A stretch of 64,000 nucleotides of DNA from Thermoanaerobaculia bacterium (GTDB lineage: Bacteria > Acidobacteriota > Thermoanaerobaculia > Multivoradales > JAGPDF01), in the NCBI GenBank assembly GCA_039932315.1, contig JBDTQG010000009.1, positions 3,969 through 67,968 of the forward strand, given 5' to 3'. This document shows, piece by piece, positions 1 to 64,000 of the stretch. Under the pieces are notes generated by a model. It saw only the letters and a list, made by a program, of their open reading frames with translations. It had not been told where the DNA came from and made no database searches. A program made the translations under genes and the position numbers. How positions within the stretch are numbered: position 1 is the first letter of the stretch; every line of letters begins with the position of its first letter.

Positions 1-1
1 C

Positions 2-1162
2 GACCGCGAAATGTCGGGCAAGGCCGATCGCGCGTTCCTCGAACGCGTCTTCCACAAGCTGATGCTCAACTTCACATGGTGGGTGAATCGCAAGGACGTC
101 GAAGGGCGGAACGTCTTTCAGGGCGGTTTTCTCGGCCTCGACAACATCGGGGTCTTCGATCGTTCCTCGGAGCTCCCGACTGGCGGACACATCGATCAGG
201 CCGACGGGACCGCGTGGATGGCGATGTATTCGCTCAACCTGATGCGCATCGCGCTCGAGCTCGCGATCGAGAATCCGGTCTACGAGGACATCGCGACCAA
301 GTTCTTCGAGCACTTCCTCTACATCGCCGCGGCGATGAAGGACCTCGGAGGGCAGGAGATCGATCTGTGGGACGACGAAGACCAGTTCTTCTACGACGTC
401 CTCCACACCGGGAACGAACCCGCCAGGCCGCTCAAGGTGCGCTCGATGGTCGGGCTCATTCCGCTTTTCGCGGTCGAGATTCTCGACGCCGATCTCCTCG
501 CCAGGCTGCCGGAGTTCTCGGCGCGTCTGCAGTGGTTTCTGGACTACCGCCCCGACCTCGCGGATCTGGTCTCCCGCTGGCATCAGCCGGGAGCGGAGGA
601 CCGGCGGCTGCTCTCGCTGCTGCGCGGGAAGCGGATGAAGGCGGTTCTGTCGCGGCTCCTCGACGAGAGCGAGTTTCTCTCCGATCACGGAGTTCGTGCG
701 CTGTCGCGTTTCCATCGCGATCATCCCTTCACCATCGAGGCCGGCGGCAGGACCTTCTCGGTCGACTATCAGCCGGGGGAGTCGAACTCGGGTCTTTTCG
801 GTGGCAACTCGAACTGGCGCGGACCGGTCTGGTTTCCGGTCAACTTCCTCATCATCGAAGCGCTGCGCCGTTTCTCGGCCTACTACGGCGAGGAGCTCAC
901 GGTCGAATGTCCCGTCGGATCGGGGAAGTACCTGTCGCTCGGGGCGGCCGCGGATGAGCTCTCTCGCCGCCTGGTGAGTCTCTTTCTGCCGAACGATCAG
1001 GGGCGCCGGCCCATTTTCGGCATCTCGGAGAAGCTCCAGACCGATCCGCACTTTCGCGACCACCTGCTCTTCTTCGAGTACTTTCACGGCGACAACGGGC
1101 GCGGTGTCGGCGCCAACCACCAGACCGGCTGGACCGGCCTCGTCGCCGAGCTCATTCGCTGA
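2..1162 (+). CDS. Glycoside hydrolase, GH63-like / MGH1-like (alpha/alpha)6 glucosidase. Only the C-terminal part is present; the 5' end lies left of the window.
   Basis: The frame is open to the window edge, and track ORF 11..1162 is only the first in-frame Met. Motifs FTWWVNRKD, GGFLGLDNIGVFDRS, DLWDDEDQFFYD, SNWRGPVWFPVNFL and FEYFHGDNGRGVGANHQTGWTG match my recollection of bacterial GH63-type glucosidases. This is a call from memory; no search was run. Confidence 0.6.
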   Translation, partial: DREMSGKADRAFLERVFHKLMLNFTWWVNRKDVEGRNVFQGGFLGLDNIGVFDRSSELPTGGHIDQADGTAWMAMYSLNLMRIALELAIENPVYEDIATKFFEHFLYIAAAMKDLGGQEIDLWDDEDQFFYDVLHTGNEPARPLKVRSMVGLIPLFAVEILDADLLARLPEFSARLQWFLDYRPDLADLVSRWHQPGAEDRRLLSLLRGKRMKAVLSRLLDESEFLSDHGVRALSRFHRDHPFTIEAGGRTFSVDYQPGESNSGLFGGNSNWRGPVWFPVNFLIIEALRRFSAYYGEELTVECPVGSGKYLSLGAAADELSRRLVSLFLPNDQGRRPIFGISEKLQTDPHFRDHLLFFEYFHGDNGRGVGANHQTGWTGLVAELIR

Positions 1163-1231
1163 GCCTGCGGTCGGCGTGCGAGAAACTGGCGCCGCCTGTC
1201 GAGCATCGAAGCGCTGACCGGGGAGAGACGC

Positions 1232-3343
1232 ATGGTGGTCGCGACGATGGCGAAGAAGGAGAAGGATCCGAAGCCGGTCGGGGAGGCGAGCGGCGGCGTG
1301 ACGATCGAGCCCGTCGTCCCGACGCGTTTCGTTGCCGCCGACGCGCTGCGCGACTTCGAGCGCGCCGCGGAACTCGAATGGCTCGAGACGAACGGACTCG
1401 GCGGCTGGGCGAGCTCGACCGTCGGAGGAGCCCATACCCGGCGCTACCACGGTCTACTCGTCGCGGCGACGCGGCCGCCGGCCGGGCGCCGCGTCCTGCT
1501 GTCCAAACTCGAGGAGACCGTGGTGCTCGCGTCCGGAAGCGGCGAACGGATCGAGCTCGGGACGAATCGCTTCCCCGGCGCCATTCATCCGCGCGGATTC
1601 GATCGGCTGGTGTCTTTCGCGCGGGATCCCTTTCCGGTTTGCGAATATGAGGACAAAGGCTTTCGGTTAAGAAAAAGAATCTGTGCCATTCATGGCGAGA
1701 ACACGGTCGTCGTGGTGTACGAGCTGCTCGAGGGCGGAGAAGGAGTAGTCCTCGAACTTCGGCCGCTCCTCGCCGGCCGCGACATTCACTCGCTCGGCCG
1801 CGCCGAGGCGTCGAGAGTCTGGACCGGCCGAGAAGTTCAGCCGGGCCCTTGCGTGCGCTTTTCGGTTGCCGCGATCGCAGCTGTCGCAGCGCGCGCAGCG
1901 AGGGAAACGGACCTCTTCATCGGGATCCGTGGCGCGACGTTTCGCCCCGAAGGCACCTGGTACTTCGACTTCGAGTACTCGGAAGAGAAAGCGCGCGGCT
2001 TCGACTACCGGGAGGACCTCTACATGCCCGGTGTGTTCTCGCTGACGCTCGAAGTCGGGCGCCCGGTCGCTGTCTTCGTCTCCACCGCCGAGCCGGCGGG
2101 GCGCGATCCGCTGCAACTGGTCGCCGCAGAGAAGATGCGCCGGGCCTGTCTCCTCGATCGTGCCGAGCTGCCGGTCAACGCCGGGCCGGGGCGCGATCTC
2201 GAGCGCCAGCTCGTCGTCGCGGCGGATCAGTTCATCGTCGCGCGAGACCTCGAGATCGGCGGCGGGTCGACGATCATTGCCGGCTACCCCTGGTTCGCGG
2301 ACTGGGGGCGCGACGCGATGATTGCGCTTCCCGGACTCTGCCTCGAAACCGGTCGAGTCGCCGAAGCACGCGAGATCCTGCGCGGCTTCGCCGATGCTGC
2401 GTCGCAGGGAATGCTGCCGAACCGCTTTCCGGAAGCGGGCGAGGCGCCCGAGTACAACACCGTGGATGCCGCTCTCTGGCTCTTCGTCACCGCGCAGCGC
2501 TACCTCGATGCGACCGGCGACGACGACTTCGTCTGCGACGCGCTGCTGCCGGTGATGGACGACATTCTCGCCTGGTACGGTCGCGGAACCCGTTACGGAA
2601 TTCAGGTCGATGGCGACGGGCTCTTGCGCGCCGGAGAGCCCGGCGTGCAGCTCACCTGGATGGACGCCAGGGTCGGCGAACGCGTGATCACGCCGCGCAC
2701 CGGGCGCCCGGTCGAGATCGAAGCGCTCTGGTACAACGCGCTGCGGATCGCGAGCACATTGCACCGGCGCTACGGCAATGCGCGGCGCGCCGCAATGGTC
2801 GGGAGTCTCGCGAAAGTCGTGCGGGCGCGGTTCGAAGATCAGTTCTGGAACGCGGAGAAGGGGGAGCTTTTCGATGTCTTGAATGGCACTGAGCGCGATC
2901 CGGCGAGCCGGCCGAATCAGCTCTACGCGCTGGCGCTGCCGCACCCGCTCCTTTCGCGGGAACACGCGTCGACGGTGCTCGACAACGTCGAGCGCAAGCT
3001 GGTGACGCCGCGTGGCCTGCGCAGTCTCGCGGCCGACGAGCCGGGCTATGTTCCGCGCTACCTCGGCGGCCCGGAGGAGCGGGATGCGGCCTACCACCAG
3101 GGAACCGTCTGGGCTTTTCTCGCCGGGATCTACGTCGACGCGCTGCTGCGCTATCGCGGCGCAGGGGGGCGGCGCCAGGCGCGCGGGTATCTGCAGGGAT
3201 TTGCCGTTCACCTCGACGAAGCCGGATTGGGCTCGGTCTCCGAGATCTTCGACGCCGAAGCCCCGCACCTGCCGCGCGGCGCCATCGCACAGGCATGGAG
3301 CGTCGCTGAGCTCCTGCGCGCACTGCGCCGGGTGTCTCCGTGA
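1232..3343 (+). CDS. Glycogen debranching enzyme (amylo-alpha-1,6-glucosidase type, GDE_N + GDE_C / GH133-like)
   Basis: 703-aa ORF. Motifs: EWLETNGLGGWASSTVGGAHTRRYHGLL (N-terminal domain), GYPWFADWGRDAMIALPGL, GMLPNRF, VQLTWMDA, PVEIEALWYNAL, YHQGTVWAF and AQAWSVAELLR. Confidence 0.8.
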   Translation: MVVATMAKKEKDPKPVGEASGGVTIEPVVPTRFVAADALRDFERAAELEWLETNGLGGWASSTVGGAHTRRYHGLLVAATRPPAGRRVLLSKLEETVVLASGSGERIELGTNRFPGAIHPRGFDRLVSFARDPFPVCEYEDKGFRLRKRICAIHGENTVVVVYELLEGGEGVVLELRPLLAGRDIHSLGRAEASRVWTGREVQPGPCVRFSVAAIAAVAARAARETDLFIGIRGATFRPEGTWYFDFEYSEEKARGFDYREDLYMPGVFSLTLEVGRPVAVFVSTAEPAGRDPLQLVAAEKMRRACLLDRAELPVNAGPGRDLERQLVVAADQFIVARDLEIGGGSTIIAGYPWFADWGRDAMIALPGLCLETGRVAEAREILRGFADAASQGMLPNRFPEAGEAPEYNTVDAALWLFVTAQRYLDATGDDDFVCDALLPVMDDILAWYGRGTRYGIQVDGDGLLRAGEPGVQLTWMDARVGERVITPRTGRPVEIEALWYNALRIASTLHRRYGNARRAAMVGSLAKVVRARFEDQFWNAEKGELFDVLNGTERDPASRPNQLYALALPHPLLSREHASTVLDNVERKLVTPRGLRSLAADEPGYVPRYLGGPEERDAAYHQGTVWAFLAGIYVDALLRYRGAGGRRQARGYLQGFAVHLDEAGLGSVSEIFDAEAPHLPRGAIAQAWSVAELLRALRRVSP

Positions 3344-4155
3344 AGAACCTTCATTGGCGCGAGTGGCTGATCGAAGCGGGCGGCCTCGGGCTCTTCATGG
3401 TCTCGGCCGGCCTTTTCGCGACGCTGCTTTTCTCGCCCGGCTCTCCGGTCTCGCACCGGATCGGGTCGCCGCTCGCGCTGCGGGCGCTGATGGGGCTCGC
3501 GATGGGGGCGACCGCGGCGGCACTGATCTATTCCCCGTGGGGACGGCGATCGGGAGCGCACTTCAATCCGGCGACGACCTGGACGTTTTACCGGCTGGGG
3601 AAAGTCGCGCCCGTCGACGCCATCGCCTATCCGATCGCGCAGTTCGCGGGTGGCCTGGCGGGGGTCGTCGCCGTTTCGCTCCTCGTCGGACGGCCGTTCG
3701 AGGAGCGACCGGTCGACTGGGTGGCGACACGACCGGGGCAGTACGGTCCCGGCGTCGCCTTTGCAGCGGAGGTGGCGATCGCCTTCATTCTGATGACCGT
3801 CGTGCTCGAGGTCTCCAATCGCCCGCGATTCGCGCGCTTCACCGGGATGTGCGCTGCGGCTCTGGTCTTCCTCGACATCACTTTCGAAGCGCCGCTCTCC
3901 GGGATGAGCCTGAATCCGGCGCGCAGCCTGGCCTCGATCGTACCGTCGATGGATTTCACCGGCGTGTGGATCTACCTCACGGCACCCCTTCTGGGAATGC
4001 TCGGTGCCGCGGAGCTCTACCGGCGATGGCCGGGGATCCGTCCGGTCCTGTGCGCGAAGCTGCACCACGACGACTCTTCGCCGTGCCCGTTTCGCTGCGG
4101 TTTCTGCCGCCACGAAACCCCGCGCGCGGAAGGCGCATCCAACTCGGCACAATGA
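3340..4155 (+). CDS. MIP-family channel (aquaporin/aquaglyceroporin-like) with a Cys/His-rich C-terminal tail
   Basis: Two NPA boxes (SGAHFNPATT and GMSLNPARS) and six hydrophobic segments. The GTG start overlaps the upstream stop (GTGA at 3340-3343). The tail is CAKLHHDDSSPCPFRCGFCRHE. Confidence 0.8.
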   Translation: MKNLHWREWLIEAGGLGLFMVSAGLFATLLFSPGSPVSHRIGSPLALRALMGLAMGATAAALIYSPWGRRSGAHFNPATTWTFYRLGKVAPVDAIAYPIAQFAGGLAGVVAVSLLVGRPFEERPVDWVATRPGQYGPGVAFAAEVAIAFILMTVVLEVSNRPRFARFTGMCAAALVFLDITFEAPLSGMSLNPARSLASIVPSMDFTGVWIYLTAPLLGMLGAAELYRRWPGIRPVLCAKLHHDDSSPCPFRCGFCRHETPRAEGASNSAQ

Positions 4156-5699
4156 GCGGAAATCGATACGACGTCGTCATCATCGGCAGCGGGGCGGGCG
4201 GCGGCACTCTCGCCTGGAAACTGGCTCCCACCGGAAAGCGGATCCTCCTCCTCGAACGCGGCGACTACGTGCGGCGCGAGCCGCAGAACTGGGATCCGCG
4301 CGCGGTGAACGTCGACGCGCGCTACAACACGAAGGAGAACTGGTCGGACAGCGCCGGCAAGCCGCTCCATCCGCACACCAACTACAACGTCGGCGGCAAT
4401 ACCAAGTTCTACGGCGCCGCGCTGTTCCGGCTGCGCGAACGGGATTTCGGCGAGCTCGCGCACAGCGGCGGCATCTCTCCTGCCTGGCCGATCTCCTACT
4501 CCGATCTGGAGCCTTACTACACTCAGGCGGAGCACCTGTACCAGGTGCATGGGGAGCGCGGAGTCGATCCGACCGACCCGTGGGGTTCGGCGCCCTACTC
4601 GCATCCGCCCGTTTCGCACGAGCCGCGCATCGCGCGCCTGGCCGCCGATCTCGAAGGCGCGGGCCTCAAGCCGTTTCCGGTGCCGCTCGGCATCCGGCTC
4701 GACGAAGGCGCCCCGCGCACGAGCCCCTGCATCCGCTGTGCGACGTGCGACGGGTTTCCCTGCCTGGTCGGCGCCAAATCGGATGCTCAGACGATGTGCG
4801 TCGATCCCGCGCTCGCGGCCCATCCGAACCTCGAGATGTGGACGGGAGCGCACGTCACGCGTCTCGAGACGGACGGCTCCGGGCGTGAAGTGACGCGCGT
4901 TCTGGTCGAGAAGGACGGCGAGACCATCCCGGTCGAGGCAGGGATCGTCGTGGTCTCTGCCGGTGCGATCAATTCTGCGGCGCTGCTCCTGCGCTCGACG
5001 TCGGAGAAGCATCCGCGCGGAGTCGCGAACGGTTCCGACGTCGTCGGCCGGCACTACATGGGTCACATCAACTCCGTCCTCATGGCGCTGTCGCTCGAAC
5101 CCAATCCGACGGTCTTCCAGAAGACGCTGGGGCTCAACGACTTCTACTTCGGCGCACGCGATTGGAACCACCCGATGGGGCACATCTCGTTCGTCGGCAA
5201 GCTCGATGCCGTGACACTTGGCGCCGGCGCGCCGCCGTTCGCGCCGGGCTGGTCGCTTGAAGCGATGGCCCGCCATTCGCTCGATTTCTGGTTGACTTCG
5301 GAGGACCTTCCCGATCCGGCGAACCGGGTCTCGCTCGACGCGCAGGGAGAAATCGTCCTGGCGTACAAACCGAACAACGAAGAGGGTCACAAGCGTCTCA
5401 TCGCGAAGCTCAAGGCGCTGATGAACACGATCGGTTGCCACGACCATCTGCTGTCCCGTTCGCTCTTCGTCGGGCAGCGGATTCCGCTCGCCGGCGTGGC
5501 GCATCAGAACGGCACGATCCGCTTCGGCGCGGAACCGGCGAGCTCCGCGCTCGATCGCGACTGCAAGGCCTGGGAGCTCGAGAATCTCTACGTCGTCGAC
5601 GGCTCTTTCTTCCCGTCCTCCGGCGCCGTGAATCCGGCGCTCACGATCATGGCGAACGCGCTGCGCGTCGGCGACCACCTGATCGAACGACTGCAGTGA
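4152..5699 (+). CDS. GMC-family FAD-dependent oxidoreductase
   Basis: Start chosen at MSGNRYDVVIIGSGAGGGTLAWKLA (Rossmann GxGxxG), ATG 4152, in frame with track ORF 3012..5699. It makes an ATGA overlap with the aquaporin stop. The C-terminal region has GTIRFG....LDRDCKAWELENLYVVDGSFFPSSGAVNPALTIMANALR, typical of the GMC C-terminal domain. Confidence 0.8.
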   Translation: MSGNRYDVVIIGSGAGGGTLAWKLAPTGKRILLLERGDYVRREPQNWDPRAVNVDARYNTKENWSDSAGKPLHPHTNYNVGGNTKFYGAALFRLRERDFGELAHSGGISPAWPISYSDLEPYYTQAEHLYQVHGERGVDPTDPWGSAPYSHPPVSHEPRIARLAADLEGAGLKPFPVPLGIRLDEGAPRTSPCIRCATCDGFPCLVGAKSDAQTMCVDPALAAHPNLEMWTGAHVTRLETDGSGREVTRVLVEKDGETIPVEAGIVVVSAGAINSAALLLRSTSEKHPRGVANGSDVVGRHYMGHINSVLMALSLEPNPTVFQKTLGLNDFYFGARDWNHPMGHISFVGKLDAVTLGAGAPPFAPGWSLEAMARHSLDFWLTSEDLPDPANRVSLDAQGEIVLAYKPNNEEGHKRLIAKLKALMNTIGCHDHLLSRSLFVGQRIPLAGVAHQNGTIRFGAEPASSALDRDCKAWELENLYVVDGSFFPSSGAVNPALTIMANALRVGDHLIERLQ

Positions 5700-5727
5700 T
5701 CGGTGCTGCCGGATTCTGGAGACTGAA

Positions 5728-6397
5728 ATGAAATCTCCAGCTCGTGTCTTCCGCCTCGCTGTGCTGCAGCTTCTTTTCTGCACCTCTCTCTTCGGCGCTT
5801 CTCCGCGCGTCGCGGCGATCGGCATCACCGTTGCGGATCTCGATCGTTCGATCGCCTTCTTCACGAGCCTCCTCGACTTCCATCGGGTCGGTGAGACGCG
5901 CGAGGTCTCGGGCGACGCCTATGAGCATCTGACCGGAGTCTTCGGCGCGCATTCGAAAATCGCGACCATATGCCTCGGCACAGAATGCCTCGAGCTCACC
6001 GATTTCTTGGCTCCCGAGGGGCGGCGGTGCGGAAAACTGGGGAACGGAGCAGGAGCACCTCAATCAGGTTTTCGGCGCCCGCCTCGCGATCACCGGCCTT
6101 CATGGAGCAGCGGCGCCGGGAGCGATCGGAGTCGAATTTCTCGAATATCTGGCGCCCTCGAACGGCCGGCCGACGCCCGCCGACGTCGCCGCGAACGATC
6201 TCGCCAGCTGGTACGTGCGGCTCGCCGTCGAAAAGGACGTGAGTCTGGACACCCTGGCACGAGCGGCGCGGTCCGCCGGAGGGCGATGGGTTTCGCCCGG
6301 GCCGGTCGCCGTCGGCGAGGACGCCCGACTCGGCTATCGTAGCGGCGTGTTGCTGCGCGATCCGGACGGCCACGCGGTTCTGCTCTCCGCGCCCTGA
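5728..6397 (+). pseudogene. Secreted VOC/glyoxalase-family protein, reading frame disrupted (frameshift near 6015-6030) or an assembly error
   Basis: Frame 1 (5728..) gives a signal peptide plus a VOC-like module (IGITVADLDRSIAFFTSLLDF...CLELTDFLAPEGR). It then degenerates into Arg-rich nonsense. Frame 2 is open from 5933. It gives a sensible continuation (HLNQVFGARLAITGL...GVEFLEYLAPSNGRPTPADVAANDLASWYVRLAV...GVLLRDPDGHAVLL) ending at 6397. Confidence 0.5.
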
Positions 6398-6432
6398 AAG
6401 ACTCGCATTTCCTCCGGGACGGGAGTTTTCCG

Positions 6433-7158
6433 ATGTTCGATTTTTCGCAGAAGGTAGCCGTGGTGACGGGAGCCTCCGGAGCGCTGGGGGCCGTCGTCGC
6501 GCGGCGGCTGTTCGAGAGCGGCGGGCGTCTCGCACTCATCGACCGCAGCGCGGATCGCCTGCCGGCGCTGTGGCCGGAGGCCGCATCGGCGCCCGAGCGC
6601 GTCTCGTTTCACTCCTGCGATCTTGCCGATGCGGACGCGGTTTCCCGCGTGATCGCGGAGATCTCCGGAGAGTTCGGAGCGATCGATCATGTCTTCAACA
6701 TCGCGGGGGCGTATCGCGGCGGCGAAACGATCGAGACCGCGACGGAAGCGACCTGGAAGCTCCTCTGGGAGGCGAACTTTCTCTCGACGCACAACGTCTG
6801 TCGCGCGGTGATCGCCGGCAGCTCCGGCATGCGCCGCCGCGGCAGCGGCTCGATCGTCAATGTCGGCTCCAAAGCGTCGCTCGCCGGAGATGCCGGCGCG
6901 GGCCCCTACAGCATTGCAAAGACCGCCGTCGTCCGGCTCACCGAGACGCTGGCCGCCGAGCTCAAGCGCGAAGGCGTGCGCGTGAACGCCGTTCTTCCGG
7001 GAACGATCGACACACCGGCGAACCGGCACGCCATGCCCGACGCCGATCCGCGCACCTGGGTCGAAGCGGAGGCGCTCGCCGACGCGATGCTCTTCCTCGC
7101 GTCGCCGCTCGCGCGCGCGGTCACCGGAGTTGCGCTCCCGGTCTTCGGGCTGGGTTGA
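6433..7158 (+). CDS. Short-chain dehydrogenase/reductase (SDR) family oxidoreductase
   Basis: VAVVTGASGALG (TGxxxGxG), NIAG, GSKAS...YSIAK (YxxxK) and PGTIDTP. Confidence 0.85.
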   Translation: MFDFSQKVAVVTGASGALGAVVARRLFESGGRLALIDRSADRLPALWPEAASAPERVSFHSCDLADADAVSRVIAEISGEFGAIDHVFNIAGAYRGGETIETATEATWKLLWEANFLSTHNVCRAVIAGSSGMRRRGSGSIVNVGSKASLAGDAGAGPYSIAKTAVVRLTETLAAELKREGVRVNAVLPGTIDTPANRHAMPDADPRTWVEAEALADAMLFLASPLARAVTGVALPVFGLG

Positions 7159-7278
7159 ACGCCGCGCCCGCGCTCTCGCACTGATTCGAATCCACAGCTT
7201 CGCCATGGATCCTGCCGCTGCGTCGCGAGCGGCGACGACGCATCATGTCTTCCGACCATTCTCCAGATCGGAGAGACG

Positions 7279-8829
7279 ATGATGAACGCGGCGACGGGCG
7301 TGCGTAGTGTGCGGAGCTTTTTTATTTTCCTGCCTCTGCTAGCCCTGGCCGGAACCGCGTTGGCGGTGACGCTCACGGTGACCGCGACGGAGCCGCCGCG
7401 AAATGCCACCAATGTGGCGTCGACGTCAGCGCTCACGCTGCATTTCGATCAGGCGCTGCTCCCGGGCTCGGCGACTTCGGTGAACATTCGCGCCTACGGC
7501 AAACAGAGCGGTCCGGTCGCGGGAACGCTCACGTTGATGGCCGGGAATCACGCCGTCCGGCTTCGCCCGACACGGCGCTTCGCCCCCGGGGAGACCGTGC
7601 TGGTGAATCTCTCGCATGGACTCAAGGCGGCGGACGGGTCACCCCTGCGGGCGGCCGGTTACGCCTATCAGTTCAGCATCGCGGCCAGCGGATCGGCGAT
7701 CACGTTCTCGGACCACGGTGACATTTCGGTGCGCACGGCTCCGGGCACCGGGACACGTCTTTACGGAGCGCAGGCGAGCGATCTCGACCTCGATGGATGG
7801 CTCGATCTTGCGACGATGAACGAGGACGCCGCAGACCTGCGCGTGCTGATGAACGAGGGCGGCGGCCTCGGCACGTTCGCTCCTTTTCTGCAGCCGACGA
7901 CGCCGATCGGCGCGGGGGCATCGCCGAACGAACCTGGCGATTTCGACAATGATGGCTTTCCCGACGCCGCAGTCGACAACGGCAGCGAGGGCACGGTCTC
8001 CATCGTCCTTGGAAACGGCGATGGCACATTCTCCGCGGAACAGGTCGTCGACATGGACGACGGACCCCACGGTATCGCCGCTCTCGACGTGGACGGCGAT
8101 GCCGACATGGACCTCGTCACGGCGAATTTCATTCCCGGGAATCTGTCGCAGACTTTGAACGACGGAGCGGGTCATTTCGCGACCGCGACTGCGCTCGACA
8201 GCGGCAGCGGCTGGGAGTGGACGCTGACTTCGGGCGACATGGACAACGATGGCATCACCGATCTCGTCGTCGGTGTGCGGACGCCGAATGTCATCCGTAT
8301 CCTGCACGGGCTCGGCAACGGCGGCTTCCAGTTCGGATCCGAGAAGGCCGCCGGGGGGACTCCGTGGATGCTTGTGGTCGGAGACGTCAACGGCGATGGC
8401 AACCTCGACGTCACGGACGCCAACGGCGGCAGCGCAAATGGCGCCATTCTGCTCGGTAACGGCGACGGGACGCTGCAGAATGCGGTGACCCACTCGATCC
8501 AGGGCGACGCCATCTCGACCGACCTCGGCGACTTCGATGGCGATGGCGATCTCGACTGGATCATCGCCAGCTACGGCGGTGCGAGGTGGGATCTCTACCA
8601 GAACGACGGTACCGGAACGTTCACGTTCAATCAGCGCTTTTCCGCCGATCAGGCCGGTTCCTGCGCTTTGCCGTTCGATTTCGACAACGACGGCGATCTC
8701 GACCTTGCGCTTTTCGACGAGCTGGCCGACGTCATTCAGCTCAAGGAGAACACCGCTGCCCGGCAGCTCCTCTTTCTCGATCGTTTCGAGCAGGGGGACA
8801 TGACTGCGTGGACCCTGACCGAGCCCTGA
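7279..8829 (+). CDS. Secreted FG-GAP/VCBS-repeat (integrin-like beta-propeller) protein with an N-terminal Ig-like (Big_5/SbsA-like) domain
   Basis: Signal-like N-terminus, then an Ig-like segment (LTVTATEPPRNATNV...). About seven D-x-D-x-D-G repeats follow: DLDLDGWLD, GDFDNDGFPD, LDVDGDADMD, GDMDNDGITD, GDVNGDGNLD, GDFDGDGDLD and FDFDNDGDLD. Confidence 0.75.
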   Translation: MMNAATGVRSVRSFFIFLPLLALAGTALAVTLTVTATEPPRNATNVASTSALTLHFDQALLPGSATSVNIRAYGKQSGPVAGTLTLMAGNHAVRLRPTRRFAPGETVLVNLSHGLKAADGSPLRAAGYAYQFSIAASGSAITFSDHGDISVRTAPGTGTRLYGAQASDLDLDGWLDLATMNEDAADLRVLMNEGGGLGTFAPFLQPTTPIGAGASPNEPGDFDNDGFPDAAVDNGSEGTVSIVLGNGDGTFSAEQVVDMDDGPHGIAALDVDGDADMDLVTANFIPGNLSQTLNDGAGHFATATALDSGSGWEWTLTSGDMDNDGITDLVVGVRTPNVIRILHGLGNGGFQFGSEKAAGGTPWMLVVGDVNGDGNLDVTDANGGSANGAILLGNGDGTLQNAVTHSIQGDAISTDLGDFDGDGDLDWIIASYGGARWDLYQNDGTGTFTFNQRFSADQAGSCALPFDFDNDGDLDLALFDELADVIQLKENTAARQLLFLDRFEQGDMTAWTLTEP

Positions 8830-9014
8830 GCCGACTCGCACCACGCCGTCGGAGGCTGCAATCGGCGCCCTGACGTTCGTCGCTTCCGTCGCTCCCGTCG
8901 CTGGACTCGTTGTCGCACTTCCGTAGCTCCAGCGACTCCGCTGAAACCTTCGGCCTCCGGCCGGCATCGAAGCTCCGATTCTTCACGGACTTTCATCCGA
9001 GATCGGAGCTGCAT

Positions 9015-9419
9015 ATGGTCGTCCTCAGTCCCGCGGCGAAGCGCCTCAGCTGGTTTCTGCGAATCGTCGTGGCGGCGATTCTCGTGCAGACGCTCTATTT
9101 CAAATTCACCGCCGCGCCCGAGTCGGTGTACATCTTTTCGAAGCTCGGGCTCGAACCGGCGGGGCGGATCGGCTCCGGCGTCGCCGAGCTCGTCGCGGCC
9201 ACTCTCCTGCTCATTCCGTCGACCGTCGCGATCGGTGCGCTGCTCGCCCTCGGCGTCATCTCCGGCGCGCTCGTCTCGCACCTGACGAAACTCGGCATCG
9301 AGGTTCAGGGGGACGGCGGCCTGCTCTTCGGGCTCGCCTGCGCCGTCTTCGTCGGCAGCGCGATCGTTCTCTGGCTGCATCGCGTCGACCTGCCGCTCAT
9401 CGGTCGACGGCTGGGCTGA
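9015..9419 (+). CDS. DoxX-family integral membrane protein
   Basis: Start taken at the internal ATG 9015 (MVVLSPAAKRLSWFLRIVVAAILVQT...), in frame with track ORF 8910..9419. Four hydrophobic helices. The part upstream of 9015 is non-protein-like. Confidence 0.6.
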   Translation: MVVLSPAAKRLSWFLRIVVAAILVQTLYFKFTAAPESVYIFSKLGLEPAGRIGSGVAELVAATLLLIPSTVAIGALLALGVISGALVSHLTKLGIEVQGDGGLLFGLACAVFVGSAIVLWLHRVDLPLIGRRLG

Positions 9420-9512
9420 TCGGCGCGGTTCTGCGGCGCGGCGCTCGCCGGGAGCCGCGACGGAGGTGGGCAATCGGCCTGAGCCGGCCTCTGCCTTCGG
9501 GCTGGGGCGGCG

Positions 9513-11252
9513 TCAGGGAGGCGAAAGAGTCAGCGTGAGGGAATTGCCGTCGGCTCCGCCCGGCGTCAGGCTCGCGACCTGGATTCCGGTCCGGGCGAGG
9601 TCGATGACGACATGGATCTCGTTGCCGTTCGTCGTGACGTGGAAGCCCGTCCGGACGCCTTTGACCAGCGCGCCAGAACCGCGCGGCGCCGCGCCGCGAT
9701 ACGGATTCTCCATCCCCTTCAACTTGATCAGCACCCGCGGATTGTCGCCGCCGATCTCGGAATAACTGAAGGCACCGGAGCTGAACCCACCGTCGCCGGT
9801 GAGAACCATGGCGGTTTCCCCGGTCCCGCCGGGCGCGTCGCTCCACCGAATGCCGTTGAGAGTGCGGGCCGGTCGGGCGGGTGCGGCGACGGGCGCCATC
9901 CCGGTGGACGGAGTCGCCGCGGGTCGCGGAGCGGGAGCTGCAGGAGCCGGTACTGCGGCGGCAGCCGGCGTCGGCGGAACGGGTGCCGACGACGGCGGGA
10001 TGTCGCTGACGGTGTTGGCGGCGTTGGCGGTGTTGACGGTGTTGGCAGGGCCGGTGGAGCCGGTCGCGGCGGCGGCGACGTCGGACGCCTCCGCGGAAGA
10101 ATCTTCCGGCGGCGGAGAGGTAGCTCCGGCGCGCGGCGGTTTGGCGGCTGCGGAGACGGCTGTCGGATCGACTCCGACCTGCTGCACGAGCGTCGTTCCC
10201 GGGGCTGGCGCAGCGGTGAGCGGTTCGCTGGCGGGCACGCGTGCCGGTGGCGCGGTCTGCGGAGCCGGAGCGGCGACGACGGCCTGGGCCGGTTTGGCAC
10301 TCTCGCCCAGGAGCTCGGCTCCCCAACGCATCCAGGCGAGGTAGCTTCCGCCGCCGAAGAGAGCGAGGACCAGGGCGATCTTCACCCAGGGCGCGCTCTC
10401 GCGCTCGCTCGACTTGGCCGCCGCGGAAGCCAGCATGGGCAGCGCCGGCTCTTCGCGGAGCGCTGCGCGGACGATGTCGGCCGTCTGTGGATCGGCTTCG
10501 TCCAGAGGCGAGAAGACGGAGAACGGGCGGGTTTCGGCGAGATACGGATCGGCTTCGGGCTGCGGCGGAAGCCCCTGCAGGGCGTCGAAGTCGAGTGGAC
10601 TGGTGTCGCGGGGATCGCTTGGCGGAGCGAAGGAGTCGCCGGGGGCCGGCGCAGCCATTTCGTCGCGCCGGGCCACGCGCGCAGCGCCAGGCGACGTGAG
10701 CGTTTCACTGAGCGCGTCTTCATTCGATTCCGCAGCGGATTCCGCTGCGGGACCCGGGGCTGACTCCGCCATGGCCTCCGGACGATGGAGCGGACTCTGA
10801 GCAGCGCGTCCGCGGTCGACGGGCGGCAGCTGCGAGGCATCGGCAACGTAGGTGAACCCGCTCGAGTCGAGAAGCGAATCTTCCGCGAGCGACTGTTCCA
10901 GATACTCGAACAGGGCTTCGGCGATGTGGTCACGGCTCTGCGTATCAAGCTGCAGGAAGCGGATGCCGACGCCGGCCGGCTGTCCCGGACCGAGATAGCG
11001 GTCGCGCACCCAGACGACTTCACCGGCGCCCTGCACCGGTTTCCGTTCGGCTCCGAGATTGAACTCGAAAACCAGCTGCGTCCCGAGCGGCGGAGGCGAC
11101 GGATGCTTGACGAACATTCCGGTCGCCGAGACATTGGCCGCGAAGCCGTTCTGATAGGCAACGGTGCCCTGGAAATGCAGGCGGACGACCGCGTCGAGCG
11201 GCATCCGGGTGGAGCGCTGAAACTCGCCGGCGATCTGGTCTTCGGACTCCAT
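9513..11252 (-). CDS. PilZ-domain (TIGR02266-like) / Pro-Ala-rich linker / single TM / C-terminal AMIN-domain protein
   Basis: The N-terminus (RMPLDAVVRLHF...NVSATGMFVKH...GAGEVVWVRD...GVGIRFLQLD) resembles the myxobacterial PilZ subfamily. The TM segment is WVKIALVLALFGGGSYLAWM. The C-terminus (LNGIRWSD...NPRVLIKLKG...VKGVRTGFH...IHVVIDLAR...LTLTL) fits the AMIN pattern. Confidence 0.6.
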   Translation of the reverse strand: MESEDQIAGEFQRSTRMPLDAVVRLHFQGTVAYQNGFAANVSATGMFVKHPSPPPLGTQLVFEFNLGAERKPVQGAGEVVWVRDRYLGPGQPAGVGIRFLQLDTQSRDHIAEALFEYLEQSLAEDSLLDSSGFTYVADASQLPPVDRGRAAQSPLHRPEAMAESAPGPAAESAAESNEDALSETLTSPGAARVARRDEMAAPAPGDSFAPPSDPRDTSPLDFDALQGLPPQPEADPYLAETRPFSVFSPLDEADPQTADIVRAALREEPALPMLASAAAKSSERESAPWVKIALVLALFGGGSYLAWMRWGAELLGESAKPAQAVVAAPAPQTAPPARVPASEPLTAAPAPGTTLVQQVGVDPTAVSAAAKPPRAGATSPPPEDSSAEASDVAAAATGSTGPANTVNTANAANTVSDIPPSSAPVPPTPAAAAVPAPAAPAPRPAATPSTGMAPVAAPARPARTLNGIRWSDAPGGTGETAMVLTGDGGFSSGAFSYSEIGGDNPRVLIKLKGMENPYRGAAPRGSGALVKGVRTGFHVTTNGNEIHVVIDLARTGIQVASLTPGGADGNSLTLTLSPP

Positions 11253-11265
11253 CTGGCGAACTAGT

Positions 11266-12303
11266 TTACGACGAAAGCTTTTCCCAGTCCGCCTCGTCCG
11301 CGTCGAGCGCGATGGCGAGTCCGCCGTTCGAGCCGGCGAAAACCGGATCCTCGACCGTGATCACCTTCCCGCCGCCGATTTCCGCGAGGGTTTTTTCGAG
11401 CGCGCCGGCCAGTCCGCGGATCCGCGAGCCGCGGCCGGAGAGAATGACGTTCTTGCGCACGCGCTCCTGAAACTCGGGCTCTACGGCCGCGAGAAGATCG
11501 AGCATCGTCTCGGAGAACGGCGCGACCAGGCTCTCGCAGGCGAGCCGCAGCTCGTCGGTGATGTCGACCTTCTGCGCTTTGCCCTGCGACGGCGCAGAGA
11601 CCATGACCTTCTCCTTCTGCTCGCCGATGAATCCGTGCTCTTCCTTCCAGCCGCGTACCATGTGCTGCGAGAACTGAATCTCCGGATGGCGCTCGGCGAT
11701 GAGCTTGCCGAGGAGATCGTCGACGGAATCGCCGGCCTTGGTGAGTGTGCGCTGATCCTCTTCGCCGGGGTAGTGACCCTTCATGACGCAGAAGTCCGTC
11801 GTGCCGGCGCCGATGTCGATGATCAGCGTGTGGAGCAGGGCTTCGATGCCGTAGGCCACGGCGAACGGTTCCGAAACGATGATCAGTCCGTCGACCATCC
11901 CCTTCATCACCTGGCGCAGCTGCTGCTTGTTGACCCGCAGCGTTTCAGCCGGAACGCCGACCACCGCACGGACCTTCGGCTCCTTGTCTTCTCCGGCGCC
12001 GACGGCCGAAGTCGCGAGACCGATGAGGTGACCGAGGATCTCCTTGACCGCCGCGATGTCCTTTTCCGAGCCTTCCTTGATCAGGCCCTGCTCGAGCGGA
12101 CGATGGAGGTCGAGGACGCTCCGGTTCTCGATTGCCTCGGCACCGATCATCACGGCCTTCTTGACGACCTTGCGGGCCACCATGTCGACCGGCCAACCGA
12201 CGTAGCTGTCGACCACGAAACGGCCGCCGGACGACGTCGAGATGGCGCTCTGGGAGGTCCCCAGATCGATCCCGACGGATAGATATCGCTCTTTTGCGCT
12301 CAT
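11266..12303 (-). CDS. MamK-like bacterial actin (actin/Hsp70 superfamily filament protein)
   Basis: Start at ATG 12303 (MSAKERYLSVGIDLGTSQSA), in frame with track ORF 11266..13197. It shows near-colinear similarity to my recollection of MamK: GIDLGTS, VGVPA, VSEPFAVAYG, IIDIGAGTTDFCVMKG..PGEEDQRTLTKAG, ERHPE, LSGRGSRIRGLA and DPVFAGSNG. No mreC/mreD follow it. Confidence 0.7.
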   Translation of the reverse strand: MSAKERYLSVGIDLGTSQSAISTSSGGRFVVDSYVGWPVDMVARKVVKKAVMIGAEAIENRSVLDLHRPLEQGLIKEGSEKDIAAVKEILGHLIGLATSAVGAGEDKEPKVRAVVGVPAETLRVNKQQLRQVMKGMVDGLIIVSEPFAVAYGIEALLHTLIIDIGAGTTDFCVMKGHYPGEEDQRTLTKAGDSVDDLLGKLIAERHPEIQFSQHMVRGWKEEHGFIGEQKEKVMVSAPSQGKAQKVDITDELRLACESLVAPFSETMLDLLAAVEPEFQERVRKNVILSGRGSRIRGLAGALEKTLAEIGGGKVITVEDPVFAGSNGGLAIALDADEADWEKLSS

Positions 12304-13382
12304 CGTTGTCTCTCTCCTTCGGCCAGATGTTCCGTCGCCTGAGAGTATGCCCGAATTCCGTCGAAAAGCGCGCGCGCCAGGCGCTCCCGGTAGTCGGCCT
12401 GCGCGAGAAGTCGTGCCTCCTCGGGACTCGACAGCGAAGCAACCTCGGCGAGAATCGCGGGCATGTCGGTTTCCACGAGGACGATGAAGGGCGCCGAGCG
12501 CACGCCGCGATCGCGCACGTCGTGGCTCACTTCGCGAACCGTCGAGAGCAGGCGCTGCTGAACCGCCGCGGCGAGGCGGCGCGACTCCTGCTGCCGGAGG
12601 TCGCTGTAGATCCCGTCGAGAAGTTTGCGCACGTCGGCGAGCCCGTAGCCCGATTCCCGGTTTTCGGCGCTCGCGAGCTCGGTGACGAACGGATCGTCCG
12701 AGGGTCCGAGGTAGTAGGTCTCGATCCCGCGGTTGGCGCGCCCGTCCTTGAACCAGTTGACGTGGATCGAGACGAAGAGGTCGGCGTGGGCCTGATTGGC
12801 GAAGCGGACCCGGTCGCGCAGAAAGAGCTTGCTGTCCGTGTCGCGCGTCATCCGCACGTCGAAGCCCGCTTGCATGAGGAGCAACGCCAGACGCTGCCCG
12901 ATGTCGAGGGTGAGGATCTTCTCCGTCAGGCCGACCGGAGTCTTGGTCCCTTCGTCCGTCCCGCCGTGGCCGGGATCGATGACGATGCGGTGAACGGCGA
13001 GCGGAAAGAGCCGCGACGGGAGACGCGTCGGAATGTTCCCCACCGGCGGGTCGATCTCCGGCAGGACGAGCGGCGAGAGCGCCGAAGGGTCGGAACCGGG
13101 CGAAGCCGGGCCGGTCGCGCTGGGAAGTGCGCCTCGCGATGGATCGAGCGCGCCCTGGACGGCGGGACGGGCCGGCGGACGCAGCCAGATCGACCACAAG
13201 GCGACGGCGATGGCGCCGATGCCGCCGACGACCGCGAGCGCCGGCAGAAGCCAGCGCGCGAGCGGCGGGCGGCGGTGGAGCTTGCCGCGCGGCAGATTCT
13301 GGATGGCGCGAAGGTTCTCGTCGACGGCGCCGGCGAGGAGCCGGCGCTTCAGTTTCGGATCGAGAGCTCGACCGCTCCTCAG
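12300..13382 (-). CDS. Membrane-anchored N-acetylmuramoyl-L-alanine amidase (Amidase_3, AmiA/B/C type); start codon uncertain
   Basis: Motifs VIDPGHGGTDEG, DLFVSIHVN, GIETYY and DMPAILAEVASLS. The N-terminal TM segment is WLLPALAVVGGIGAIAVALWSIW. The stop overlaps the MamK-like ATG (ATGA at 12300-12303). No in-frame ATG/GTG/TTG lies between the upstream stop and the TM segment. The feature end is set at a CTG that forms a CTGA overlap with the upstream stop. Confidence 0.7.
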   Translation of the reverse strand: MRSGRALDPKLKRRLLAGAVDENLRAIQNLPRGKLHRRPPLARWLLPALAVVGGIGAIAVALWSIWLRPPARPAVQGALDPSRGALPSATGPASPGSDPSALSPLVLPEIDPPVGNIPTRLPSRLFPLAVHRIVIDPGHGGTDEGTKTPVGLTEKILTLDIGQRLALLLMQAGFDVRMTRDTDSKLFLRDRVRFANQAHADLFVSIHVNWFKDGRANRGIETYYLGPSDDPFVTELASAENRESGYGLADVRKLLDGIYSDLRQQESRRLAAAVQQRLLSTVREVSHDVRDRGVRSAPFIVLVETDMPAILAEVASLSSPEEARLLAQADYRERLARALFDGIRAYSQATEHLAEGERQR

Positions 13383-14950
13383 TCGGCGTCTTTCTGCAGG
13401 CGTTGGAGCGCGGCGGCCAGTGCGCCCATGCCGGTCGACTTCTTCGCCTGCTTGAGGAACGACTGATAGTCGGACTTCGAACCCTCGAGAGTCTTGCCTT
13501 CGATCGTCAGCGAGATGCGCTTCTTGCGCGTATCGACCTGTGCCACCTGCAGTGTCACCTTCTTGCCGATGCCGTAGGTCCGTCCGACGTTCGCTCCCTT
13601 GGGAAGCCCCATCTCGGAGGCCGGAAGCAGCCCGGTGAGGCCCGGCTCGAGCAGAATGAAAGCGCCGAATTTCTCGACCTTCTCGACCGTTCCGATCACC
13701 TTCGCGCCCTCGGCATAGCGGGTCTCGACGCCCTCCCAGGGATTGCCCTGCGGGGTTTCGCGCAGCGCGAGCGAAATGCGCTTCCGCGCGAGATCGACTT
13801 CCCGCACCCAGCCTTCGAGCATCTCGCCGGGAGCGAGCTTCGGATCTTCGGCCTTCATGCCCGGCGCGAGCTGCGACACGTGCAGAAGACCTTCGACTCC
13901 GGGCGCCACTTCGACGAACCACCCGAACTCGGACTTCCGCATGACCTTGCCGGTGAACTTGTCGCCATTGGCGAACTGCGACGACACGCTCTGCCACGGA
14001 TCGGGTTCGAGCGCCTTCATCGACAGCGAAACGCGGTCGCCGCCCTTGGGCAGCTTGATGATCTTGGCGGTGACTTCGTCGCCGACCTTGAGCACCTCAT
14101 TCGGATGTTCGACGCGCGAGCGCTTGATCTCGGAGACGTGAATCAGTCCCTCGATGCCTCCGAGATCGACGAACGCGCCGAAGTCGGTGAGCGAGATCAC
14201 CTTGCCGGTCACCGTCGAACCGAGCGTGAGCGCGGCGCGGGATTCCGCAGTCTTGTGCGCCTTCTCGTCCCGCAGAACCGCGGCGTGGGAGACCACCAGA
14301 CGGTGTCCCTTCTCCTCGACGCGCAGAACGCGGAAGAGAAAACTCTGGTCGAGGTACTGCGCGGGCTCCTTGGGAGCGCCGAGCTCCATCGAAGAGCGCG
14401 GACAGAACGACGTGATGCCGTCGACGACGACATGAAAGCCGCCCTGGTTCCAGCCGATGACCTTGCCCTCGACATACGCCTGGTTGGCGATCGCGGTGCG
14501 GACGAGATCACTCGGAACGAGAGCGAGCTCCTCCGGCGTCGGGGCGACGAACTCGTCGACCGACTTGCCGGTGGGACGATGACGCTTGTCGCGCGGCTTC
14601 CGGTCGACCTTGTCACCCTTGGGACGCGCGCCCGCCTTCTTCTCGCGCGGCGCTCCGCCCTCTCCCCGCGACTTCGCCGCGGCCGGAGCCGCCGGTGTCG
14701 CGACGCCCGCCTCAGGTGCGGCCGCCACGGGCGTTCCCTCCGCACCGGCCGCTGCCGCGACGGAAGCGCTCGGGGCGGTCTCGGGGGTCGACGGGGTCTC
14801 AGGTACCTCAGCGACCTCAGTGACCTCAGTGACCTCAGCCATCTCAGTGACCTCAGCGGCGGCTACGGCGGCAGTGGAGCCCTTTTCGGACCCGGATTCG
14901 GGGTGCGTGGGCGTTTCGGACGCGATGGGGCTGTTCTCGAGCTCGGACAT
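13379..14950 (-). CDS. S1 RNA-binding-domain protein (four S1 repeats, rpsA-like) with a ~150-aa disordered acidic/basic N-terminal extension
   Basis: Four S1-like modules: GKVIGWNQGGFHVVVDG, GKVISLTDFGAFVDLGGIEGLIHVSE, GKVMRKSEFGWFVEV..GVEGLLHVSQ and GTVEKVEKFGAFILL. Start chosen at ATG 14950, with GGAG 7 nt upstream. ATG 14965 is an alternative. This is not the canonical 6-domain S1 architecture. Confidence 0.65.
   Translation of the reverse strand: MSELENSPIASETPTHPESGSEKGSTAAVAAAEVTEMAEVTEVTEVAEVPETPSTPETAPSASVAAAAGAEGTPVAAAPEAGVATPAAPAAAKSRGEGGAPREKKAGARPKGDKVDRKPRDKRHRPTGKSVDEFVAPTPEELALVPSDLVRTAIANQAYVEGKVIGWNQGGFHVVVDGITSFCPRSSMELGAPKEPAQYLDQSFLFRVLRVEEKGHRLVVSHAAVLRDEKAHKTAESRAALTLGSTVTGKVISLTDFGAFVDLGGIEGLIHVSEIKRSRVEHPNEVLKVGDEVTAKIIKLPKGGDRVSLSMKALEPDPWQSVSSQFANGDKFTGKVMRKSEFGWFVEVAPGVEGLLHVSQLAPGMKAEDPKLAPGEMLEGWVREVDLARKRISLALRETPQGNPWEGVETRYAEGAKVIGTVEKVEKFGAFILLEPGLTGLLPASEMGLPKGANVGRTYGIGKKVTLQVAQVDTRKKRISLTIEGKTLEGSKSDYQSFLKQAKKSTGMGALAAALQRLQKDAD
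14803..14856 (-). repeat. Six tandem 9-bp units (NNACCTCAG on the plus strand) inside the S1-domain gene, encoding (E-V-T)-like triplets
   Basis: Read directly: gtacctcag cgacctcag tgacctcag tgacctcag ccatctcag tgacctcag. They translate on the minus strand as AEVTEMAEVTEVTEVAEV. Confidence 0.9.
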
Positions 14951-15107
14951 GCGGGACTCCACCATGCAAGTTTCGGGGCTGTTCCGGCGAATGCCTCCGG
15001 AGAGGCGCGACTCGCGGGAAGAATAGCGCAAGAATCGCGCAGAGCGAAGCGGTCCCGGCGCCGCGGCATGGGCCGGCCGCGGGGCTCGCCCGGGAGCGGG
15101 CCGGCCG

Positions 15108-16256
15108 GTGAACGCTAGACTTCCGGCCTTGCGATTCGCCTGGTTCGTCACTCCCCACGGCTTCGGCCATGCGGCTCGATCGGCTGCGGTCATCGAGGCC
15201 CTGGGCGAGGAAATGCCTGAGGCCGAGGTCGATCTCTGGACCTCCGTTCCCCTCTGGTTTTTTGAAGAGTCGATCACCGTTCCGTTCGGTTATCGCCCTC
15301 TGCGCTGCGACGTCGGTCTCGTTCAGAAAAACCCGATCGAGGAGGATGTCGAGGCGTCGCTCCAGGCGCTCGCCGACTTCTGGAAATCGGCCGATGGGCA
15401 GGGCCCGGAGTCGATCGCGGCGATCTCCGCGCAGGTCGTCGCTTCGGGGGCGGGCGCGGTCGTCTGCGACATCGCTCCGTTCGGCCTCGAGGTCGCGCGC
15501 CGCGCCGGGCTGCCGGCGGTACTGATCGAGAACTTCACCTGGGACTGGATCTACGCTGCGCTCGCTCCGGCAGAGCCGCGGTTTCTCCCCTGGGCACGAG
15601 AGCTCGCGCGGCGCGGAATGCCGCGGAAGGCGCGCACTCTTCATCTGCAGCTCGAACCCGTGTGCCGGGCCGCGAGCGGCGCGATTCCGCTGCCGCTGGT
15701 GGCGCGCTCGCCAAGGCTTTCCCGCAGCGAGGTCGCCTCGCGCCTCGGGATTGAAGCGTCGCAGGCGATCGTGCTGGTGAGCTTCGGTGGCGTCGCGCAC
15801 CGGCTGACGAGCTCCGCGAGATTCGGCGAGATTCCCGACGCGACGTTCGTGCTCCTCGGGGCGAGTGAAGAGGAGCGCTGGGAGGCGAACGTCCGCCGGC
15901 TGCCGCACCACTCACCGATCTATCACCCCGACCTCGTCGCTGCGGCCGATGTCGTCGTCGGCAAGCTCGGCTATTCGACGGTCGCGGAGGCGGTGACGGC
16001 CGGCGCCCGGCTCATGTTCGTCCCGCGACCCGGATTCGCCGAATCCGAGGTTCTCGAGCGTTACGTCGAAACGCGGGTACCGGTCGCGCGGATTTCGCTC
16101 GCCGAGCTCGAGAGCGGCGCCTGGGTCGAACGCCTGCCGGCGCTTCTCGCGCACGAGCGCCTGCAGGCGCAGTTTCCGCCGCCGACGGCCGGTGGAAGGT
16201 GCGGTGCTCGCGTCGCCGCGGATCGCATCATCCGCTGGTGGAAAAATCTGTCGTAG
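15108..16256 (+). CDS. GT1/GT28-like glycosyltransferase (MurG/UDP-glycosyltransferase fold)
   Basis: GTG start. The N-terminus FVTPHGFGHAARSAAVIEAL and the C-terminus VVGKLGYSTVAEAVTAGARLMFVPR resemble the GT-B glycosyltransferase family that includes the N-terminal domain of plant arabinokinase-like proteins. Confidence 0.5.
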   Translation: MNARLPALRFAWFVTPHGFGHAARSAAVIEALGEEMPEAEVDLWTSVPLWFFEESITVPFGYRPLRCDVGLVQKNPIEEDVEASLQALADFWKSADGQGPESIAAISAQVVASGAGAVVCDIAPFGLEVARRAGLPAVLIENFTWDWIYAALAPAEPRFLPWARELARRGMPRKARTLHLQLEPVCRAASGAIPLPLVARSPRLSRSEVASRLGIEASQAIVLVSFGGVAHRLTSSARFGEIPDATFVLLGASEEERWEANVRRLPHHSPIYHPDLVAAADVVVGKLGYSTVAEAVTAGARLMFVPRPGFAESEVLERYVETRVPVARISLAELESGAWVERLPALLAHERLQAQFPPPTAGGRCGARVAADRIIRWWKNLS

Positions 16257-16311
16257 CGCGGCGAAGCCGGAGGAAAGGTCGAAGATGCTCTCGGATCCGC
16301 CGCGGTTTCCT

Positions 16312-16374
16312 CAAGCCGCCGCAGGCCGCCGCAAGTTGCCGCAAGCTGCCGCAAGTTGCCGCAAGTTGCCGCAA
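16312..16374. repeat. About 6.4 tandem copies of a quasi-palindromic 10-bp unit (GCAAGTTGCC) filling a convergent intergenic gap
   Basis: Read directly: caagccgcc gcaggccgcc gcaagttgcc gcaagctgcc gcaagttgcc gcaagttgcc gcaa. The array abuts the oxidase stop (16375-16377). It lies 55 nt after the glycosyltransferase stop (16254-16256). Confidence 0.9.
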
Positions 16375-17961
16375 TCAGAAGAGGAAGGTCGACCAGGCGT
16401 CCGTCGTCTGATCCTCGAAGCCGTCCTCGAAGATCGCGTTGGTGAGCCGCACGATCTTCGCCACCGACGGCACTCCGGTCGCGCTCAGAGCAAACAGCAT
16501 GTAGTGACCGGGCGGGGCGAGCCGCGGATCGGACGGTGCCGTGACCGTCCGCCCCGAGACGGACGGCGTCGAGACGAGATTCAGAAACCGCTGATTCATG
16601 TTGAAGCTGTGCGTCACCGATCCGAGCCGGACGAAGGTGAGCGCTGCAACCGGCGTTTCCGGACCCAGCTCGACGTCGAACGACTTGCCGAAGGCCACCG
16701 AGGCGGGCGCCGCGAGAATCGTCGGGCGGGGTCCGTGGAAGAGATAGGGCGGAGAGAAGAGCTGCGCGTTCAGATGACTGGAATCGCCATGCTCGGTGTC
16801 GCTCGGGTGGCCGCCGCCGCCGACCAGCACCCGGCCGTCGGGCAGCAGCAGCGCCATCGAGTGGTAGAGCCGCGCCTCCGCGATCGGCGCGAGCGGAATC
16901 CAGGCCGGGCTTCCCGGGCTCCAGATCTCGGTCGCGAGCACCGCTCCCGTCGCATTGTTGAAGCCGTCCGCCGAAGTACCGCCGGTCGCGAGCACGGAGC
17001 CGTCCGGGAGAACGGTGAGATTCAGCTGGCGTCGCGCGTGCGCCATGGGCGGGAGCTCGGTGAACGCCGGAGTCGGGGCGAGGAGATCGATGCTCTGGAC
17101 GGTCGCTGTCGGCGGCTGGCCGCCGCCGGCGAAGAGAATTTTGCCGGCGGAATAGGCGACCGCGGAACCGTAGTCGCGGAACCCGTGCCCGCTGTTGGCG
17201 ACGGCGCTCCAGGCGCCGGTGCCGGAAGTGTCGAGCTCGAAGGCCGGGGCCTGCGGCCCGACGACGAACGCCTTGCCGTTCGGCGCCTGGAAAACCAGCG
17301 GGTAGTAGGGCAGGTCCCGCTCCGCGTCCGTGAGGTTGCGCCAACTGAACTCTTGCGGCCGATAGACCTGCGGCAGCAGATTGGAGCCCCCGTTCGCATC
17401 GGTCCCGGAGAGGATCAGCGCTTCACCGGTCGAAAGTGTGGTCGCCGTCGGGTACCAGCGGCCGGCGTTCATCTCCGGCAGCATGGACCACGAAGAGCGG
17501 AACGGATCGAAGGTCGCCGCGAACGGCTGGCCGCGGAGATCGGAATAGTGCCCGCCGGCGACGAACAGCCGTCCGTCTTCCAGGAATGTGTGGCCGGAGC
17601 AGAAGAGATCGTGCCCCGGCGGGGGGTCGGGAACAGCGGTGAACTCGCCGCTCGCCGGATCCCAGAGACGGGGATGTCCGTCGTTCTCCGGCACGTCGTG
17701 CCGGTCCCAGAAGAGCACCTTGCCCGTCGGCAGAAGATGCGAGTGAATCGGAATCGTCGGGAAGGGAAAGGGGGCGGTCCATTGACCGACCGTCGCCGGA
17801 TCCGCGGGGCCTTCGACCGCGCCGGCGTCGGGATGCCGGGCCTCTCCGGGCGCGAGCGCTGAAGCGGGAGCCCGCGCGAGAAGCCGTGTCGCGGCCGGGC
17901 TGAAGAGTGCGAGGGAAAGCGCTGCAGTCAGGAGCGTTCGTCGCAGGACCCGACGCTTCAT
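16375..17961 (-). CDS. Secreted radical copper oxidase (glyoxal oxidase / galactose oxidase-like Kelch propeller + DUF1929 C-terminal domain)
   Basis: Signal peptide [20 protein letters not shown]. Motifs [23 protein letters not shown] (Cys of the Cys-Tyr cofactor context), [30 protein letters not shown] and a C-terminal Ig-like domain ([23 protein letters not shown]). Confidence 0.7.
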
Positions 17962-18028
17962 GGCGGCACTCTATCGGCTCCGGCGGACGGCGGGACGTCG
18001 CCGTGCGGCTGATAGGATTCGGCCTCGC

Positions 18029-21294
<3,266 letters not shown>

Positions 21295-21298
<4 letters not shown>

Positions 21299-21777
21299 CC
21301 GGCGTGGCGCCGGAGATCCGGATCTATACCGATGGTGCGTGCAGCGGGAATCCCGGTCCGGGAGGTTACGGCGCGGTGCTGGTGTCCGGCGAGCATCGCA
21401 AGGAGCTCGCCCGCGGATTTCGCAAGACGACCAACAACCGGATGGAGCTGCTCGCGGTCATCGAGGGGCTGAAATCGCTGAAGACCCACCGTCGCGTCGA
21501 AGTCTGGAGCGACTCGAAGTACGTCGTCGAAGCGATCGAAAAGGGCTGGGCGAAGAAGTGGCGCCTGAACGGCTGGCGGAAGGCGGACAAGAAGCCGGCA
21601 CTCAATCCCGATCTCTGGCACGAGCTGCTCCTGCTGCTCGAAATGCATCAGGTCAAATTCATCTGGCTTCGCGGGCACGACGGTCACGCCGAGAACGAAC
21701 GCGCCGATCAGCTCGCGGTCACCGCGTTGCGCGGCCCCGATCTAGGAATCGACCGCGCCTACGAAGCCGGCAGATAG
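21295..21777 (+). CDS. rnhA: Ribonuclease HI
   Basis: [41 protein letters not shown] and [15 protein letters not shown]. The GTG start forms a GTGA overlap with the carB stop. Confidence 0.85.
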
Positions 21778-21809
21778 GTTCGACAAACCGAAGCGAAAGG
21801 ATCCGATCC

Positions 21810-24629
21810 ATGGCCTCAGCCCGTTTTCTGCGTGCTGTCTTCACCGCCAGCCTGCTGGTTCCCGCGTCCACCGCGACCCATCCGGCCGCTGCGGCGGCCC
21901 CGGCGACGCCCGCGGCGCCGGTCCAGGGCGCCTCCGTCGAAGGCATCACCGAGTACGACCTCGCCAACGGACTGCGCGTGCTGCTCTTTCCGGACGCGTC
22001 GAAACCGACGACGACGGTGAACGTCACCTATCTCGTGGGTTCACGGCACGAAGGCTACGGCGAAACGGGAATGGCGCACCTCCTCGAACACATGGTGTTC
22101 AAGGGATCGCCGAAGCACACCAACATCCCGCAGGAGCTCACGTCGCACGGCGCGCGCCCCAACGGCTCGACCTGGTACGACCGCACGAACTACTACGAGA
22201 CGTTCGCCGCGAGCGACGAAAACCTCGCCTGGGCGCTCGATCTCGAAGCGGACCGGATGGTCGGCAGCTTCGTGCGCAAGTCGGATCTCGATTCCGAAAT
22301 GACCGTGGTGCGAAACGAGTTCGAGTCGGGCGAGAACTCACCTCAGGGCGTGCTCGAGGAGCGCGTCCTTTCGACGATGTATCTCTGGCACAACTACGGC
22401 AAATCGACGATCGGATCGCGCGCCGACATCGAGAAGGTTCCCATCGATCGCCTGCAGGCGTTCTATCGCAAGTACTACCAGCCGGATAACGCAGTGCTCG
22501 TCGTCGCCGGAAAGTTCGATACGGCCAGGGCGCTCGAGCTGGCGGCGAAGACGTTCGGCGCGATTCCGCGTCCCGCGCGCGTACTCGATACGACCTGGAC
22601 GACCGAGCCGGCTCAGGACGGCGAGCGCGCAGTGACGCTGCGGCGGGTCGGCGACGTGCAGTCGATCGCCGTCGGGTATCACGTGCCGGCGGGCTCCGAT
22701 GGCGATTTCGCCGCCGTCGAGGTGCTCTCCGATCTGATGAGCGACACGCCTGCGGGGCGGCTGCACAAGGCGCTCGTCACGACGCAGCTCGCCTCGTCGG
22801 TCGGTGGCTGGACGAAAGAAGGACACGATCCGAGCTTCCTGATCCTTTCGGCCGACGTCCGCAAGGAGCGTTCGCTTTCCGAAGCCAAGGACCGGCTGCT
22901 GGCGACGGCTGACGGTTTCGCCGCGTCGCCCGCGACGGATTCCGAAGTCGAGCGCGCGAAAGCGAGCCTCCTCAAGCAGTGGGAGAGCACGATGCGCAAT
23001 TCGGAGCGCGCCGCCATCGCGATCTCGGAGTGGATCGGCGTCGGCGACTGGCGTCTGCTGTTCCTTCACCGGGATCGCCTCGAGAAGGTGACGGCGGCCG
23101 ACGTGCAGCGCGTGGCGCTCGCGTATCTCAAGCCGGAGAACCGCACGGTCGGTCTCTTCGAGCCGACGAGCTCACCGCAGCGCGCGGAGATTCCATCTCC
23201 GCCGGACGTCGCTCTGCTGACGCGAGACTACGCCGGGCGCAAGGCGATGGACGCTGGAGAGGATTTCGATCCCGCACCGGCGGCGATCGAAGCCCGGCTC
23301 GACCGCCGCGCTCTCTGTTCCGGAATGAACGTCGTTCTGCTGCCGAAGAACACCCGCGGCGACACGGTGAATCTCTCGTTCGTCCTCGACCTCGGCGATG
23401 AAACCAGTCTTCAGGGCCGCCGTCTTGCCGGCGAGCTCACCGCGCGAATGCTGCTGCGCGGCAGCGCAAAACACAGCCGTGAGGAGATCCAGAGCACTCT
23501 CGACGGGCTGCGGACGCAGATGAACATCAATGGCGGAGCTTCGCAGGTGGTCATCTCTCTCGAAACGACCCGGCCCAATCTCGAGGCGGCGCTCCGGCTA
23601 CTCGCGGAAGTTCTGCGTCAACCGGCTTTCGCCACCGCGGAATTCGAAATTCTCCGCCAGGAAACCCTCGCCGAGCTCGAAGACTCGAAAGCCGAGCCGC
23701 AGCAACGCGCCAGCGAAGCGCTGGGCAAGTATCTGCGGCCCTGGCCGGCGAGCGACCCGCGCTACACCCCGAGTGTCGAGGAACAGATCGCCGGCCTCGC
23801 CAAGGTCACGGCGGCCGACGCGCAGACGTTCTATCGCGATTTCTACGGCGCCTCGGCGTCGGAGCTCGCGATCGTCGGCGACTTCGACGGCGGCAAGACC
23901 GCCGGTCTGCTGTCCGAGCTGTTCTGCGACTGGAAGAGCGCCAAAGCCTTCACCCGTCTCCCGACGCCATTCGTCGACCGGCCAGCCAAGTTCGAGAAGA
24001 TCGAGACGCCGGACAAGGAGAACGCGATTTTCATCGCGGCTCAGCGCCTCTCGATGCAGGACACGGATCCAGATTTTCCGGCGCTGACGATGGGAAATTT
24101 TCTCACCGGCGGCGGCTTCCTGAACTCGCGCCTCGCCCAGCGACTGCGGCAGAAAGAAGGGCTCTCCTACGGCGCCGGTTCCCAGTTTCAGGCCAGCGCA
24201 TGGGAAAAGGACGGCGCATTCACGGCCTTCGCGATCTATGCGCCGCAGAACGGTGTGCGTCTGAAGCAGGCCTTCGAAGAGGAGATCGCGAAGATTCAGG
24301 CGAGCGGATTCACCGAGGCCGAGGTCAATGAAGCACGCAAAGGCTGGCTGCAGGGACGCCAGGTTTCGCGGGGCACCGATCGGGAGCTCGCGCGGCTGCT
24401 GACGACGCGGACGTTCCAGCATCGCACTCTCGCCTTCGACGAAGACATCGATCGACGCGTCACGGCGCTGTCGGCGGCGGATGTTTCGGCGGTGGTGAAG
24501 CGCTACTTCGATGTTTCGAAAATGACCATCGTCCAGGCGGGTGACTTCGCAAAGTCCGCGGCTGCGGAGCCTGCGGCGACCGCGGGGACACCGGCGGCAC
24601 CCCCTCCGACCGGCAAGAAGGAGCACTGA
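21810..24629 (+). CDS. Secreted M16-family (pitrilysin/insulinase-like) zinc peptidase with fused active and inactive halves
   Basis: Start at ATG 21810 (MASARFLRAVFTASLLVPAS, signal-like), in frame with track ORF 21339..24629. HxxEH motif GMAHLLEHMVFKGS. A second M16-like half follows, and the total is about 939 aa. Confidence 0.85.
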   Translation: MASARFLRAVFTASLLVPASTATHPAAAAAPATPAAPVQGASVEGITEYDLANGLRVLLFPDASKPTTTVNVTYLVGSRHEGYGETGMAHLLEHMVFKGSPKHTNIPQELTSHGARPNGSTWYDRTNYYETFAASDENLAWALDLEADRMVGSFVRKSDLDSEMTVVRNEFESGENSPQGVLEERVLSTMYLWHNYGKSTIGSRADIEKVPIDRLQAFYRKYYQPDNAVLVVAGKFDTARALELAAKTFGAIPRPARVLDTTWTTEPAQDGERAVTLRRVGDVQSIAVGYHVPAGSDGDFAAVEVLSDLMSDTPAGRLHKALVTTQLASSVGGWTKEGHDPSFLILSADVRKERSLSEAKDRLLATADGFAASPATDSEVERAKASLLKQWESTMRNSERAAIAISEWIGVGDWRLLFLHRDRLEKVTAADVQRVALAYLKPENRTVGLFEPTSSPQRAEIPSPPDVALLTRDYAGRKAMDAGEDFDPAPAAIEARLDRRALCSGMNVVLLPKNTRGDTVNLSFVLDLGDETSLQGRRLAGELTARMLLRGSAKHSREEIQSTLDGLRTQMNINGGASQVVISLETTRPNLEAALRLLAEVLRQPAFATAEFEILRQETLAELEDSKAEPQQRASEALGKYLRPWPASDPRYTPSVEEQIAGLAKVTAADAQTFYRDFYGASASELAIVGDFDGGKTAGLLSELFCDWKSAKAFTRLPTPFVDRPAKFEKIETPDKENAIFIAAQRLSMQDTDPDFPALTMGNFLTGGGFLNSRLAQRLRQKEGLSYGAGSQFQASAWEKDGAFTAFAIYAPQNGVRLKQAFEEEIAKIQASGFTEAEVNEARKGWLQGRQVSRGTDRELARLLTTRTFQHRTLAFDEDIDRRVTALSAADVSAVVKRYFDVSKMTIVQAGDFAKSAAAEPAATAGTPAAPPPTGKKEH

Positions 24630-24630
24630 G

Positions 24631-26049
24631 ATGGCGGGTTCGCGTACCGAAAAGGACAGCCTGGGCGATATCGATGTCGCCGCCGACGTTTACTGGGGCG
24701 CGCAGACCGAGCGTGCGCGGCGCAACTTTCCGGTGTCCGGTCTGGTTTTCCAGCGCCGCTTCATCGCCGCGCTCGGACTGATCAAGGGCGAGTGCGCGGC
24801 GGTCAACGCGGCGATGGGCATCGTCGACGTGAAGCTCGCGTCGAACATCGTCGCTGCCGCCCTCGAGGTTTACGAAGGCAAGCTCGACGCGCACTTTCCC
24901 CTCGACATCTTTCAGACCGGCAGCGGCACCTCGACCAACATGAACGCCAACGAAGTGATCTCGAATCGCGCCATCGAAATGCTCGGCGGCGCCATGGGAT
25001 CGAAGAAACCGGTCCATCCGAACGACCACGTGAACGCCGGGCAGTCGTCGAACGACGTCATTCCGACGGCGATTCACGTCTCGGCGTACGCGGCGATCGC
25101 CGAGGATCTCGTTCCGGCGCTGGCCCGTCTGCAGGCCGCTCTCGCGGCCAAGGCGCGGGAATTCGATGACGTCGTGAAAATCGGCCGGACGCATCTCCAG
25201 GATGCCGTCCCGGTTCGGCTCGGGCAGGACTTCTCCGGCTTCGCGCAGCAGATCGCGAACGGCATCGAGCGGCTGCACGCGGTCGAACCGCGACTCGCGG
25301 AGCTCGCTCTCGGCGGCACGGCCGTCGGGACGGGACTCAACGCCCCTGCGGGATTCGCCGACGCCGTCATCGCCCGCATGAGCCAGCGCAGCGGTCATCC
25401 GTTCGTCCCCGCACGCAACCGATTCGAGGCGATGGCCGGAAAGGACGCCGCTGTCGAAGCGAGCGGAGCGCTGAAGACCGTTGCCGTGTCGCTGAACAAG
25501 ATCGCCAACGATCTCCGCTGGCTGGGGTCCGGGCCGCGTTGCGGCATCGGCGAGATCAGTCTGCCGTCGCTTCAGCCCGGGAGCTCCATCATGCCGGGCA
25601 AGGTGAACCCGGTCATTCCAGAAATGACGACGATGGTCGTCGCCCAGGTGATCGGCAACGACGCGACCATCGCGATCGGTGGCATGAGCGGCAACTTCGA
25701 GCTCAACGTCATGATGCCGGTCATCGCCTACAACCTGCTGCAGTCGATCGAAATTCTGACCGCCGCCGCGAACCTCCTGGTCGACCGTTGCGTCGCCGGC
25801 ATCACCGCCAACCGCGAGCGTTGTCTCGAACTGGTCGAAAAGTCGCTCGCCATGGTGACGGCGCTCGCGCCGAAGATCGGCTATGACGCTGCAGCGGCGA
25901 TCGCCAAGGAGTCCGTGGCGACAGGTAGGACCGTGCGCGAGATCTGCGTCGCGAAGAACCTGATGCCCGCCGCCGAGCTCGCCGCGATCCTCGACCCCTG
26001 GGCCCAGACCGAAGGCGGTGTCGTGGAGGGAGCCAGCGCCGGCGGCTAG
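24631..26049 (+). CDS. fumC: Class II fumarate hydratase (aspartase/fumarase superfamily)
   Basis: Start ATG 24631 (MAGSRTEKDSLGDIDVAADVYWGAQTERARRNF). Motifs QTGSGTSTNMNANEV and the signature GSSIMPGKVNP. The N-terminal and TGSGT regions look more like fumarase than aspartase. Confidence 0.8.
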   Translation: MAGSRTEKDSLGDIDVAADVYWGAQTERARRNFPVSGLVFQRRFIAALGLIKGECAAVNAAMGIVDVKLASNIVAAALEVYEGKLDAHFPLDIFQTGSGTSTNMNANEVISNRAIEMLGGAMGSKKPVHPNDHVNAGQSSNDVIPTAIHVSAYAAIAEDLVPALARLQAALAAKAREFDDVVKIGRTHLQDAVPVRLGQDFSGFAQQIANGIERLHAVEPRLAELALGGTAVGTGLNAPAGFADAVIARMSQRSGHPFVPARNRFEAMAGKDAAVEASGALKTVAVSLNKIANDLRWLGSGPRCGIGEISLPSLQPGSSIMPGKVNPVIPEMTTMVVAQVIGNDATIAIGGMSGNFELNVMMPVIAYNLLQSIEILTAAANLLVDRCVAGITANRERCLELVEKSLAMVTALAPKIGYDAAAAIAKESVATGRTVREICVAKNLMPAAELAAILDPWAQTEGGVVEGASAGG

Positions 26050-26152
26050 CCGGCGCTGTTCGAGTCGCTTCCGGCGGCTAGCCGGCGCGGATCGAAATGC
26101 CTACGGCGGCAAGCCGCGGGTGTTTCGGCGCGCTGCGCCATTGGGCTCAGGC

Positions 26153-28225
26153 CTACGGACAGGTGGCGAAGGCTGAGCTGTCCGTGATCGCGGGCGATGC
26201 TGTTCCCAGCGGGTTCGAGTAGGTCCTCGTGGCGAGACCCAGCGTGTCGGTGACGTTCATCGTGTACTCGACATCGGTCGTCGCCGCGGCATAGACCCAG
26301 TAGCGCGAGTTCAGACTGCATCCGTCGATGATCTTCACGAGAAACTCGATGTTGTCCGGAGCGAAAAACCAGAACATCCCGGATTCCTCTGCGAACGGCA
26401 CCGCCCAGCCCGTGCCGGATCGACCCGCGTAGTCGTGCCATGAGATCCGGACACGAAAACGCCCGTTGCGCAGGAACAGCGTGTCTTCCTCGGCCGAGGT
26501 CACCGCTTCGAGCTCCGGAAAGCTGGGCAGCGGAGCGACAGGAGATGAGAGGGTCGACGGTGCGGTGCCGAAGCCTCCGACAGAAAGCGGCGTGAGCTCG
26601 GCTGCCGTGGGCTTCTGCCTGCTTGCGGACTGCACGTTGCAACTGGCGAATGCCGCAGAGTCCGTGATGGCTGCGGCGCGGTGGCCCAGCGCATTGGCAT
26701 ATTGCCGCGACAAACCGGTCGCCGTGTCGGTCACGGTGATCCGGTATTCGACGTCGGTCGTCGCTCCCGCATAGACCCAGAAATGTTGGTTGAGCTCGCA
26801 GCCGTCGATCACCTTGATCAGCACTTCGAGGTTGTCGGGAGTGAAGAACCAGAAGAGTCCGGAGTCGTCGGTGAAGGGTACGGCCCGTCCGGCGCCGGTG
26901 CGGCCGGCATCGTCGCGCCACGAGACCTCGACGCGGAAGCGGTTGTTGTGAAGGCAGAGCGCGTCGACGCCGGCGTGGCAGGCGGGAACTGGAGTATCCA
27001 GCCGCTGACCGAAGACTCCATCGTCCGATCCATCCTGTTCGACGCTGTTCCAAGCCACGACGAAATGACCGTCGCGGCCCGAGGCGATCGCTGGGTGCGC
27101 CTGAGCGAACGGCGTGAAGGTGTTGACCTGGAACTCGTGGCCGACCGGGCCGCCGGCGAACGCAAATCGCTGCCCGAAGATTCCAGGCCCCGGGGAGCCG
27201 TCCTGGCCGGAGTAGCTCTGCCAGGCAACGACGAACTCCCCCGAGTCGTCGATCGCCACTTTGGGATCGTTCTGATAGTTCGAGGTGTAGGTATTCACCT
27301 GGAACTCCTGTCCCACCCGCTCTCCAGTGGCGCCGAAACGCTGCGCGAACGCCCCGAAGCCTGTCGGTGCGTCCTGGCCGGCGCTGCTCCAGGCCACGAC
27401 AAAATTGCCCGCGCTGTCGCTGGCTACGGACGGTACCCACTGCTGATGCGTCGTGAAGGTGTTGACCTGAAATTCATTCGCCCGGGGGACGCCCGCCGCA
27501 TCGAAGCGCCGGCCATGAATGTCCCAATCGTCTGACTGGTAACTGCCCCAGGCGACGACGAAATTCCCCTCGGCGTCAGCTGCCACTGCGGGATGTTGCT
27601 GATCGCTGGCGGTGAAGCTGTTGACCTTGAACTCGCTTCCCACCCTGACTCCGGAGGCGTCAAATCGCTGGCCAAGAATTCCGTAGCGCGAACCGTCCTG
27701 AGCTGGACCCTGCCAGACCACGACGAAGTCGCCGCCAGTTTGCATCGACACCGCGGGATAGCGCTGACGGCCCGGCGTGTAGGTGTTGACCTGAAACTCA
27801 CCTCCCAGCTTGTTCGCAGTCGCGCTGAATCTCTGTCCGAAGACGTCGAATTCTGTAGCCGCCGCTCCCGGGCGCTCCCAGATCACGACGAACTCGCCGG
27901 CGTCGGCGACGGCCACTGCGGGTTCCCGCGGCGCATAGGGCGCCTGGTTGGTGACCTGAAATTCCGCTCCTTGCGCGGATCCATCCGCATCGAAGCGCTG
28001 TCCGGAAATTCTCGGATGAAGGAAACCCGGATCGTAGTCCTTCCAGACCACGACGAAGTTGCCGTCGCCGCCAGCGGCCACGGCGGGACGATCCTGACGG
28101 CCGACCGTGGTGGTATTGATCTGAAATTCCGGTCCGAGCAACTGGGCGAAGCCCGCCGTCGAGAGAACGGCGAGGCCGGAGAACGAGACCGCGAGGCGTC
28201 TGCGCTGCCGTGGCGCTTCAGCCGA
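26153..28225 (-). CDS. Secreted repeat protein of unknown function: 7 x ~55-aa 'EFQVNT...FVVVW...GQRF' repeats plus two tandem ~110-aa Cys-containing C-terminal domains; start codon unresolved
   Basis: Track ORF 26153..28369. Signal-like RRRLAVSFSGLAVLSTAGFAQ. The repeats begin at aa 81, 136, 191, 246, 299, 355 and 412 of the track ORF (nt 26996..28129). The twin domains are at nt 26639..26965 and 26156..26485. Their shared pattern is NRFRVxVSW..AGRTG.G.AVPF..DSGxFWFF.PDN.E.L.K.IDGC.LN...WVYA.ATTDVEY...VTDT. No canonical start lies after the upstream stop, so the 5' end is set provisionally at 28225. Confidence 0.65.
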   Translation of the reverse strand, partial: SAEAPRQRRRLAVSFSGLAVLSTAGFAQLLGPEFQINTTTVGRQDRPAVAAGGDGNFVVVWKDYDPGFLHPRISGQRFDADGSAQGAEFQVTNQAPYAPREPAVAVADAGEFVVIWERPGAAATEFDVFGQRFSATANKLGGEFQVNTYTPGRQRYPAVSMQTGGDFVVVWQGPAQDGSRYGILGQRFDASGVRVGSEFKVNSFTASDQQHPAVAADAEGNFVVAWGSYQSDDWDIHGRRFDAAGVPRANEFQVNTFTTHQQWVPSVASDSAGNFVVAWSSAGQDAPTGFGAFAQRFGATGERVGQEFQVNTYTSNYQNDPKVAIDDSGEFVVAWQSYSGQDGSPGPGIFGQRFAFAGGPVGHEFQVNTFTPFAQAHPAIASGRDGHFVVAWNSVEQDGSDDGVFGQRLDTPVPACHAGVDALCLHNNRFRVEVSWRDDAGRTGAGRAVPFTDDSGLFWFFTPDNLEVLIKVIDGCELNQHFWVYAGATTDVEYRITVTDTATGLSRQYANALGHRAAAITDSAAFASCNVQSASRQKPTAAELTPLSVGGFGTAPSTLSSPVAPLPSFPELEAVTSAEEDTLFLRNGRFRVRISWHDYAGRSGTGWAVPFAEESGMFWFFAPDNIEFLVKIIDGCSLNSRYWVYAAATTDVEYTMNVTDTLGLATRTYSNPLGTASPAITDSSAFATCP

Positions 28226-28226
28226 C

Positions 28227-28796
28227 CTACTCGTTGTCCCAGCTCCAGCCGAGGGCGATCGAGGCGATGACGTCGATCGTGTTGTCGCCGGCGTCGTAGA
28301 CGCGGGCGCGGACTTCCGGGCGCAGGTAGAGATTGTCGCCGAGCATCGCGCGGTATCCAAGTCCCACATGAACCGAGAGCGTCGATTTCTTGAGGTCGAC
28401 GTCAGGACTCGCGACGTGCGCGTCGACGTTCAGATCCGTGACTCCGAGGCCGGTGAAGATCTCGAAGTTCTCGCCTTTCGGATACGCAACGTACGACGCT
28501 TCGAGCGAATCGATCTGCCCGTCGACGTTGCCGTTCCGGCCGTAACCTTTGCCGTTGTTCTTCTCGAAGCGCTCGTAGGCGAGCATCAGGCCCCAGCCGT
28601 GCGAGGGCATCCAGCCGCCGCGCACGCCGTAGGAGACGTTGTCGTCGAGCTCCTCCGCGACGTAGTAGCCGGCGAATCCTTCGATGCGTCCGGTGCCCTC
28701 GGCGCGCGCTGCGGTCGCGAAGCCGAGCGCTGCCACGAAAGTCGCGCCGATCGCGAGCGCCGAACTCAGACGTCCCAGTTGCACGGAATTCCTCAT
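28227..28796 (-). CDS. Small outer-membrane beta-barrel protein (OmpA-N/OmpW-like 8-strand barrel family)
   Basis: Start ATG 28796 (MRNSVQLGRLSSALAIGATFVAALGFATAARA, signal peptide). Alternating hydrophobic strands (GFAGYYVA, YGVRGGW, WGLMLAYE, LEASYVAY, FEIFTGLGV, LSVHVGLGY, LYLRPEVR) and an aromatic-rich C-terminus (IALGWSWDNE). Confidence 0.6.
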   Translation of the reverse strand: MRNSVQLGRLSSALAIGATFVAALGFATAARAEGTGRIEGFAGYYVAEELDDNVSYGVRGGWMPSHGWGLMLAYERFEKNNGKGYGRNGNVDGQIDSLEASYVAYPKGENFEIFTGLGVTDLNVDAHVASPDVDLKKSTLSVHVGLGYRAMLGDNLYLRPEVRARVYDAGDNTIDVIASIALGWSWDNE

Positions 28797-28797
28797 C

Positions 28798-29145
28798 TCA
28801 CCCTCCCGGAGAGTTGCAGTCGTCCACGAGCTCTTCGAGGCTCGGAACGTGAAATCCAACCAGCAGTCGCTGTCCGCGACGCAGCATCGGCGCACGAAAT
28901 TTTCCCGTCGGTCCCTTGAGATCGACCGGTCGAGTGCCCTGCGCGCTGCGCTTGTCGATCTTCTGCCCGCGGGCGATCCAGACTTCATCGACCGTCGCCA
29001 GGAGGTCCCGGATTTCGGGCTCGCTGAACGCGTTCCGGGTGCTGCGCTCGGACCGGATGGTCACCTTGCGTTCGCCGAGCAGCGAGCGCGTCTTCTCGCA
29101 GCTCTCGCAGCTCGGTCGGGCATAGAAGAAATCGACTGCGGGCAT
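28798..29145 (-). CDS. ArsC/Spx/MgsR-family thioredoxin-fold protein
   Basis: 115 aa. N-terminal CxxC (ARPSCESCEKTRSLL) and a C-terminal RAPMLRRGQRLLVGF pattern, as in ArsC-family small redox proteins. Confidence 0.55.
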   Translation of the reverse strand: MPAVDFFYARPSCESCEKTRSLLGERKVTIRSERSTRNAFSEPEIRDLLATVDEVWIARGQKIDKRSAQGTRPVDLKGPTGKFRAPMLRRGQRLLVGFHVPSLEELVDDCNSPGG

Positions 29146-29182
29146 CGAGTCAAGGCTAACATGCGGGAGGAGCCGGGCTCGG

Positions 29183-29569
29183 CTAATCGTCGCCCGAGGT
29201 CTCCCAGCGATCGATCAGGCGGCGCTCTTTTTTCGTCGGTCGTCCGGCGCCGTCCTCGCGCGCGACCGGAGGGCGGCGCAGCAGTCTCGCCAGCGGATCG
29301 GCCGCGGGCCGCGGCGGTGAAAGATCCTCATAGAGCCGCGGAACCTCGGCTTTCGGCAGCGGCTTGTCGGCGATCTCGCGAAGAATCAGCGTACGCGTCC
29401 AGTCCTTGTCGACTTCGGCCTCGATGCGGTCGCCGACGACAAGATTGCGATGCGGCTTGACGACCGTGCCGTTGACGCGCACCCGGCCCAGATCGCAGGC
29501 GTGCGCGGCGAGGGTTCGGGTCTTGTAGACCCGGGCGATCGTCAGCCACTTGTCGAGACGCGTCGACAT
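29183..29569 (-). CDS. hslR: S4-domain RNA-binding protein, Hsp15/HslR-like ribosome-associated heat-shock protein
   Basis: RLDKWLTIARVYKTRTLAAHACDLGRVRVNGTVVKP, plus a basic C-terminal tail RPTKKERRLIDRW that parallels E. coli Hsp15. Confidence 0.7.
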   Translation of the reverse strand: MSTRLDKWLTIARVYKTRTLAAHACDLGRVRVNGTVVKPHRNLVVGDRIEAEVDKDWTRTLILREIADKPLPKAEVPRLYEDLSPPRPAADPLARLLRRPPVAREDGAGRPTKKERRLIDRWETSGDD

Positions 29570-29589
29570 CGTCAGGATTCTAGGCCACC

Positions 29590-30753
29590 ATGCGACTCCC
29601 GCGCCGGACTTTCCTCGCCTTTATCGCTGCGACCGCGCTCACGCTCGCCGGCTGCTTCGAGCCGCCGGTGGCCGAGCGGATGCTGCTCGAGTTCCTGCCC
29701 GACGGTGGCGCGCGCGCGACTTTGATGGTCGATCTCGGGCGTCCGGAAGATTTCGAATCCGTCGCCGCGCGCCGGCGGATCGCGCTCCGCGAGCGCGAGC
29801 TCCTCGAAGGGAGCGATCCGTGGTTCGCGCGCTTCGCCGATCTGACGACCGGCGACGACGGATTGAGTTGGCAGCGCACCCAGGGGAAGGTGCGCGCTTT
29901 TCGCCGCTGGGCCGAGCTTTCGGACCCCTCCGGATTCGACGCTGTCTTCGCCGATGATCCGGTCTCGTACGCCTATTCGCGCAACGGCGAAACGGCGACG
30001 CTGGAGGTCACGCCCTCCGGAGCGAGCCGCGCGACGCGCCGCGAGCGCCAGCGCGTCGCGCTGGAGGTCGCTGAGTGGAGCGGAGCGTTCGCGCACTACC
30101 TCGCGAAAGTCTTCGCGCTCGAAAGCTACCTTGCCGACCACGTCGATGAGAGAGAAAGCTGCTGGAAAAGGGTATTCGAGGTGAGGCTCGGGAAGGGTGA
30201 ACAGGCGGGCGGAAAAGGTCTGCCGTCCGCCGAGCTGCCTCCTGCCGCTGCGGCTCTCGCGGAAGCCGTCAATCGCGGCCTCGCCGACCTTCTCCTGGCG
30301 TTCGAAATCGATTCGAGCGACGCCTTCTCTCTCGATGAGCGGGTGAGAAAGGTCTTTCATCCGCTCTCGGCGCAGCTTCTCGTTTCGCTGCTGGTGCCCG
30401 CAGGCGAGGTCGAGGGCTTCGAGGCCGCGGAGCCGGGAGACGACGAGTTCGGCTATGCCTTTCCCGAATGCAGCCTGCTCGCAGCGCTCGACCCGCTCGA
30501 AATGCAGTGGCTCACCGCCGGTCCGCTGAGAGCGATGCTCGATCATCTGCGGGGAACGCCGGATGCGCCCATGGACATCGCGCGCTTCGTCGACGCCTCG
30601 ATCGTGCGCGACAGCGGAGTCGCTTCGGCGCCTCCGCCCTCACCGACCGACATCTCCGACCAGTTGATGAAGCTTCTCCGTCCGGCGGCGACCTATCGGT
30701 TGACCTGGCGTGTTCCCGAACCTGCGCCGGTGCGGGAAGGGAAGGGGGAGTGA
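29590..30753 (+). CDS. Hypothetical lipoprotein
   Basis: Lipobox LTLAGC after a basic N-terminus (MRLPRRTFLAFIAATA). I recognise no motifs. The composition is protein-like, and the stop overlaps the next gene's start (GTGA). Confidence 0.55.
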   Translation: MRLPRRTFLAFIAATALTLAGCFEPPVAERMLLEFLPDGGARATLMVDLGRPEDFESVAARRRIALRERELLEGSDPWFARFADLTTGDDGLSWQRTQGKVRAFRRWAELSDPSGFDAVFADDPVSYAYSRNGETATLEVTPSGASRATRRERQRVALEVAEWSGAFAHYLAKVFALESYLADHVDERESCWKRVFEVRLGKGEQAGGKGLPSAELPPAAAALAEAVNRGLADLLLAFEIDSSDAFSLDERVRKVFHPLSAQLLVSLLVPAGEVEGFEAAEPGDDEFGYAFPECSLLAALDPLEMQWLTAGPLRAMLDHLRGTPDAPMDIARFVDASIVRDSGVASAPPPSPTDISDQLMKLLRPAATYRLTWRVPEPAPVREGKGE

Positions 30754-31121
30754 GAGTTCCGCCGGAGGAGTTCGAGGCGCTCGTCGAGCAGGCGCTGGGA
30801 AATCTTCCCGACGAGTTCAAGGCGGCGCTCGACAACGTCGCGGTCATGATCGCCGAGGAGCCCTCCGACGAAGATCTGATCGAAGTCGGGATCGACCCGG
30901 AGGATCCCGAACGCGATGAGCTTTTCGGGCTCTATCAGGGCACGCCCCTCACCGAGCGCGACAGCTTCTACTCCGGCCTGCCCGACCGCGTCCTCATCTT
31001 CCGCGGCCCGATCCTCCGCGAATGCGTCACCCGCCGCGCCGTGATGCGCGAAGTAAGAGAGACCGTCCAGCACGAGCTCGGGCATTACTTCGGGATGGAA
31101 GAAGAGGATATGCCGTTCTGA
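30750..31121 (+). CDS. Zincin-like metallopeptidase-family small protein (DUF1025/Zincin_1-like)
   Basis: GTG 30750, in frame with track ORF 30468..31121. Motifs ALGNLPDEF, NVAVMIAEEPS, GLYQG and the C-terminal HELGHYFG (HExxH). Confidence 0.6.
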   Translation: MRVPPEEFEALVEQALGNLPDEFKAALDNVAVMIAEEPSDEDLIEVGIDPEDPERDELFGLYQGTPLTERDSFYSGLPDRVLIFRGPILRECVTRRAVMREVRETVQHELGHYFGMEEEDMPF

Positions 31122-31126
31122 TGAGA

Positions 31127-31158
31127 CGCTCGAGGCGGAGTCGTACCGGCCTCGAGCG
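31127..31158 (+). terminator. 10-bp-stem hairpin after the zincin-like gene (no U tract)
   Basis: cgctcgaggc (31127-31136) pairs with gcctcgagcg (31149-31158) around a 12-nt loop. It lies 6 nt after the stop at 31119-31121. No T-run follows, so intrinsic-terminator function is uncertain. Confidence 0.35.
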
Positions 31159-31181
31159 CTGAAAGGCGAAAAGCGCTGAGA

Positions 31182-32279
31182 ATGAAAAAAGAGATGGCGA
31201 GCTTTTCCGCTTTCCCTCTTTGGCTGGGCGCGTTTCTGGCGCTCACCGGCGGCTGCAGTTGCGGCGCGGGAAGCGAATCGCGTCCGCTGCTCGCGGTCGA
31301 CCCTGACCCTGTTCGGGCTTTTCTGACGATCTCCTCGGTTGGGGGTTTGAGCAGTGAAACCTCAATCACATCCTTTTACGGAGACGGGCAGATGAGGACG
31401 GAGAGCTCCTACGGGCGAGAGTCCCACGGGGCGTATCGCACGAGCTTCCTGCAACTCACTCCCGGGGAGGTACTGCAGCTGGTTTCCGACATCGCCGATT
31501 CGGGCTTGGACCGATTCGACCCCAAATCGCTCGCCGAACGTGACCGCCGAGATCTGCGCATGCGTGGGTACGTTTCCGACGCCGGCGCCGAGTACGTTTC
31601 GATTTCTCTTCTGCGAAGGCAAGGCCTGTGGAACCGTTCAACCGAGGTGGTCAGGAATCAGTTCTGGTTGGACGGTTCGACGCTAGGCTTGCTGATGGAG
31701 GGCCAAGATGTGCCGGAAATGGAAGCTCTCCGGCGGATTCAGAGACTTCAGTCATCTCTCCGGCAGAAGGGGTTTTCGATCGACGCGACGATTCGACCGA
31801 GCTTCGAGTTCTCGTTTCCGAACGATCGCCGGCCCGTCGCGGTTTTTTCGGCACGAGACGAGCGCACCTTGCGCGCGACGGCGCTCAAAGTCTATGCATC
31901 CGGGACGGTCGAGCTCGAAAGCTCCTCCTTCCCGAACGGCCGAGAGCTTCAGTTGCCGATCGACATCCGCGACCGAATCCTGCAGGACGTGCAGGACGGT
32001 GACCTGACGCACTACGACGAGGTCGCGTTGGCTTCGCAGCGCAGGAACCTCGACTCGGCGAGACGGCCGGTCAAAGCGCAGCCGGCGAACATCTTCACCG
32101 GCAAGCTGCGTCTGCGTCCGGCATCGGGTCCGCCGGGCACGAACACCTGGGTGGAAATCAGCGTGCTGGACTCGAGTGGACTGGCGACCCGGTATCCATC
32201 CATTGCCGCGTACAAGGCTCTCTCGGACCTCGAGAACCTGATCTGGGAGGCGGCGAGCTTCGCGAGCAATCTGCCGTGA
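31182..32279 (+). CDS. Hypothetical lipoprotein (orphan, compositionally atypical)
   Basis: Lipobox LALTGGC. I recognise no family motifs. Third codon positions are visibly less G/C-biased than in the neighbouring genes. Confidence 0.5.
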   Translation: MKKEMASFSAFPLWLGAFLALTGGCSCGAGSESRPLLAVDPDPVRAFLTISSVGGLSSETSITSFYGDGQMRTESSYGRESHGAYRTSFLQLTPGEVLQLVSDIADSGLDRFDPKSLAERDRRDLRMRGYVSDAGAEYVSISLLRRQGLWNRSTEVVRNQFWLDGSTLGLLMEGQDVPEMEALRRIQRLQSSLRQKGFSIDATIRPSFEFSFPNDRRPVAVFSARDERTLRATALKVYASGTVELESSSFPNGRELQLPIDIRDRILQDVQDGDLTHYDEVALASQRRNLDSARRPVKAQPANIFTGKLRLRPASGPPGTNTWVEISVLDSSGLATRYPSIAAYKALSDLENLIWEAASFASNLP

Positions 32280-32301
32280 ATTCGCGCCACCCTGGTGGTG
32301 A

Positions 32302-32613
32302 TCAGCCGGCCGCGGTGCGGATCTTCTCGACCTTCTTTTCGCCCGCTTCGGTCAGCGTTTCGCGCTCGCGCAGGTAGAACTCTTCCTGCTCCATGCGCTT
32401 GCCCGGGTCGGTGAGCTTCGCCATCTGGTCGCGGTGGAGGATTTCGAGCTCGGCGATCTTCGCGACGGTGAGGGCGCGGGCTTCGGAGATCGCCTGCTTG
32501 GTGCTTTCGGAGAGTGTGGTCGAGCTCGGGCGATCCATGCCCTGGGACTCCATGCGCTCGAGTGCCAGTTCGTACGCCGACTTCATTCCTTTTGCCTTGT
32601 CCGGGGGGGCCAT
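32302..32613 (-). CDS. Small hypothetical coiled-coil protein
   Basis: 103-aa ORF with a charged heptad-like sequence (AYELALERMESQG...EEFYLRERETLTEAGEKKVEKI). No motif recognised. Confidence 0.45.
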   Translation of the reverse strand: MAPPDKAKGMKSAYELALERMESQGMDRPSSTTLSESTKQAISEARALTVAKIAELEILHRDQMAKLTDPGKRMEQEEFYLRERETLTEAGEKKVEKIRTAAG

Positions 32614-32694
32614 ATCGAGGCGATTGTAGCTGTCGCGCCAAGCTGACGCGCTGGGCGCCGTTTTTCAAGGCACCGCTTTTGCTAGCCTGACGGC

Positions 32695-33687
32695 ATGATC
32701 GAAGCGCAAGGCCTGACCCGAAAATTCGGCGATTTCACCGCCGTTTCCGACGTTTCCTTCGCACTTTCGGAGGGTGAGATCGTCGGTATTCTCGGCCCGA
32801 ACGGCGCCGGGAAGACCACGACCATCCGCATGATCACCGGTTTCCTGCCGCCGACCGCCGGGCGGGTGACGCTCGCCGGACAGGATCTCTTCGGCGATTC
32901 GGTCGCGGTCCGCCGCCAGCTGGGCTATCTGCCCGAGAGCGTCGCCCTCTATCCCGAGATGCGGGTGGAGGAGTATCTGGCGTACCGCGCGCGCCTCGAG
33001 GGACTCGATCGGACGACGACGCGCCGCCGTCTCGGGGACGTTCTCGATCGCTGCCTGCTCTCCGATGTCCGACGTCAGGTCATCGGGACCCTGTCGAAGG
33101 GCTATCGCCAGCGGGTCGGTCTGGCCGGCGCGATTCTGCACGATCCGAAGGTTCTGGTGCTCGACGAACCCACGGTCGGCCTCGATCCGAAACAGATCGT
33201 CGCGATCCGCGAACTGATCCGCGAGCTGGGCGAGAAGCACACGCTGCTGCTGTCGACGCACATCCTTCCCGAAGTCGAGCTGCTCTGCGGCCGCGTGCTG
33301 ATCTTCGATCGCGGCCGCATCGTCGCCGAAGGGAGCCCCGACCAGCTGCGCGAACGCCTTCAGGGACAGGTCGCGGTGAGCGTCGAATTCGACTCCGCCG
33401 GCGCTCCCGCCGGCGCGGAGATGGCCGTGGCCCTCGAGCAGATCGAGGGGATCCGTGCCGTCCGTCCGGATCCGGAACATCCGCACCGCTTCGTCCTCGA
33501 AGCGGCGCAGGGCGCCGATCCGCGCGCGGCGATCTTCCGCCTGGCCGTGGCGCGCTCGTGGGTGCTCGTCGAGCTTGCCTCCGAGCGCGCGTCGCTCGAG
33601 GATATTTTCGTCCGCCTGACGACACGCGACGCGGAGGAGCCGGCGCTTCCGGCCGAGGCGGCGCAGGTCGCAGGGGAGGCGGCATGA
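32695..33687 (+). CDS. ABC transporter ATP-binding protein (ABC-2/GldA-like)
   Basis: Walker A GPNGAGKTT, Q-loop, signature LSKGYRQRV, Walker B LVLDEPTVGLD and an H-loop STH. Confidence 0.85.
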   Translation: MIEAQGLTRKFGDFTAVSDVSFALSEGEIVGILGPNGAGKTTTIRMITGFLPPTAGRVTLAGQDLFGDSVAVRRQLGYLPESVALYPEMRVEEYLAYRARLEGLDRTTTRRRLGDVLDRCLLSDVRRQVIGTLSKGYRQRVGLAGAILHDPKVLVLDEPTVGLDPKQIVAIRELIRELGEKHTLLLSTHILPEVELLCGRVLIFDRGRIVAEGSPDQLRERLQGQVAVSVEFDSAGAPAGAEMAVALEQIEGIRAVRPDPEHPHRFVLEAAQGADPRAAIFRLAVARSWVLVELASERASLEDIFVRLTTRDAEEPALPAEAAQVAGEAA

Positions 33688-34424
33688 AGGGCGCATTGGC
33701 AGTTTTCGGTCGGGAGCTCCGGGCCTACTTCTTCTCGCCGCTCGCCTACGTCATCCTCACTTTCTTCATTCTCGTGCAGGGCTATTACTTCTCGCTCATC
33801 GTGGCGTTTCTCGCCGATCCGCGCGCGGCCGCGGGTCGACCGCTCGAGCTTTTCTTCGGGCAGACGATCTTCACCTGGCTGGTGCTCATCTTCGCCGGCA
33901 CGTTCCTTTCGATGCGACTGATCTCGGAGGAGCTGCGTTCCGGAACGATCGAGACCCTGCTGACCTCGCCGATTTCGGAGACGCAGGTCGTTCTCGGGAA
34001 GTACTTCGCCGCGCTCACCTTCTACCTTTTCCTCTGGGCGCCGACGCTCGTCTACGTCGCGATCGTGCGCTGGTTCACTCCCGTCGACTGGGGTCCGGTC
34101 GCTGCCGCTTACCTCGGCATCATCGGCATCGGTGCCCTGTTCCTGTCGGTCGGCGTTTTCGCCTCGGCGACGTCGAAGAACCAGATGGTCGCGGCAGTCG
34201 TCACCTTCTTCTGTCTGCTCGTGCTGTTCAGCTGCGGGCTGCTCGAGAACCTCGTCAATGGCGAGATCGCCAAGAAAGTACTCGGACAGATGAACCTCTG
34301 GCAGCACATGGACGACTTCAGTAAAGGCATCGTCGATACCCGGCGGCTTGTCTACTATGCGAGCGGCGCCGGTTTCTTTCTCTTTCTGACCAGCCGCGCG
34401 CTCGCGGCGAAGAAGTGGCGGTAA
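33684..34424 (+). CDS. ABC-2 type transporter permease (GldF-like)
   Basis: ATG 33684 forms an ATGA overlap with the ATPase stop. The start is MKGALAVFGRELRAYFFSPLAYVIL, followed by six hydrophobic segments. Confidence 0.7.
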   Translation: MKGALAVFGRELRAYFFSPLAYVILTFFILVQGYYFSLIVAFLADPRAAAGRPLELFFGQTIFTWLVLIFAGTFLSMRLISEELRSGTIETLLTSPISETQVVLGKYFAALTFYLFLWAPTLVYVAIVRWFTPVDWGPVAAAYLGIIGIGALFLSVGVFASATSKNQMVAAVVTFFCLLVLFSCGLLENLVNGEIAKKVLGQMNLWQHMDDFSKGIVDTRRLVYYASGAGFFLFLTSRALAAKKWR

Positions 34425-34428
34425 GGCG

Positions 34429-35961
34429 ATGAGCGGCAACGGAGGCAAGGGTTGGCGCGGCGCCGTCGCGAGCGGTTCGCTGCTTTCGGCGGGAGTGCTG
34501 CTCGTCGCGGCGCTCGTCGCGATCGTGAACTACGTCGGCATGCGCTTTTATCACCGGTTCGACTGGACCTCGTCGCAGATTTACTCCCTGTCGGAGAAGA
34601 CCGGATCGATTCTCGCCGGTCTCGACAAGGAGATCGACGTCACGATGTTTCTCCCGGCAGGCTCGCCGCTGCATGACTCTGCAAAGGAACTGCTGGAGCG
34701 CTACGCGGCGAAGTCGCCGAAGATCCACTATCGCGCGATCGAAGCCGACAAGAACCTGATCGAAGCGCAGCGTCTGGTCGACAAGTTTCAGCTTTCGAGT
34801 CTGAACGTCGTGGTTTTCGAGAGCGGCACCGATCGCCGGGTCGTGGAGGAGAGCGCTCTCGCGGACTACGACTACTCGGCGATCCAGTACGGCGGGGCGC
34901 CGGAGATGACCGGCTTCAAGGGGGAAGAGGCCTTCACCGGCGCCATTCTCGAGCTTGCCGAAAGCCGCAAGCCGAAGGTGCTGCTGACTTCGGGACACGG
35001 TGAGGCGTCGATCGACGAGACGGGAAGCGCCGGACTCTCGGGAGTGCGCGATCTCGTCGGCAAGGAGAACGTCGAGCTCGCGAACTGGGAGTCGCTCGGT
35101 CAGCCGGACGTTCCCCAGGGAACCGATCTTCTGGTCGTCGCCGGTGCGAAGACCCGGTTCGTCGAGCCGGAGCTCGCGGCTTTCGGGCGTTACCTCGATC
35201 ACGGCGGGCGCATGCTCGTCCTGCTCGATCCCGAGCTCGCTCCTGGCGGCGGAGTCCTCACGACCGGACTCGAGAGCTGGCTCAGCGCCTACGGCGTCGA
35301 GGTCGGTGCGAACATCGTCGTCGATCCCGGCGCGACGGTACCGCTCTACGGCGCTGAAACGCTTTTCGCCGGAGCGCTGGGTGGCCATCCGATCGTGCGC
35401 AGCCTCGAACAGGCCAAGGTCGGCGTCATCGTCGCTCTGGCGCGCTCGATCGGCGCCGGCAAAGCGCCGGAGGGCATGGCATCGCAGGTCCTGCTGCAGA
35501 CGACGGCCGATGGCTGGGGCGAGAGCGATCTCGCGAACCTCAAGGCGGTCGCCAAAGACGCGAAGGACATGACCGGACCGGTGCCGCTCGCCGTCGCGGT
35601 GAGCGCCAGATCGAACGAGACGCCGCTGCCCGATGTCGAGGAAGACGAGACGGCGGCGCCGCCTCCGCCGGTCGTGAGTCCGGCCGACGCTCCCAAATGG
35701 CGTCTGGTGGTCGTCGGCGACACGGACTTCGCGAGCAACAGTCTGCTGACGTTGTCGGGAAATCCGACGATGCTCTCGAATACCTTCAACTGGCTCCTCG
35801 ACCGGCAGAAGCTTCTCGGGATCGGACCGAAGAAGCCGGAACAGGTGCGCATGACTCTCACGCCCGGACAGCTTTCGGGGATCACCTGGCTGGTGCTCGC
35901 CGGGATGCCGGCGCTCGCGATCGCCGCCGGCATCGCGGTCTATCTCCGGCGCCGGCGGTAG
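34429..35961 (+). CDS. GldG-like ABC-transporter auxiliary protein (ABC_transp_aux family)
   Basis: N- and C-terminal TM anchors flank a large periplasmic part. It sits directly after the ABC-2 ATPase/permease, as in gldAFG-type sets. Confidence 0.6.
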   Translation: MSGNGGKGWRGAVASGSLLSAGVLLVAALVAIVNYVGMRFYHRFDWTSSQIYSLSEKTGSILAGLDKEIDVTMFLPAGSPLHDSAKELLERYAAKSPKIHYRAIEADKNLIEAQRLVDKFQLSSLNVVVFESGTDRRVVEESALADYDYSAIQYGGAPEMTGFKGEEAFTGAILELAESRKPKVLLTSGHGEASIDETGSAGLSGVRDLVGKENVELANWESLGQPDVPQGTDLLVVAGAKTRFVEPELAAFGRYLDHGGRMLVLLDPELAPGGGVLTTGLESWLSAYGVEVGANIVVDPGATVPLYGAETLFAGALGGHPIVRSLEQAKVGVIVALARSIGAGKAPEGMASQVLLQTTADGWGESDLANLKAVAKDAKDMTGPVPLAVAVSARSNETPLPDVEEDETAAPPPPVVSPADAPKWRLVVVGDTDFASNSLLTLSGNPTMLSNTFNWLLDRQKLLGIGPKKPEQVRMTLTPGQLSGITWLVLAGMPALAIAAGIAVYLRRRR

Positions 35962-35965
35962 ACCT

Positions 35966-37447
35966 TTGAGACCGCGCACCCTCGCCGTTCTCGCTGCCGT
36001 CGTCGGCGCGCTGCTCGCGATCCTCTATTTCACCGGCGACAAGGTCGCTTCGACAGACGAGCGCACGGCGGCGGCGAAACGTCTGGTCGACGCCAAGGCC
36101 GACGACATCGTGTCGATCGAACTCGAGTGGCAGGGGGCCAAGGTGCGGTTCGAGCGCGATCCGGCGAAAGCCGCGGTGGACTCGAAGCTGCCGGCGACGC
36201 CCGGCCGGCCGGAAAGCCCCCTCGCGTCGGTGCTCGCCGGAGCGACGGAGAAGCGGATCTGGCGCATCGTCGAGCCGTTCTCGAAGGTCGCCGATGGCGC
36301 CGCGGTCGATCGGGTGGTCTCGGAGCTTCTGACTCTCGAGTCGACGCGCAGCCTCGAGGGGGTGGCGAAGAAAGACGTCGGCCTCGATCCGCCGCGCGGG
36401 CGCATCACCTGGAAAAGCGGTGCGACCGAGGGAGCGCTCGAGATCGGCGGTAGCGTGCCGGCGAGTCACGACATCGTCGTCGCCGCGAGCGGCCGAACGG
36501 CTCCTGCGGTGACTGCCGATACTCTCCTTGTGGAGCTTGCGCGGCCGGCGGGAGACTGGCGGACCCGGGAAGTCGTCACCGCGGCGCGCGACAAGATCGA
36601 TCGCGTGACCTTGGCTCCGGTCACTGGCGCGCCCGTCGCGCTGGCGCGGAGCGGCGAGACCCTGCGCATGGAGAGTCCGGTCGCGGACTGGCTCGACCGG
36701 GATCTGACGGATGCCGTATTCAGCGATCTCGCGGCCTTGCGTATGGAGACGTTCCTCGATCCGCCGCTCGCAGCCGATGTCACGGCGGCGCTCGCCACTC
36801 CCGCCGGCGCGATCGAAGTCGGTATTGCCGGTGAATCGCAACCGCTTCGCATCGAGGTCGGCGGCGAGCGCTCGCCCGGCAAGCGCGTCTTCCGGGTCGG
36901 CGACCAGGTTTTCGAGAGTGCGAGCAAGATCGGCGACAGCATCGTGCGACCGGCGCTCGCCTGGCGCAGCCGGAGCTGGACGCGGTTCGAAAACTGGCGC
37001 ATCGAGAAGTTGCGCGTCGAAGAGGCGGGCGGAGCGTTCGAGCTCCGGCGGGCGAACGGCGAGTGGCTGCGCGACAGCCAGAAGATTCCGTTCACTGCGG
37101 CAAGCGATCTGCTGTACGCGATCGTGGGCATCAAGTCCGCCACGATTTCCGACGCATCCGGCGCAGCGACTCCTGCTTCCCGCCCGGTCCTCACGCTGAC
37201 GCTCTCCGACGCCGACGGGAACGAAGAGGTGCTGTCGCTCGATGCCCCGCCGGCTCCGGGGGCTCCGTCGCCGGCGCATACCCGGGGACGGAACGTCGTT
37301 CTCCCGCTCGCTCCGTCCGCCGTGGCCGACCTCGAGGCGAAGATCGCCGTCGTCCGCGCCGCCGTGCCGGTTCCCGATGCCGCCGCCCCCACGTCGCCGG
37401 CAGCCGCTTCTGCCTCCCCTGCCGCCGCCTCCCCTCCCGCCCCCTAG
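35966..37447 (+). CDS. DUF4340-like membrane-anchored protein with an Ala/Pro-rich C-terminus
   Basis: TTG start 5 nt after the GldG-like stop. N-terminal anchor RTLAVLAAVVGALLAILYF. The position downstream of the GldG-like gene is typical for DUF4340. This is a positional and memory-based call. Confidence 0.45.
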   Translation: MRPRTLAVLAAVVGALLAILYFTGDKVASTDERTAAAKRLVDAKADDIVSIELEWQGAKVRFERDPAKAAVDSKLPATPGRPESPLASVLAGATEKRIWRIVEPFSKVADGAAVDRVVSELLTLESTRSLEGVAKKDVGLDPPRGRITWKSGATEGALEIGGSVPASHDIVVAASGRTAPAVTADTLLVELARPAGDWRTREVVTAARDKIDRVTLAPVTGAPVALARSGETLRMESPVADWLDRDLTDAVFSDLAALRMETFLDPPLAADVTAALATPAGAIEVGIAGESQPLRIEVGGERSPGKRVFRVGDQVFESASKIGDSIVRPALAWRSRSWTRFENWRIEKLRVEEAGGAFELRRANGEWLRDSQKIPFTAASDLLYAIVGIKSATISDASGAATPASRPVLTLTLSDADGNEEVLSLDAPPAPGAPSPAHTRGRNVVLPLAPSAVADLEAKIAVVRAAVPVPDAAAPTSPAAASASPAAASPPAP

Positions 37448-37513
37448 CTCGACCGCCGGTCCTCTCGCGGACCGGCGTCGAACTTCCCTCGCCAGCTCTT
37501 TGCCGCTCCAGGC

Positions 37514-37527
37514 TGAAACCGATTACA
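37514..37527. promoter_or_regulatory. LacI-family operator-like site 1 (TGAAACCGATTACA)
   Basis: It fits the generic LacI/GalR half-palindrome pattern TGnAAnCGnTTnCA centred on CG (37520/37521). It is 12/14 identical to the reverse complement of site 2. Confidence 0.45.
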
Positions 37528-37609
37528 GCGACAGCTCCCGCACCGAGGCGATTTCTCCCTCGAACAGGTGAGGCTTGACGGACCGGGGTGGGGCGATTAG
37601 TGTCCCGCT

Positions 37610-37623
37610 GGTAATCGGTTACA
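37610..37623. promoter_or_regulatory. LacI-family operator-like site 2 (GGTAATCGGTTACA; reverse complement TGTAACCGATTACC)
   Basis: Centred on CG at 37616/37617. It sits 73 nt upstream of the lacI-family start (37696). It lies just downstream of a possible -35 TTGACG (37575-37580) and a weak -10 TAGTGT (37598-37603). Confidence 0.5.
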
Positions 37624-37695
37624 TTTCGTCAGCCGCATGTCGACGCCGGAACGATACGGTCACAAGGTTCCGGCAAGGTCGGAGATCCGGTCGGT

Positions 37696-38766
37696 ATGAG
37701 CTCGAGCCCTTCGATTCGCGAAGTCGCCAGGTTCGCCAAGGTTTCCGTGGCGACGATTTCGCGCGTCCTGAACGGCAAAGGGGCGATTCGCGAATCGACG
37801 CGAACGCATGTCCTCGCGGCGATCGCCGAGCTCGGCTACGTTCCCCACAGTGCGGCGCGATCGCTCTCGACCCGGCGCACACTCAGCCTCGGCGTCGTGC
37901 TGCCGGATCTGCACGGCGAATTCTTCTCGGAGCTCATCCGCGGCATCGATCTCGCCGCCCGACGCACCGGCTACCACATTCTGGTCTCGGGATCCCACAG
38001 CAAGAGCGCGGAGGCGAATGCCGTCCTCGCCGCGCTGCACGGGCGTGTCGACGGGCTGATCGTGATGAGCCCGGTGCAGCAGCCGGCGGACGCGAAGGCA
38101 GCAAAAGCCGCGCGCCCGTCGATTCCGCCGGGAGTGCCGGTCGTGATGCTCAACGCCGCGGACGAGACTTCGCTCCACGATTCGATCCGCATCGACAATC
38201 GCGGCGGAGCTCGCGCGCTCGTCGAGCATCTGCTCTATCTCGGCCATCGCCGCATCGCGATGATCAGCGGACCCGAGGGAAACCTCGACGCGGCGGAGCG
38301 CATGCTCGGCTATCGCGAAGCGCTCGCTGCGCGCGACGTTCCGTTCGTCGAAGAGTGGGTTCTGGCGGGCGATTTTCGCGAGGAGTCCGGATTTCGCGCC
38401 GGTCAGCGCATCCTCGAGCTCGAATCGCGGCCGACTGCGATTTTCGCCGCCAACGATGCGATGGCGATCGGCTGCTTCGCCGCCGTCCGTGAACGCGGCC
38501 TCGAAGTGCCGGGCGACATATCGATCGCCGGCTTCGACGACGTGCCGATGTCGCGCTACCTCTCGCCCGGCCTCACGTCGGTCCGCGTCGCGATCGCCGA
38601 GCTCGGCGCGCGCGCGGTTGAACGTCTTCTCATCGCCGTCGACGCCGTCGGCGAACGTCCGCGACACCACGAAGTGGTCGCCGCCACCCTCGTCCCCCGG
38701 GGCTCCACCGCGCCCCCGGGAGGCCCCACACAGTCCACAGCAACGCCACGGAGGAATTCGAGATGA
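37696..38766 (+). CDS. LacI-family transcriptional regulator
   Basis: HTH IREVARFAKVSVATISRVLNG plus a periplasmic-binding-protein-like sugar-binding core. Confidence 0.9.
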   Translation: MSSSPSIREVARFAKVSVATISRVLNGKGAIRESTRTHVLAAIAELGYVPHSAARSLSTRRTLSLGVVLPDLHGEFFSELIRGIDLAARRTGYHILVSGSHSKSAEANAVLAALHGRVDGLIVMSPVQQPADAKAAKAARPSIPPGVPVVMLNAADETSLHDSIRIDNRGGARALVEHLLYLGHRRIAMISGPEGNLDAAERMLGYREALAARDVPFVEEWVLAGDFREESGFRAGQRILELESRPTAIFAANDAMAIGCFAAVRERGLEVPGDISIAGFDDVPMSRYLSPGLTSVRVAIAELGARAVERLLIAVDAVGERPRHHEVVAATLVPRGSTAPPGGPTQSTATPRRNSR

Positions 38767-41726
38767 AACAGCCGTCGCAGTCGATTCGAACGCTGGGGGC
38801 CCTGGTCGGCCTCCTCGTCGTTGCGCTCTTCGCGCAGCCGATGTTCGCCCAGGGCACCACGAGCTCCGTACGTGGCGTCATCAAGGATGGCAGCGGCCCG
38901 ATCGCCGATGCCCAGATCACCGCCACCGACGTGGCCAACGGTTTTCACCGCACGGTGCAGACCGGAGCCGATGGCGCGTTCTCTCTGCAGGGCCTTGCGC
39001 CCGGCACCTACGAGATCAAGGTTTCTTCCCCGGCCGTCGCGGAGCAGAGCCGCAAGATCCAGCTCCTCGTCGGACAGAACGTCGTTGCCGATTTTCTCGT
39101 ATCGCCTTCCGAGGTCGTCGTCGAGGGCATCACGGTCACGGGAGAAGCGACTGATCTTCTGCTCGACACGCGGAACTCGGAGATCTCGACCAACATCACG
39201 CAGCAGCAGCTCGAGAATCTGCCGCAGAACAGCCGTAACTTCCTCTCCTTCGCGGGTCTTGCTCCGGGAGTTCAGTTCACCCAGGACAACGACGCGGCGG
39301 GTCAGTCCTTCCGCAGCGGTGGCTCGAATCCGAAGCAGATCAACGTGTTCGTCGACGGTCAGTCGTACAAGAACGACCTGATTCAGGGCGGCGCGTTCAT
39401 GCAGGACACCAGCCGCGGCAATCCGTTTCCGCAGGGCGCGGTGCAGGAGTACAAGGTCTTCACGCAGAACTACAAGGCCGAGTACGAGAAGGCCGCGGCC
39501 GCGGTCATCACCGCGGTGACGAAGTCCGGTGGCAACGACTACCACGGTGACGCCTTCTATCTCTTCCAGAACCGTTCGATGGTGAGTCTCGACACGTTCG
39601 CCAAGGAGCGCGGGGACAAGAAGCCCGACTACGAGCGCAATCAGTACGGTCTGACCTTCGGTGGGCCGATCCAGCAGGACAAGCTGCATTTCTTCCTCTC
39701 CTTCGAGCGCAACGACCGCGACGTCTTCTCGTCGGTGACCCGCGGATCGCAGTACAACTCCGCGCCCGCGAACGTCCGCGCGAGGCTCGACACTTTCGAC
39801 ATCGGCACGCTGTCGGCACCGCTCACGTCGAATCTCTACTTCGGCAAGCTCGACTGGCAGCCGACCGAGAGCCAGACGGTCGCGCTCAGCTATTACGGCC
39901 GCGACGAGGACGAGCTGCGCGGCTTCGGCGGCCAGCGGGTGCGGCAGGGAGCGGAAAACTTCAAGAACACCAGCAGCGCGTTCGTCCTGCGCCACCAGTG
40001 GGTCGGCGGCGGCTGGTTCAACGAAGCGAGTGTCACGAAGCAGAAGATGGACTGGAATCCGACCGCAGTCGATTCCTCGTTGCCGCACGAGAACTACGTC
40101 GGCCTCCTCGACATCGGCAGCCGGGACTCGTCGCAGGACGTGGTTCAGGACAAGGTTGCCATCCGGGATGACCTTTCCTATTTCCTCGAATGGCACGGCT
40201 CGCACTCGCTCAAGGGCGGAATCACCGCCAACGCGGTCGACTACGACATCTCGAAGACCAACTTCGCCAATCCGTACTTCGAATACCGGAGCTCGGAAAA
40301 CTGGCAGCATCCGTTCCTCGCCCGCTTCGGATTCGGCGATCCGTCGCTCGACTTCTCGAACGAGCAGTACGGAGCGTACGTCCAGGACGATTGGGCGCTT
40401 CTTCCGAACGTCACCGTCAATCTCGGTTTGCGCTACGACTACGAAACGAACATGCTGAACAACGACTGGGTGACGCCGCCCGACGTTGCGAACGGCCTGC
40501 GCACCTCCTGCCGCAACTACTCGCAGCCGATCGGCGGGCAGACGCAGTGGTGCATCCCGGACATCATCGACGTCAACAACTTCATCACCGACGGCAGCGA
40601 TCGTTCGAGCTACACCGGCATGATCCAGCCGCGCGTCGGCGTCACCTGGGACGTCAAGGGAACCGGCGAGACCGTCGTCTTCGGAGGCTGGGGCAAGTAC
40701 TACGATCGTGTGACCCTGAACGACATCTTCGACGAACAGTTCCGCCATTCCTTCAAGACCTACGAGTTCTGCTTCCAGGACGACGACGGTACGCAGCCGG
40801 ACGGCTGCGGTACGGCGGCGATTCCGTGGAATCCGGCGTATCTTTCTGCGGGTGGGCTCGCCGATCTGATCGCGTCCGGTTCGACTCCAGGACCCGAGCT
40901 CTACCTGCTCGCGAACGACACCCGCCCGCCGTATGCAAACCAGTGGACCGTCGGACTGCGGCAGAAGCTCGGCAACTGGATGGGCAGCCTTTCGTACGCC
41001 AACTCGCGGGGATACAACGGGCTGTCGTGGGGCTTCGGCACGCTGCCTCCGGGAGCTGCGTTCAACGACCGTTTCGGCCTCGAAGTCCAGATCCCCGGCT
41101 ACGGATTCATTCTCCGCAGCTCCGACGTCCGCAGGACCTGGTACGACGGTATCTTCCTGACTCTCGACAAGCCGTTCACGGCGAGCTCGGGCTGGGGCGC
41201 CAACATCGCCTACACCTACGGCAAGGGCTTTCAGAACGGTACCCTCGACGAGGGCACGGCGTTCGGGTTCGACTACGTTTCCGTGGATGACTTCTACAAG
41301 TTCCCGGCGAACGGCGATGAGCGCAATCGTCTGGTGATGAGCGGCACGGTCGCGCTGCCATGGAGCTTCATGGTGTCGTCGATCATCACGCTCGGATCGG
41401 GCACGCCGTATACCTTCACGGACTGCTCGGCCGGGTTCGCGAACTGCGTCACTCATTTCAACGGTGGCCGGCCGGAGAAGAAGGACTTCATCATCCCGAA
41501 TGCGTGGGCTTACCGGAGCGTCGACCTGCGTCTCGAGTGGCAGGCACCGGCGATCTCCGATCGCGTGCGCATCGCGGTGACCGGCGAAGCGTTCAACGTG
41601 TTCGATTTCAACAACTACAGCGGCTTCGACTCCTTCATTCCTCCGGAAGGCAATCCGAATGTCGGCAACCCGACGGTGGCCTTCAACGCCCGTCGCTTCC
41701 AGATCGGCGCACGGGTCTCCTTCTGA
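38763..41726 (+). CDS. TonB-dependent outer-membrane receptor with an N-terminal carboxypeptidase-regulatory-like domain
   Basis: Signal peptide, then a CarboxypepD_reg-like segment (GVIKDGSGPIADAQITATDVANGFHRTVQTGADGAFSLQGLAPGTYEIKV). A plug, a long beta-barrel and a terminal Phe (RFQIGARVSF) follow. ATGA overlap with the lacI-family stop. Confidence 0.85.
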   Translation: MKQPSQSIRTLGALVGLLVVALFAQPMFAQGTTSSVRGVIKDGSGPIADAQITATDVANGFHRTVQTGADGAFSLQGLAPGTYEIKVSSPAVAEQSRKIQLLVGQNVVADFLVSPSEVVVEGITVTGEATDLLLDTRNSEISTNITQQQLENLPQNSRNFLSFAGLAPGVQFTQDNDAAGQSFRSGGSNPKQINVFVDGQSYKNDLIQGGAFMQDTSRGNPFPQGAVQEYKVFTQNYKAEYEKAAAAVITAVTKSGGNDYHGDAFYLFQNRSMVSLDTFAKERGDKKPDYERNQYGLTFGGPIQQDKLHFFLSFERNDRDVFSSVTRGSQYNSAPANVRARLDTFDIGTLSAPLTSNLYFGKLDWQPTESQTVALSYYGRDEDELRGFGGQRVRQGAENFKNTSSAFVLRHQWVGGGWFNEASVTKQKMDWNPTAVDSSLPHENYVGLLDIGSRDSSQDVVQDKVAIRDDLSYFLEWHGSHSLKGGITANAVDYDISKTNFANPYFEYRSSENWQHPFLARFGFGDPSLDFSNEQYGAYVQDDWALLPNVTVNLGLRYDYETNMLNNDWVTPPDVANGLRTSCRNYSQPIGGQTQWCIPDIIDVNNFITDGSDRSSYTGMIQPRVGVTWDVKGTGETVVFGGWGKYYDRVTLNDIFDEQFRHSFKTYEFCFQDDDGTQPDGCGTAAIPWNPAYLSAGGLADLIASGSTPGPELYLLANDTRPPYANQWTVGLRQKLGNWMGSLSYANSRGYNGLSWGFGTLPPGAAFNDRFGLEVQIPGYGFILRSSDVRRTWYDGIFLTLDKPFTASSGWGANIAYTYGKGFQNGTLDEGTAFGFDYVSVDDFYKFPANGDERNRLVMSGTVALPWSFMVSSIITLGSGTPYTFTDCSAGFANCVTHFNGGRPEKKDFIIPNAWAYRSVDLRLEWQAPAISDRVRIAVTGEAFNVFDFNNYSGFDSFIPPEGNPNVGNPTVAFNARRFQIGARVSF

Positions 41727-41730
41727 CGTC

Positions 41731-43257
41731 ATGAAAACGACGGCCGCCGGCGGACAGCAGAGCTTTTCGCCGGCGGTCGGCGTCGTCTTTCTTCTCGGCG
41801 CGCTCGCCTGTGCGCCTTCTTCTCATCTTCCAAAGCAGTCCATTGTCGTCGTTCCCCCGGCGGCTGCTGCATCGCCGGCCGCGCAAGCGCCGAGCTCATC
41901 CCCGGCCTCGGCGTCCGCCGCTGTCGCGGATCGCGACGATCCGTTTCTGGTCGATCTCGAGCGCCGCACCTTCCGCTACTTCTGGGAAACGACCGACCCC
42001 ACGACCGGTCTCGTTCCCGATCGCTGGCCGGCGAAGACGTTCTCGAGCATCGCCGCCATCGGATTCGGACTCACGAGCTACGGCGTCGGCGCCGAACGTG
42101 GCTGGGTCACGCGAGAGGAGGCCGCGGAGCGCGTGGCAGTTACGCTGCGCATCCTCGAGCGCCTGCCTCAGGGCGACAGGGCGACCGGAATGTCCGGGTA
42201 CCACGGGTTCTTCTACCATTTCCTGAGCTTCGAGGACGGTTCGCGCTACCGCGATGTCGAGCTCTCGAGCATCGACACGGCGCTGCTTTTTGCCGGTGTG
42301 CTTTTCGTCCAGGGCTACTTCGATCGCGAGGTTCCGCTCGAGATCGAGATCCGGCATCTCGCCGAGGAGCTCTTCGCCCGCGTCGACTGGACCTGGATGC
42401 AGACGCGTCCGCCCCTCGTCGCCATGGGTTGGTATCCCGAGAAAGGCTTCCATCATCTCGACTGGACGGGCTATTCGGAAGCGATGCTGCTCTACATCCT
42501 GGCGCTCGGTTCGCCGACCCATCCGGTCGAGCCCGAGGCCTGGACGAAGTGGACGAGCACGTACGAGGCCATCGATTTCTACGGTCAGCATTACCTCGAC
42601 TTCGGACCTCTTTTCGGGCATCAATACACGCACGTGTGGGTCGATTTCCGCGGCATCCACGACGCTGCGAACGCGCGGCTCGGCTTCGACTACTTCGAGA
42701 ACTCGCGCCGCGCGACGCTCGCGCAGCAGGCCTGGGCGGCAGCGAATCCGCGCGGCTGGAAGGGGATCGACGCCGCGGTCTGGGGCGTCTCGGCGAGCGA
42801 CGGTCCGGCGGACATCCATCACGAGGTGAATGGCGAAACTCGCGCGTTCTGGAGCTACGCCGGCCGCGGTATCGGTCCGCGCCGCGATGTCGAAGACGGC
42901 ACGATCACTCCGACGGCGGCCGGCGGATCGATGGCCTTCGCGCCCGAGATCGCGCTGCCGGCGCTCGTCGAGATGGCGCGCCGACACGGCGATGAGCTCT
43001 ACACACGATACGGTTTTCTCGACGCCTTCAACCCGACGTTCGACTTTCCCGAGATCGCGGTCCACGACGGACACGTCGTGCCGGGTGCGGGGTGGTACGA
43101 CAGCGACTATCTCGGGATCGATCAGGGTCCGATCCTGCTGATGATCGAGAACTACCGCTCGGGCCTGATCTGGAAAGTGATGCGCGACCATCCAGTCATC
43201 CGCCGTGGACTCACGCGCGCGGGATTCAGCGGCGAATGGCTCGACGAAAAGCACTGA
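41731..43257 (+). CDS. GH144-like (PF10091 'glucoamylase-like') (alpha/alpha)6 glycoside hydrolase, candidate endo-beta-1,2-glucanase
   Basis: ATG 41731, in frame with track ORF 41659..43257. Lipoprotein-like N-terminus (LLGALACAPS). Motifs ERRTFRYFWETTDPTTGLVPDR, IAAIGFGLTSYGVGAERGWVTREEA, YHGFFYHFL, IDTALLFAGVLFVQGYF, GYSEAMLLYILALGSPTH, PLFGHQYTHVWVDFRG and YFENSRRAT. These match my recollection of the GH144 founding family. Confidence 0.6.
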   Translation: MKTTAAGGQQSFSPAVGVVFLLGALACAPSSHLPKQSIVVVPPAAAASPAAQAPSSSPASASAAVADRDDPFLVDLERRTFRYFWETTDPTTGLVPDRWPAKTFSSIAAIGFGLTSYGVGAERGWVTREEAAERVAVTLRILERLPQGDRATGMSGYHGFFYHFLSFEDGSRYRDVELSSIDTALLFAGVLFVQGYFDREVPLEIEIRHLAEELFARVDWTWMQTRPPLVAMGWYPEKGFHHLDWTGYSEAMLLYILALGSPTHPVEPEAWTKWTSTYEAIDFYGQHYLDFGPLFGHQYTHVWVDFRGIHDAANARLGFDYFENSRRATLAQQAWAAANPRGWKGIDAAVWGVSASDGPADIHHEVNGETRAFWSYAGRGIGPRRDVEDGTITPTAAGGSMAFAPEIALPALVEMARRHGDELYTRYGFLDAFNPTFDFPEIAVHDGHVVPGAGWYDSDYLGIDQGPILLMIENYRSGLIWKVMRDHPVIRRGLTRAGFSGEWLDEKH

Positions 43258-44585
43258 AGTCGACGGCGGCGCTTGCCGTCGCGACGATCCTGCAGCTTTC
43301 CTGCAGCGGGCAAGGAAGGGGCGATCCCGCGCTCGTCCGCTTCTGGGCCCTGGGTCGCGAGGGCGAAGTCGTCCGCGAGCTCATTCCGGAATTCGAACGT
43401 CGGAACCCCGGCGTTCACGTCGAGCTGCAACAGATTCCGTGGGTCGCTGCGCACGAGAAGCTGTTGACCGCATTCGTCGGCCATGCGACGCCCGACGTCG
43501 CGCAGATCGGCAACACCTGGATTTCGGAGTTCTCCGCGCTCGGTGCCATTGCGCCGCTCGACGAGGATCTCCGCACCGGACATGAGATCGATCGCGGCGA
43601 TTACTTCCCGGGATCGTGGGATGCGAACATCGTCGACGACGTGACCTGGGGAGTTCCCTGGTACGTCGACACCCGGGTGATCTTCTACCGCACGGATCTC
43701 GTCGCCGAGAGCGGTGCCGCATGGCCGCCGCACACCTGGAGCGAGTGGCGCGAGGCGATGCGGAAGGTGAAGGCGCATGTCGGCAAGGACCGCTTCGCCA
43801 TCCTCCTGCCGATCGACGAATGGGAGAAACCGGTGCTGCTCGGGATGCAGACCGGCGCCGAGCTGCTCTCGGACGGCGGCCGCCACGGAGCTTTCCGCGA
43901 TCCGCGCTTTCGCACCGCGCTCGATTTCTATGCCGGCCTGTTCACCGAAAAGCTCGCTCCTCCGTTGACTTACAGCGGAGTCGCCAATCTCTATCAGCAG
44001 TTCGCGGAAGGCTACTTCGCGATGCTCATCACCGGGCCGTGGAACCTCGGCGAGTTCCGCGACCGGCTTCCGCCCGCGATGCAGGATCGCTGGTCGACGA
44101 CGCCGATGCCGGCACCGGACGGCAGCGGAAGCTATCCCGGCACCTCACTCGCGGGCGGCTCCAGTCTGGTGCTGTTCCGGTCCGGCAGCACCAAGCCAGC
44201 CGCCTGGCGGTTCATCGAGTTTCTCTCTGCGCCGGATCAGCAGGTGCGTTTTCACGAGCTCACCGGAAATCTTCCGGCGCGCCGCAGTGCCTGGGACCGG
44301 ACGAATCTCGCCGATGACCCGCGGAGCGCGGCGTTCCGGCTGCAGCTCTCGGCCCTGCGCCCGCTGCCCAAGGTTCCCGAGTGCGAGCAGATCGCGCTGC
44401 GCGTCGCCGATGCTGCGGAACAGGTCGTGCGCGGCGCGCGGACTCTCGATGGCGCGCTCGAACTGCTCGATCACGATGTCGACCGGATCCTCGGGAAGCG
44501 GCGGTTCATGCTCGATCGGGCGGCCGCCAGGGCCAACGTCAACAGGGGTGCAGCCGGCGCGACGAGCGGCGGGGGAGACCCATGA
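43236..44585 (+). CDS. ABC sugar transporter, extracellular solute-binding protein (family 1)
   Basis: ATG 43236 (MARRKALKSTAALAVATILQLSCSG, lipoprotein-like) overlaps the GH144-like 3' end by 22 nt. The core is typical of an SBP_bac_1 oligosaccharide binder. Confidence 0.8.
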   Translation: MARRKALKSTAALAVATILQLSCSGQGRGDPALVRFWALGREGEVVRELIPEFERRNPGVHVELQQIPWVAAHEKLLTAFVGHATPDVAQIGNTWISEFSALGAIAPLDEDLRTGHEIDRGDYFPGSWDANIVDDVTWGVPWYVDTRVIFYRTDLVAESGAAWPPHTWSEWREAMRKVKAHVGKDRFAILLPIDEWEKPVLLGMQTGAELLSDGGRHGAFRDPRFRTALDFYAGLFTEKLAPPLTYSGVANLYQQFAEGYFAMLITGPWNLGEFRDRLPPAMQDRWSTTPMPAPDGSGSYPGTSLAGGSSLVLFRSGSTKPAAWRFIEFLSAPDQQVRFHELTGNLPARRSAWDRTNLADDPRSAAFRLQLSALRPLPKVPECEQIALRVADAAEQVVRGARTLDGALELLDHDVDRILGKRRFMLDRAAARANVNRGAAGATSGGGDP

Positions 44586-45499
44586 GCACTGCAGCCAGGC
44601 CCGGCCGCGGCACCCGTGCCGAGTCCCGCGCCGGCCTCCTCCTGCTCCTGCCGGCGCTGGCGGCGATCGTGCTATTTTTCGCGGTGCCGGTCCTCGCAGG
44701 ACTGCTGCTGTCCTTCACCGATTTCGATCTCTATGCCGTGGCTGACATCGGCAATGCGCGCTGGATCGGTTTTTCCAACTATCTCAGTCTCCTTCGTGAC
44801 CCGCTCTTCTGGCTGGCGCTGCGCAACACGCTGATCCTCGTCGCGCTCGGCCTGCCGGCGACCATCGCGACCGGGCTCGGGGGTGCGCTGCTCGTGCATT
44901 CGCGACTGGCCCGGTTCCGCGGCCTCTATCGCACCATCTTCTTCGCTCCGGTGGTGAGCGCGCTGGTCGCGGTCGCGATCGTCTGGCGATCCCTCTACCA
45001 CCCGCGCTACGGGCTGCTCGATCATCTCCTCGGAGCCTTCGGTCTGCCGGCGATCGACTGGCTCGGCGATCCGGCCTGGTCGTTGCCGGCAATCGCCCTG
45101 CTTTCCGTCTGGCGAAACTTCGGCTATGTCCTGGTGATCCTCGTCGCCGGCCTCGGTTCGATTCCGGAGAGTCTCTACGAAGCGGCGAAACTCGACGGCG
45201 CCTCGGCCTGGCAGCAGTTCCGTCACGTGACATTGCCCTCGCTCGTGCCGACGCTTCTTTTCTGCGGAGTTCTGACGACGGTCGGCCTCTTCCAGATCTT
45301 CGCCGAGCCCTACGTGATGACGCGCGGCGGACCGCTCAACTCGACGACGACGGTCGCACTCTTCATGTATCAGCAGGGCTTCCGCTGGTGGAGCATGGGT
45401 CGGGCATCGGCGATCGCCTTCGTCCTTTTCGCGCTCGTCCTCGCGGCGTCGTTCGCTCAGGCGGCGCTGCGGCGCGAGAGCAAGCCGGTGAACGAATGA
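44582..45499 (+). CDS. ABC sugar transporter permease (MalF/UgpA-like)
   Basis: ATGA overlap with the SBP stop. EAA loop ESLYEAAKLDGASAWQQFRHVTLPSL and six TM segments. Confidence 0.85.
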   Translation: MSTAARPGRGTRAESRAGLLLLLPALAAIVLFFAVPVLAGLLLSFTDFDLYAVADIGNARWIGFSNYLSLLRDPLFWLALRNTLILVALGLPATIATGLGGALLVHSRLARFRGLYRTIFFAPVVSALVAVAIVWRSLYHPRYGLLDHLLGAFGLPAIDWLGDPAWSLPAIALLSVWRNFGYVLVILVAGLGSIPESLYEAAKLDGASAWQQFRHVTLPSLVPTLLFCGVLTTVGLFQIFAEPYVMTRGGPLNSTTTVALFMYQQGFRWWSMGRASAIAFVLFALVLAASFAQAALRRESKPVNE

Positions 45500-46317
45500 G
45501 CCGCCGATCGAGCACCATCTGGGTGAACGCCGCCCTGGTCGCCGCGGCGCTGCTCGCGCTGCTGCCGCTGCTGTGGATGCTCGCCGCTTCGTTCATGCCC
45601 ACCGGCCAGGCCAACAGCCTGCCGCTGCGACTCGTGCCGTCACCGCCGACGCTGGATCACTATCGCGACCTCTTCTCGCGGCTCAATCTCGGTCGCGCAT
45701 TCTTCAACTCGCTGATCCTCTCGCTTTCGATCACGGCGATTTCGCTGGTCTGCAACTCGATGGCCGGCTACGCTTTCGCGAAGCTTCGTTTCCGTGGCCG
45801 CGACCGGTTGTTCGCGATCCTGCTCGCGACGCTCGTGGTGCCGCCACAGGTCGGTGTGCTGCCGCTTTTCCTCGAGGTGCGGGCTCTCGGGCTGGTGAAC
45901 TCGTTCGGCGGCGTGATCGTCGCAGCGATCGCGACGATCTTCGGCATCTTCCTCGTTCGCCAGCTCGCGCTGTCGATACCCGACGAGCTCCTGGACGCCG
46001 CCCGCGTCGATGGTGCGTCGGAGTGGCGGATCTACTGGACGGTCGTCATTCCGCTCCTGCGGCCGATTCTGGTCACGCTCGGTGTGTTCACATTTCTTTC
46101 CGCCTGGAACGACTTCATGTGGCCGCTGATCGTTCTCACGGACGAATCGAAGCACACCTTGCCGGTCGCTCTCGCGAACCTTGCCGGTGAACACGTGCAG
46201 GATACCGAGCTGATGATGGCCGGAGCCGTCGTGACGCTTCTGCCGGGCCTTCTCCTCTTTCTCGCACTGCAGAAGCACTATCTGCGGGGGATTCTCGCCG
46301 GGAGCGTCAAGGAGTGA
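45496..46317 (+). CDS. ABC sugar transporter permease (MalG/UgpE-like)
   Basis: ATGA overlap with the previous permease. EAA loop DELLDAARVDGASEWRIYWTVVIPLL. Confidence 0.85.
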   Translation: MSRRSSTIWVNAALVAAALLALLPLLWMLAASFMPTGQANSLPLRLVPSPPTLDHYRDLFSRLNLGRAFFNSLILSLSITAISLVCNSMAGYAFAKLRFRGRDRLFAILLATLVVPPQVGVLPLFLEVRALGLVNSFGGVIVAAIATIFGIFLVRQLALSIPDELLDAARVDGASEWRIYWTVVIPLLRPILVTLGVFTFLSAWNDFMWPLIVLTDESKHTLPVALANLAGEHVQDTELMMAGAVVTLLPGLLLFLALQKHYLRGILAGSVKE

Positions 46318-49300
46318 TTGGCCGCTTCGCTGTGCGGAGGCTCCTCGGCGCGCTGACCGGTCTCGCGCTGTTCGCGACCGGAATCCATGCAGCGGAGGCG
46401 AGCGCTTCTGCAGCGGGAGATTCTCGAACCTCCGGCCTGCTCGACGCTCCGGCTTGGATCTCCGCGCCATCCGACGGCGTCGAGCTCGCCATCGTTCCGG
46501 CAATCGACGACCGCGGGCAGCCGGCGCTCCGGCTCGATTACGACTTTCACGGCCATGCCGGATGGGCGGCAGCGCGGCGACCGCTGCGCTTCGTGCTGCC
46601 CCCGAACTACGAGATCGCGTTTCGATTCCGTTTCGAAGGGGCGACGAATCACCTCGAAGTCAAACTCATCGACGCCGGTGGCGAGAACGTCTGGTGGAAC
46701 GTCCGCCGCGACGTCGAACCGACGCCCGCTTTCGCCGCGCGGCGGATCGCAAGAAGCGCCCTGTCGTTCGCCTGGGGCCCGTCTTCGGCTCCACTGGTCG
46801 AGATTTCGGCGATCGAGCTCGCCATCACCGCTTCGCAGGGCGGAAGGGGCTCGCTCTGGCTCTCGGACTTCGAGCTCCGGGAGCGCCCGCCGGTGGCGCC
46901 CTACGCCGGCACTCCGACGGCCCGCGCCAGCTCGGAGACGCCCGGAAACGCCGCCAGCCGGGCGATCGACGGTGCGCCCTCGACCGCCTGGCGGACCGAC
47001 GAGCCGCGCGCGACGCTCATCGTCGATTTCGGCCGCAGCCGCGAGCTCGGTGGACTGACGCTCCACTGGCTCCTGCCTCCGGCGGCGCTCTCGGTCGAGC
47101 TCTCGGACGACGGTCTGACGTTTCACGAAGCGGGAGAAGAGGCGAGCGCTCCGCGGGCCGGAGCGCTTCGCAATGACCTGCGGATGCCGGACACCGAAAC
47201 GCGCTTCCTGCGTCTGACCGTCTCGCGCGCTTCGGGAGTCGCCGGAATCGCGCTCGCCGAGCTCGATGTGCGCCCGCTCGATTTCGGCGCGACGGCAAAC
47301 GACTTCGTGCGCCGGATCGCCGCGGAGAGTCCGCGCGGCAGCTATCCGCGGGCGTTCACCGAAGGATCCCTGTGGACGGTCGTAGGGGTCGATGGCGCCG
47401 CTGGCGACGACGAAGAGGCTCTGGTTTCGGAGGATGGAGTCGTCGAGGCCGGAGAACGGTCGTTTTCTCTCGAGCCGTTTTTCGACGACGGCCGAAGTCT
47501 GCAGGGCTGGAACGAGAGTGCGGAGAAACGCTCGCTCCTCGACGGCGACCTGCCGGTGCCCACGATCGTGCGCTCGATCGCCGGTGGCGAGCTCGCGATC
47601 ACCGCACTGGCGAGCGGCGACGTGGGCCGGTCCCGCACGCTCGTCCGCTATCTCCTCACCGCTTCCCCGGAGCGCCCGCTGCGCGGTCGCCTCATTCTCG
47701 CGATCCGGCCGTTCCAGGTCGATCCGCCGCAGCAATTTCTGAACGTCGCGGGCGGCGTCTCGCCCATCCGGTCAGTCGTCTGTCCGACCGCTGCGAATGC
47801 GGCGCTGATTCTCGACGGGAAGCGGCGCCTGCGCACCTTTCCGCCGGCGGATGACTGCACTGTGGCCGCTTTCGCCGAGCCTGGGATCGTCGAACACTGG
47901 CATCGCGGGGGGACGAAACCGGGGACACCGTTCTCCGCAGCTCCTTCTTCTCTCGCGGTAGAAGACCCGCAGGGACTCGCTTCAGGAGCCCTGGAGTGGA
48001 CGATCGATCTCGCTCCCGGCGGGCGGCGGGAGATCGTGGTGGCGCTGCCGTTCGCCGCCCGGAGCGCGGAGAACGGCGCTCTGGATCCGCCGGACTTCGA
48101 CGCGGCGATGGCGCAGGAACGGGAGCGTTGGCGCGGGCGTCTGGATCGCGTCCGGCTGTTGTTGCCGAAATCGGAGGAGGAGCTCGGGCGAGCGGCCCGA
48201 AGCTCACTCGCCTACATTCTCGTCCACCGCGACGGTCTGGCGATCCAGCCCGGCTCGCGCGCCTACGCGCGCTCGTGGATCCGCGATGGCGCGCTCACCG
48301 GAACGGCACTGCTCCGGGCGGGACTTGCCGACGTGGCCGAGGGTTTCGCCGAGTGGTTCTCTGCCCATCAGTTCGACGACGGCAAGGTTCCCTGTTGCGT
48401 CGATCGACGCGGCGCGGATCCCGTGCCGGAGAACGACAGTCACGGCGAGCTCATTCATCTCATCGCCGAGGTCTATCGCACGACCGGAGATCGCGCCTTT
48501 GCCGAGCGTCAGTTTCCGCACGTCGAACGCGCGGTGGACTACCTCGAGCGACTTCGACAGACCCGCCGCACGGCACTCTTCACTCGACCGGAAAAGCAGG
48601 CCTTCTTCGGGCTGCTGCCGGAGTCGATCAGTCACGAGGGCTACTCGGCGAAGGCGATGCATTCGTACTGGGACGACATCTGGGCGGACGTGGGATTCTC
48701 GGATGCCGCCGAGCTTGCGGCCGGGCTCGATCGACCGGAGCTCGCTCAACAGTGGCGCGCCCAGGGCGCGGAATTTCGCGCCGATCTGCTGGCATCGATC
48801 GCGCGGGTACGCGCCGCACACTCGATCGACTACATCCCGGGCTGCGCGGAGCTCGCCGATTTCGACGCCACCTCGACGACGATCGCGCTCGACCCGGGAC
48901 GACTCGAGTCGTTGCTTCCGCGCGCGGCGCTCGAAGCGACATTCGAACGCTACTGGCGAGAGCTCTCGGGCCGGCGATCCGGGGCGGCCGACTGGAGTGG
49001 CTTCACACCGTACGAGATGCGTCAGATCGGCGCCTTCGTGCGACTCGGCTGGCGGGATCGGGCCGCGGACCTGGTCGACTATTTCCTCACCGTGCGCCAG
49101 CCGCCGGAGTGGAATCAGTGGCCGGAGGTCGTGCGGCGGGACATGCGATCGATGGAGTTCCTGGGCGATCTGCCGCACGGCTGGGTGGCGTCCGATTTTC
49201 TACGCTCGCTGTTCGATCTTTTCGCCTACGAGAGGCGGAGCGATCGCACGCTGGTCGTCGCCGCCGGCATACCCTCTCGCTGGCTCGCGAGTGGCGAAAG

Positions 49301-49553
49301 CGTGGGTGTCGAAGGACTGGTGACGGCCTGGGGGCCGCTGAACTTTGTGCTGCGACGGACCGGCGGGATGTTGCACGTCGAGATCGGCGAACTGGCGCGC
49401 TGGCCCGAAGGGGGCATCACGCTGCTCGCCCCGGGTACCGAAGCCGTGAGAATCGAGCGCCTGCCGGTCAAGCTCGACCTACCCTGGAAGGAATCGCAGG
49501 CCTGGACGGGCGCGCCGGATGCGCGTCCGGGACACGCGTCGGGAGATGAATGA
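46314..49553 (+). CDS. Secreted 1079-aa multidomain putative glycoside hydrolase (N-terminal CBM-like beta-sandwich + F5/8 type C discoidin-like domain + C-terminal six-hairpin (alpha/alpha)6-like domain); family unassigned
   Basis: GTGA overlap with the permease stop, and a signal peptide (LLGALTGLALFATGIHAAEA). Discoidin-like segment NAASRAIDGAPSTAWRTDEP...FLRLTV. The C-terminal part has a GH15-reminiscent SRAYARSWIRDGALTGTALL plus ENDSHGELIHL and ESISHEGYSAKAMHSYWDDIWA. I cannot place it in a CAZy family. Confidence 0.45.
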   Translation: MIGRFAVRRLLGALTGLALFATGIHAAEASASAAGDSRTSGLLDAPAWISAPSDGVELAIVPAIDDRGQPALRLDYDFHGHAGWAAARRPLRFVLPPNYEIAFRFRFEGATNHLEVKLIDAGGENVWWNVRRDVEPTPAFAARRIARSALSFAWGPSSAPLVEISAIELAITASQGGRGSLWLSDFELRERPPVAPYAGTPTARASSETPGNAASRAIDGAPSTAWRTDEPRATLIVDFGRSRELGGLTLHWLLPPAALSVELSDDGLTFHEAGEEASAPRAGALRNDLRMPDTETRFLRLTVSRASGVAGIALAELDVRPLDFGATANDFVRRIAAESPRGSYPRAFTEGSLWTVVGVDGAAGDDEEALVSEDGVVEAGERSFSLEPFFDDGRSLQGWNESAEKRSLLDGDLPVPTIVRSIAGGELAITALASGDVGRSRTLVRYLLTASPERPLRGRLILAIRPFQVDPPQQFLNVAGGVSPIRSVVCPTAANAALILDGKRRLRTFPPADDCTVAAFAEPGIVEHWHRGGTKPGTPFSAAPSSLAVEDPQGLASGALEWTIDLAPGGRREIVVALPFAARSAENGALDPPDFDAAMAQERERWRGRLDRVRLLLPKSEEELGRAARSSLAYILVHRDGLAIQPGSRAYARSWIRDGALTGTALLRAGLADVAEGFAEWFSAHQFDDGKVPCCVDRRGADPVPENDSHGELIHLIAEVYRTTGDRAFAERQFPHVERAVDYLERLRQTRRTALFTRPEKQAFFGLLPESISHEGYSAKAMHSYWDDIWADVGFSDAAELAAGLDRPELAQQWRAQGAEFRADLLASIARVRAAHSIDYIPGCAELADFDATSTTIALDPGRLESLLPRAALEATFERYWRELSGRRSGAADWSGFTPYEMRQIGAFVRLGWRDRAADLVDYFLTVRQPPEWNQWPEVVRRDMRSMEFLGDLPHGWVASDFLRSLFDLFAYERRSDRTLVVAAGIPSRWLASGESVGVEGLVTAWGPLNFVLRRTGGMLHVEIGELARWPEGGITLLAPGTEAVRIERLPVKLDLPWKESQAWTGAPDARPGHASGDE

Positions 49554-51961
49554 AGATGAATGAAGTCGCTGAAGTTCTGGATCGCTACGGCCGTTTCTCG
49601 GAAGACGGCAGCGAGTACCGGATCACGGACTGGCGGACACCGCGGCCGTGGATCAACCTGATCTCGAGCCCGCGCGCCGGCCTCGCCGTTTCTCAGACCG
49701 GCAGCGGTTTTTCCTGGATCGACAACTCACAGCTCGGTGCGATCGTGCGCTGGCAACAGGAGCTCACCGAGGATCGCTCGGGCCGGTTTCTATATCTGCG
49801 GGACACCGAGAGCGGCCTGCTGACGTCTCTCGCGCCTTCACCGTGCTCGCCCGCCTACGACTCCTTCGTCTGCCGGCACGGCCTCGGATATACGACGTTC
49901 GAGTGCGAAATCTCCGGACTGGCGACACGCTGGACGCTGTTCGTCGATGCTGACGAAACTGCGGAGATGTGGAGCGTCGAGGTCGAGAATCGCAGCGGCC
50001 GGCATCGAGCGCTCGAGCTCGCTGCGGTTCTCGAATGGAACTGCGGGACGTCGCCCGCGCCGCGGCGCGAATTCCAGAAACTCTTTCTCGAGACGGAGCT
50101 CGTCTCGCCCGGCCGCAGCGAACGTCGCGAACGGACGGCGATCGTCGCCGGAAATCACATGTGGGATGTCGGGTCTCCGCGTTGGGGACACTGGAACCGT
50201 TCCTTTCCCTACGTTTCGGCTTTCGCGGCTGCGCAACGTGTCGACCATGCGGAAGGGGACAAGGCCGCGTTTCTCGGGCGGGGCGGGGACTGGAGCCGCC
50301 CGGTGGCGCTGCTGTCGCCGGCGACCTGGCCAGGGCTCTTCGGGCGGCACTACGATCCGATCGCCGCACTTGCCTCGGCGCTCGAACTGGCGCCCGGCGC
50401 CACTTTTCGCGGCGGCTTCGTTCTCGCGACGGACGAGGACCGCGAAGGCGCGCTGGAGCTCGCGTCCCGCTTCACTACGCTCGAAGTCATGGATGCTTCG
50501 CTGCGGAATGTCCGCGAGGGCTGGCGCGCGCGCCTGGCCAACCATCGCATCGCGACGCCGGACGCCGGCCTCAACCGGCTGGCGAACGACTGGCTCCGCT
50601 ATCAGGCGATCTCGGCACGACTCTGGGGGCGCGCCGGCTACTACCAGCAGAGCGGCGCCTTCGGTTTTCGCGATCAACTGCAGGATTCGCAAGTCTGGCT
50701 GCCGATCGAGCCCGATCGCTGCCGCGAGCAGATCCGGCTGCACGCGGGGCATCAGTTCGTCGATGGCTCGGTCGTCCACTGGTGGCATCCGGTGACCGAG
50801 CAGGGGCACGTCACGACGATGTCGGACGATCTCCTCTGGCTCGCTTTCGTCGTCGCAAGCTACATCAAGGAGACCGGCGACCTGACGGTGCTCGACGACG
50901 AGGCTCCGTTCCTCGATGACGCGACGCCCGCGACGGTGGCCGAGCACGTGAACCGCGCGTTCGAACGCGTTTTTCGTCGCACCAGTCCGCGCGGTCTGCC
51001 CTTTATCGGTGCCGGGGACTGGAACGACGGGCTTTCGGCGATGGGTCTCGAGGAGCGCGGCGAATCGGTCTGGCTGGCGCAATTTCTCTCCCTCGTGCTC
51101 GCCGACTGGGCCGTGATCCATCGCCGCCGCGGCGACGAAGTGACGGCCGCCCGCTTCGATCGCCGGCGCCAGAACCTGATCGAGGCGGTCAATCAATTCG
51201 CCTGGGACGGTGCCTGGTACCGCCGCGCGACCCGCGACGATGGCCGTTGGATCGGCAGCGCGGACTGCGACGAGGGGCGGATCTTTCTCAATGCGCAGAC
51301 CTGGGCCATCCTCGCCGACGCCGCGCCCGGCGAGCGCGCGGGAGCCTGCCTCGACGCGGTCGAGAAACACCTCGTCAGCCCGGCCGGCGCACTGTTGCTC
51401 GCGCCGGCCTACTCCCGCGCCGACGAAACGATCGGCTACATCACGCGCTACGCTCCGGGGATGCGCGAGAACGGCGGGGTCTACACCCATGCCGCGACCT
51501 GGGCCATCGCCGCGGCGGCCAAGGGCAGGCGGCCGGCGCTCGTCGAATCCCTGCTCGCCGCGATCAATCCTTCGAACAAGGATCCGGAGCGTTACTGGGC
51601 GGAGCCGTACGTTCTTCCGGGCAACGTCGATGGTCCTGCATCGCCGCTCCACCGTCGCGCCGGCTGGACCTGGTACACCGGATCCGCGGCATGGTTGCCG
51701 CGAGTCATCGACGAGTGGGTGCTCGGCGTTCGACCGACGTGGGAGGGGCTGCTGTTCGATCCCTGTCTGCCACCGAGCTGGCCCAAGGCTGCGTTGACGC
51801 GCAGCTGGCGTGGCGCCGAGCTCGCGATTTCGATCGCCCGACGGCGGGATCTCGCTCCCGGTGCCGCCGAGCTCAGGGTCGACGGAGTGCGGTTCGCGGT
51901 GCCGTTCCTTTCGGCCGTCGAACGCGGCCAGCGCTACGAGATCGAGGTGCACTGCGGATGA
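49550..51961 (+). CDS. GH94-family glycoside phosphorylase (cellobiose / beta-1,2-oligoglucan phosphorylase type)
   Basis: ATGA overlap with the upstream stop. N-terminus GRFSEDGSEYRITDWRTPRPWINLIS. Motifs GFRDQLQDS, IGAGDWNDGLS (catalytic Asp context) and ENGGVYTHAATWAI. The ~800-aa length is typical of GH94. Confidence 0.8.
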   Translation: MKMNEVAEVLDRYGRFSEDGSEYRITDWRTPRPWINLISSPRAGLAVSQTGSGFSWIDNSQLGAIVRWQQELTEDRSGRFLYLRDTESGLLTSLAPSPCSPAYDSFVCRHGLGYTTFECEISGLATRWTLFVDADETAEMWSVEVENRSGRHRALELAAVLEWNCGTSPAPRREFQKLFLETELVSPGRSERRERTAIVAGNHMWDVGSPRWGHWNRSFPYVSAFAAAQRVDHAEGDKAAFLGRGGDWSRPVALLSPATWPGLFGRHYDPIAALASALELAPGATFRGGFVLATDEDREGALELASRFTTLEVMDASLRNVREGWRARLANHRIATPDAGLNRLANDWLRYQAISARLWGRAGYYQQSGAFGFRDQLQDSQVWLPIEPDRCREQIRLHAGHQFVDGSVVHWWHPVTEQGHVTTMSDDLLWLAFVVASYIKETGDLTVLDDEAPFLDDATPATVAEHVNRAFERVFRRTSPRGLPFIGAGDWNDGLSAMGLEERGESVWLAQFLSLVLADWAVIHRRRGDEVTAARFDRRRQNLIEAVNQFAWDGAWYRRATRDDGRWIGSADCDEGRIFLNAQTWAILADAAPGERAGACLDAVEKHLVSPAGALLLAPAYSRADETIGYITRYAPGMRENGGVYTHAATWAIAAAAKGRRPALVESLLAAINPSNKDPERYWAEPYVLPGNVDGPASPLHRRAGWTWYTGSAAWLPRVIDEWVLGVRPTWEGLLFDPCLPPSWPKAALTRSWRGAELAISIARRRDLAPGAAELRVDGVRFAVPFLSAVERGQRYEIEVHCG

Positions 51962-52005
51962 ATCAGCGCTTCTCTCCGCGGCTCGATCTGCCGGGCGCGA
52001 TCGGT

Positions 52006-53352
52006 CTAGACGTCGCTGCCGTTCGAGCGCGCGATGGCCGAATAAGCTCGCGCGCTCGACTTCGGCGTCCGGCGCTGCGTCGCGAAATCGACGTGCACGA
52101 TACCGAAGCGCTTCGCGAAACCGAGACTCCACTCGAGGTTGTCGAGCAGCGACCATGCGAAGTAGCCGCGCACGTCGACACCGGCGGCGATCGCCCGCCT
52201 TACCGCTGCGAGGTGCGAACGGAGATACGCCGTACGCAGCGGATCCTCGACGAGGCCTTCCGTGGCCGTCGGCGGATCGTAGAAGGCGGAGCCGTTTTCG
52301 GTGATGTAGATGGGCGGCGCACTGTAACGCTCATGCACCGCGCGCAGCGTCTCCTCGAGGCCCGCCGGATAGACCTCCCAGTCGGTTTCGGTGTGCGTGC
52401 ACTGGCGCTGCTTCACGCGACTCGCGCCGACGGGCCACGCCGCCGAATCCGCCCGGACGACGCTTCGCGAGTAGTAGTTGATGCCGAGCCAGTCGAGCGG
52501 GGCGCGGATCGCTTCCATGTCGGCGGGAGAGGGTTCGGACCAGGCTTCGCCGTAGATGGCTGCGAGCTCGTCGGGATAACGGCCGAGGAGCAGAGGCTCG
52601 AGGTACTGCCGGTTCATGTAGGCGTCGGCGCGGCGCGCGGCGGAAAGATCCGCCGGCGAATCGCTCGCCGGATGCTTCGGCTCGAGGTTCACCACGACGC
52701 CGAGATTCTTCAGTCCCTGCGCGCGCCCGACGGCGAGAGCGGAGGCGTGCGCCAGCAGGCAGTGGTGCGCAGCCCGTCGCGCGCCGAAAAGCCCGCGGTG
52801 TCCCGGCGCCAGCGTACCGTGCAGGTAGCCGCCGTCGACCACGACCCACGGTTCGTTGAGTGTCGCCCACAGCGCGACCCGGTCGCCGAGCGCGCGGTAA
52901 CAGACTTCCGCGTAGTCGGCGAACCAGCTCGCGATGTCGCGGTTCAGCCAGCCGCCGCGATCCTCGAGCGCCGCGGGCAGGTCCCAGTGATAGAGCGTCG
53001 CCGATGCGGCGATGCCGGCCTCGCCCAGCGCGTCGAGCAGTGCGCGGTAGAAGTCGAGACCGCGCTGATTGACGGCGCCCGTGCCGTCGGGCATCACTCG
53101 CGACCACGAGATCGAGAATCGATACGCCGAAAGACCGAGGTCACGCATCAGCGCTACGTCATCGCGAAAGCGACGGTAATGGTCGCAGGCGATGTCGCCG
53201 GTATCGCCGTCGGCGACTCGCCCCGGGGTGTGCGAGAAGCGATGCCAGATGCTGGCACCGGCGCCGTCGGCGAGCGGCGATCCTTCGATCTGATAGGCCG
53301 CCGTCGCGGCGCCCCAGAGAAAGCCGTCGGGAAATTCGGTGTTGGCAGTCAC
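52006..53352 (-). CDS. GH1 beta-glucosidase
   Basis: FPDGFLWGAATAAYQIEG, TLNEPWVV (acid/base Glu) and YITENGSAF (nucleophile Glu). The start is set at GTG 53352, because the track's ATG 53436 would overlap the divergent gene. The start is uncertain. Confidence 0.9.
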   Translation of the reverse strand: MTANTEFPDGFLWGAATAAYQIEGSPLADGAGASIWHRFSHTPGRVADGDTGDIACDHYRRFRDDVALMRDLGLSAYRFSISWSRVMPDGTGAVNQRGLDFYRALLDALGEAGIAASATLYHWDLPAALEDRGGWLNRDIASWFADYAEVCYRALGDRVALWATLNEPWVVVDGGYLHGTLAPGHRGLFGARRAAHHCLLAHASALAVGRAQGLKNLGVVVNLEPKHPASDSPADLSAARRADAYMNRQYLEPLLLGRYPDELAAIYGEAWSEPSPADMEAIRAPLDWLGINYYSRSVVRADSAAWPVGASRVKQRQCTHTETDWEVYPAGLEETLRAVHERYSAPPIYITENGSAFYDPPTATEGLVEDPLRTAYLRSHLAAVRRAIAAGVDVRGYFAWSLLDNLEWSLGFAKRFGIVHVDFATQRRTPKSSARAYSAIARSNGSDV

Positions 53353-53404
53353 GCGTTGGGAATCGACTCGACAGCGGGGAGCACGGACGTGAGAATCTAA
53401 CACT

Positions 53405-54523
<1,119 letters not shown>

Positions 54524-54734
54524 GCTTTCTCGCCAGGCGCTTGCGCGTACTGGTCATGAGAACCTTTATCGCTTCCTCCCGCCGCCGTTTCCAGCCGTGG
54601 ATCGCAGCACGCGTACACCGGCGCGGAGGTCGCTCTCTACGGTTCGCTTTTCTCGAACGGGTTCGATCGCGGCGTGATCGAAGTCTGGTCGTCCTCGGCG
54701 CCCTGAACGGTCGTGGACGAAGTGGACATGCGCT

Positions 54735-56288
54735 TCAGGCGCCCGAGTCGCCGGGCGTGTGCTCGCCGAAAACGGAACGCAACGTGTCGGCGATCTCGCC
54801 GAGGGTCGCGTCGGCGCGCACGCAGTCGACGATCGCCGGCATGAGGTTCTGGGTCGTCGACGCCGCCCTGCGCAGCGCATCGCGCGCGCTCGCCACTCGG
54901 TCCGTGTCCCGCGCAAGGCGGAACTCGCGCAAGCGCTCGATCTGCCGCGCCTCCGCCTCCGGGTCGATGGCGAGCGCCTCGGCCGGAGTTTCCGATTCGG
55001 TCTCGAAACAGTTCACACCGACGACGCGGGCATCGCCGCTTTCGACACGACGCTGAAAGATGTAGGCCGCTTCGGCGATCTCGTCCTGCTGGAAACCGCG
55101 CTCGAGGGCGGCAAGTGCGCCGCCCATCTCATCGATGCGCGAGATGTATCTGCGGGCCTGAACGACGATCTGGTCGGTGAGCGCCTCGATCGCCCAGCTG
55201 CCGCCGAGCGGGTCGGTGATCCGGGCGACGCCGCTCTCGTGAGCGATGACCTGCTGGGTGCGGAGAGCGAGCCGCGCCGAATCCTCGGTCGGCAGGCCGA
55301 GCGCTTCGTCACGCGAATTGGTGTGCAACGACTGGGTTCCGCCGCAGATCGCGGCGAGCGCCTGGATGGCGACCCGTACGACGTTGTTGTCCGGCTGCTG
55401 CGCGGTGAGCGTCGAGCCCGCCGTCTGTGTGTGAAAGCGCAGCCAGAGTGAGCGCTCGTCCCGCGGAGAGTAGCGTTCACGCAGAAGCTCGGCCCAGAGC
55501 CGGCGCGCCGCGCGGAACTTCGCTACCTCCTCGAGAAAATCGTTGTGCGCGTTGAAGAAGAACGACAATCGAGGCGCGAACTCGTCGATCTTGAGCCCGC
55601 GCGCAAGCGCAGCGTCGACGTAGGCCAGCGCGTGGGCCAGAGTGAACGCGACCTCCTGCACCGCGGTCGAGCCGGCTTCGCGCATGTGGTAGCCGGAGAT
55701 CGAGATCGGATTCCATTTCGGTACCCGTTCGGCGCAGAAAGCGATGACGTCCGTGGCGAGGCGCATCGAGGGCGCCGGGGGATAGATGTACGTCCCGCGC
55801 GCGGCGTACTCCTTGAGGATGTCGTTCTGCACCGTGCCGCCGAGGCTCTCCCAGGCGACGCCGTGCTCTTCGGCAACGACGAGATAGAGCGCAAGGAGGA
55901 TCGGTGCGGTGGCGTTGATCGTCATCGATGTCGTCACGCGATCGAGCGGAATCTCGGCGAACAGACGGCGCATGTCGGCGATCGAATCGATCGCTACGCC
56001 GACGCGGCCCACTTCGCCGCGGGCGAGCGCGTGATCGCTGTCGTATCCGATCTGTGTCGGCAGATCGAACGCGACGGAGAGACCGCTGGTCCCCTGCGCG
56101 AGCAGATAGCGGTAACGGCGATTCGATTCCGCGGCGTCGGAGAAGCCTGCGTACTGCCGCATCGTCCACAGCCGGCGCTGATACATCTCGCGGTAGATGC
56201 CGCGCGTGAAAGGAAACGCGCCGGGCTCGCCGACGTGTTCGGCGAGCTGTTTTTCGTCGACGTCCCGCGCGCTGTAAACCGCCGCCAT
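54735..56288 (-). CDS. Methylmalonyl-CoA mutase-family large (catalytic TIM-barrel) subunit, without a fused B12-binding domain
   Basis: ATG 56288, in frame with track ORF 54735..56783. Motifs [56 protein letters not shown] and GRVGVAIDS. The protein ends after about 517 aa, and no B12-binding subunit gene is adjacent. Confidence 0.85.
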
Positions 56289-56469
56289 TGCGAGCTCGGC
56301 ACCACTTCTCGAGAGCACAGGTTCGGCCTTCTTGTGCGGCTTTCCGGAGTCGTTCACGCGAGCGATTGTAGCGCCGTGCAGCGCTCGAATCCGGGCTCGA
56401 AAAGGGCCTTTTTGGAAGCTCCGAAAAAAGCCGGCCGGGACAAGGGCTAGGGGGTGAAGTCGGGGTCGG

Positions 56470-56485
56470 CCACAATATCTTGCGG
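56470..56485. promoter_or_regulatory. Single NrdR-box-like palindrome (CCACAATATCTTGCGG) upstream of nrdJ
   Basis: 12/16 matches to the remembered NrdR consensus acaCwAtATaTwGtgt. A TTGACA hexamer follows at 56493-56498. I found no convincing second box at the usual ~31-bp spacing. Confidence 0.3.
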
Positions 56486-56688
56486 AAACCCCTTGACAGG
56501 AACGTAACATCTGCCGCACACTCTGGCACTCGGAAAACTGCACAGAGGATTGGGCAGGGACGCCGAATGGCGAGTGGGGTAGCGAGCTTCGCCATGGGTA
56601 GAGGCGGTTGGAATCGGCGAAGCGGGTTTCACGGCGCCGGGTGGGTGAGCGGAATGCGGGCGGCGAGACGAAACGAGCGAGGAGCGGC

Positions 56689-59565
<2,877 letters not shown>

Positions 59566-59630
59566 AGGTGAAGCACTAAATACGCACGCAACGGGTAATT
59601 CAGCCCGATGCCATAGAGGAGGCTATCAAC

Positions 59631-59702
59631 ATGGCCACCAAGAAGGCGGCGAAGAAGCCTGCCAAGAAGGCAGCAAAGAAGGCCACGAAGAAGAAGAAGT
59701 AG
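59631..59702 (+). CDS. Candidate micro-ORF encoding a 23-aa Lys/Ala-rich peptide (MATKKAAKKPAKKAAKKATKKKK)
   Basis: It is below the ORF-track size cutoff and was read directly. ATG 59631 is preceded by AGAGGAGG, with the GGAGG core ending 9 nt upstream. The stop is TAG 59700-59702. An intrinsic terminator follows about 80 nt downstream. Confidence 0.45.
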   Translation: MATKKAAKKPAKKAAKKATKKKK

Positions 59703-59780
59703 CCACGCCGGCGCCTCTGGCGCCGTCCTACACTTTCCGGGCGCTCGTCGCCTGGCATCTGCTTCTGGTTTGTACCCACT

Positions 59781-59812
59781 GAGCCTGGCCGTGAGGCCTC
59801 GGCTCTTTTTTT
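59781..59812 (+). terminator. Rho-independent terminator
   Basis: GAGCC-T-GGCC [GTGA] GGCC-TC-GGCTC stem-loop (59781-59805), followed by TTTTTTT (59806-59812). Confidence 0.7.
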
Positions 59813-59841
59813 CTTGGGGCGAGATCGCTATTCTGTGGTCC

Positions 59842-60426
59842 ATGAAGTCTCCCGTTCCGACAGCACCTCACCGTTTTCTCCCGGACTTTCGCTTTGCGAC
59901 GTTTGGCCTCGTTCTGCTGACTCTTGCGGGCGTCGGGTTGCACCTCGGATGTTCCCGTCCCGGCACGAACGGAGGTGCTTCGGCCGGCGCGGGGGGGTCC
60001 GCAGGAATCCTCACGCCGATGCCGGAGTTCAAGCTCGCTTCGCTCGGAGGCGACACCTTCACCAAGGCCGACTTCGCCGGCCGCGTGGTGCTCTTCGACT
60101 TCTGGGCCACATGGTGCGGACCGTGCCACCTGCAGGCCGATGTGCTGCGGGATCTCTATCCCGATGCGGCGAAGAAGGGCTTCGAGTTCGTTGCCGTCGC
60201 GACGGGCGAAGAGGTCGGAGTCGTGCGGGATTTCGTCAGCAGGAAGCCGTTTCCCTATGCCGTTTTCGTCGATCCGGAGGAAACGGTCGGCGCCCCCCTC
60301 GAGATCAACGCGCTGCCGACGCTCCTGATCATGGATGCGCAGGGCCGCATCGCCTATCGCCACACCGGAGTCACCGATGCCGCGGCGATTCTCTCCGCGC
60401 TCGATGCGGCGGCTTCGCGGACGTAA
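59842..60426 (+). CDS. TlpA-family thiol:disulfide oxidoreductase lipoprotein (thioredoxin fold)
   Basis: ATG 59842. Lipobox-like LHLGCS. Motifs VVLFDFWATWCGPCHLQ (WCxPC) and INALPTLLIMDAQGRI. Confidence 0.8.
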   Translation: MKSPVPTAPHRFLPDFRFATFGLVLLTLAGVGLHLGCSRPGTNGGASAGAGGSAGILTPMPEFKLASLGGDTFTKADFAGRVVLFDFWATWCGPCHLQADVLRDLYPDAAKKGFEFVAVATGEEVGVVRDFVSRKPFPYAVFVDPEETVGAPLEINALPTLLIMDAQGRIAYRHTGVTDAAAILSALDAAASRT

Positions 60427-60434
60427 AGCCGGGC

Positions 60435-61004
60435 TTGGAGCAGCTCTCCCTTCTCAGCCTCTTCGAACGGCCCGAGTGTCGGCGGCGCCCGAAACCTCTG
60501 CCGTCCGCCCGTTCGATCGCTGCGCTCGAACGCCTGGCGGTAGTTCGATTGCGACCCTTGCGGAAGCTCCGCTGGGCGTGCCCGCGCAAAGTAAAGGTTG
60601 TCTTCAATGGACGGCTGCGGAGCTCTCTCGGGCGAGCTGACTTCTCGCGCGCGACGATCGAGCTCAATCCGCATCTCCTCGACCGCAATCCCGCCGAGCT
60701 CCTGCCGACGCTGCTCCACGAGCTCGGACATCTAGCCGCCGGCCCGCGTGCCGGTCACGGTTCGAAGTGGAAGGCGATGATGCAGGCGCTCGGCGAACCC
60801 CCGACCGTCTGCCACTCGCTCGACACTTCGCATCTGCGGCGCCGGCGCCGCCTCTGGCTCTGGCGCTGTGTCTCCTGCGCCGCGGTCTATCCGCGACATC
60901 ATCGCGGTGCGCGACGGTATCGCTGCAGCGACTGCGGCGGCCGTCTGAAGGTCGTGGCCGAAGCGCTCGCCGGCGAAAATGCAGCGGCTGAAAAGCGGAG
61001 CTGA
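60435..61004 (+). CDS. SprT-like zinc metalloprotease-domain protein with a C-terminal zinc ribbon; start uncertain
   Basis: HELGH motif (LLPTLLHELGHLAAG), then CxxC...CxxC (WRCVSCAAVY...YRCSDCGGRL). The start is set at TTG 60435, 9 nt after the TlpA stop, because no ATG is available. Confidence 0.6.
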   Translation: MEQLSLLSLFERPECRRRPKPLPSARSIAALERLAVVRLRPLRKLRWACPRKVKVVFNGRLRSSLGRADFSRATIELNPHLLDRNPAELLPTLLHELGHLAAGPRAGHGSKWKAMMQALGEPPTVCHSLDTSHLRRRRRLWLWRCVSCAAVYPRHHRGARRYRCSDCGGRLKVVAEALAGENAAAEKRS

Positions 61005-61017
61005 GCCCGAGGCAGGA

Positions 61018-61178
61018 GGGCGGCTCCGGAGAGCGATACTCGCAACGAAAAGGGCGGCTCCGGAGAGCGATAATTCACAACGAAAAGGGCGGCTCCGGAG
61101 AGCGATAGTTCATAACGAAAAGGGCGGCTCCGGAGAGCGATAATTCATAACGAAAAGGGCGGCTCCGGAGAGCCGCCC
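61018..61178. repeat. Tandem 34/35-bp repeat, 4 full copies plus a terminal copy that completes a perfect hairpin
   Basis: Copies are at 61018-61051, 61052-61086, 61087-61121 and 61122-61156. The unit is GGGCGGCTCCGGAGAGCGATAATTCAYAACGAAAA with a few substitutions and one indel. The last unit (61157-61178) reads GGGCGGCTC-CGGA-GAGCCGCCC. Confidence 0.9.
61149..61178 (-). terminator. Rho-independent terminator of the OmpA-like gene
   Basis: On the minus strand, a 9-bp perfect stem GGGCGGCTC/GAGCCGCCC with a 4-nt loop is followed by TTTTCGTT. It starts 31 nt after the OmpA-like stop (61209-61211). Confidence 0.6.
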
Positions 61179-61208
61179 TGAAGGTGGGGTCTTGCTGTCG
61201 TGTTGGGA

Positions 61209-61832
61209 CTACTGCAGGACGACCAGAACGACCCGGCGATTCTGTGCGCGACCGTCGCGGGTCTTGTTGTCCGCGACCGGTTCCGACTCACCGTAGGAGA
61301 TGGTCTCCATGCGGAAGAGCGGAATGCCCTGCTTGGCGAGGTAGATCTCGACACCCTCGGCGCGCTCCTTGCCGAGCTTCTCGTTGTAGAGCTCGCCGCC
61401 GATGTTGTCGGTATGGCCCTGAATCTCGACGTAGACGTTCTTGTTCTCGGTCTTGAGCTGAGTGGCGAACGCATCGAGCGCCGCCTTCGCCTCATCCGAG
61501 AGCATCGCCTTGTCGAATCCGAACTTCACTTTGTCATCCGAAAGGACCGTCTCGTAGAGGAGCTTGCCCTCAGCGAGCTTGCCCGCCGCGACGGCGCGGT
61601 CGAGCGCCTGCTGTGCGGTCTTCGAAGCGGCCGCGGTATCGGCTTCGTTCTTGCTGATCCGGCCCTCGTGCTGCTTGATCTTGGTCTGCGCATCCTCGAC
61701 CTGCGTCTGCACGCCGTCGACGCGCTCGCCAACCTTCCCGACCTCGCCGGAAACGTACTTCTTGGAGGCGCATCCCCAACCGGCCATCGCCGTGAGAAGC
61801 ACCGCCGTCACTGCCAGTTTGCTCTTGGTCAT
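61209..61832 (-). CDS. OmpA-family (OmpA_C/Pal-like peptidoglycan-binding) lipoprotein with a coiled-coil linker
   Basis: ATG 61832 with GGAGG 7 nt upstream. Lipobox MAGWGC. Coiled-coil segment (VQTQVEDAQTKIKQHEGRISKNE). OmpA_C motifs VEIQGHTDNIGGELYNEKLGKERAEGV and NRRVVLVV. Confidence 0.8.
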   Translation of the reverse strand: MTKSKLAVTAVLLTAMAGWGCASKKYVSGEVGKVGERVDGVQTQVEDAQTKIKQHEGRISKNEADTAAASKTAQQALDRAVAAGKLAEGKLLYETVLSDDKVKFGFDKAMLSDEAKAALDAFATQLKTENKNVYVEIQGHTDNIGGELYNEKLGKERAEGVEIYLAKQGIPLFRMETISYGESEPVADNKTRDGRAQNRRVVLVVLQ

Positions 61833-61901
61833 TTCAAGTCCTCCATCCTCGGTTGATAAGACCTCGATGGTCGCCGGAGAATGCACATTCGGCCGCCGAT
61901 T

Positions 61902-62879
61902 TCATTTCACGGCGGGCGGAAGCCCCTGGTAACCCATCCTCGACAGTACCTGCTTGGCCCTTCCTTTGCGGACTTCGACACGGATCGGCCGGAAGGCGGA
62001 CCGCCCCGTGCCCTGGGTTTCGAATCCCAGCACGTACTGGTAACGCAACTCTTCTGCCACCGTGGCGCAGGCCTCTTTCATCTCCTCGGGGCTCGAGATC
62101 GAAAAATACTTGCCGCCGGTCATGTGAGCGAGAAGATTGAGCATGTCGGCATAGCGATAGATGTCGCTGCCGTCCTTGTTGATCGCGTAGGGGTCGCCGG
62201 ACTCGAGCCCGAAGACGTAGACCGGAAGCTGGGCGCGCCGCACGATCTCCCGCGCTTCGGTCGCGGTGATCGAGCTCGCGTTGTCGACGCCGTCAGTGAT
62301 GAGCACCGCCGCGCGCTTCACGTTCCGGCTGTCGCCGGAGATGCGCGGCAGGAGCGCGACGGCGTCGTTGAGAGCGGTCTTGCCATAGCCTTCCCAGGAG
62401 GCCACCGATTCGCGCAGCGGTGGCAGCTCTTCGGTGAAAGGCACGTCGATGTTCGTGTCTTCGCCGGCGAAGGTCGCGAGGGCGAATTCGTCGCCCGGTT
62501 TTGCGGCGTCGAGAAAGTAGTCGACCGCCTGCTGGCTCGCCTCGAGGCGTCCGCCGATCGCCATGCTGCCGGAGAGATCCTGCAGGAAGACCACGCTCCA
62601 GGGAGCCTCCCCATGCGGTTCGAAGTCGGGAAAGCGGACCGATTTGCCGTCGACCTTGAGATCGAAGTCCTCTTTCCCGAGACCGTTCAGATATCCGTTC
62701 GAACCTTTCACGATGACCGGCACGAGGATCCATGCGACCGAGACTTCGTCCGTGAACGTGGGAACGGGTGTGGACTTTTCCGCAGTCGACGGCGCGGCGA
62801 GCGCTGAAAGAGCGCTCGCGCCAGCGACCCCAGCGACCAGCGACGCCAAAACGGCCACCGTGGCCATCCGCCGGCCCAT
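61902..62879 (-). CDS. VWA-domain protein of the 'VWFA-related acidobacterial' type (TIGR03436-like)
   Basis: The start is set at ATG 62879 (MGRRMATVAVLASLVAGVAGA signal); ATG 62867 is an alternative. Motifs FLQDLSGSM (MIDAS DxSxS), TALNDAV, VLITDGVDNAS, VYVFGL and a C-terminal YVLGF......RVEVR pattern. Confidence 0.7.
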   Translation of the reverse strand: MGRRMATVAVLASLVAGVAGASALSALAAPSTAEKSTPVPTFTDEVSVAWILVPVIVKGSNGYLNGLGKEDFDLKVDGKSVRFPDFEPHGEAPWSVVFLQDLSGSMAIGGRLEASQQAVDYFLDAAKPGDEFALATFAGEDTNIDVPFTEELPPLRESVASWEGYGKTALNDAVALLPRISGDSRNVKRAAVLITDGVDNASSITATEAREIVRRAQLPVYVFGLESGDPYAINKDGSDIYRYADMLNLLAHMTGGKYFSISSPEEMKEACATVAEELRYQYVLGFETQGTGRSAFRPIRVEVRKGRAKQVLSRMGYQGLPPAVK

Positions 62880-62943
62880 CTGCCCCCTGCGATCCGGCAA
62901 GGCTCTGCTAGCCTCATCGATCCGAAGGGAAGGGGAGGTCGGA

Positions 62944-63189
62944 ATGAATATTCGTGACATTTCCATCAAGTGCGGCAATTGCGGCTCCTATCAGACGCTC
63001 AGCGGCTTTACCCGCCGGGACGAATGGAACGTCTACACCTACGAATGCGATCACGGCCAGTGCGATCCCGCGGTGACTCGCACACTCGTCGAAGTGCCCC
63101 GCGAAATCGACGACTTTGCCCGCCGTGACCCGGAATGGCGCGGCGGCGGAAAGCACGGGGAATTCGCCGGCAGCTCACCTACCGAGTGA
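62944..63189 (+). CDS. Small hypothetical zinc-ribbon-like protein
   Basis: ATG 62944 with GGAGG upstream. The pattern CGNCG...CDHGQC gives a CxxC/CxHxxC arrangement. 81 aa. No family recognised. Confidence 0.45.
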   Translation: MNIRDISIKCGNCGSYQTLSGFTRRDEWNVYTYECDHGQCDPAVTRTLVEVPREIDDFARRDPEWRGGGKHGEFAGSSPTE

Positions 63190-63301
63190 GCAAGCCGTGT
63201 GCCCGATCGCGTCCAGAAGCGATTTCTTGGGGGTATGTTACGCTTTTGCGCAGTCGCTTGAGAAGTAAATCCAATCCAACGAAACAGGGCCGGGGGGAGT
63301 C

Positions 63302-64000
63302 ATGAAGAAGACGGTCGTTCATGTCGTCGGTACGGGTACGATCGGCGAACCGTTGATCGGCCTGTTCACCGACTTCCGCGAGAAAATGGGGATCGACGAG
63401 GTCACCTTCCACAAGCGCTCCCCGCTACCCGCCGATCGTTCGAAGATCCAGCACCTCATGGCCCGCGGCGCCAAGCTGGCCGCCGATTCCGACCAGCGCG
63501 ACGGTTTCGAGAAGCTCGGGCATCCGGTTTCCTTCGAAACCGAGGAGGCACTGAGCCGCGCGACGGTCGTCGTCGACTGCACTCCGGCCGGAAATGAAAT
63601 GAAGGAGAAGTACTACAACCAGCTCTCGGGTCCCAAGGGCTTTCTCGCCCAGGGCAGCGAGTTCGGATTCGGCGTTCCCTATGCGCGCGGGATCAACGAC
63701 GAAGTGCTGGTGCCGGGCAAGGATCGTTTCATCCAGATCGTGTCCTGCAACACGCACAACATCACGACGCTGATCAAGACGCTCTGCCACGAAGGCGAAG
63801 GCGGCTACAACTTCGAGCGTGGCAACTTCGTCTGCATGCGGCGCGCGAACGACGTCTCGCAGACCAAGGACTTCGCGCCGGCGCCGCAGGTCGGCAAGCA
63901 CGATGACCCCGAGTTCGGCACCCACCACGCTCACGATGCTTTTCACGTCTTCGAGACGCTGAACCAGAAATTCGATCTTTTCTCGAGTGCGGTGAAGCTC
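63302..64000 (+). CDS. Type II (archaeal-type) glyceraldehyde-3-phosphate dehydrogenase-like protein; 3' end outside the window
   Basis: It is absent from the ORF track because no stop falls in the window. I translated it directly from ATG 63302 and it stays open to 64000. Motifs VVGTGTIGEPL (Rossmann), VVVDCTPAG, QIVSCNTHN (catalytic Cys context SCNT), MRRANDV and GTHHAHDA are colinear with my recollection of archaeal GAPDH. Confidence 0.5.
   Translation, partial: MKKTVVHVVGTGTIGEPLIGLFTDFREKMGIDEVTFHKRSPLPADRSKIQHLMARGAKLAADSDQRDGFEKLGHPVSFETEEALSRATVVVDCTPAGNEMKEKYYNQLSGPKGFLAQGSEFGFGVPYARGINDEVLVPGKDRFIQIVSCNTHNITTLIKTLCHEGEGGYNFERGNFVCMRRANDVSQTKDFAPAPQVGKHDDPEFGTHHAHDAFHVFETLNQKFDLFSSAVKL

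Follow-up and report, generated by a model that had tools for sequence, protein, structure and literature searches.

Do four contiguous genes on the minus strand of the window (the whole stretch of DNA analysed, 64,000 nucleotides), encoding an S1-domain protein, an amidase of the Amidase_3 family, an actin-like protein and a PilZ protein, work as one system, and what could an actin have to do with a cell wall hydrolase? The almost complete lack of spacing described in the earlier note was found: the amidase stop codon and the actin start codon form an ATGA overlap (12300-12303), 13 nt separate the actin and PilZ genes, and no internal terminator-like site above chance was detected in the run. 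The 4-nt overlap (CTGA) proposed for the S1 and amidase genes requires CTG 13382 as the amidase start. The neighbours within approximately 10 kb encode a galactose-oxidase-like protein, CarB, RNase H, an FG-GAP protein and an SDR; as had been noted, neither mreC/mreD nor magnetosome (mam) genes are among the flanking genes (~10 kb). The features considered were as follows.

13379..14950 or 14965, minus strand: S1-domain protein (Pfam S1 x4)
12300..13382, minus strand: bitopic AmiA-type N-acetylmuramoyl-L-alanine amidase, core gene 1 (Pfam Amidase_3, 5.6e-48; start uncertain)
13302..13358, minus strand: amidase N-terminal cytoplasmic amphipathic helix, aa 9-27, KLKRRLLAGAVDENLRAIQNL (conservation and AF2)
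13185..13262, minus strand: predicted amidase TM helix, aa 41-66 (AF2)
12351..12986, minus strand: Amidase_3 catalytic domain including the AmiA/B/C-type regulatory insertion, ~aa 231-266 (Pfam and PDB matches)
11266..12303, minus strand: MamK-family actin-like ATPase of the amidase-linked clade, core gene 2 (NCBIfam MamK, PDB 5LJW)
9513..11252, minus strand: PilZ-TM-AMIN-like accessory protein (Pfam PilZ, AF2, Foldseek)
10908..11216, minus strand: PilZ domain, aa 13-115 (Pfam PilZ, 3.3e-13)
10323..10388, minus strand: predicted single TM helix of the PilZ protein, aa 289-310 (hydrophobic stretch WVKIALVLALFGGGSYLAWMRW)
9516..9866, minus strand: AMIN-like eight-stranded beta-sandwich, aa 463-579 of the PilZ protein (AF2 and Foldseek)

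The gene neighbourhood was compared in 80 related species-level loci, all from uncultured MAGs and representing at least four phyla (Thermoanaerobaculia, Holophagae, Methylomirabilota/Rokubacteria, Binatia and "delta" MAGs). The amidase gene was situated directly upstream of the actin gene in 79 of them, the lone exception being interrupted by a contig end. The gaps between the two genes ranged from -17 to +82 nt, with many overlaps of stop and start codons, and the pairing was kept at 48 % (P0225, L081) and even 41 % (P0240, L087) actin identity. The pair occurs in a single copy per genome across whole classes and no other gene was conserved across the loci. Judged by gene neighbourhood, the conserved unit is thus two genes, amidase and actin, and because they lie side by side in different phyla and their stop and start codons frequently overlap, a functional tie between the actin and the wall hydrolase, as proposed in the earlier note, is supported.

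The two outer genes behaved differently. Linkage of the S1 gene was limited to the closest relatives (actin identity at least 69 %), with direct adjacency only in loci L002-L013 and in L090. The PilZ-TM-AMIN-like gene accompanied the pair in 16 loci, downstream of the actin gene in L001-L013 and L078 and upstream of the amidase gene in L046 and L054, and was absent within 8 kb in the remaining 64/80. The four-gene order was kept in relatives with at least 69 % actin identity and in L090. On this distribution the PilZ-TM-AMIN-like gene is a lineage-specific accessory, not a core component, and the S1 gene is a mere neighbour outside the conserved module, although probably co-transcribed with it. 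In the S1 product an acidic low-complexity N-terminus precedes the four S1 domains (Pfam), and the protein scored below every rpsA cut-off of NCBIfam.

The PilZ protein is predicted to comprise a cytoplasmic PilZ domain, a long disordered linker, a TM helix, a Pro/Ala-rich periplasmic linker and a C-terminal beta-sandwich. An AMIN-like domain had been proposed at this periplasmic C-terminus. Pfam AMIN gave no match in the window protein and one in 22 homologues (E=0.26), and the hhalign comparison with the AMIN domain of E. coli AmiC was not significant. The AF2 model (pLDDT 93, pTM 0.86), in turn, significantly matched only the two AMIN-containing PDB structures in Foldseek, AmiC (4BIN, E 4.5e-4) and the PilQ of M. 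xanthus (3JC8, E 1.2e-3, TMq 0.71); the next match was at E 0.48. Since both sequence searches fail and the fold matches are to AmiC and PilQ, the modelled domain is AMIN-like at the fold level only.

The proposed role of the same protein as a c-di-GMP receptor is open to doubt. The Pfam PilZ match is significant and the N40-x-S-x-x-G45 motif is intact (N40-V-S-A-T-G45 in the window), but in the window protein and its orthologues RxxR (R13-S-T-R16) replaces the canonical RxxxR, being one residue short. The TIGR02266 model gave 61 bits against a cut-off of 68.7. RxxxR together with NxSxxG was found only in the divergent copies of L046 and L054. The closest PDB PilZ domains, matched weakly (E ~0.1), bear the database title 'type IV fimbriae assembly protein'; we take them to be Xanthomonas/Pseudomonas PilZ proteins that do not bind c-di-GMP. 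From these motifs a c-di-GMP link of the protein is uncertain.

The model put forward in the earlier note, a single four-gene machine with wall cleavage guided by the cytoskeleton and controlled by the second messenger, is consistent with the contiguous, co-oriented and terminator-free run, with the gene order kept in the closest relatives and L090, with the significant PilZ profile and with the canonical motifs of the L046 and L054 copies. Most pair-bearing loci, however, have neither the S1 nor the PilZ gene, the window protein has RxxR, and its nearest solved PilZ domains, weakly matched, are labelled as fimbrial assembly proteins. In addition, because carB is also syntenic in the relatives with at least 69 % actin identity, the S1 and PilZ linkage there may reflect recent common ancestry. 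The four genes are unlikely to be a single unit.

The actin was assigned by NCBIfam scores of 377 bits for MamK, 200 bits for BeeR and 55 bits for MreB, the first two being below the respective cut-offs of 400 and 530; Pfam MreB_Mbl matched at 7e-17 and weak DnaK/HscA matches were also obtained with NCBIfam. MamK 5LJW was the best PDB match (268 bits, an end-to-end colinear alignment), with the phosphate-1, phosphate-2 and adenosine motifs and the catalytic Glu (VSEPF) retained. By these sequence measures the protein is MamK-like, as the earlier note had it, and a canonical MreB identity was rejected. In a neighbour-joining tree without support values the amidase-linked actins, that of the window among them, formed a clade apart from magnetosome MamK of AMB-1, and MamK-like proteins at 44 % identity or below lay in other gene contexts. 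The window actin thus differs from the magnetosome-positioning MamK (5LJW/5JYG), its closest solved homologue, in score, in clade, in the lack of magnetosome genes nearby, in its non-magnetotactic hosts (Acidobacteriota and others) and in its invariable amidase partner. BeeR, a three-stranded tubular actin of Verrucomicrobiota (PDB 8R2N; PMC11929497), is likewise a MamK-related actin of non-magnetotactic bacteria without an assigned function, but it is defined by a disordered N-terminal extension of 30-50 aa that the window actin does not have, and no BeeR has been reported with an amidase partner.

The start of the amidase is uncertain, the gene having no canonical start codon. CTG 13382 is the sole candidate start upstream of the conserved N-terminal motif described below, as no ATG, GTG or TTG occurs in frame from 13997 to that motif. 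In the public call of the same gene the start lies within the TM helix and the product has 299 aa; the relatives have 345-381 aa. In the AF2 model a helix (aa 9-27) is followed by the predicted TM helix of 26 residues (aa 41-66), a disordered Pro-rich periplasmic linker (aa 68-116, pLDDT < 50) and the catalytic domain; a hydrophobic segment is found at the position of the TM helix in most loci. No AMIN domain was detected with Pfam, and the earlier description of a membrane-anchored amidase without AMIN was confirmed. Among PDB structures E. coli AmiA 8C2O ranked first in both the sequence and the fold comparison, aligned in one stretch running through the regulatory insertion. The Zn ligands H139, E154 and H207 and the catalytic E313 are invariant in alignment A3. 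The enzyme is an AmiA-like, type-II membrane-anchored amidase and is probably autoinhibited. It shares the Amidase_3 domain with an autoinhibitory insertion with E. coli AmiA/AmiB/AmiC, the partners of EnvC/NlpD, but those, once exported, are soluble periplasmic enzymes, whereas the window amidase is predicted to be tethered, with a conserved cytoplasmic tail.

The motif RLKRxLLxxAVxxNLxxIxxxP was present at the extreme N-terminus of every actin-paired amidase. Alignment A3 shows residues L11, L16, A19, N23, R25, N29, P31 and L35 to be invariant, in contrast to a drifting TM helix and linker, and a degenerate version of the motif persists in L081. This invariant cytoplasmic motif, missed by the earlier note, is the strongest mechanistic clue at the locus, and the helix of aa 9-27 is proposed as the docking site of the actin filament.

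With slightly better than even confidence, we consider that the two genes form a module in which the filament docks the cytoplasmic tail of the amidase and thereby sets the pattern of peptidoglycan cleavage, as in the bactofilin-LmdC system. The actin, translationally coupled to the amidase, would presumably polymerise with ATP beneath the inner membrane and bind the amphipathic helix within the first ~30, cytoplasmic residues. The amidase would in this way be concentrated or aligned at defined places, and its catalytic domain, on the flexible Pro-rich tether, would cut stem peptides from glycan only there, for cell separation or local wall remodelling. In the lineage of the window the PilZ protein would span the membrane in the same way as the amidase. 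Its inner PilZ domain could be a c-di-GMP input or a filament contact, and the outer fold, if it binds peptidoglycan, would probably supply the wall targeting for which AmiC carries AMIN in cis; alternatively, the protein could anchor the filament to a wall landmark.

The closest precedents for such docking of a helix or tail are the ParR helix with ParM, the FtsN tail with FtsA and the LmdC tail with bactofilin. In B. subtilis the actin homologue MreBH dictates the site of action of the wall hydrolase LytE, but LytE is secreted and lytE does not adjoin mreBH. The most similar arrangement is the morphogenetic module of Hyphomonas neptunium and Rhodospirillum rubrum, in which LmdC, a bitopic M23 endopeptidase, has a cytoplasmic N-terminal tail to which the bactofilin BacA binds, the two genes being adjacent in 226 species (PMC10945521). 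In both cases a cytoskeletal polymer gene adjoins, across phyla, the gene of a hydrolase with a short conserved cytoplasmic N-terminus, one TM segment, a periplasmic spacer and a catalytic domain. They differ in the polymer (here a nucleotide-dependent MamK-type actin), in the hydrolase (here Amidase_3) and in the cytoplasmic element, which is a beta-hairpin in LmdC and a predicted helix with proposed binding here.

The conserved peptide, lying right before a signal-anchor-like segment, could instead be read by the actin-fold protein acting as a cytoplasmic ATPase or chaperone that controls insertion, export or activation of the amidase. Hsp70 shares the actin fold, which agrees with the weak DnaK/HscA matches. 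The autoinhibitory insertion means that some activator is needed, and the fold matches of the amidase include partner-dependent Amidase_3 structures, e.g. LytH (PDB 7TJ4). Dedicated partners activate Amidase_3 enzymes in LytH-ActH, CwlD-GerS and FtsEX-EnvC-AmiA/B; S. aureus LytH is membrane-anchored like the window amidase, but its partner ActH, a polytopic membrane protein, is no actin. Such a role is improbable for a protein aligned end to end with the filament-forming MamK, given that all characterised members of the MamK/BeeR branch polymerise (PMC11929497), and a single TM helix with a disordered tether would be a poor allosteric conduit.

Less probable still are separate targets, i.e. 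co-inherited and co-expressed genes whose filament positions other cargo while the amidase is an ordinary division enzyme. The measured tie between the two genes is their adjacency, and MamK-like proteins were found in many unrelated contexts, e.g. in a Che cluster (L082) or adjoining bactofilin/ParAB (L085). The adjacency, however, was kept as all other neighbours changed and down to 41 % actin identity, with frequent stop/start overlaps, and an ordinary periplasmic amidase would have no need of a family-specific cytoplasmic motif. A mobile or phage-derived cassette of an endolysin-type amidase and a ParM/Alp-like segregation actin is very improbable, as the PHROGs matches (endolysins for the amidase, 3e-29; a weak partition-protein match for the actin, 1e-6) reflect generic family likeness, the flanks are housekeeping (carB, ligA, RNase H), the defence-system search gave no notable match, the pair occurs once per genome throughout whole classes and the amidase resembles AmiA, has the regulatory insertion and is anchored in the membrane.

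No published description of an amidase-actin module was found, and conservation of the pair in several non-magnetotactic phyla suggests that a cytoskeleton not described before determines where the wall is cleaved. In one amidase subclade an S-[IV]-N-A motif, compatible with a signal peptidase site, is conserved at the end of the hydrophobic segment. In some lineages the segment could therefore act as a signal sequence that is cleaved off, in which case the enzyme would be released from the filament.

The earlier note had read four minus-strand genes of the window as a single c-di-GMP-linked system for cell wall cleavage. The observation itself was confirmed, and the interpretation, which is partly supported, was re-centred on a two-gene core formed by the amidase and actin genes. 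The four ORFs have the same orientation and occupy the minus strand from 9513 to about 14965:

13379..14950 or 14965, minus strand: S1-domain protein (ORF, four S1 domains by Pfam)
12300..13382, minus strand: Amidase_3 protein (ORF, Pfam Amidase_3)
11266..12303, minus strand: actin-like protein (ORF, Pfam MreB_Mbl, NCBIfam MamK)
9513..11252, minus strand: PilZ protein of 579 aa (ORF, Pfam PilZ)

With plus-strand genes on either side (8910..9419 and 15108..16256), the cluster comprises at most four genes, and a consensus scan detected no internal terminators or promoters above chance. The genes within approximately 10 kb encode a galactose-oxidase-like protein, CarB, RNase H, an FG-GAP protein and an SDR; the absence of mreC/mreD and magnetosome (mam) genes holds for these flanks of about 10 kb.

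Re-reading of the junctions reproduced exactly the ATGA overlap between the amidase and actin genes and the 13-nt gap between the actin and PilZ genes. The proposed 4-nt overlap of the S1 and amidase genes stands as CTGA, with CTG 13382 as the amidase start, but no canonical start codon supports this junction. ATG, GTG and TTG are all absent from the amidase frame between 13997 and the conserved N-terminus, and the start candidates upstream of or at the N-terminal motif are CTG 13382, overlapping the S1 stop codon, and CTG 13352; since no canonical codon is available, CTG 13382 was taken as the plausible start. Elsewhere the amidase starts with GTG about 20 codons before the motif (closest relatives) or with ATG 5-9 codons before it (most others). 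The missing canonical start is explained either by the use of a non-canonical codon, by reinitiation or by an error in the sequence. The public gene call mis-starts the window amidase, which there begins within the TM helix and is 299 aa long, in comparison to 345-381 aa in the relatives. At locus L091 (3792-5902), from a long-read MAG, the S1 protein and amidase were called as one 568-aa product and only a 135-aa ORF lies at the actin position, probably due to frameshift errors or possibly because the copy is decayed.

Scanning GTDB at one genome per species with an alignment of the actin yielded more than 574 relatives, and the best 80 loci were kept and examined by tblastn and HMM searches. 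In 79 of these best 80 loci the amidase gene lies directly upstream of the actin gene and on its strand; in the exception, L034, the actin gene lies 86 nt from the contig end. The spacing between the two genes varies between -17 and +82 nt, with many stop/start overlaps (L005 is apparently frameshifted). Taxonomically, the loci belong to Thermoanaerobaculia, Holophagales/Holophagae, Methylomirabilota/Rokubacteria, Binatia and 'Deltaproteobacteria' MAGs. When the ORFs of the 80 loci were clustered all against all, no conserved gene emerged other than the amidase and the actin. The gene following actin in distant loci varies (ligA, alpha/beta hydrolase, chorismate mutase and others). An ORF cluster covering 56 loci proved to chain antisense ORFs to SDRs and was rejected as a conserved neighbour. 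In 15 of the 80 loci (e.g. L021, 5187-6812) the region upstream of the amidase encodes a protein of about 540 aa, which may be a neighbour specific to one subclade. Beyond the 80 loci the pair was also found at L081, where the actin (P0225) is 48 % identical to that of the window, and at L087, where the actin (P0240) is 41 % identical, the two genes overlap stop to start and the amidase shares 47 % identity with that of the window. Functional coupling between amidase and actin is very probable.

The distribution of the other two genes weakens the reading of the cluster as a four-gene c-di-GMP machine: S1 and PilZ genes are absent from most loci, and the single four-gene unit of the earlier note shrinks to two genes. 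The S1 gene is adjacent only in the closest relatives, and its linkage carries little weight because carB is syntenic in the same relatives (L090). With a score below every rpsA cut-off, the protein is by sequence an S1 paralogue and not ribosomal protein S1. Its N-terminus (window 14560-14950, minus strand) contains about 140 acidic low-complexity residues with short EVTE-type repeats (EVTEMAEVTEVTEVAEVPE), ahead of the four S1 domains. A PilZ-TM-AMIN-like gene is present in 16 of the best 80 loci out of more than 574 relatives: downstream of actin in the 13 closest ones (actin identity at least 69 %) and in L078, and upstream of the amidase in L046 and L054.

The PilZ domain was recognized by Pfam (PF07238, 50.3 bits against a cut-off of 22.5; 3e-13). 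The (D/N)xSxxG motif is present as N40-V-S-A-T-G45. In place of RxxxR, the window protein and all downstream-type orthologues carry R-S-T-R or R-A-T-R (RxxR), and the canonical-type RDSRR or RDSKR occurs only in L046 and L054. The nearest PilZ domains in the PDB, matched weakly (E about 0.1), were deposited as 'type IV fimbriae assembly protein', and we take these proteins to be unable to bind c-di-GMP. Judged by these motifs and matches, c-di-GMP binding by the window PilZ domain is uncertain.

A single TM helix (aa 289-310) separates the PilZ domain from a Pro/Ala-rich linker and from the last 117 residues, which form a well-conserved domain in the alignment of PilZ-protein C-termini. Since the PilZ domain must be cytoplasmic and there is one TM helix, this C-terminal domain should be located in the periplasm. 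Its designation as AMIN-like in the earlier note is borne out by fold and not by profile. Pfam AMIN (PF11741) gave no match to the window domain at E <= 10, matched one of 22 homologues at E 0.26 and was absent from the precomputed assignments of 100 homologues; a profile search of the PDB with the domain gave no match, and hhalign against the AMIN domain of E. coli AmiC returned a probability of 1 %. The AF2 model, in contrast (pLDDT 93, pTM 0.86, eight strands), produced two significant Foldseek matches, AmiC 4BIN (E 4.5e-4, TMq 0.62) and Myxococcus xanthus PilQ 3JC8 (E 1.2e-3, TMq 0.71), each spanning the whole domain (116-121 columns), the third match being at E 0.48. Both AmiC and PilQ are classic AMIN carriers, and from the all-beta character of the model we infer that the aligned parts of these chains are their AMIN domains. 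The PilZ protein is thus predicted to end in an AMIN-like fold without being a member of Pfam AMIN.

All paired amidases share an N-terminal motif, M-x(4-9)-R-[LV]-K-R-x-L-L-x-x-A-V-x-[ED]-N-[LV]-x-x-I-x-x-x-P-(P)-R, in which L11, L16, A19, N23, R25, N29, P31 and L35 are invariant in their alignment; the degenerate version in the L081 amidase, RQAVLRAVGEDNRAL, is still recognisable. The hydrophobic helix and periplasmic linker that follow are poorly conserved. In the AF2 model an N-terminal helix (residues 9-27), which is amphipathic, precedes a 26-residue helix (41-66), a disordered segment (68-116) and the catalytic domain. A Tat signal, carried by E. coli AmiA and AmiC, was rejected as a general feature of these amidases, as the basic residues before the helix are not a conserved RR (KR, RA and RT occur) and the modelled helix is 26 residues long. 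In one subclade (L015, L019, L020, L056, L079 and others) the hydrophobic segment ends with a conserved S-[IV]-N-A-[IF]-S, in which S-[IV]-N-A could be a signal-peptidase site, so that the enzyme would be released and not anchored.

The catalytic domain matched Pfam Amidase_3 with 163.7 bits (6e-48), and the Zn ligands H139, E154 and H207 and the catalytic E313 are invariant among the paired amidases. The closest protein by both sequence and fold is E. coli AmiA (8C2O), aligned in one stretch through the insertion residues 231-266, whereas 4RN7 and 5EMI, which have no regulatory insertion, align in two pieces skipping it; residues 215-248, part of the insertion, were modelled with pLDDT <50. 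The presence of the regulatory insertion suggests that the amidase is probably autoinhibited and requires an activator. The NCBIfam equivalog scores remained below the cut-offs for AmiA (104/400), AmiB (76/532), AmiC (91/700) and CwlD (113/222), which places the enzyme, as judged by these models, in a subfamily separate from all four.

The actin partner is MamK-like and not MreB, as the earlier note had proposed, and neither NCBIfam scores nor the best PDB match placed it inside canonical MreB. It matched NCBIfam MamK (NF040964) over its full length (residues 8-344) with 377.1 bits (E 6.9e-113), just under the 400-bit cut-off, in comparison to 199.9 bits for BeeR (NF053558, cut-off 530 not reached) and 55 and 46 bits for the MreB models (cut-offs 293 and 366, not reached); the Pfam match was MreB_Mbl (7e-17). 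In the PDB, MamK of Magnetospirillum magneticum (5LJW) aligned end to end with 268 bits, followed by BeeR (8R2N) with 137 bits. The motifs GIDLGTS, IIDIGAGTTD, GRGSRIRGL and VSEPF align with their 5LJW equivalents, and none of the actin-fold ATPase motifs (phosphate 1, phosphate 2, adenosine, catalytic Glu) is lost. The closest homologues, from Thermoanaerobaculia (Acidobacteriota) MAGs, are annotated 'rod shape-determining protein MreB', an annotation that needs correcting. In a neighbour-joining tree, built without support values or bootstrap, the amidase-linked actins formed a single clade, sister to the P0240 group, and M. magneticum AMB-1 MamK fell in another clade. The clade of amidase-linked actins and the gene contexts place the window actin in a distinct subfamily within the MamK superfamily, one that is associated with the amidase. 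Magnetosome MamK is encoded in a mam cluster, whereas the window actin has no mam genes nearby and its partner is an amidase. BeeR, the tubular actin of Verrucomicrobiota, has a disordered N-terminal extension of 30-50 aa (PMC11929497), whereas the core of the window actin begins at residue 8. According to the authors of the BeeR study, the function of MamK relatives in non-magnetotactic bacteria is unknown (PMC11929497).

A periplasmic enzyme with an invariant cytoplasmic peptide implies some cytoplasmic reader, and the MamK-like actin, as the only universally co-encoded and translationally coupled cytoplasmic protein, is the candidate for this role. The most economical model is docking of the tail on the filament: the actin filament would bind the amidase tail and so position or cluster the tethered amidase. 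We regard this specific mechanism as an evenly balanced proposition. In the window lineage the PilZ-TM-AMIN-like protein would plausibly contribute an input from the cytoplasm and, in trans, an anchor to the wall. It is possible, and is put forward here tentatively, that this MamK-family actin clade of Acidobacteriota, Methylomirabilota, Binatia and relatives constitutes a dedicated cell-wall cytoskeleton, gripping the amidase by its tail and choosing the sites of peptidoglycan cutting, in some lineages wired to a PilZ sensor and a trans-acting AMIN-like anchor.

Binding of short protein segments by actin-fold polymers has precedents in the C-terminal helix of ParR, which binds ParM, and the N-tail of FtsN, which binds FtsA, and MreBH directs LytE. 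By analogy, the closest experimentally established parallel is BacA-LmdC, a module of a bactofilin and a bitopic M23 peptidoglycan hydrolase. Its genes are adjacent in 226 species, BacA is bound by LmdC residues 1-38 (KD about 15 uM), and the LmdC tail with the TM helix alone is recruited by the BacA polymer (PMC10945521). Adjacency of the pair and a conserved N-terminal cytoplasmic region followed by a TM helix in the hydrolase are shared by both systems; binding of the tail to the polymer was shown for LmdC, whereas here tail-actin binding is putative.

The concept of a cytoskeleton acting with a bitopic hydrolase is already known. A full-text literature search found no published link of a MamK-like actin with an amidase, with peptidoglycan or with these taxa, and the actin-amidase pairing, the conserved motif in the amidase tail and the PilZ/AMIN-like accessory in trans appear to be undescribed. 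For a large clade of non-magnetotactic MamK-like actins a concrete partner is thereby named, together with a putative binding peptide about 20 residues long. If true, the proposal would give the MamK branch a new cellular role in the first actin/amidase morphogenetic pair. It would be the third case of a wall hydrolase steered across the membrane by a cytoplasmic polymer, after MreBH-LytE and bactofilin-LmdC, and the first in which the hydrolase is an amidase and the polymer a MamK-type actin. It would also mean that AMIN targeting can come from a separate protein, and would offer an entry to the cell biology of soil phyla about which little is known.

The actin-fold protein could alternatively be a chaperone or activator of the amidase. 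Three points speak against this reading: the protein resembles filament-forming MamK over its full length, the amidase has a single TM helix and a disordered tether, and BeeR, the nearest characterised relative, polymerises (PMC11929497). Mere co-inheritance would hardly account for two genes that stay adjacent in 79 of 80 loci as every other neighbour changes. Nothing supports an origin from a phage, a plasmid or a defence system, the searches having given generic matches only.

More distant relatives were sought in a library of 1.8 billion representatives at 50 % identity, which contained only 813 actin relatives at E <= 0.001. Two candidate fusions among the actin relatives were rejected: the actin-PilZ junction in P0172 (862 aa) is out of frame and an artefact, and P0105, joining an amidase C-terminus to actin, is a mis-call. 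In P0236, P0238, P0241, P0245, P0247 and P0249-P0251 (38-42 % identical) the actin domain is C-terminal in proteins of 700-1232 aa; the long N-terminal regions (150-900 aa) of MamK-like representatives contain no amidase and no other Pfam domain. The amidase is absent from the gene context of P0228 and P0230 (43 % identity). The P0230 actin gene (loci L085/L086) has a bactofilin gene and a parB-parA-gidB block at a distance of approximately 1.5-3.5 kb, and the MamK-like actin gene of P0227 (44 %; locus L082, genes 1-4507) is found in a chemotaxis cluster, amid genes encoding CheA/CheW, CheC, CheD and a further CheC/CheX protein.

Follow-up and report, generated by a model that had tools for sequence, protein, structure and literature searches.

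Beta-1,2-glucan utilisation loci have been characterised in Listeria, Chitinophaga, Bacteroides, Ignavibacterium and Streptomyces, and all of these function without a protein like the 1079-aa protein described here. Its module order, a supersandwich followed by a helix-loop-helix and a barrel, is that of bacterial and archaeal GH15 enzymes (1lf6, 1ug9, 9ju0 and the 'oligosaccharide amylase' model TIGR01577). In bacterial GH15 enzymes the same helix-loop-helix element joins domains N2 and A, and the general acid and the general base are located in the alpha5->alpha6 and alpha11->alpha12 loops, respectively (PMC12446779). Dextran dextrinase (9ju0) has, like our protein, an extra N-terminal beta-sandwich, its CBM35-like N1 domain being in the same position (PMC12446779). 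A common four-part architecture (supersandwich, helical linker, barrel and C-terminal beta-sandwich) is shared with GH94 enzymes, which are active on the glucan of this locus, and GH78 alpha-L-rhamnosidases share the supersandwich, the six-hairpin barrel and a loop of the R...W-x-G/R-D type. Finally, the protein has the (alpha/alpha)6 barrel, the operon and presumably the polysaccharide in common with clan GH-S (GH144, GH162 and GH192-194).

The window analysed is a stretch of 64,000 nucleotides from a Thermoanaerobaculia bacterium; positions refer to this window, and features are on the forward strand unless stated otherwise. The gene (46314..49553, GTG start, TGA stop) encodes an exported multi-domain putative glycoside hydrolase. 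The translational coupling reported in the preliminary description was found at both junctions: the GTG overlaps the permease TGA in GTGA at 46314-46317, and the TGA overlaps the ATG of the GH94 gene in ATGA at 49550-49553. Gene calls at four other loci show the same 4-bp overlap with the permease gene. The existence of more than 500 full-length homologues at 45-58% identity, together with a GC3 of 0.79 (0.685 overall), indicates that the ORF is genuine and did not arise by chance in high-GC DNA. All motifs quoted previously are located at the expected places, namely HLEVKLIDAGGENVWWN at aa 113-129, NAASRAIDG...TDEP at aa 212-231, ETRFLRLTV at aa 295-303, SRAYARSWIRDGALTGTALL at aa 648-667, ENDSHGELIHL at aa 706-716 and ESISHEGYSAKAMHSYWDD at aa 770-788.

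At the head of the locus are genes for a LacI-family regulator (37696..38766; upstream in 39 of 52 loci) and a TonB-dependent outer-membrane receptor (38763..41726). They are followed by a gene for a GH144 endo-beta-1,2-glucanase (41659..43257; PF10091, E 6e-81; PDB 8xul, E 2e-164), an orthologue of XCC2207/XcSGL, whose specificity is for beta-1,2-glucan (PMC12102758). The true start of this gene is probably internal, at MKTT..., and would be followed by a Cys-containing signal sequence. The ABC solute-binding protein (43092..44585) is a homologue of the sophoro-oligosaccharide (Sopn) binder Lin1841 (E 5e-65) and of X. citri 3uor, and the two permease genes (44381..46317; ORFs 44381-45499 and 45388-46317) probably also have internal starts. 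Downstream of our gene are those for a cytoplasmic 803-aa GH94 phosphorylase (49550..51961), a cytoplasmic GH1 beta-glucosidase (52006..53436, reverse strand; downstream in 34 of 51 loci) and an ABC transporter ATPase of the MalK/MsiK type (53405..54523). Signal peptides were looked for in the GH94, GH1 and ATPase proteins of the locus, and none was found.

The solute-binding protein and permease genes are directly upstream in 54 of 56 loci, and a GH144 gene is present within 5.2 kb upstream in 51 of them. The order GH144-SBP-permease-permease-target is kept across Acidobacteriota, Gemmatimonadota, Eisenbacteria, Xanthomonadales and others. In Xanthomonas loci the upstream GH144 is XCC2207, the characterised beta-1,2-glucanase XcSGL, and the GH144 beside the X. 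arboricola orthologue is ~96% identical to XCC2207. The proposal that the protein acts on the same glucan as its neighbours thus gains support from a gene order conserved across phyla, and is stronger than could be known when it was made. We infer that the protein is a constant part of an operon for the utilisation of beta-1,2-glucan. The family is large: it was found in at least 599 species, and its sequences fall into ~2000 clusters at 50% identity. Its hosts are for the most part Acidobacteriota and Gemmatimonadota of soil, and members also occur in Xanthomonas, Lysobacter, Luteimonas and Dyella. Our literature searches found no paper describing it.

The protein begins with a predicted Sec-type signal peptide (aa 1 to ~31, 46314..46406; pLDDT <55) that has an RFAVRR n-region, the h-region LLGALTGLALFA and AxA sites, and has neither a lipobox nor any other Cys. 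A simple signal-peptide rule was passed by 52 of 64 homologues, in agreement with the export proposed earlier. The two other N-terminal regions noted along with it were likewise recovered. The first is a conserved N-terminal beta-sandwich (aa 45-192, 46446..46889), delineated by DSSP strands of the AlphaFold2 model, which contains 17 invariant residues (11.5 per 100 aa, including ENVWW and SFAWGP) and had no match in a Pfam search. It would probably be packed against the catalytic module, in the manner of N1 in dextran dextrinase. The second is a CBM32 / F5-8 type C (discoidin) domain (aa ~193-322, 46890..47279), matched by PF00754 at aa 203-315 with E 9.3e-12 and 45.6 bits (cut-off 28.2); the A1 profile matched the CBM32 modules 4zz5 and 2rva in the PDB at E 2e-14. 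With only two invariant residues it is the least conserved domain of the protein, and may be an accessory binding or spacer module.

AlphaFold2 predicted the full-length protein with a pLDDT of 90.4 and a pTM of 0.90, and aa 330-1062 with a pLDDT of 92.4. The domains of the model are, in order, a beta-supersandwich (aa 323-581 with a linker, defined by its strands; 47280..48056), a helical linker of the helix-loop-helix type (aa 582-618, 48057..48167; helices 582-587 and 595-610), a 12-helix (alpha/alpha)6 barrel (aa 619-970, 48168..49223) and a C-terminal beta-sandwich (aa 971-1057, 49224..49484) that precedes a disordered tail. The six-hairpin fold suggested earlier is therefore borne out by the 12 barrel helices and by Foldseek matches to (alpha/alpha)6 glycosidases. 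The size given then, a C-terminal part of ~550 aa, needs revision: the catalytic module spans ~730 aa (aa ~330-1057), and the barrel alone ~350 aa.

No known family claims this module, as anticipated in the preliminary description. Profile searches of Pfam, NCBIfam and the PDB gave sub-threshold six-hairpin matches only (GH78, GH15, GDE and GH95), and none of the family-level sequence tests against GH15, GH78, GH94 and GH144 succeeded. TIGR01577, a GH15-type model, is the only one to match almost all members (47 of 48, over ~100 residues, best E 8.7e-10). Weak matches to the GH78 model Bac_rhamnosid6H were the most frequent in Pfam (43 of 48 members, best E 2e-7; 16-17 bits for the window protein, under the curated cut-off of 24.5), and the amylo-alpha-1,6-glucosidase models GDE_C and gde_arch weakly matched 9 (best E 1.5e-7) and 5 of the 48 members. 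The Foldseek check proposed earlier gave no confident assignment to a characterised family. The nearest structures were all glycoside hydrolases or phosphorylases, and alignments to GH15, GH94, GH116 and GH63 enzymes cover supersandwich and barrel. GH15 and GH94 enzymes were about equally close (TM ~0.6, 10-14% identity). The best full-length match was dextran dextrinase 9ju0 (E 1e-16, rmsd 5.9 A, TMq 0.60); other matches were glucodextranase 1ug9 (GH15; E 3e-14), glucoamylase 1lf6 (TMt 0.62) and GH94 domains (TMq 0.55-0.62, the same as those of GH15). Neither GH144, GH162 nor any lyase was among the top 50 structural matches. Since beta-1,2-glucan, moreover, contains no uronic acid, a polysaccharide lyase is unlikely; of the [quoted passage not shown] proposed before, an unclassified GH-like module stands. 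Similarly, the suggested likeness to GH144 and GH162 holds for the (alpha/alpha)6 barrel, but the closest folds are those of multi-domain GH15 and GH94 enzymes and not of that single-domain clan.

The barrel contains 60 of the 106 invariant residues, clustered on the six odd-to-even loops, a distribution that resembles an active site. The motif Y651-x3-W655-x-R657-D658 in the alpha1->alpha2 loop (48264..48287), invariant in 64 sequences, is the predicted -1 subsite. Its noted likeness to GH15 was substantiated by hhalign, which paired these residues with GH15 Y48/W52/R54/D55, and by the TIGR01577 matches. Invariant S771-I-S-H-E775-G-Y777, H783, W786 and D787 lie in the stretch from the alpha5->alpha6 loop into helix alpha6 (48621..48677), and invariant W933, E938, D952, H955, W957 and D961 in that from the alpha11->alpha12 loop into helix alpha12 (49110..49199). 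Because the family-level tests all failed, E775 (48636-48638; pLDDT <50 at aa 774-778) and E938 (49125-49127) were placed by loop topology and not by a significant alignment, as candidate general acid and candidate general base, respectively.

Comparison with the described families also revealed differences. Like GH15 enzymes, the protein has Y-x3-W-x-R-D in the alpha1->alpha2 loop and Glu residues, invariant in its family, in the alpha5->alpha6 and alpha11->alpha12 loops, and GH15 gave the best Foldseek E-values. Yet identity is 11-14%, the hhalign probability is 3.5%, the window protein has no Pfam GH15 match, the acid motif is 'HEG' instead of 'WEE', a CBM32 and a C-terminal beta-sandwich are added, and the genomic context is one of beta-1,2-glucan, not alpha-glucan. 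It has no Pfam GH94 match, a genuine GH94 gene being immediately downstream, and its signal peptide would prevent it from using cytoplasmic phosphate as the cytoplasmic phosphorylase does. The beta-1,2-glucanases of clan GH-S, GH192-194 included, are single-domain and absent from the 50 best structural matches; the protein has no PF10091 match, and no alignment to it was obtained for the residues that define the clan. The context of GH78, rhamnose, is not found at this locus. The family is most likely an unclassified six-hairpin branch whose closest relatives are multi-domain GH15 enzymes.

From these data we infer catalysis, compartment and substrate: the protein probably represents a new GH15-like six-hairpin family of glycoside hydrolases and processes beta-1,2-glucan-derived substrates in the periplasm. 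The glucan would cross the outer membrane via the TonB-dependent receptor and be acted upon in the periplasm by the GH144 endo-beta-1,2-glucanase and our protein; the Lin1841-like binding protein and two permeases would import the sophoro-oligosaccharides, and the cytoplasmic GH94 phosphorylase and GH1 beta-glucosidase would complete their breakdown. A glucosyl residue would be bound in the barrel against the Y651/W655/R657/D658 loop and cleaved by acid/base catalysis, probably by single displacement (inverting), with E775 as general acid and E938 as general base. The stereochemistry is uncertain, because a GH15-like site can be retaining (PMC12446779). The protein might be an exo- or endo-hydrolase trimming beta-1,2 linkages to importable size or, about equally, a hydrolase for linkages beyond the reach of GH144 and beta-glucosidase, for instance beta-1,6 branches or the alpha-1,6 bond that closes the ring in cyclic glucans of the Xanthomonas type.

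A strictly beta-1,2-specific exo-/endo-hydrolase, such as a sophorohydrolase or a glucohydrolase acting in the periplasm, is possible. It would bring the products of GH144, or intact cyclic glucans, down to DP 3-5, the sizes that the binding protein takes up. Such a role fits the co-occurrence with GH144 (51/56 loci) and a Sopn-type importer (54/56 loci), and the locus encodes no other periplasmic exo-enzyme, since GH1 and GH94 lack signal peptides; there is a precedent in the sophorohydrolase BDI_3064, the exo-acting partner encoded at another beta-1,2-glucanase locus (PMC8861115). The protein is, however, related at the sequence level to no beta-glucan-active family, its only reproducible homology being to alpha-glucoside-active GH15, and the need for a large second enzyme is unclear because in characterised systems GH144 alone already yields short sophoro-oligosaccharides. 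That homology would suit, slightly less probably, an alpha-1,6-glucoside hydrolase that opens or finishes alpha-1,6-cyclised beta-1,2-glucans, such as the cyclic glucohexadecaose of Xanthomonas. The enzyme would cleave the one alpha-1,6 bond that GH144 and beta-glucosidases do not touch, giving importable sophoro-oligosaccharides. The closest relatives in sequence and fold, GH15 alpha-glucoside hydrolases, include the alpha-1,6-specific 1ug9 and dextran dextrinase 9ju0, some members weakly match GDE_C and gde_arch, and the family is present in Xanthomonas, Lysobacter, Luteimonas and Dyella. A 'non-degradable glucopentaose' is reported to remain after such cyclic glucans have been treated with CpSGL, a beta-1,2-glucanase, and BtBGL, a beta-glucosidase (bioRxiv 10.1101/2025.04.21.649730), and our literature searches found no enzyme for it. 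Against this, the GH15, GDE and GH78 matches are at superfamily level, with GH94 beta-glucoside phosphorylases equally close in fold; a GH15-type pocket is exo-acting whereas the bond is internal to a ring; the beta-glucosidase of the operon is cytoplasmic, so that no trimmed substrate would arise in the periplasm; and the mostly soil-dwelling hosts have no established exposure to such glucans.

It is unlikely that the protein is a transglycosylase, retaining like dextran dextrinase or inverting, which remodels or cyclises periplasmic beta-1,2-glucans instead of degrading them. Its best full-length match, with the shared extra beta-sandwich, is indeed a GH15 transglucosidase, stereochemistry is not predictable from the GH15 residue pattern (PMC12446779), and transferases that were not expected (GH35 IaSGT, GH189 and GH186) have come from beta-1,2-glucan loci before; but identity to dextran dextrinase is only 11-13%, and the LacI repressor, TonB-dependent receptor, importer and cytoplasmic phosphorylase and glucosidase form a catabolic context. 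Least probable is an incidental operon position, with activity on an unrelated glycan (an alpha-L-rhamnoside or a CBM32-bound plant or fungal glycoconjugate), non-catalytic binding or lyase activity: despite the frequent GH78 matches and known CBM32 ligands such as galactose, GlcN oligomers and uronates, synteny is near-invariant across several phyla, the CBM32 is the least conserved domain, many of the 60 invariant barrel residues are carboxylates, and the top 50 structural matches include no lyase.

If the protein is indeed a periplasmic hydrolase of beta-1,2-glucan-derived substrates, it would probably be a missing step in bacterial beta-1,2-glucan breakdown, because it shares an operon with a proven beta-1,2-glucanase and a sugar importer in hundreds of species, including Xanthomonas plant pathogens.

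The open reading frame at 46314..49553 (+ strand) is a real gene, and its two junctions are those that the preliminary description had given: its start codon GTG and the TGA of the second permease gene share the tetranucleotide GTGA, and its own TGA shares ATGA with the start codon ATG of the GH94 gene. Four other genomes likewise show the 4-bp overlap with the permease gene in their gene calls. The gene has more than 500 full-length homologues of 45-58% identity, its GC3 is 0.79 compared to 0.685 overall, and AlphaFold2 produced a confident model of the full-length protein (mean pLDDT 90.4, pTM 0.90); it is therefore not a chance high-GC open reading frame. All motifs quoted earlier were found at the expected positions in the protein.

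The protein starts with a Sec-type signal peptide (aa 1 to about 31) that has no lipobox cysteine, as had been proposed; a simple rule for signal peptides was likewise passed by 52 of 64 homologues. It is followed by a beta-sandwich (aa 45-192) that contains 17 invariant residues and has no match in Pfam, and by a CBM32/discoidin domain (aa about 193-322) containing only two. The F5/8-type-C likeness of the latter was borne out, since PF00754 matched aa 203-315 with 45.6 bits (gathering score 28.2); in addition, a full-length family profile (A1) matched the CBM32 modules 4zz5 and 2rva in the PDB with an E-value of 2e-14. According to the strands and helices of the AlphaFold2 model, the remainder consists of a beta-supersandwich (aa 323-581), a helical linker (aa 582-618), an (alpha/alpha)6 barrel of twelve helices (aa 619-970) and a C-terminal beta-sandwich (aa 971-1057). 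The predicted six-hairpin fold was thus recovered in the models (pLDDT 90-92), which matched many six-hairpin glycoside hydrolases with a Foldseek probability of 1.00. In bacterial GH15 enzymes a helix-loop-helix connects an N2 supersandwich with the barrel, and dextran dextrinase has an additional N1 beta-sandwich that touches the catalytic loops (PMC12446779). The same layout of N1 sandwich, N2 supersandwich, helix-loop-helix and barrel is present in our protein. The high conservation of its N-terminal sandwich compared to the CBM32 domain suggests that this sandwich is structurally integrated like N1 of dextran dextrinase.

In agreement with the preliminary description, searches with Pfam, TIGR01577 and PDB profiles revealed no characterised family that covers the catalytic module, for which the Pfam and PDB profile searches gave no significant match. 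The only Pfam match of this module in the window protein was the GH78 model Bac_rhamnosid6H, which scored 16.4-17.2 bits and so fell short of its cut-off of 24.5. Among 48 family members, weak matches were obtained to GH78 (43), GH15 (15), GDE_C (9) and GH95 (8), all of them belonging to the six-hairpin superfamily. Membership of GH78 was rejected because Bac_rhamnosid6H stayed below its gathering score, the best E-value among the 43 of 48 weak matches being 2e-7. The GH15 model PF00723 did not match the window protein at E<=1 and matched 15 of the 48 members with a best E-value of 0.009. TIGR01577, a model of archaeal/bacterial GH15 enzymes, matched 47 of the 48 (best E-value 8.7e-10), though over only about 100 residues and with a score of 33 bits, where the cut-off is 820; at the level of sequence this match is the sole reproducible relation of the family. 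For a direct comparison we used an alignment of seven GH15 sequences, consisting of the A. niger glucoamylase and six plasmid genes, which recovers the known invariant residues of GH15. The glucoamylase sequence was validated through tblastn matches to annotated GH15 genes. When a profile of the catalytic module (A2) was compared with this alignment, hhalign gave a probability of 3.5% over 19 columns only; with the A. niger sequence alone it found nothing. The only residues paired, at that 3.5% probability, were Y651, W655, R657 and D658 with Y48, W52, R54 and D55 of GH15. These four constitute the Y-x-x-x-W-x-R-D motif, located in the alpha1->alpha2 loop and invariant across 64 sequences, whose likeness to GH15 had been noted earlier and is upheld by this pairing. 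At the family level, GH15 membership was rejected on account of the absence of PF00723 from the window protein, the low hhalign probability and the TIGR01577 score far below cut-off.

Searches of the PDB with the single protein, A1 or A2 gave significant matches to CBM32 modules only. The matches of the catalytic module were not significant: MmpH (7qsj, E 0.41), GDE (7vma, E 0.51) and laminaribiose phosphorylase (E 1.3). Foldseek was run both with the full-length model and with a model of the catalytic module (pLDDT 92.4). The best E-values were obtained for GH15 enzymes (9ju0, 1e-16; 1ug9, 3e-14; 1lf6, TMt 0.62), and GH94 phosphorylases were equally close by TM-score (0.55-0.62), with 10-14% identity throughout. 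The six-hairpin fold is therefore of the GH15/GH94 type; the GH144/GH162 type, which had also been brought forward, was not supported, since neither search contained a GH144 or GH162 entry among its top 50 structural matches. For this reason, and for lack of a PF10091 match, membership of GH144 or clan GH-S was rejected. Membership of GH94 was rejected as well: PF17167 and PF06165 did not match, a signal peptide is present, and the likeness is one of fold only. It had been suggested that the protein may belong to a new or poorly characterised family of glycoside hydrolases or lyases. The first part holds in that no characterised family fits; a lyase is unlikely, as none was found among the top 50 structural matches and beta-1,2-glucan lacks uronic acid. 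From the failed family tests and the six-hairpin fold matches it follows that this is novelty at the family level within a known fold class, nearest to GH15 yet failing the GH15 sequence test.

In six-hairpin enzymes the catalytic face is made up of long odd-to-even loops. The family has 106 invariant positions, 60 of which are in the barrel, and most of the latter are on these loops. They are P646, G647, R649, Y651, R653, W655, I656, R657 and D658 in the alpha1->alpha2 loop; G690, P693, C694, D697, G700, V704 and E706 in the alpha3->alpha4 loop, with D708 starting helix alpha4; G766, P769, S771, I772, S773, H774, E775, G776, Y777 and H783 in the alpha5->alpha6 loop; D849 and D851 in the alpha7->alpha8 loop; T898, P899, Y900, E901 and R903 in the alpha9->alpha10 loop and the start of helix alpha10; and P930, W933, E938, F949, G951, D952, P954 and H955 in the alpha11->alpha12 loop. 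In GH15 the alpha5->alpha6 loop provides the general acid and the alpha11->alpha12 loop the general base; according to the dextran dextrinase paper, the catalytic residues of GH15 do not allow the stereochemistry to be deduced (PMC12446779). The invariant residues E775 (S-I-S-H-E-G-Y) and E938 (W-N-Q-W-P-E-V-V) are situated in these two loops, and from loop topology we propose them as candidate general acid and general base, respectively. Both are outside any significant alignment, and the acid-loop motif is H-E-G, versus W-E-E in GH15. The invariant segment H-E-G-Y-S (aa 774-778; window 48633-48647), which holds E775, is among the few in which the pLDDT drops under 50, the model being confident elsewhere; this suggests a mobile catalytic loop. 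The active-site loop alpha3->alpha4 contains a vicinal pair, C694-C695 (K-V-P-C-C-V-D; window 48393-48398), of which C694 is invariant and C695 is shared by at least 90% of the 64 sequences. As the protein is exported, the two might be linked by a vicinal disulfide that lines the substrate site.

The locus in the window consists of genes for a LacI regulator, a TonB-dependent receptor, GH144, a solute-binding protein (SBP), two permeases, the 1079-aa protein, GH94, GH1 (on the opposite strand) and an ABC ATPase. Here, and also in other genomes, GH144, a Lin1841-type SBP with an ABC importer, and a beta-glucosidase and/or GH94 are encoded together, as in a beta-1,2-glucan utilisation locus. The window GH144 matched PDB entry 8xul (XCC2207, XcSGL) with an E-value of 2e-164, and the X. 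arboricola GH144 that adjoins an orthologue of our protein is ~96% identical to XCC2207. [quoted passage not shown] The closest solved relative of the window SBP (match at 43092-44582) is 3uor of X. citri (E 2e-122), followed by the sophoro-oligosaccharide binder Lin1841 (E 5e-65); hence, 3uor probably binds sophoro-oligosaccharides as well. These sequence relations link the neighbours firmly to beta-1,2-glucan. The link that had been drawn between the protein and the glucan of its neighbours was strengthened by the other loci with enough flank: SBP-permease-permease is directly upstream in 54 of 56 and GH144 lies no more than 5.2 kb upstream in 51 of 56, while GH1 and GH94 are downstream in 34 and 14 of 51, respectively. 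Signal peptides were found for the receptor, GH144, the SBP and the 1079-aa protein; GH94, GH1 and the ATPase are without one.

Upstream of GH144, the SBP and the two permeases, the reading frames have long extensions that appear to be artefacts of high GC. For GH144 and the SBP, the probable genuine N-termini (MKTT...VGVVFLLGALAC, window 41731-41830, and MARRK...AVATILQLSC, window 43236-43320, respectively) each contain a hydrophobic segment that ends with Cys, and both proteins may be lipoproteins. The GH94 partner varies (window 49550-51961; 12492-16517 in locus L002; locus L003), that of a Gemmatimonadaceae locus having 1341 aa and only 30% identity. In several Eisenbacteria-type loci (L021, L057, L060, L066; ~2500-2850) LacI is preceded by another GH144 paralogue. 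Two open reading frames just 3' of the ATPase gene (window 54520-55056, +; 55477-56595, -) have no Pfam match, and in L002 minus-strand genes lacking a Pfam match likewise follow the ATPase gene.

A scan of one genome per species detected relatives in at least 599 stretches, each from a different species. The 80 loci kept include Acidobacteriota, Gemmatimonadota, Eisenbacteria, Krumholzibacteriia, Methylomirabilota and Phycisphaeraceae, and the cultured hosts Xanthomonas, Lysobacter, Luteimonas, Dyella and Steroidobacter. A search of 1.84 billion proteins with the barrel only gave 1954 clusters (50% identity) at E <= 1e-3 and 697 at E <= 1e-30, about 600 being distant relatives (E 1e-10 to 1e-3); the best 150 of the 1954 clusters all have the same architecture and are close family. 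Short 'barrel-only' relatives such as protein P0264 are contig-end fragments and not a distinct architecture. Homologues are annotated publicly only as 'discoidin domain-containing protein' or 'hypothetical protein', and a full-text literature search that included the beta-1,2-glucan papers found no description of the family; a recent or unpublished assignment is possible. We regard it as a well-defined and widespread group, accessible to experiments, that may represent a new family of glycoside hydrolases taking part in the catabolism of beta-1,2-glucan. Some variants were observed. P0189 (1292 aa; locus L091, 6798-10676), a single instance on one Logan contig with the same operon (LacI-GH144-SBP-permease-permease), has an alpha/beta-hydrolase domain (dienelactone hydrolase/esterase-like) at its C-terminus, which may hint at ester-substituted glucans among the substrates. 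P0122 (1868 aa), with two barrel matches and two CBM32 domains, suggests a tandem duplication or two copies fused together. One Methylomirabilota contig encodes the protein twice, the additional copy (L055, ~11850, minus strand) being divergent (39% identity) and oppositely oriented.

We predict, with fair confidence, that the protein is a periplasmic partner of GH144 in beta-1,2-glucan breakdown. In this role it would turn the beta-1,2-glucan species that enter into sophoro-oligosaccharides for import by the ABC system. Two activities are about equally likely for such a partner. It is possible that the protein is a beta-1,2 exo- or endo-hydrolase; the locus encodes no other exported exo-enzyme, and BDI_3064 is a precedent for an exo-acting partner. 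Tentatively, it may instead hydrolyse linkages that resist GH144 and beta-glucosidase, most notably the alpha-1,6 bond that closes the ring of Xanthomonas-type cyclic glucans, from which beta-1,2-glucanase and beta-glucosidase are reported to leave a non-degradable glucopentaose (bioRxiv 10.1101/2025.04.21.649730). This activity is favoured by that report and by the GH15/GDE affinities of the family, but the affinities exist at the superfamily level only, and a GH15-type pocket is exo-acting. Transglycosylase activity is improbable, and an unrelated or non-catalytic role slightly more so.

In Rhizobiaceae, Brucella, Xanthomonas and enterobacteria, cyclic and periplasmic beta-1,2-glucans act as factors of symbiosis, virulence and osmoprotection, and the enzymology of their degradation has been mapped only since 2014, family by family (GH144, 162, 186, 189, 192-194). 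Here, a large exported enzyme candidate is locked into a GH144/importer operon in at least 599 species. Its characterisation would probably define a new CAZy family and would close a gap in the pathway, possibly a step that handles linkages other than beta-1,2. The question can be tested directly with existing substrates and partner enzymes; in the Xanthomonas operon two neighbours, XCC2207 and the SBP 3uor, have crystal structures. The alpha-1,6-cyclised beta-1,2-glucans are virulence factors of Xanthomonas, and it is conceivable, if rather doubtful, that the family is the missing enzyme that cuts their alpha-1,6 closure bond, a new family with a new specificity. If so, refractory cyclic glucans would become a carbon source for soil bacteria and would be turned over in Xanthomonas itself.
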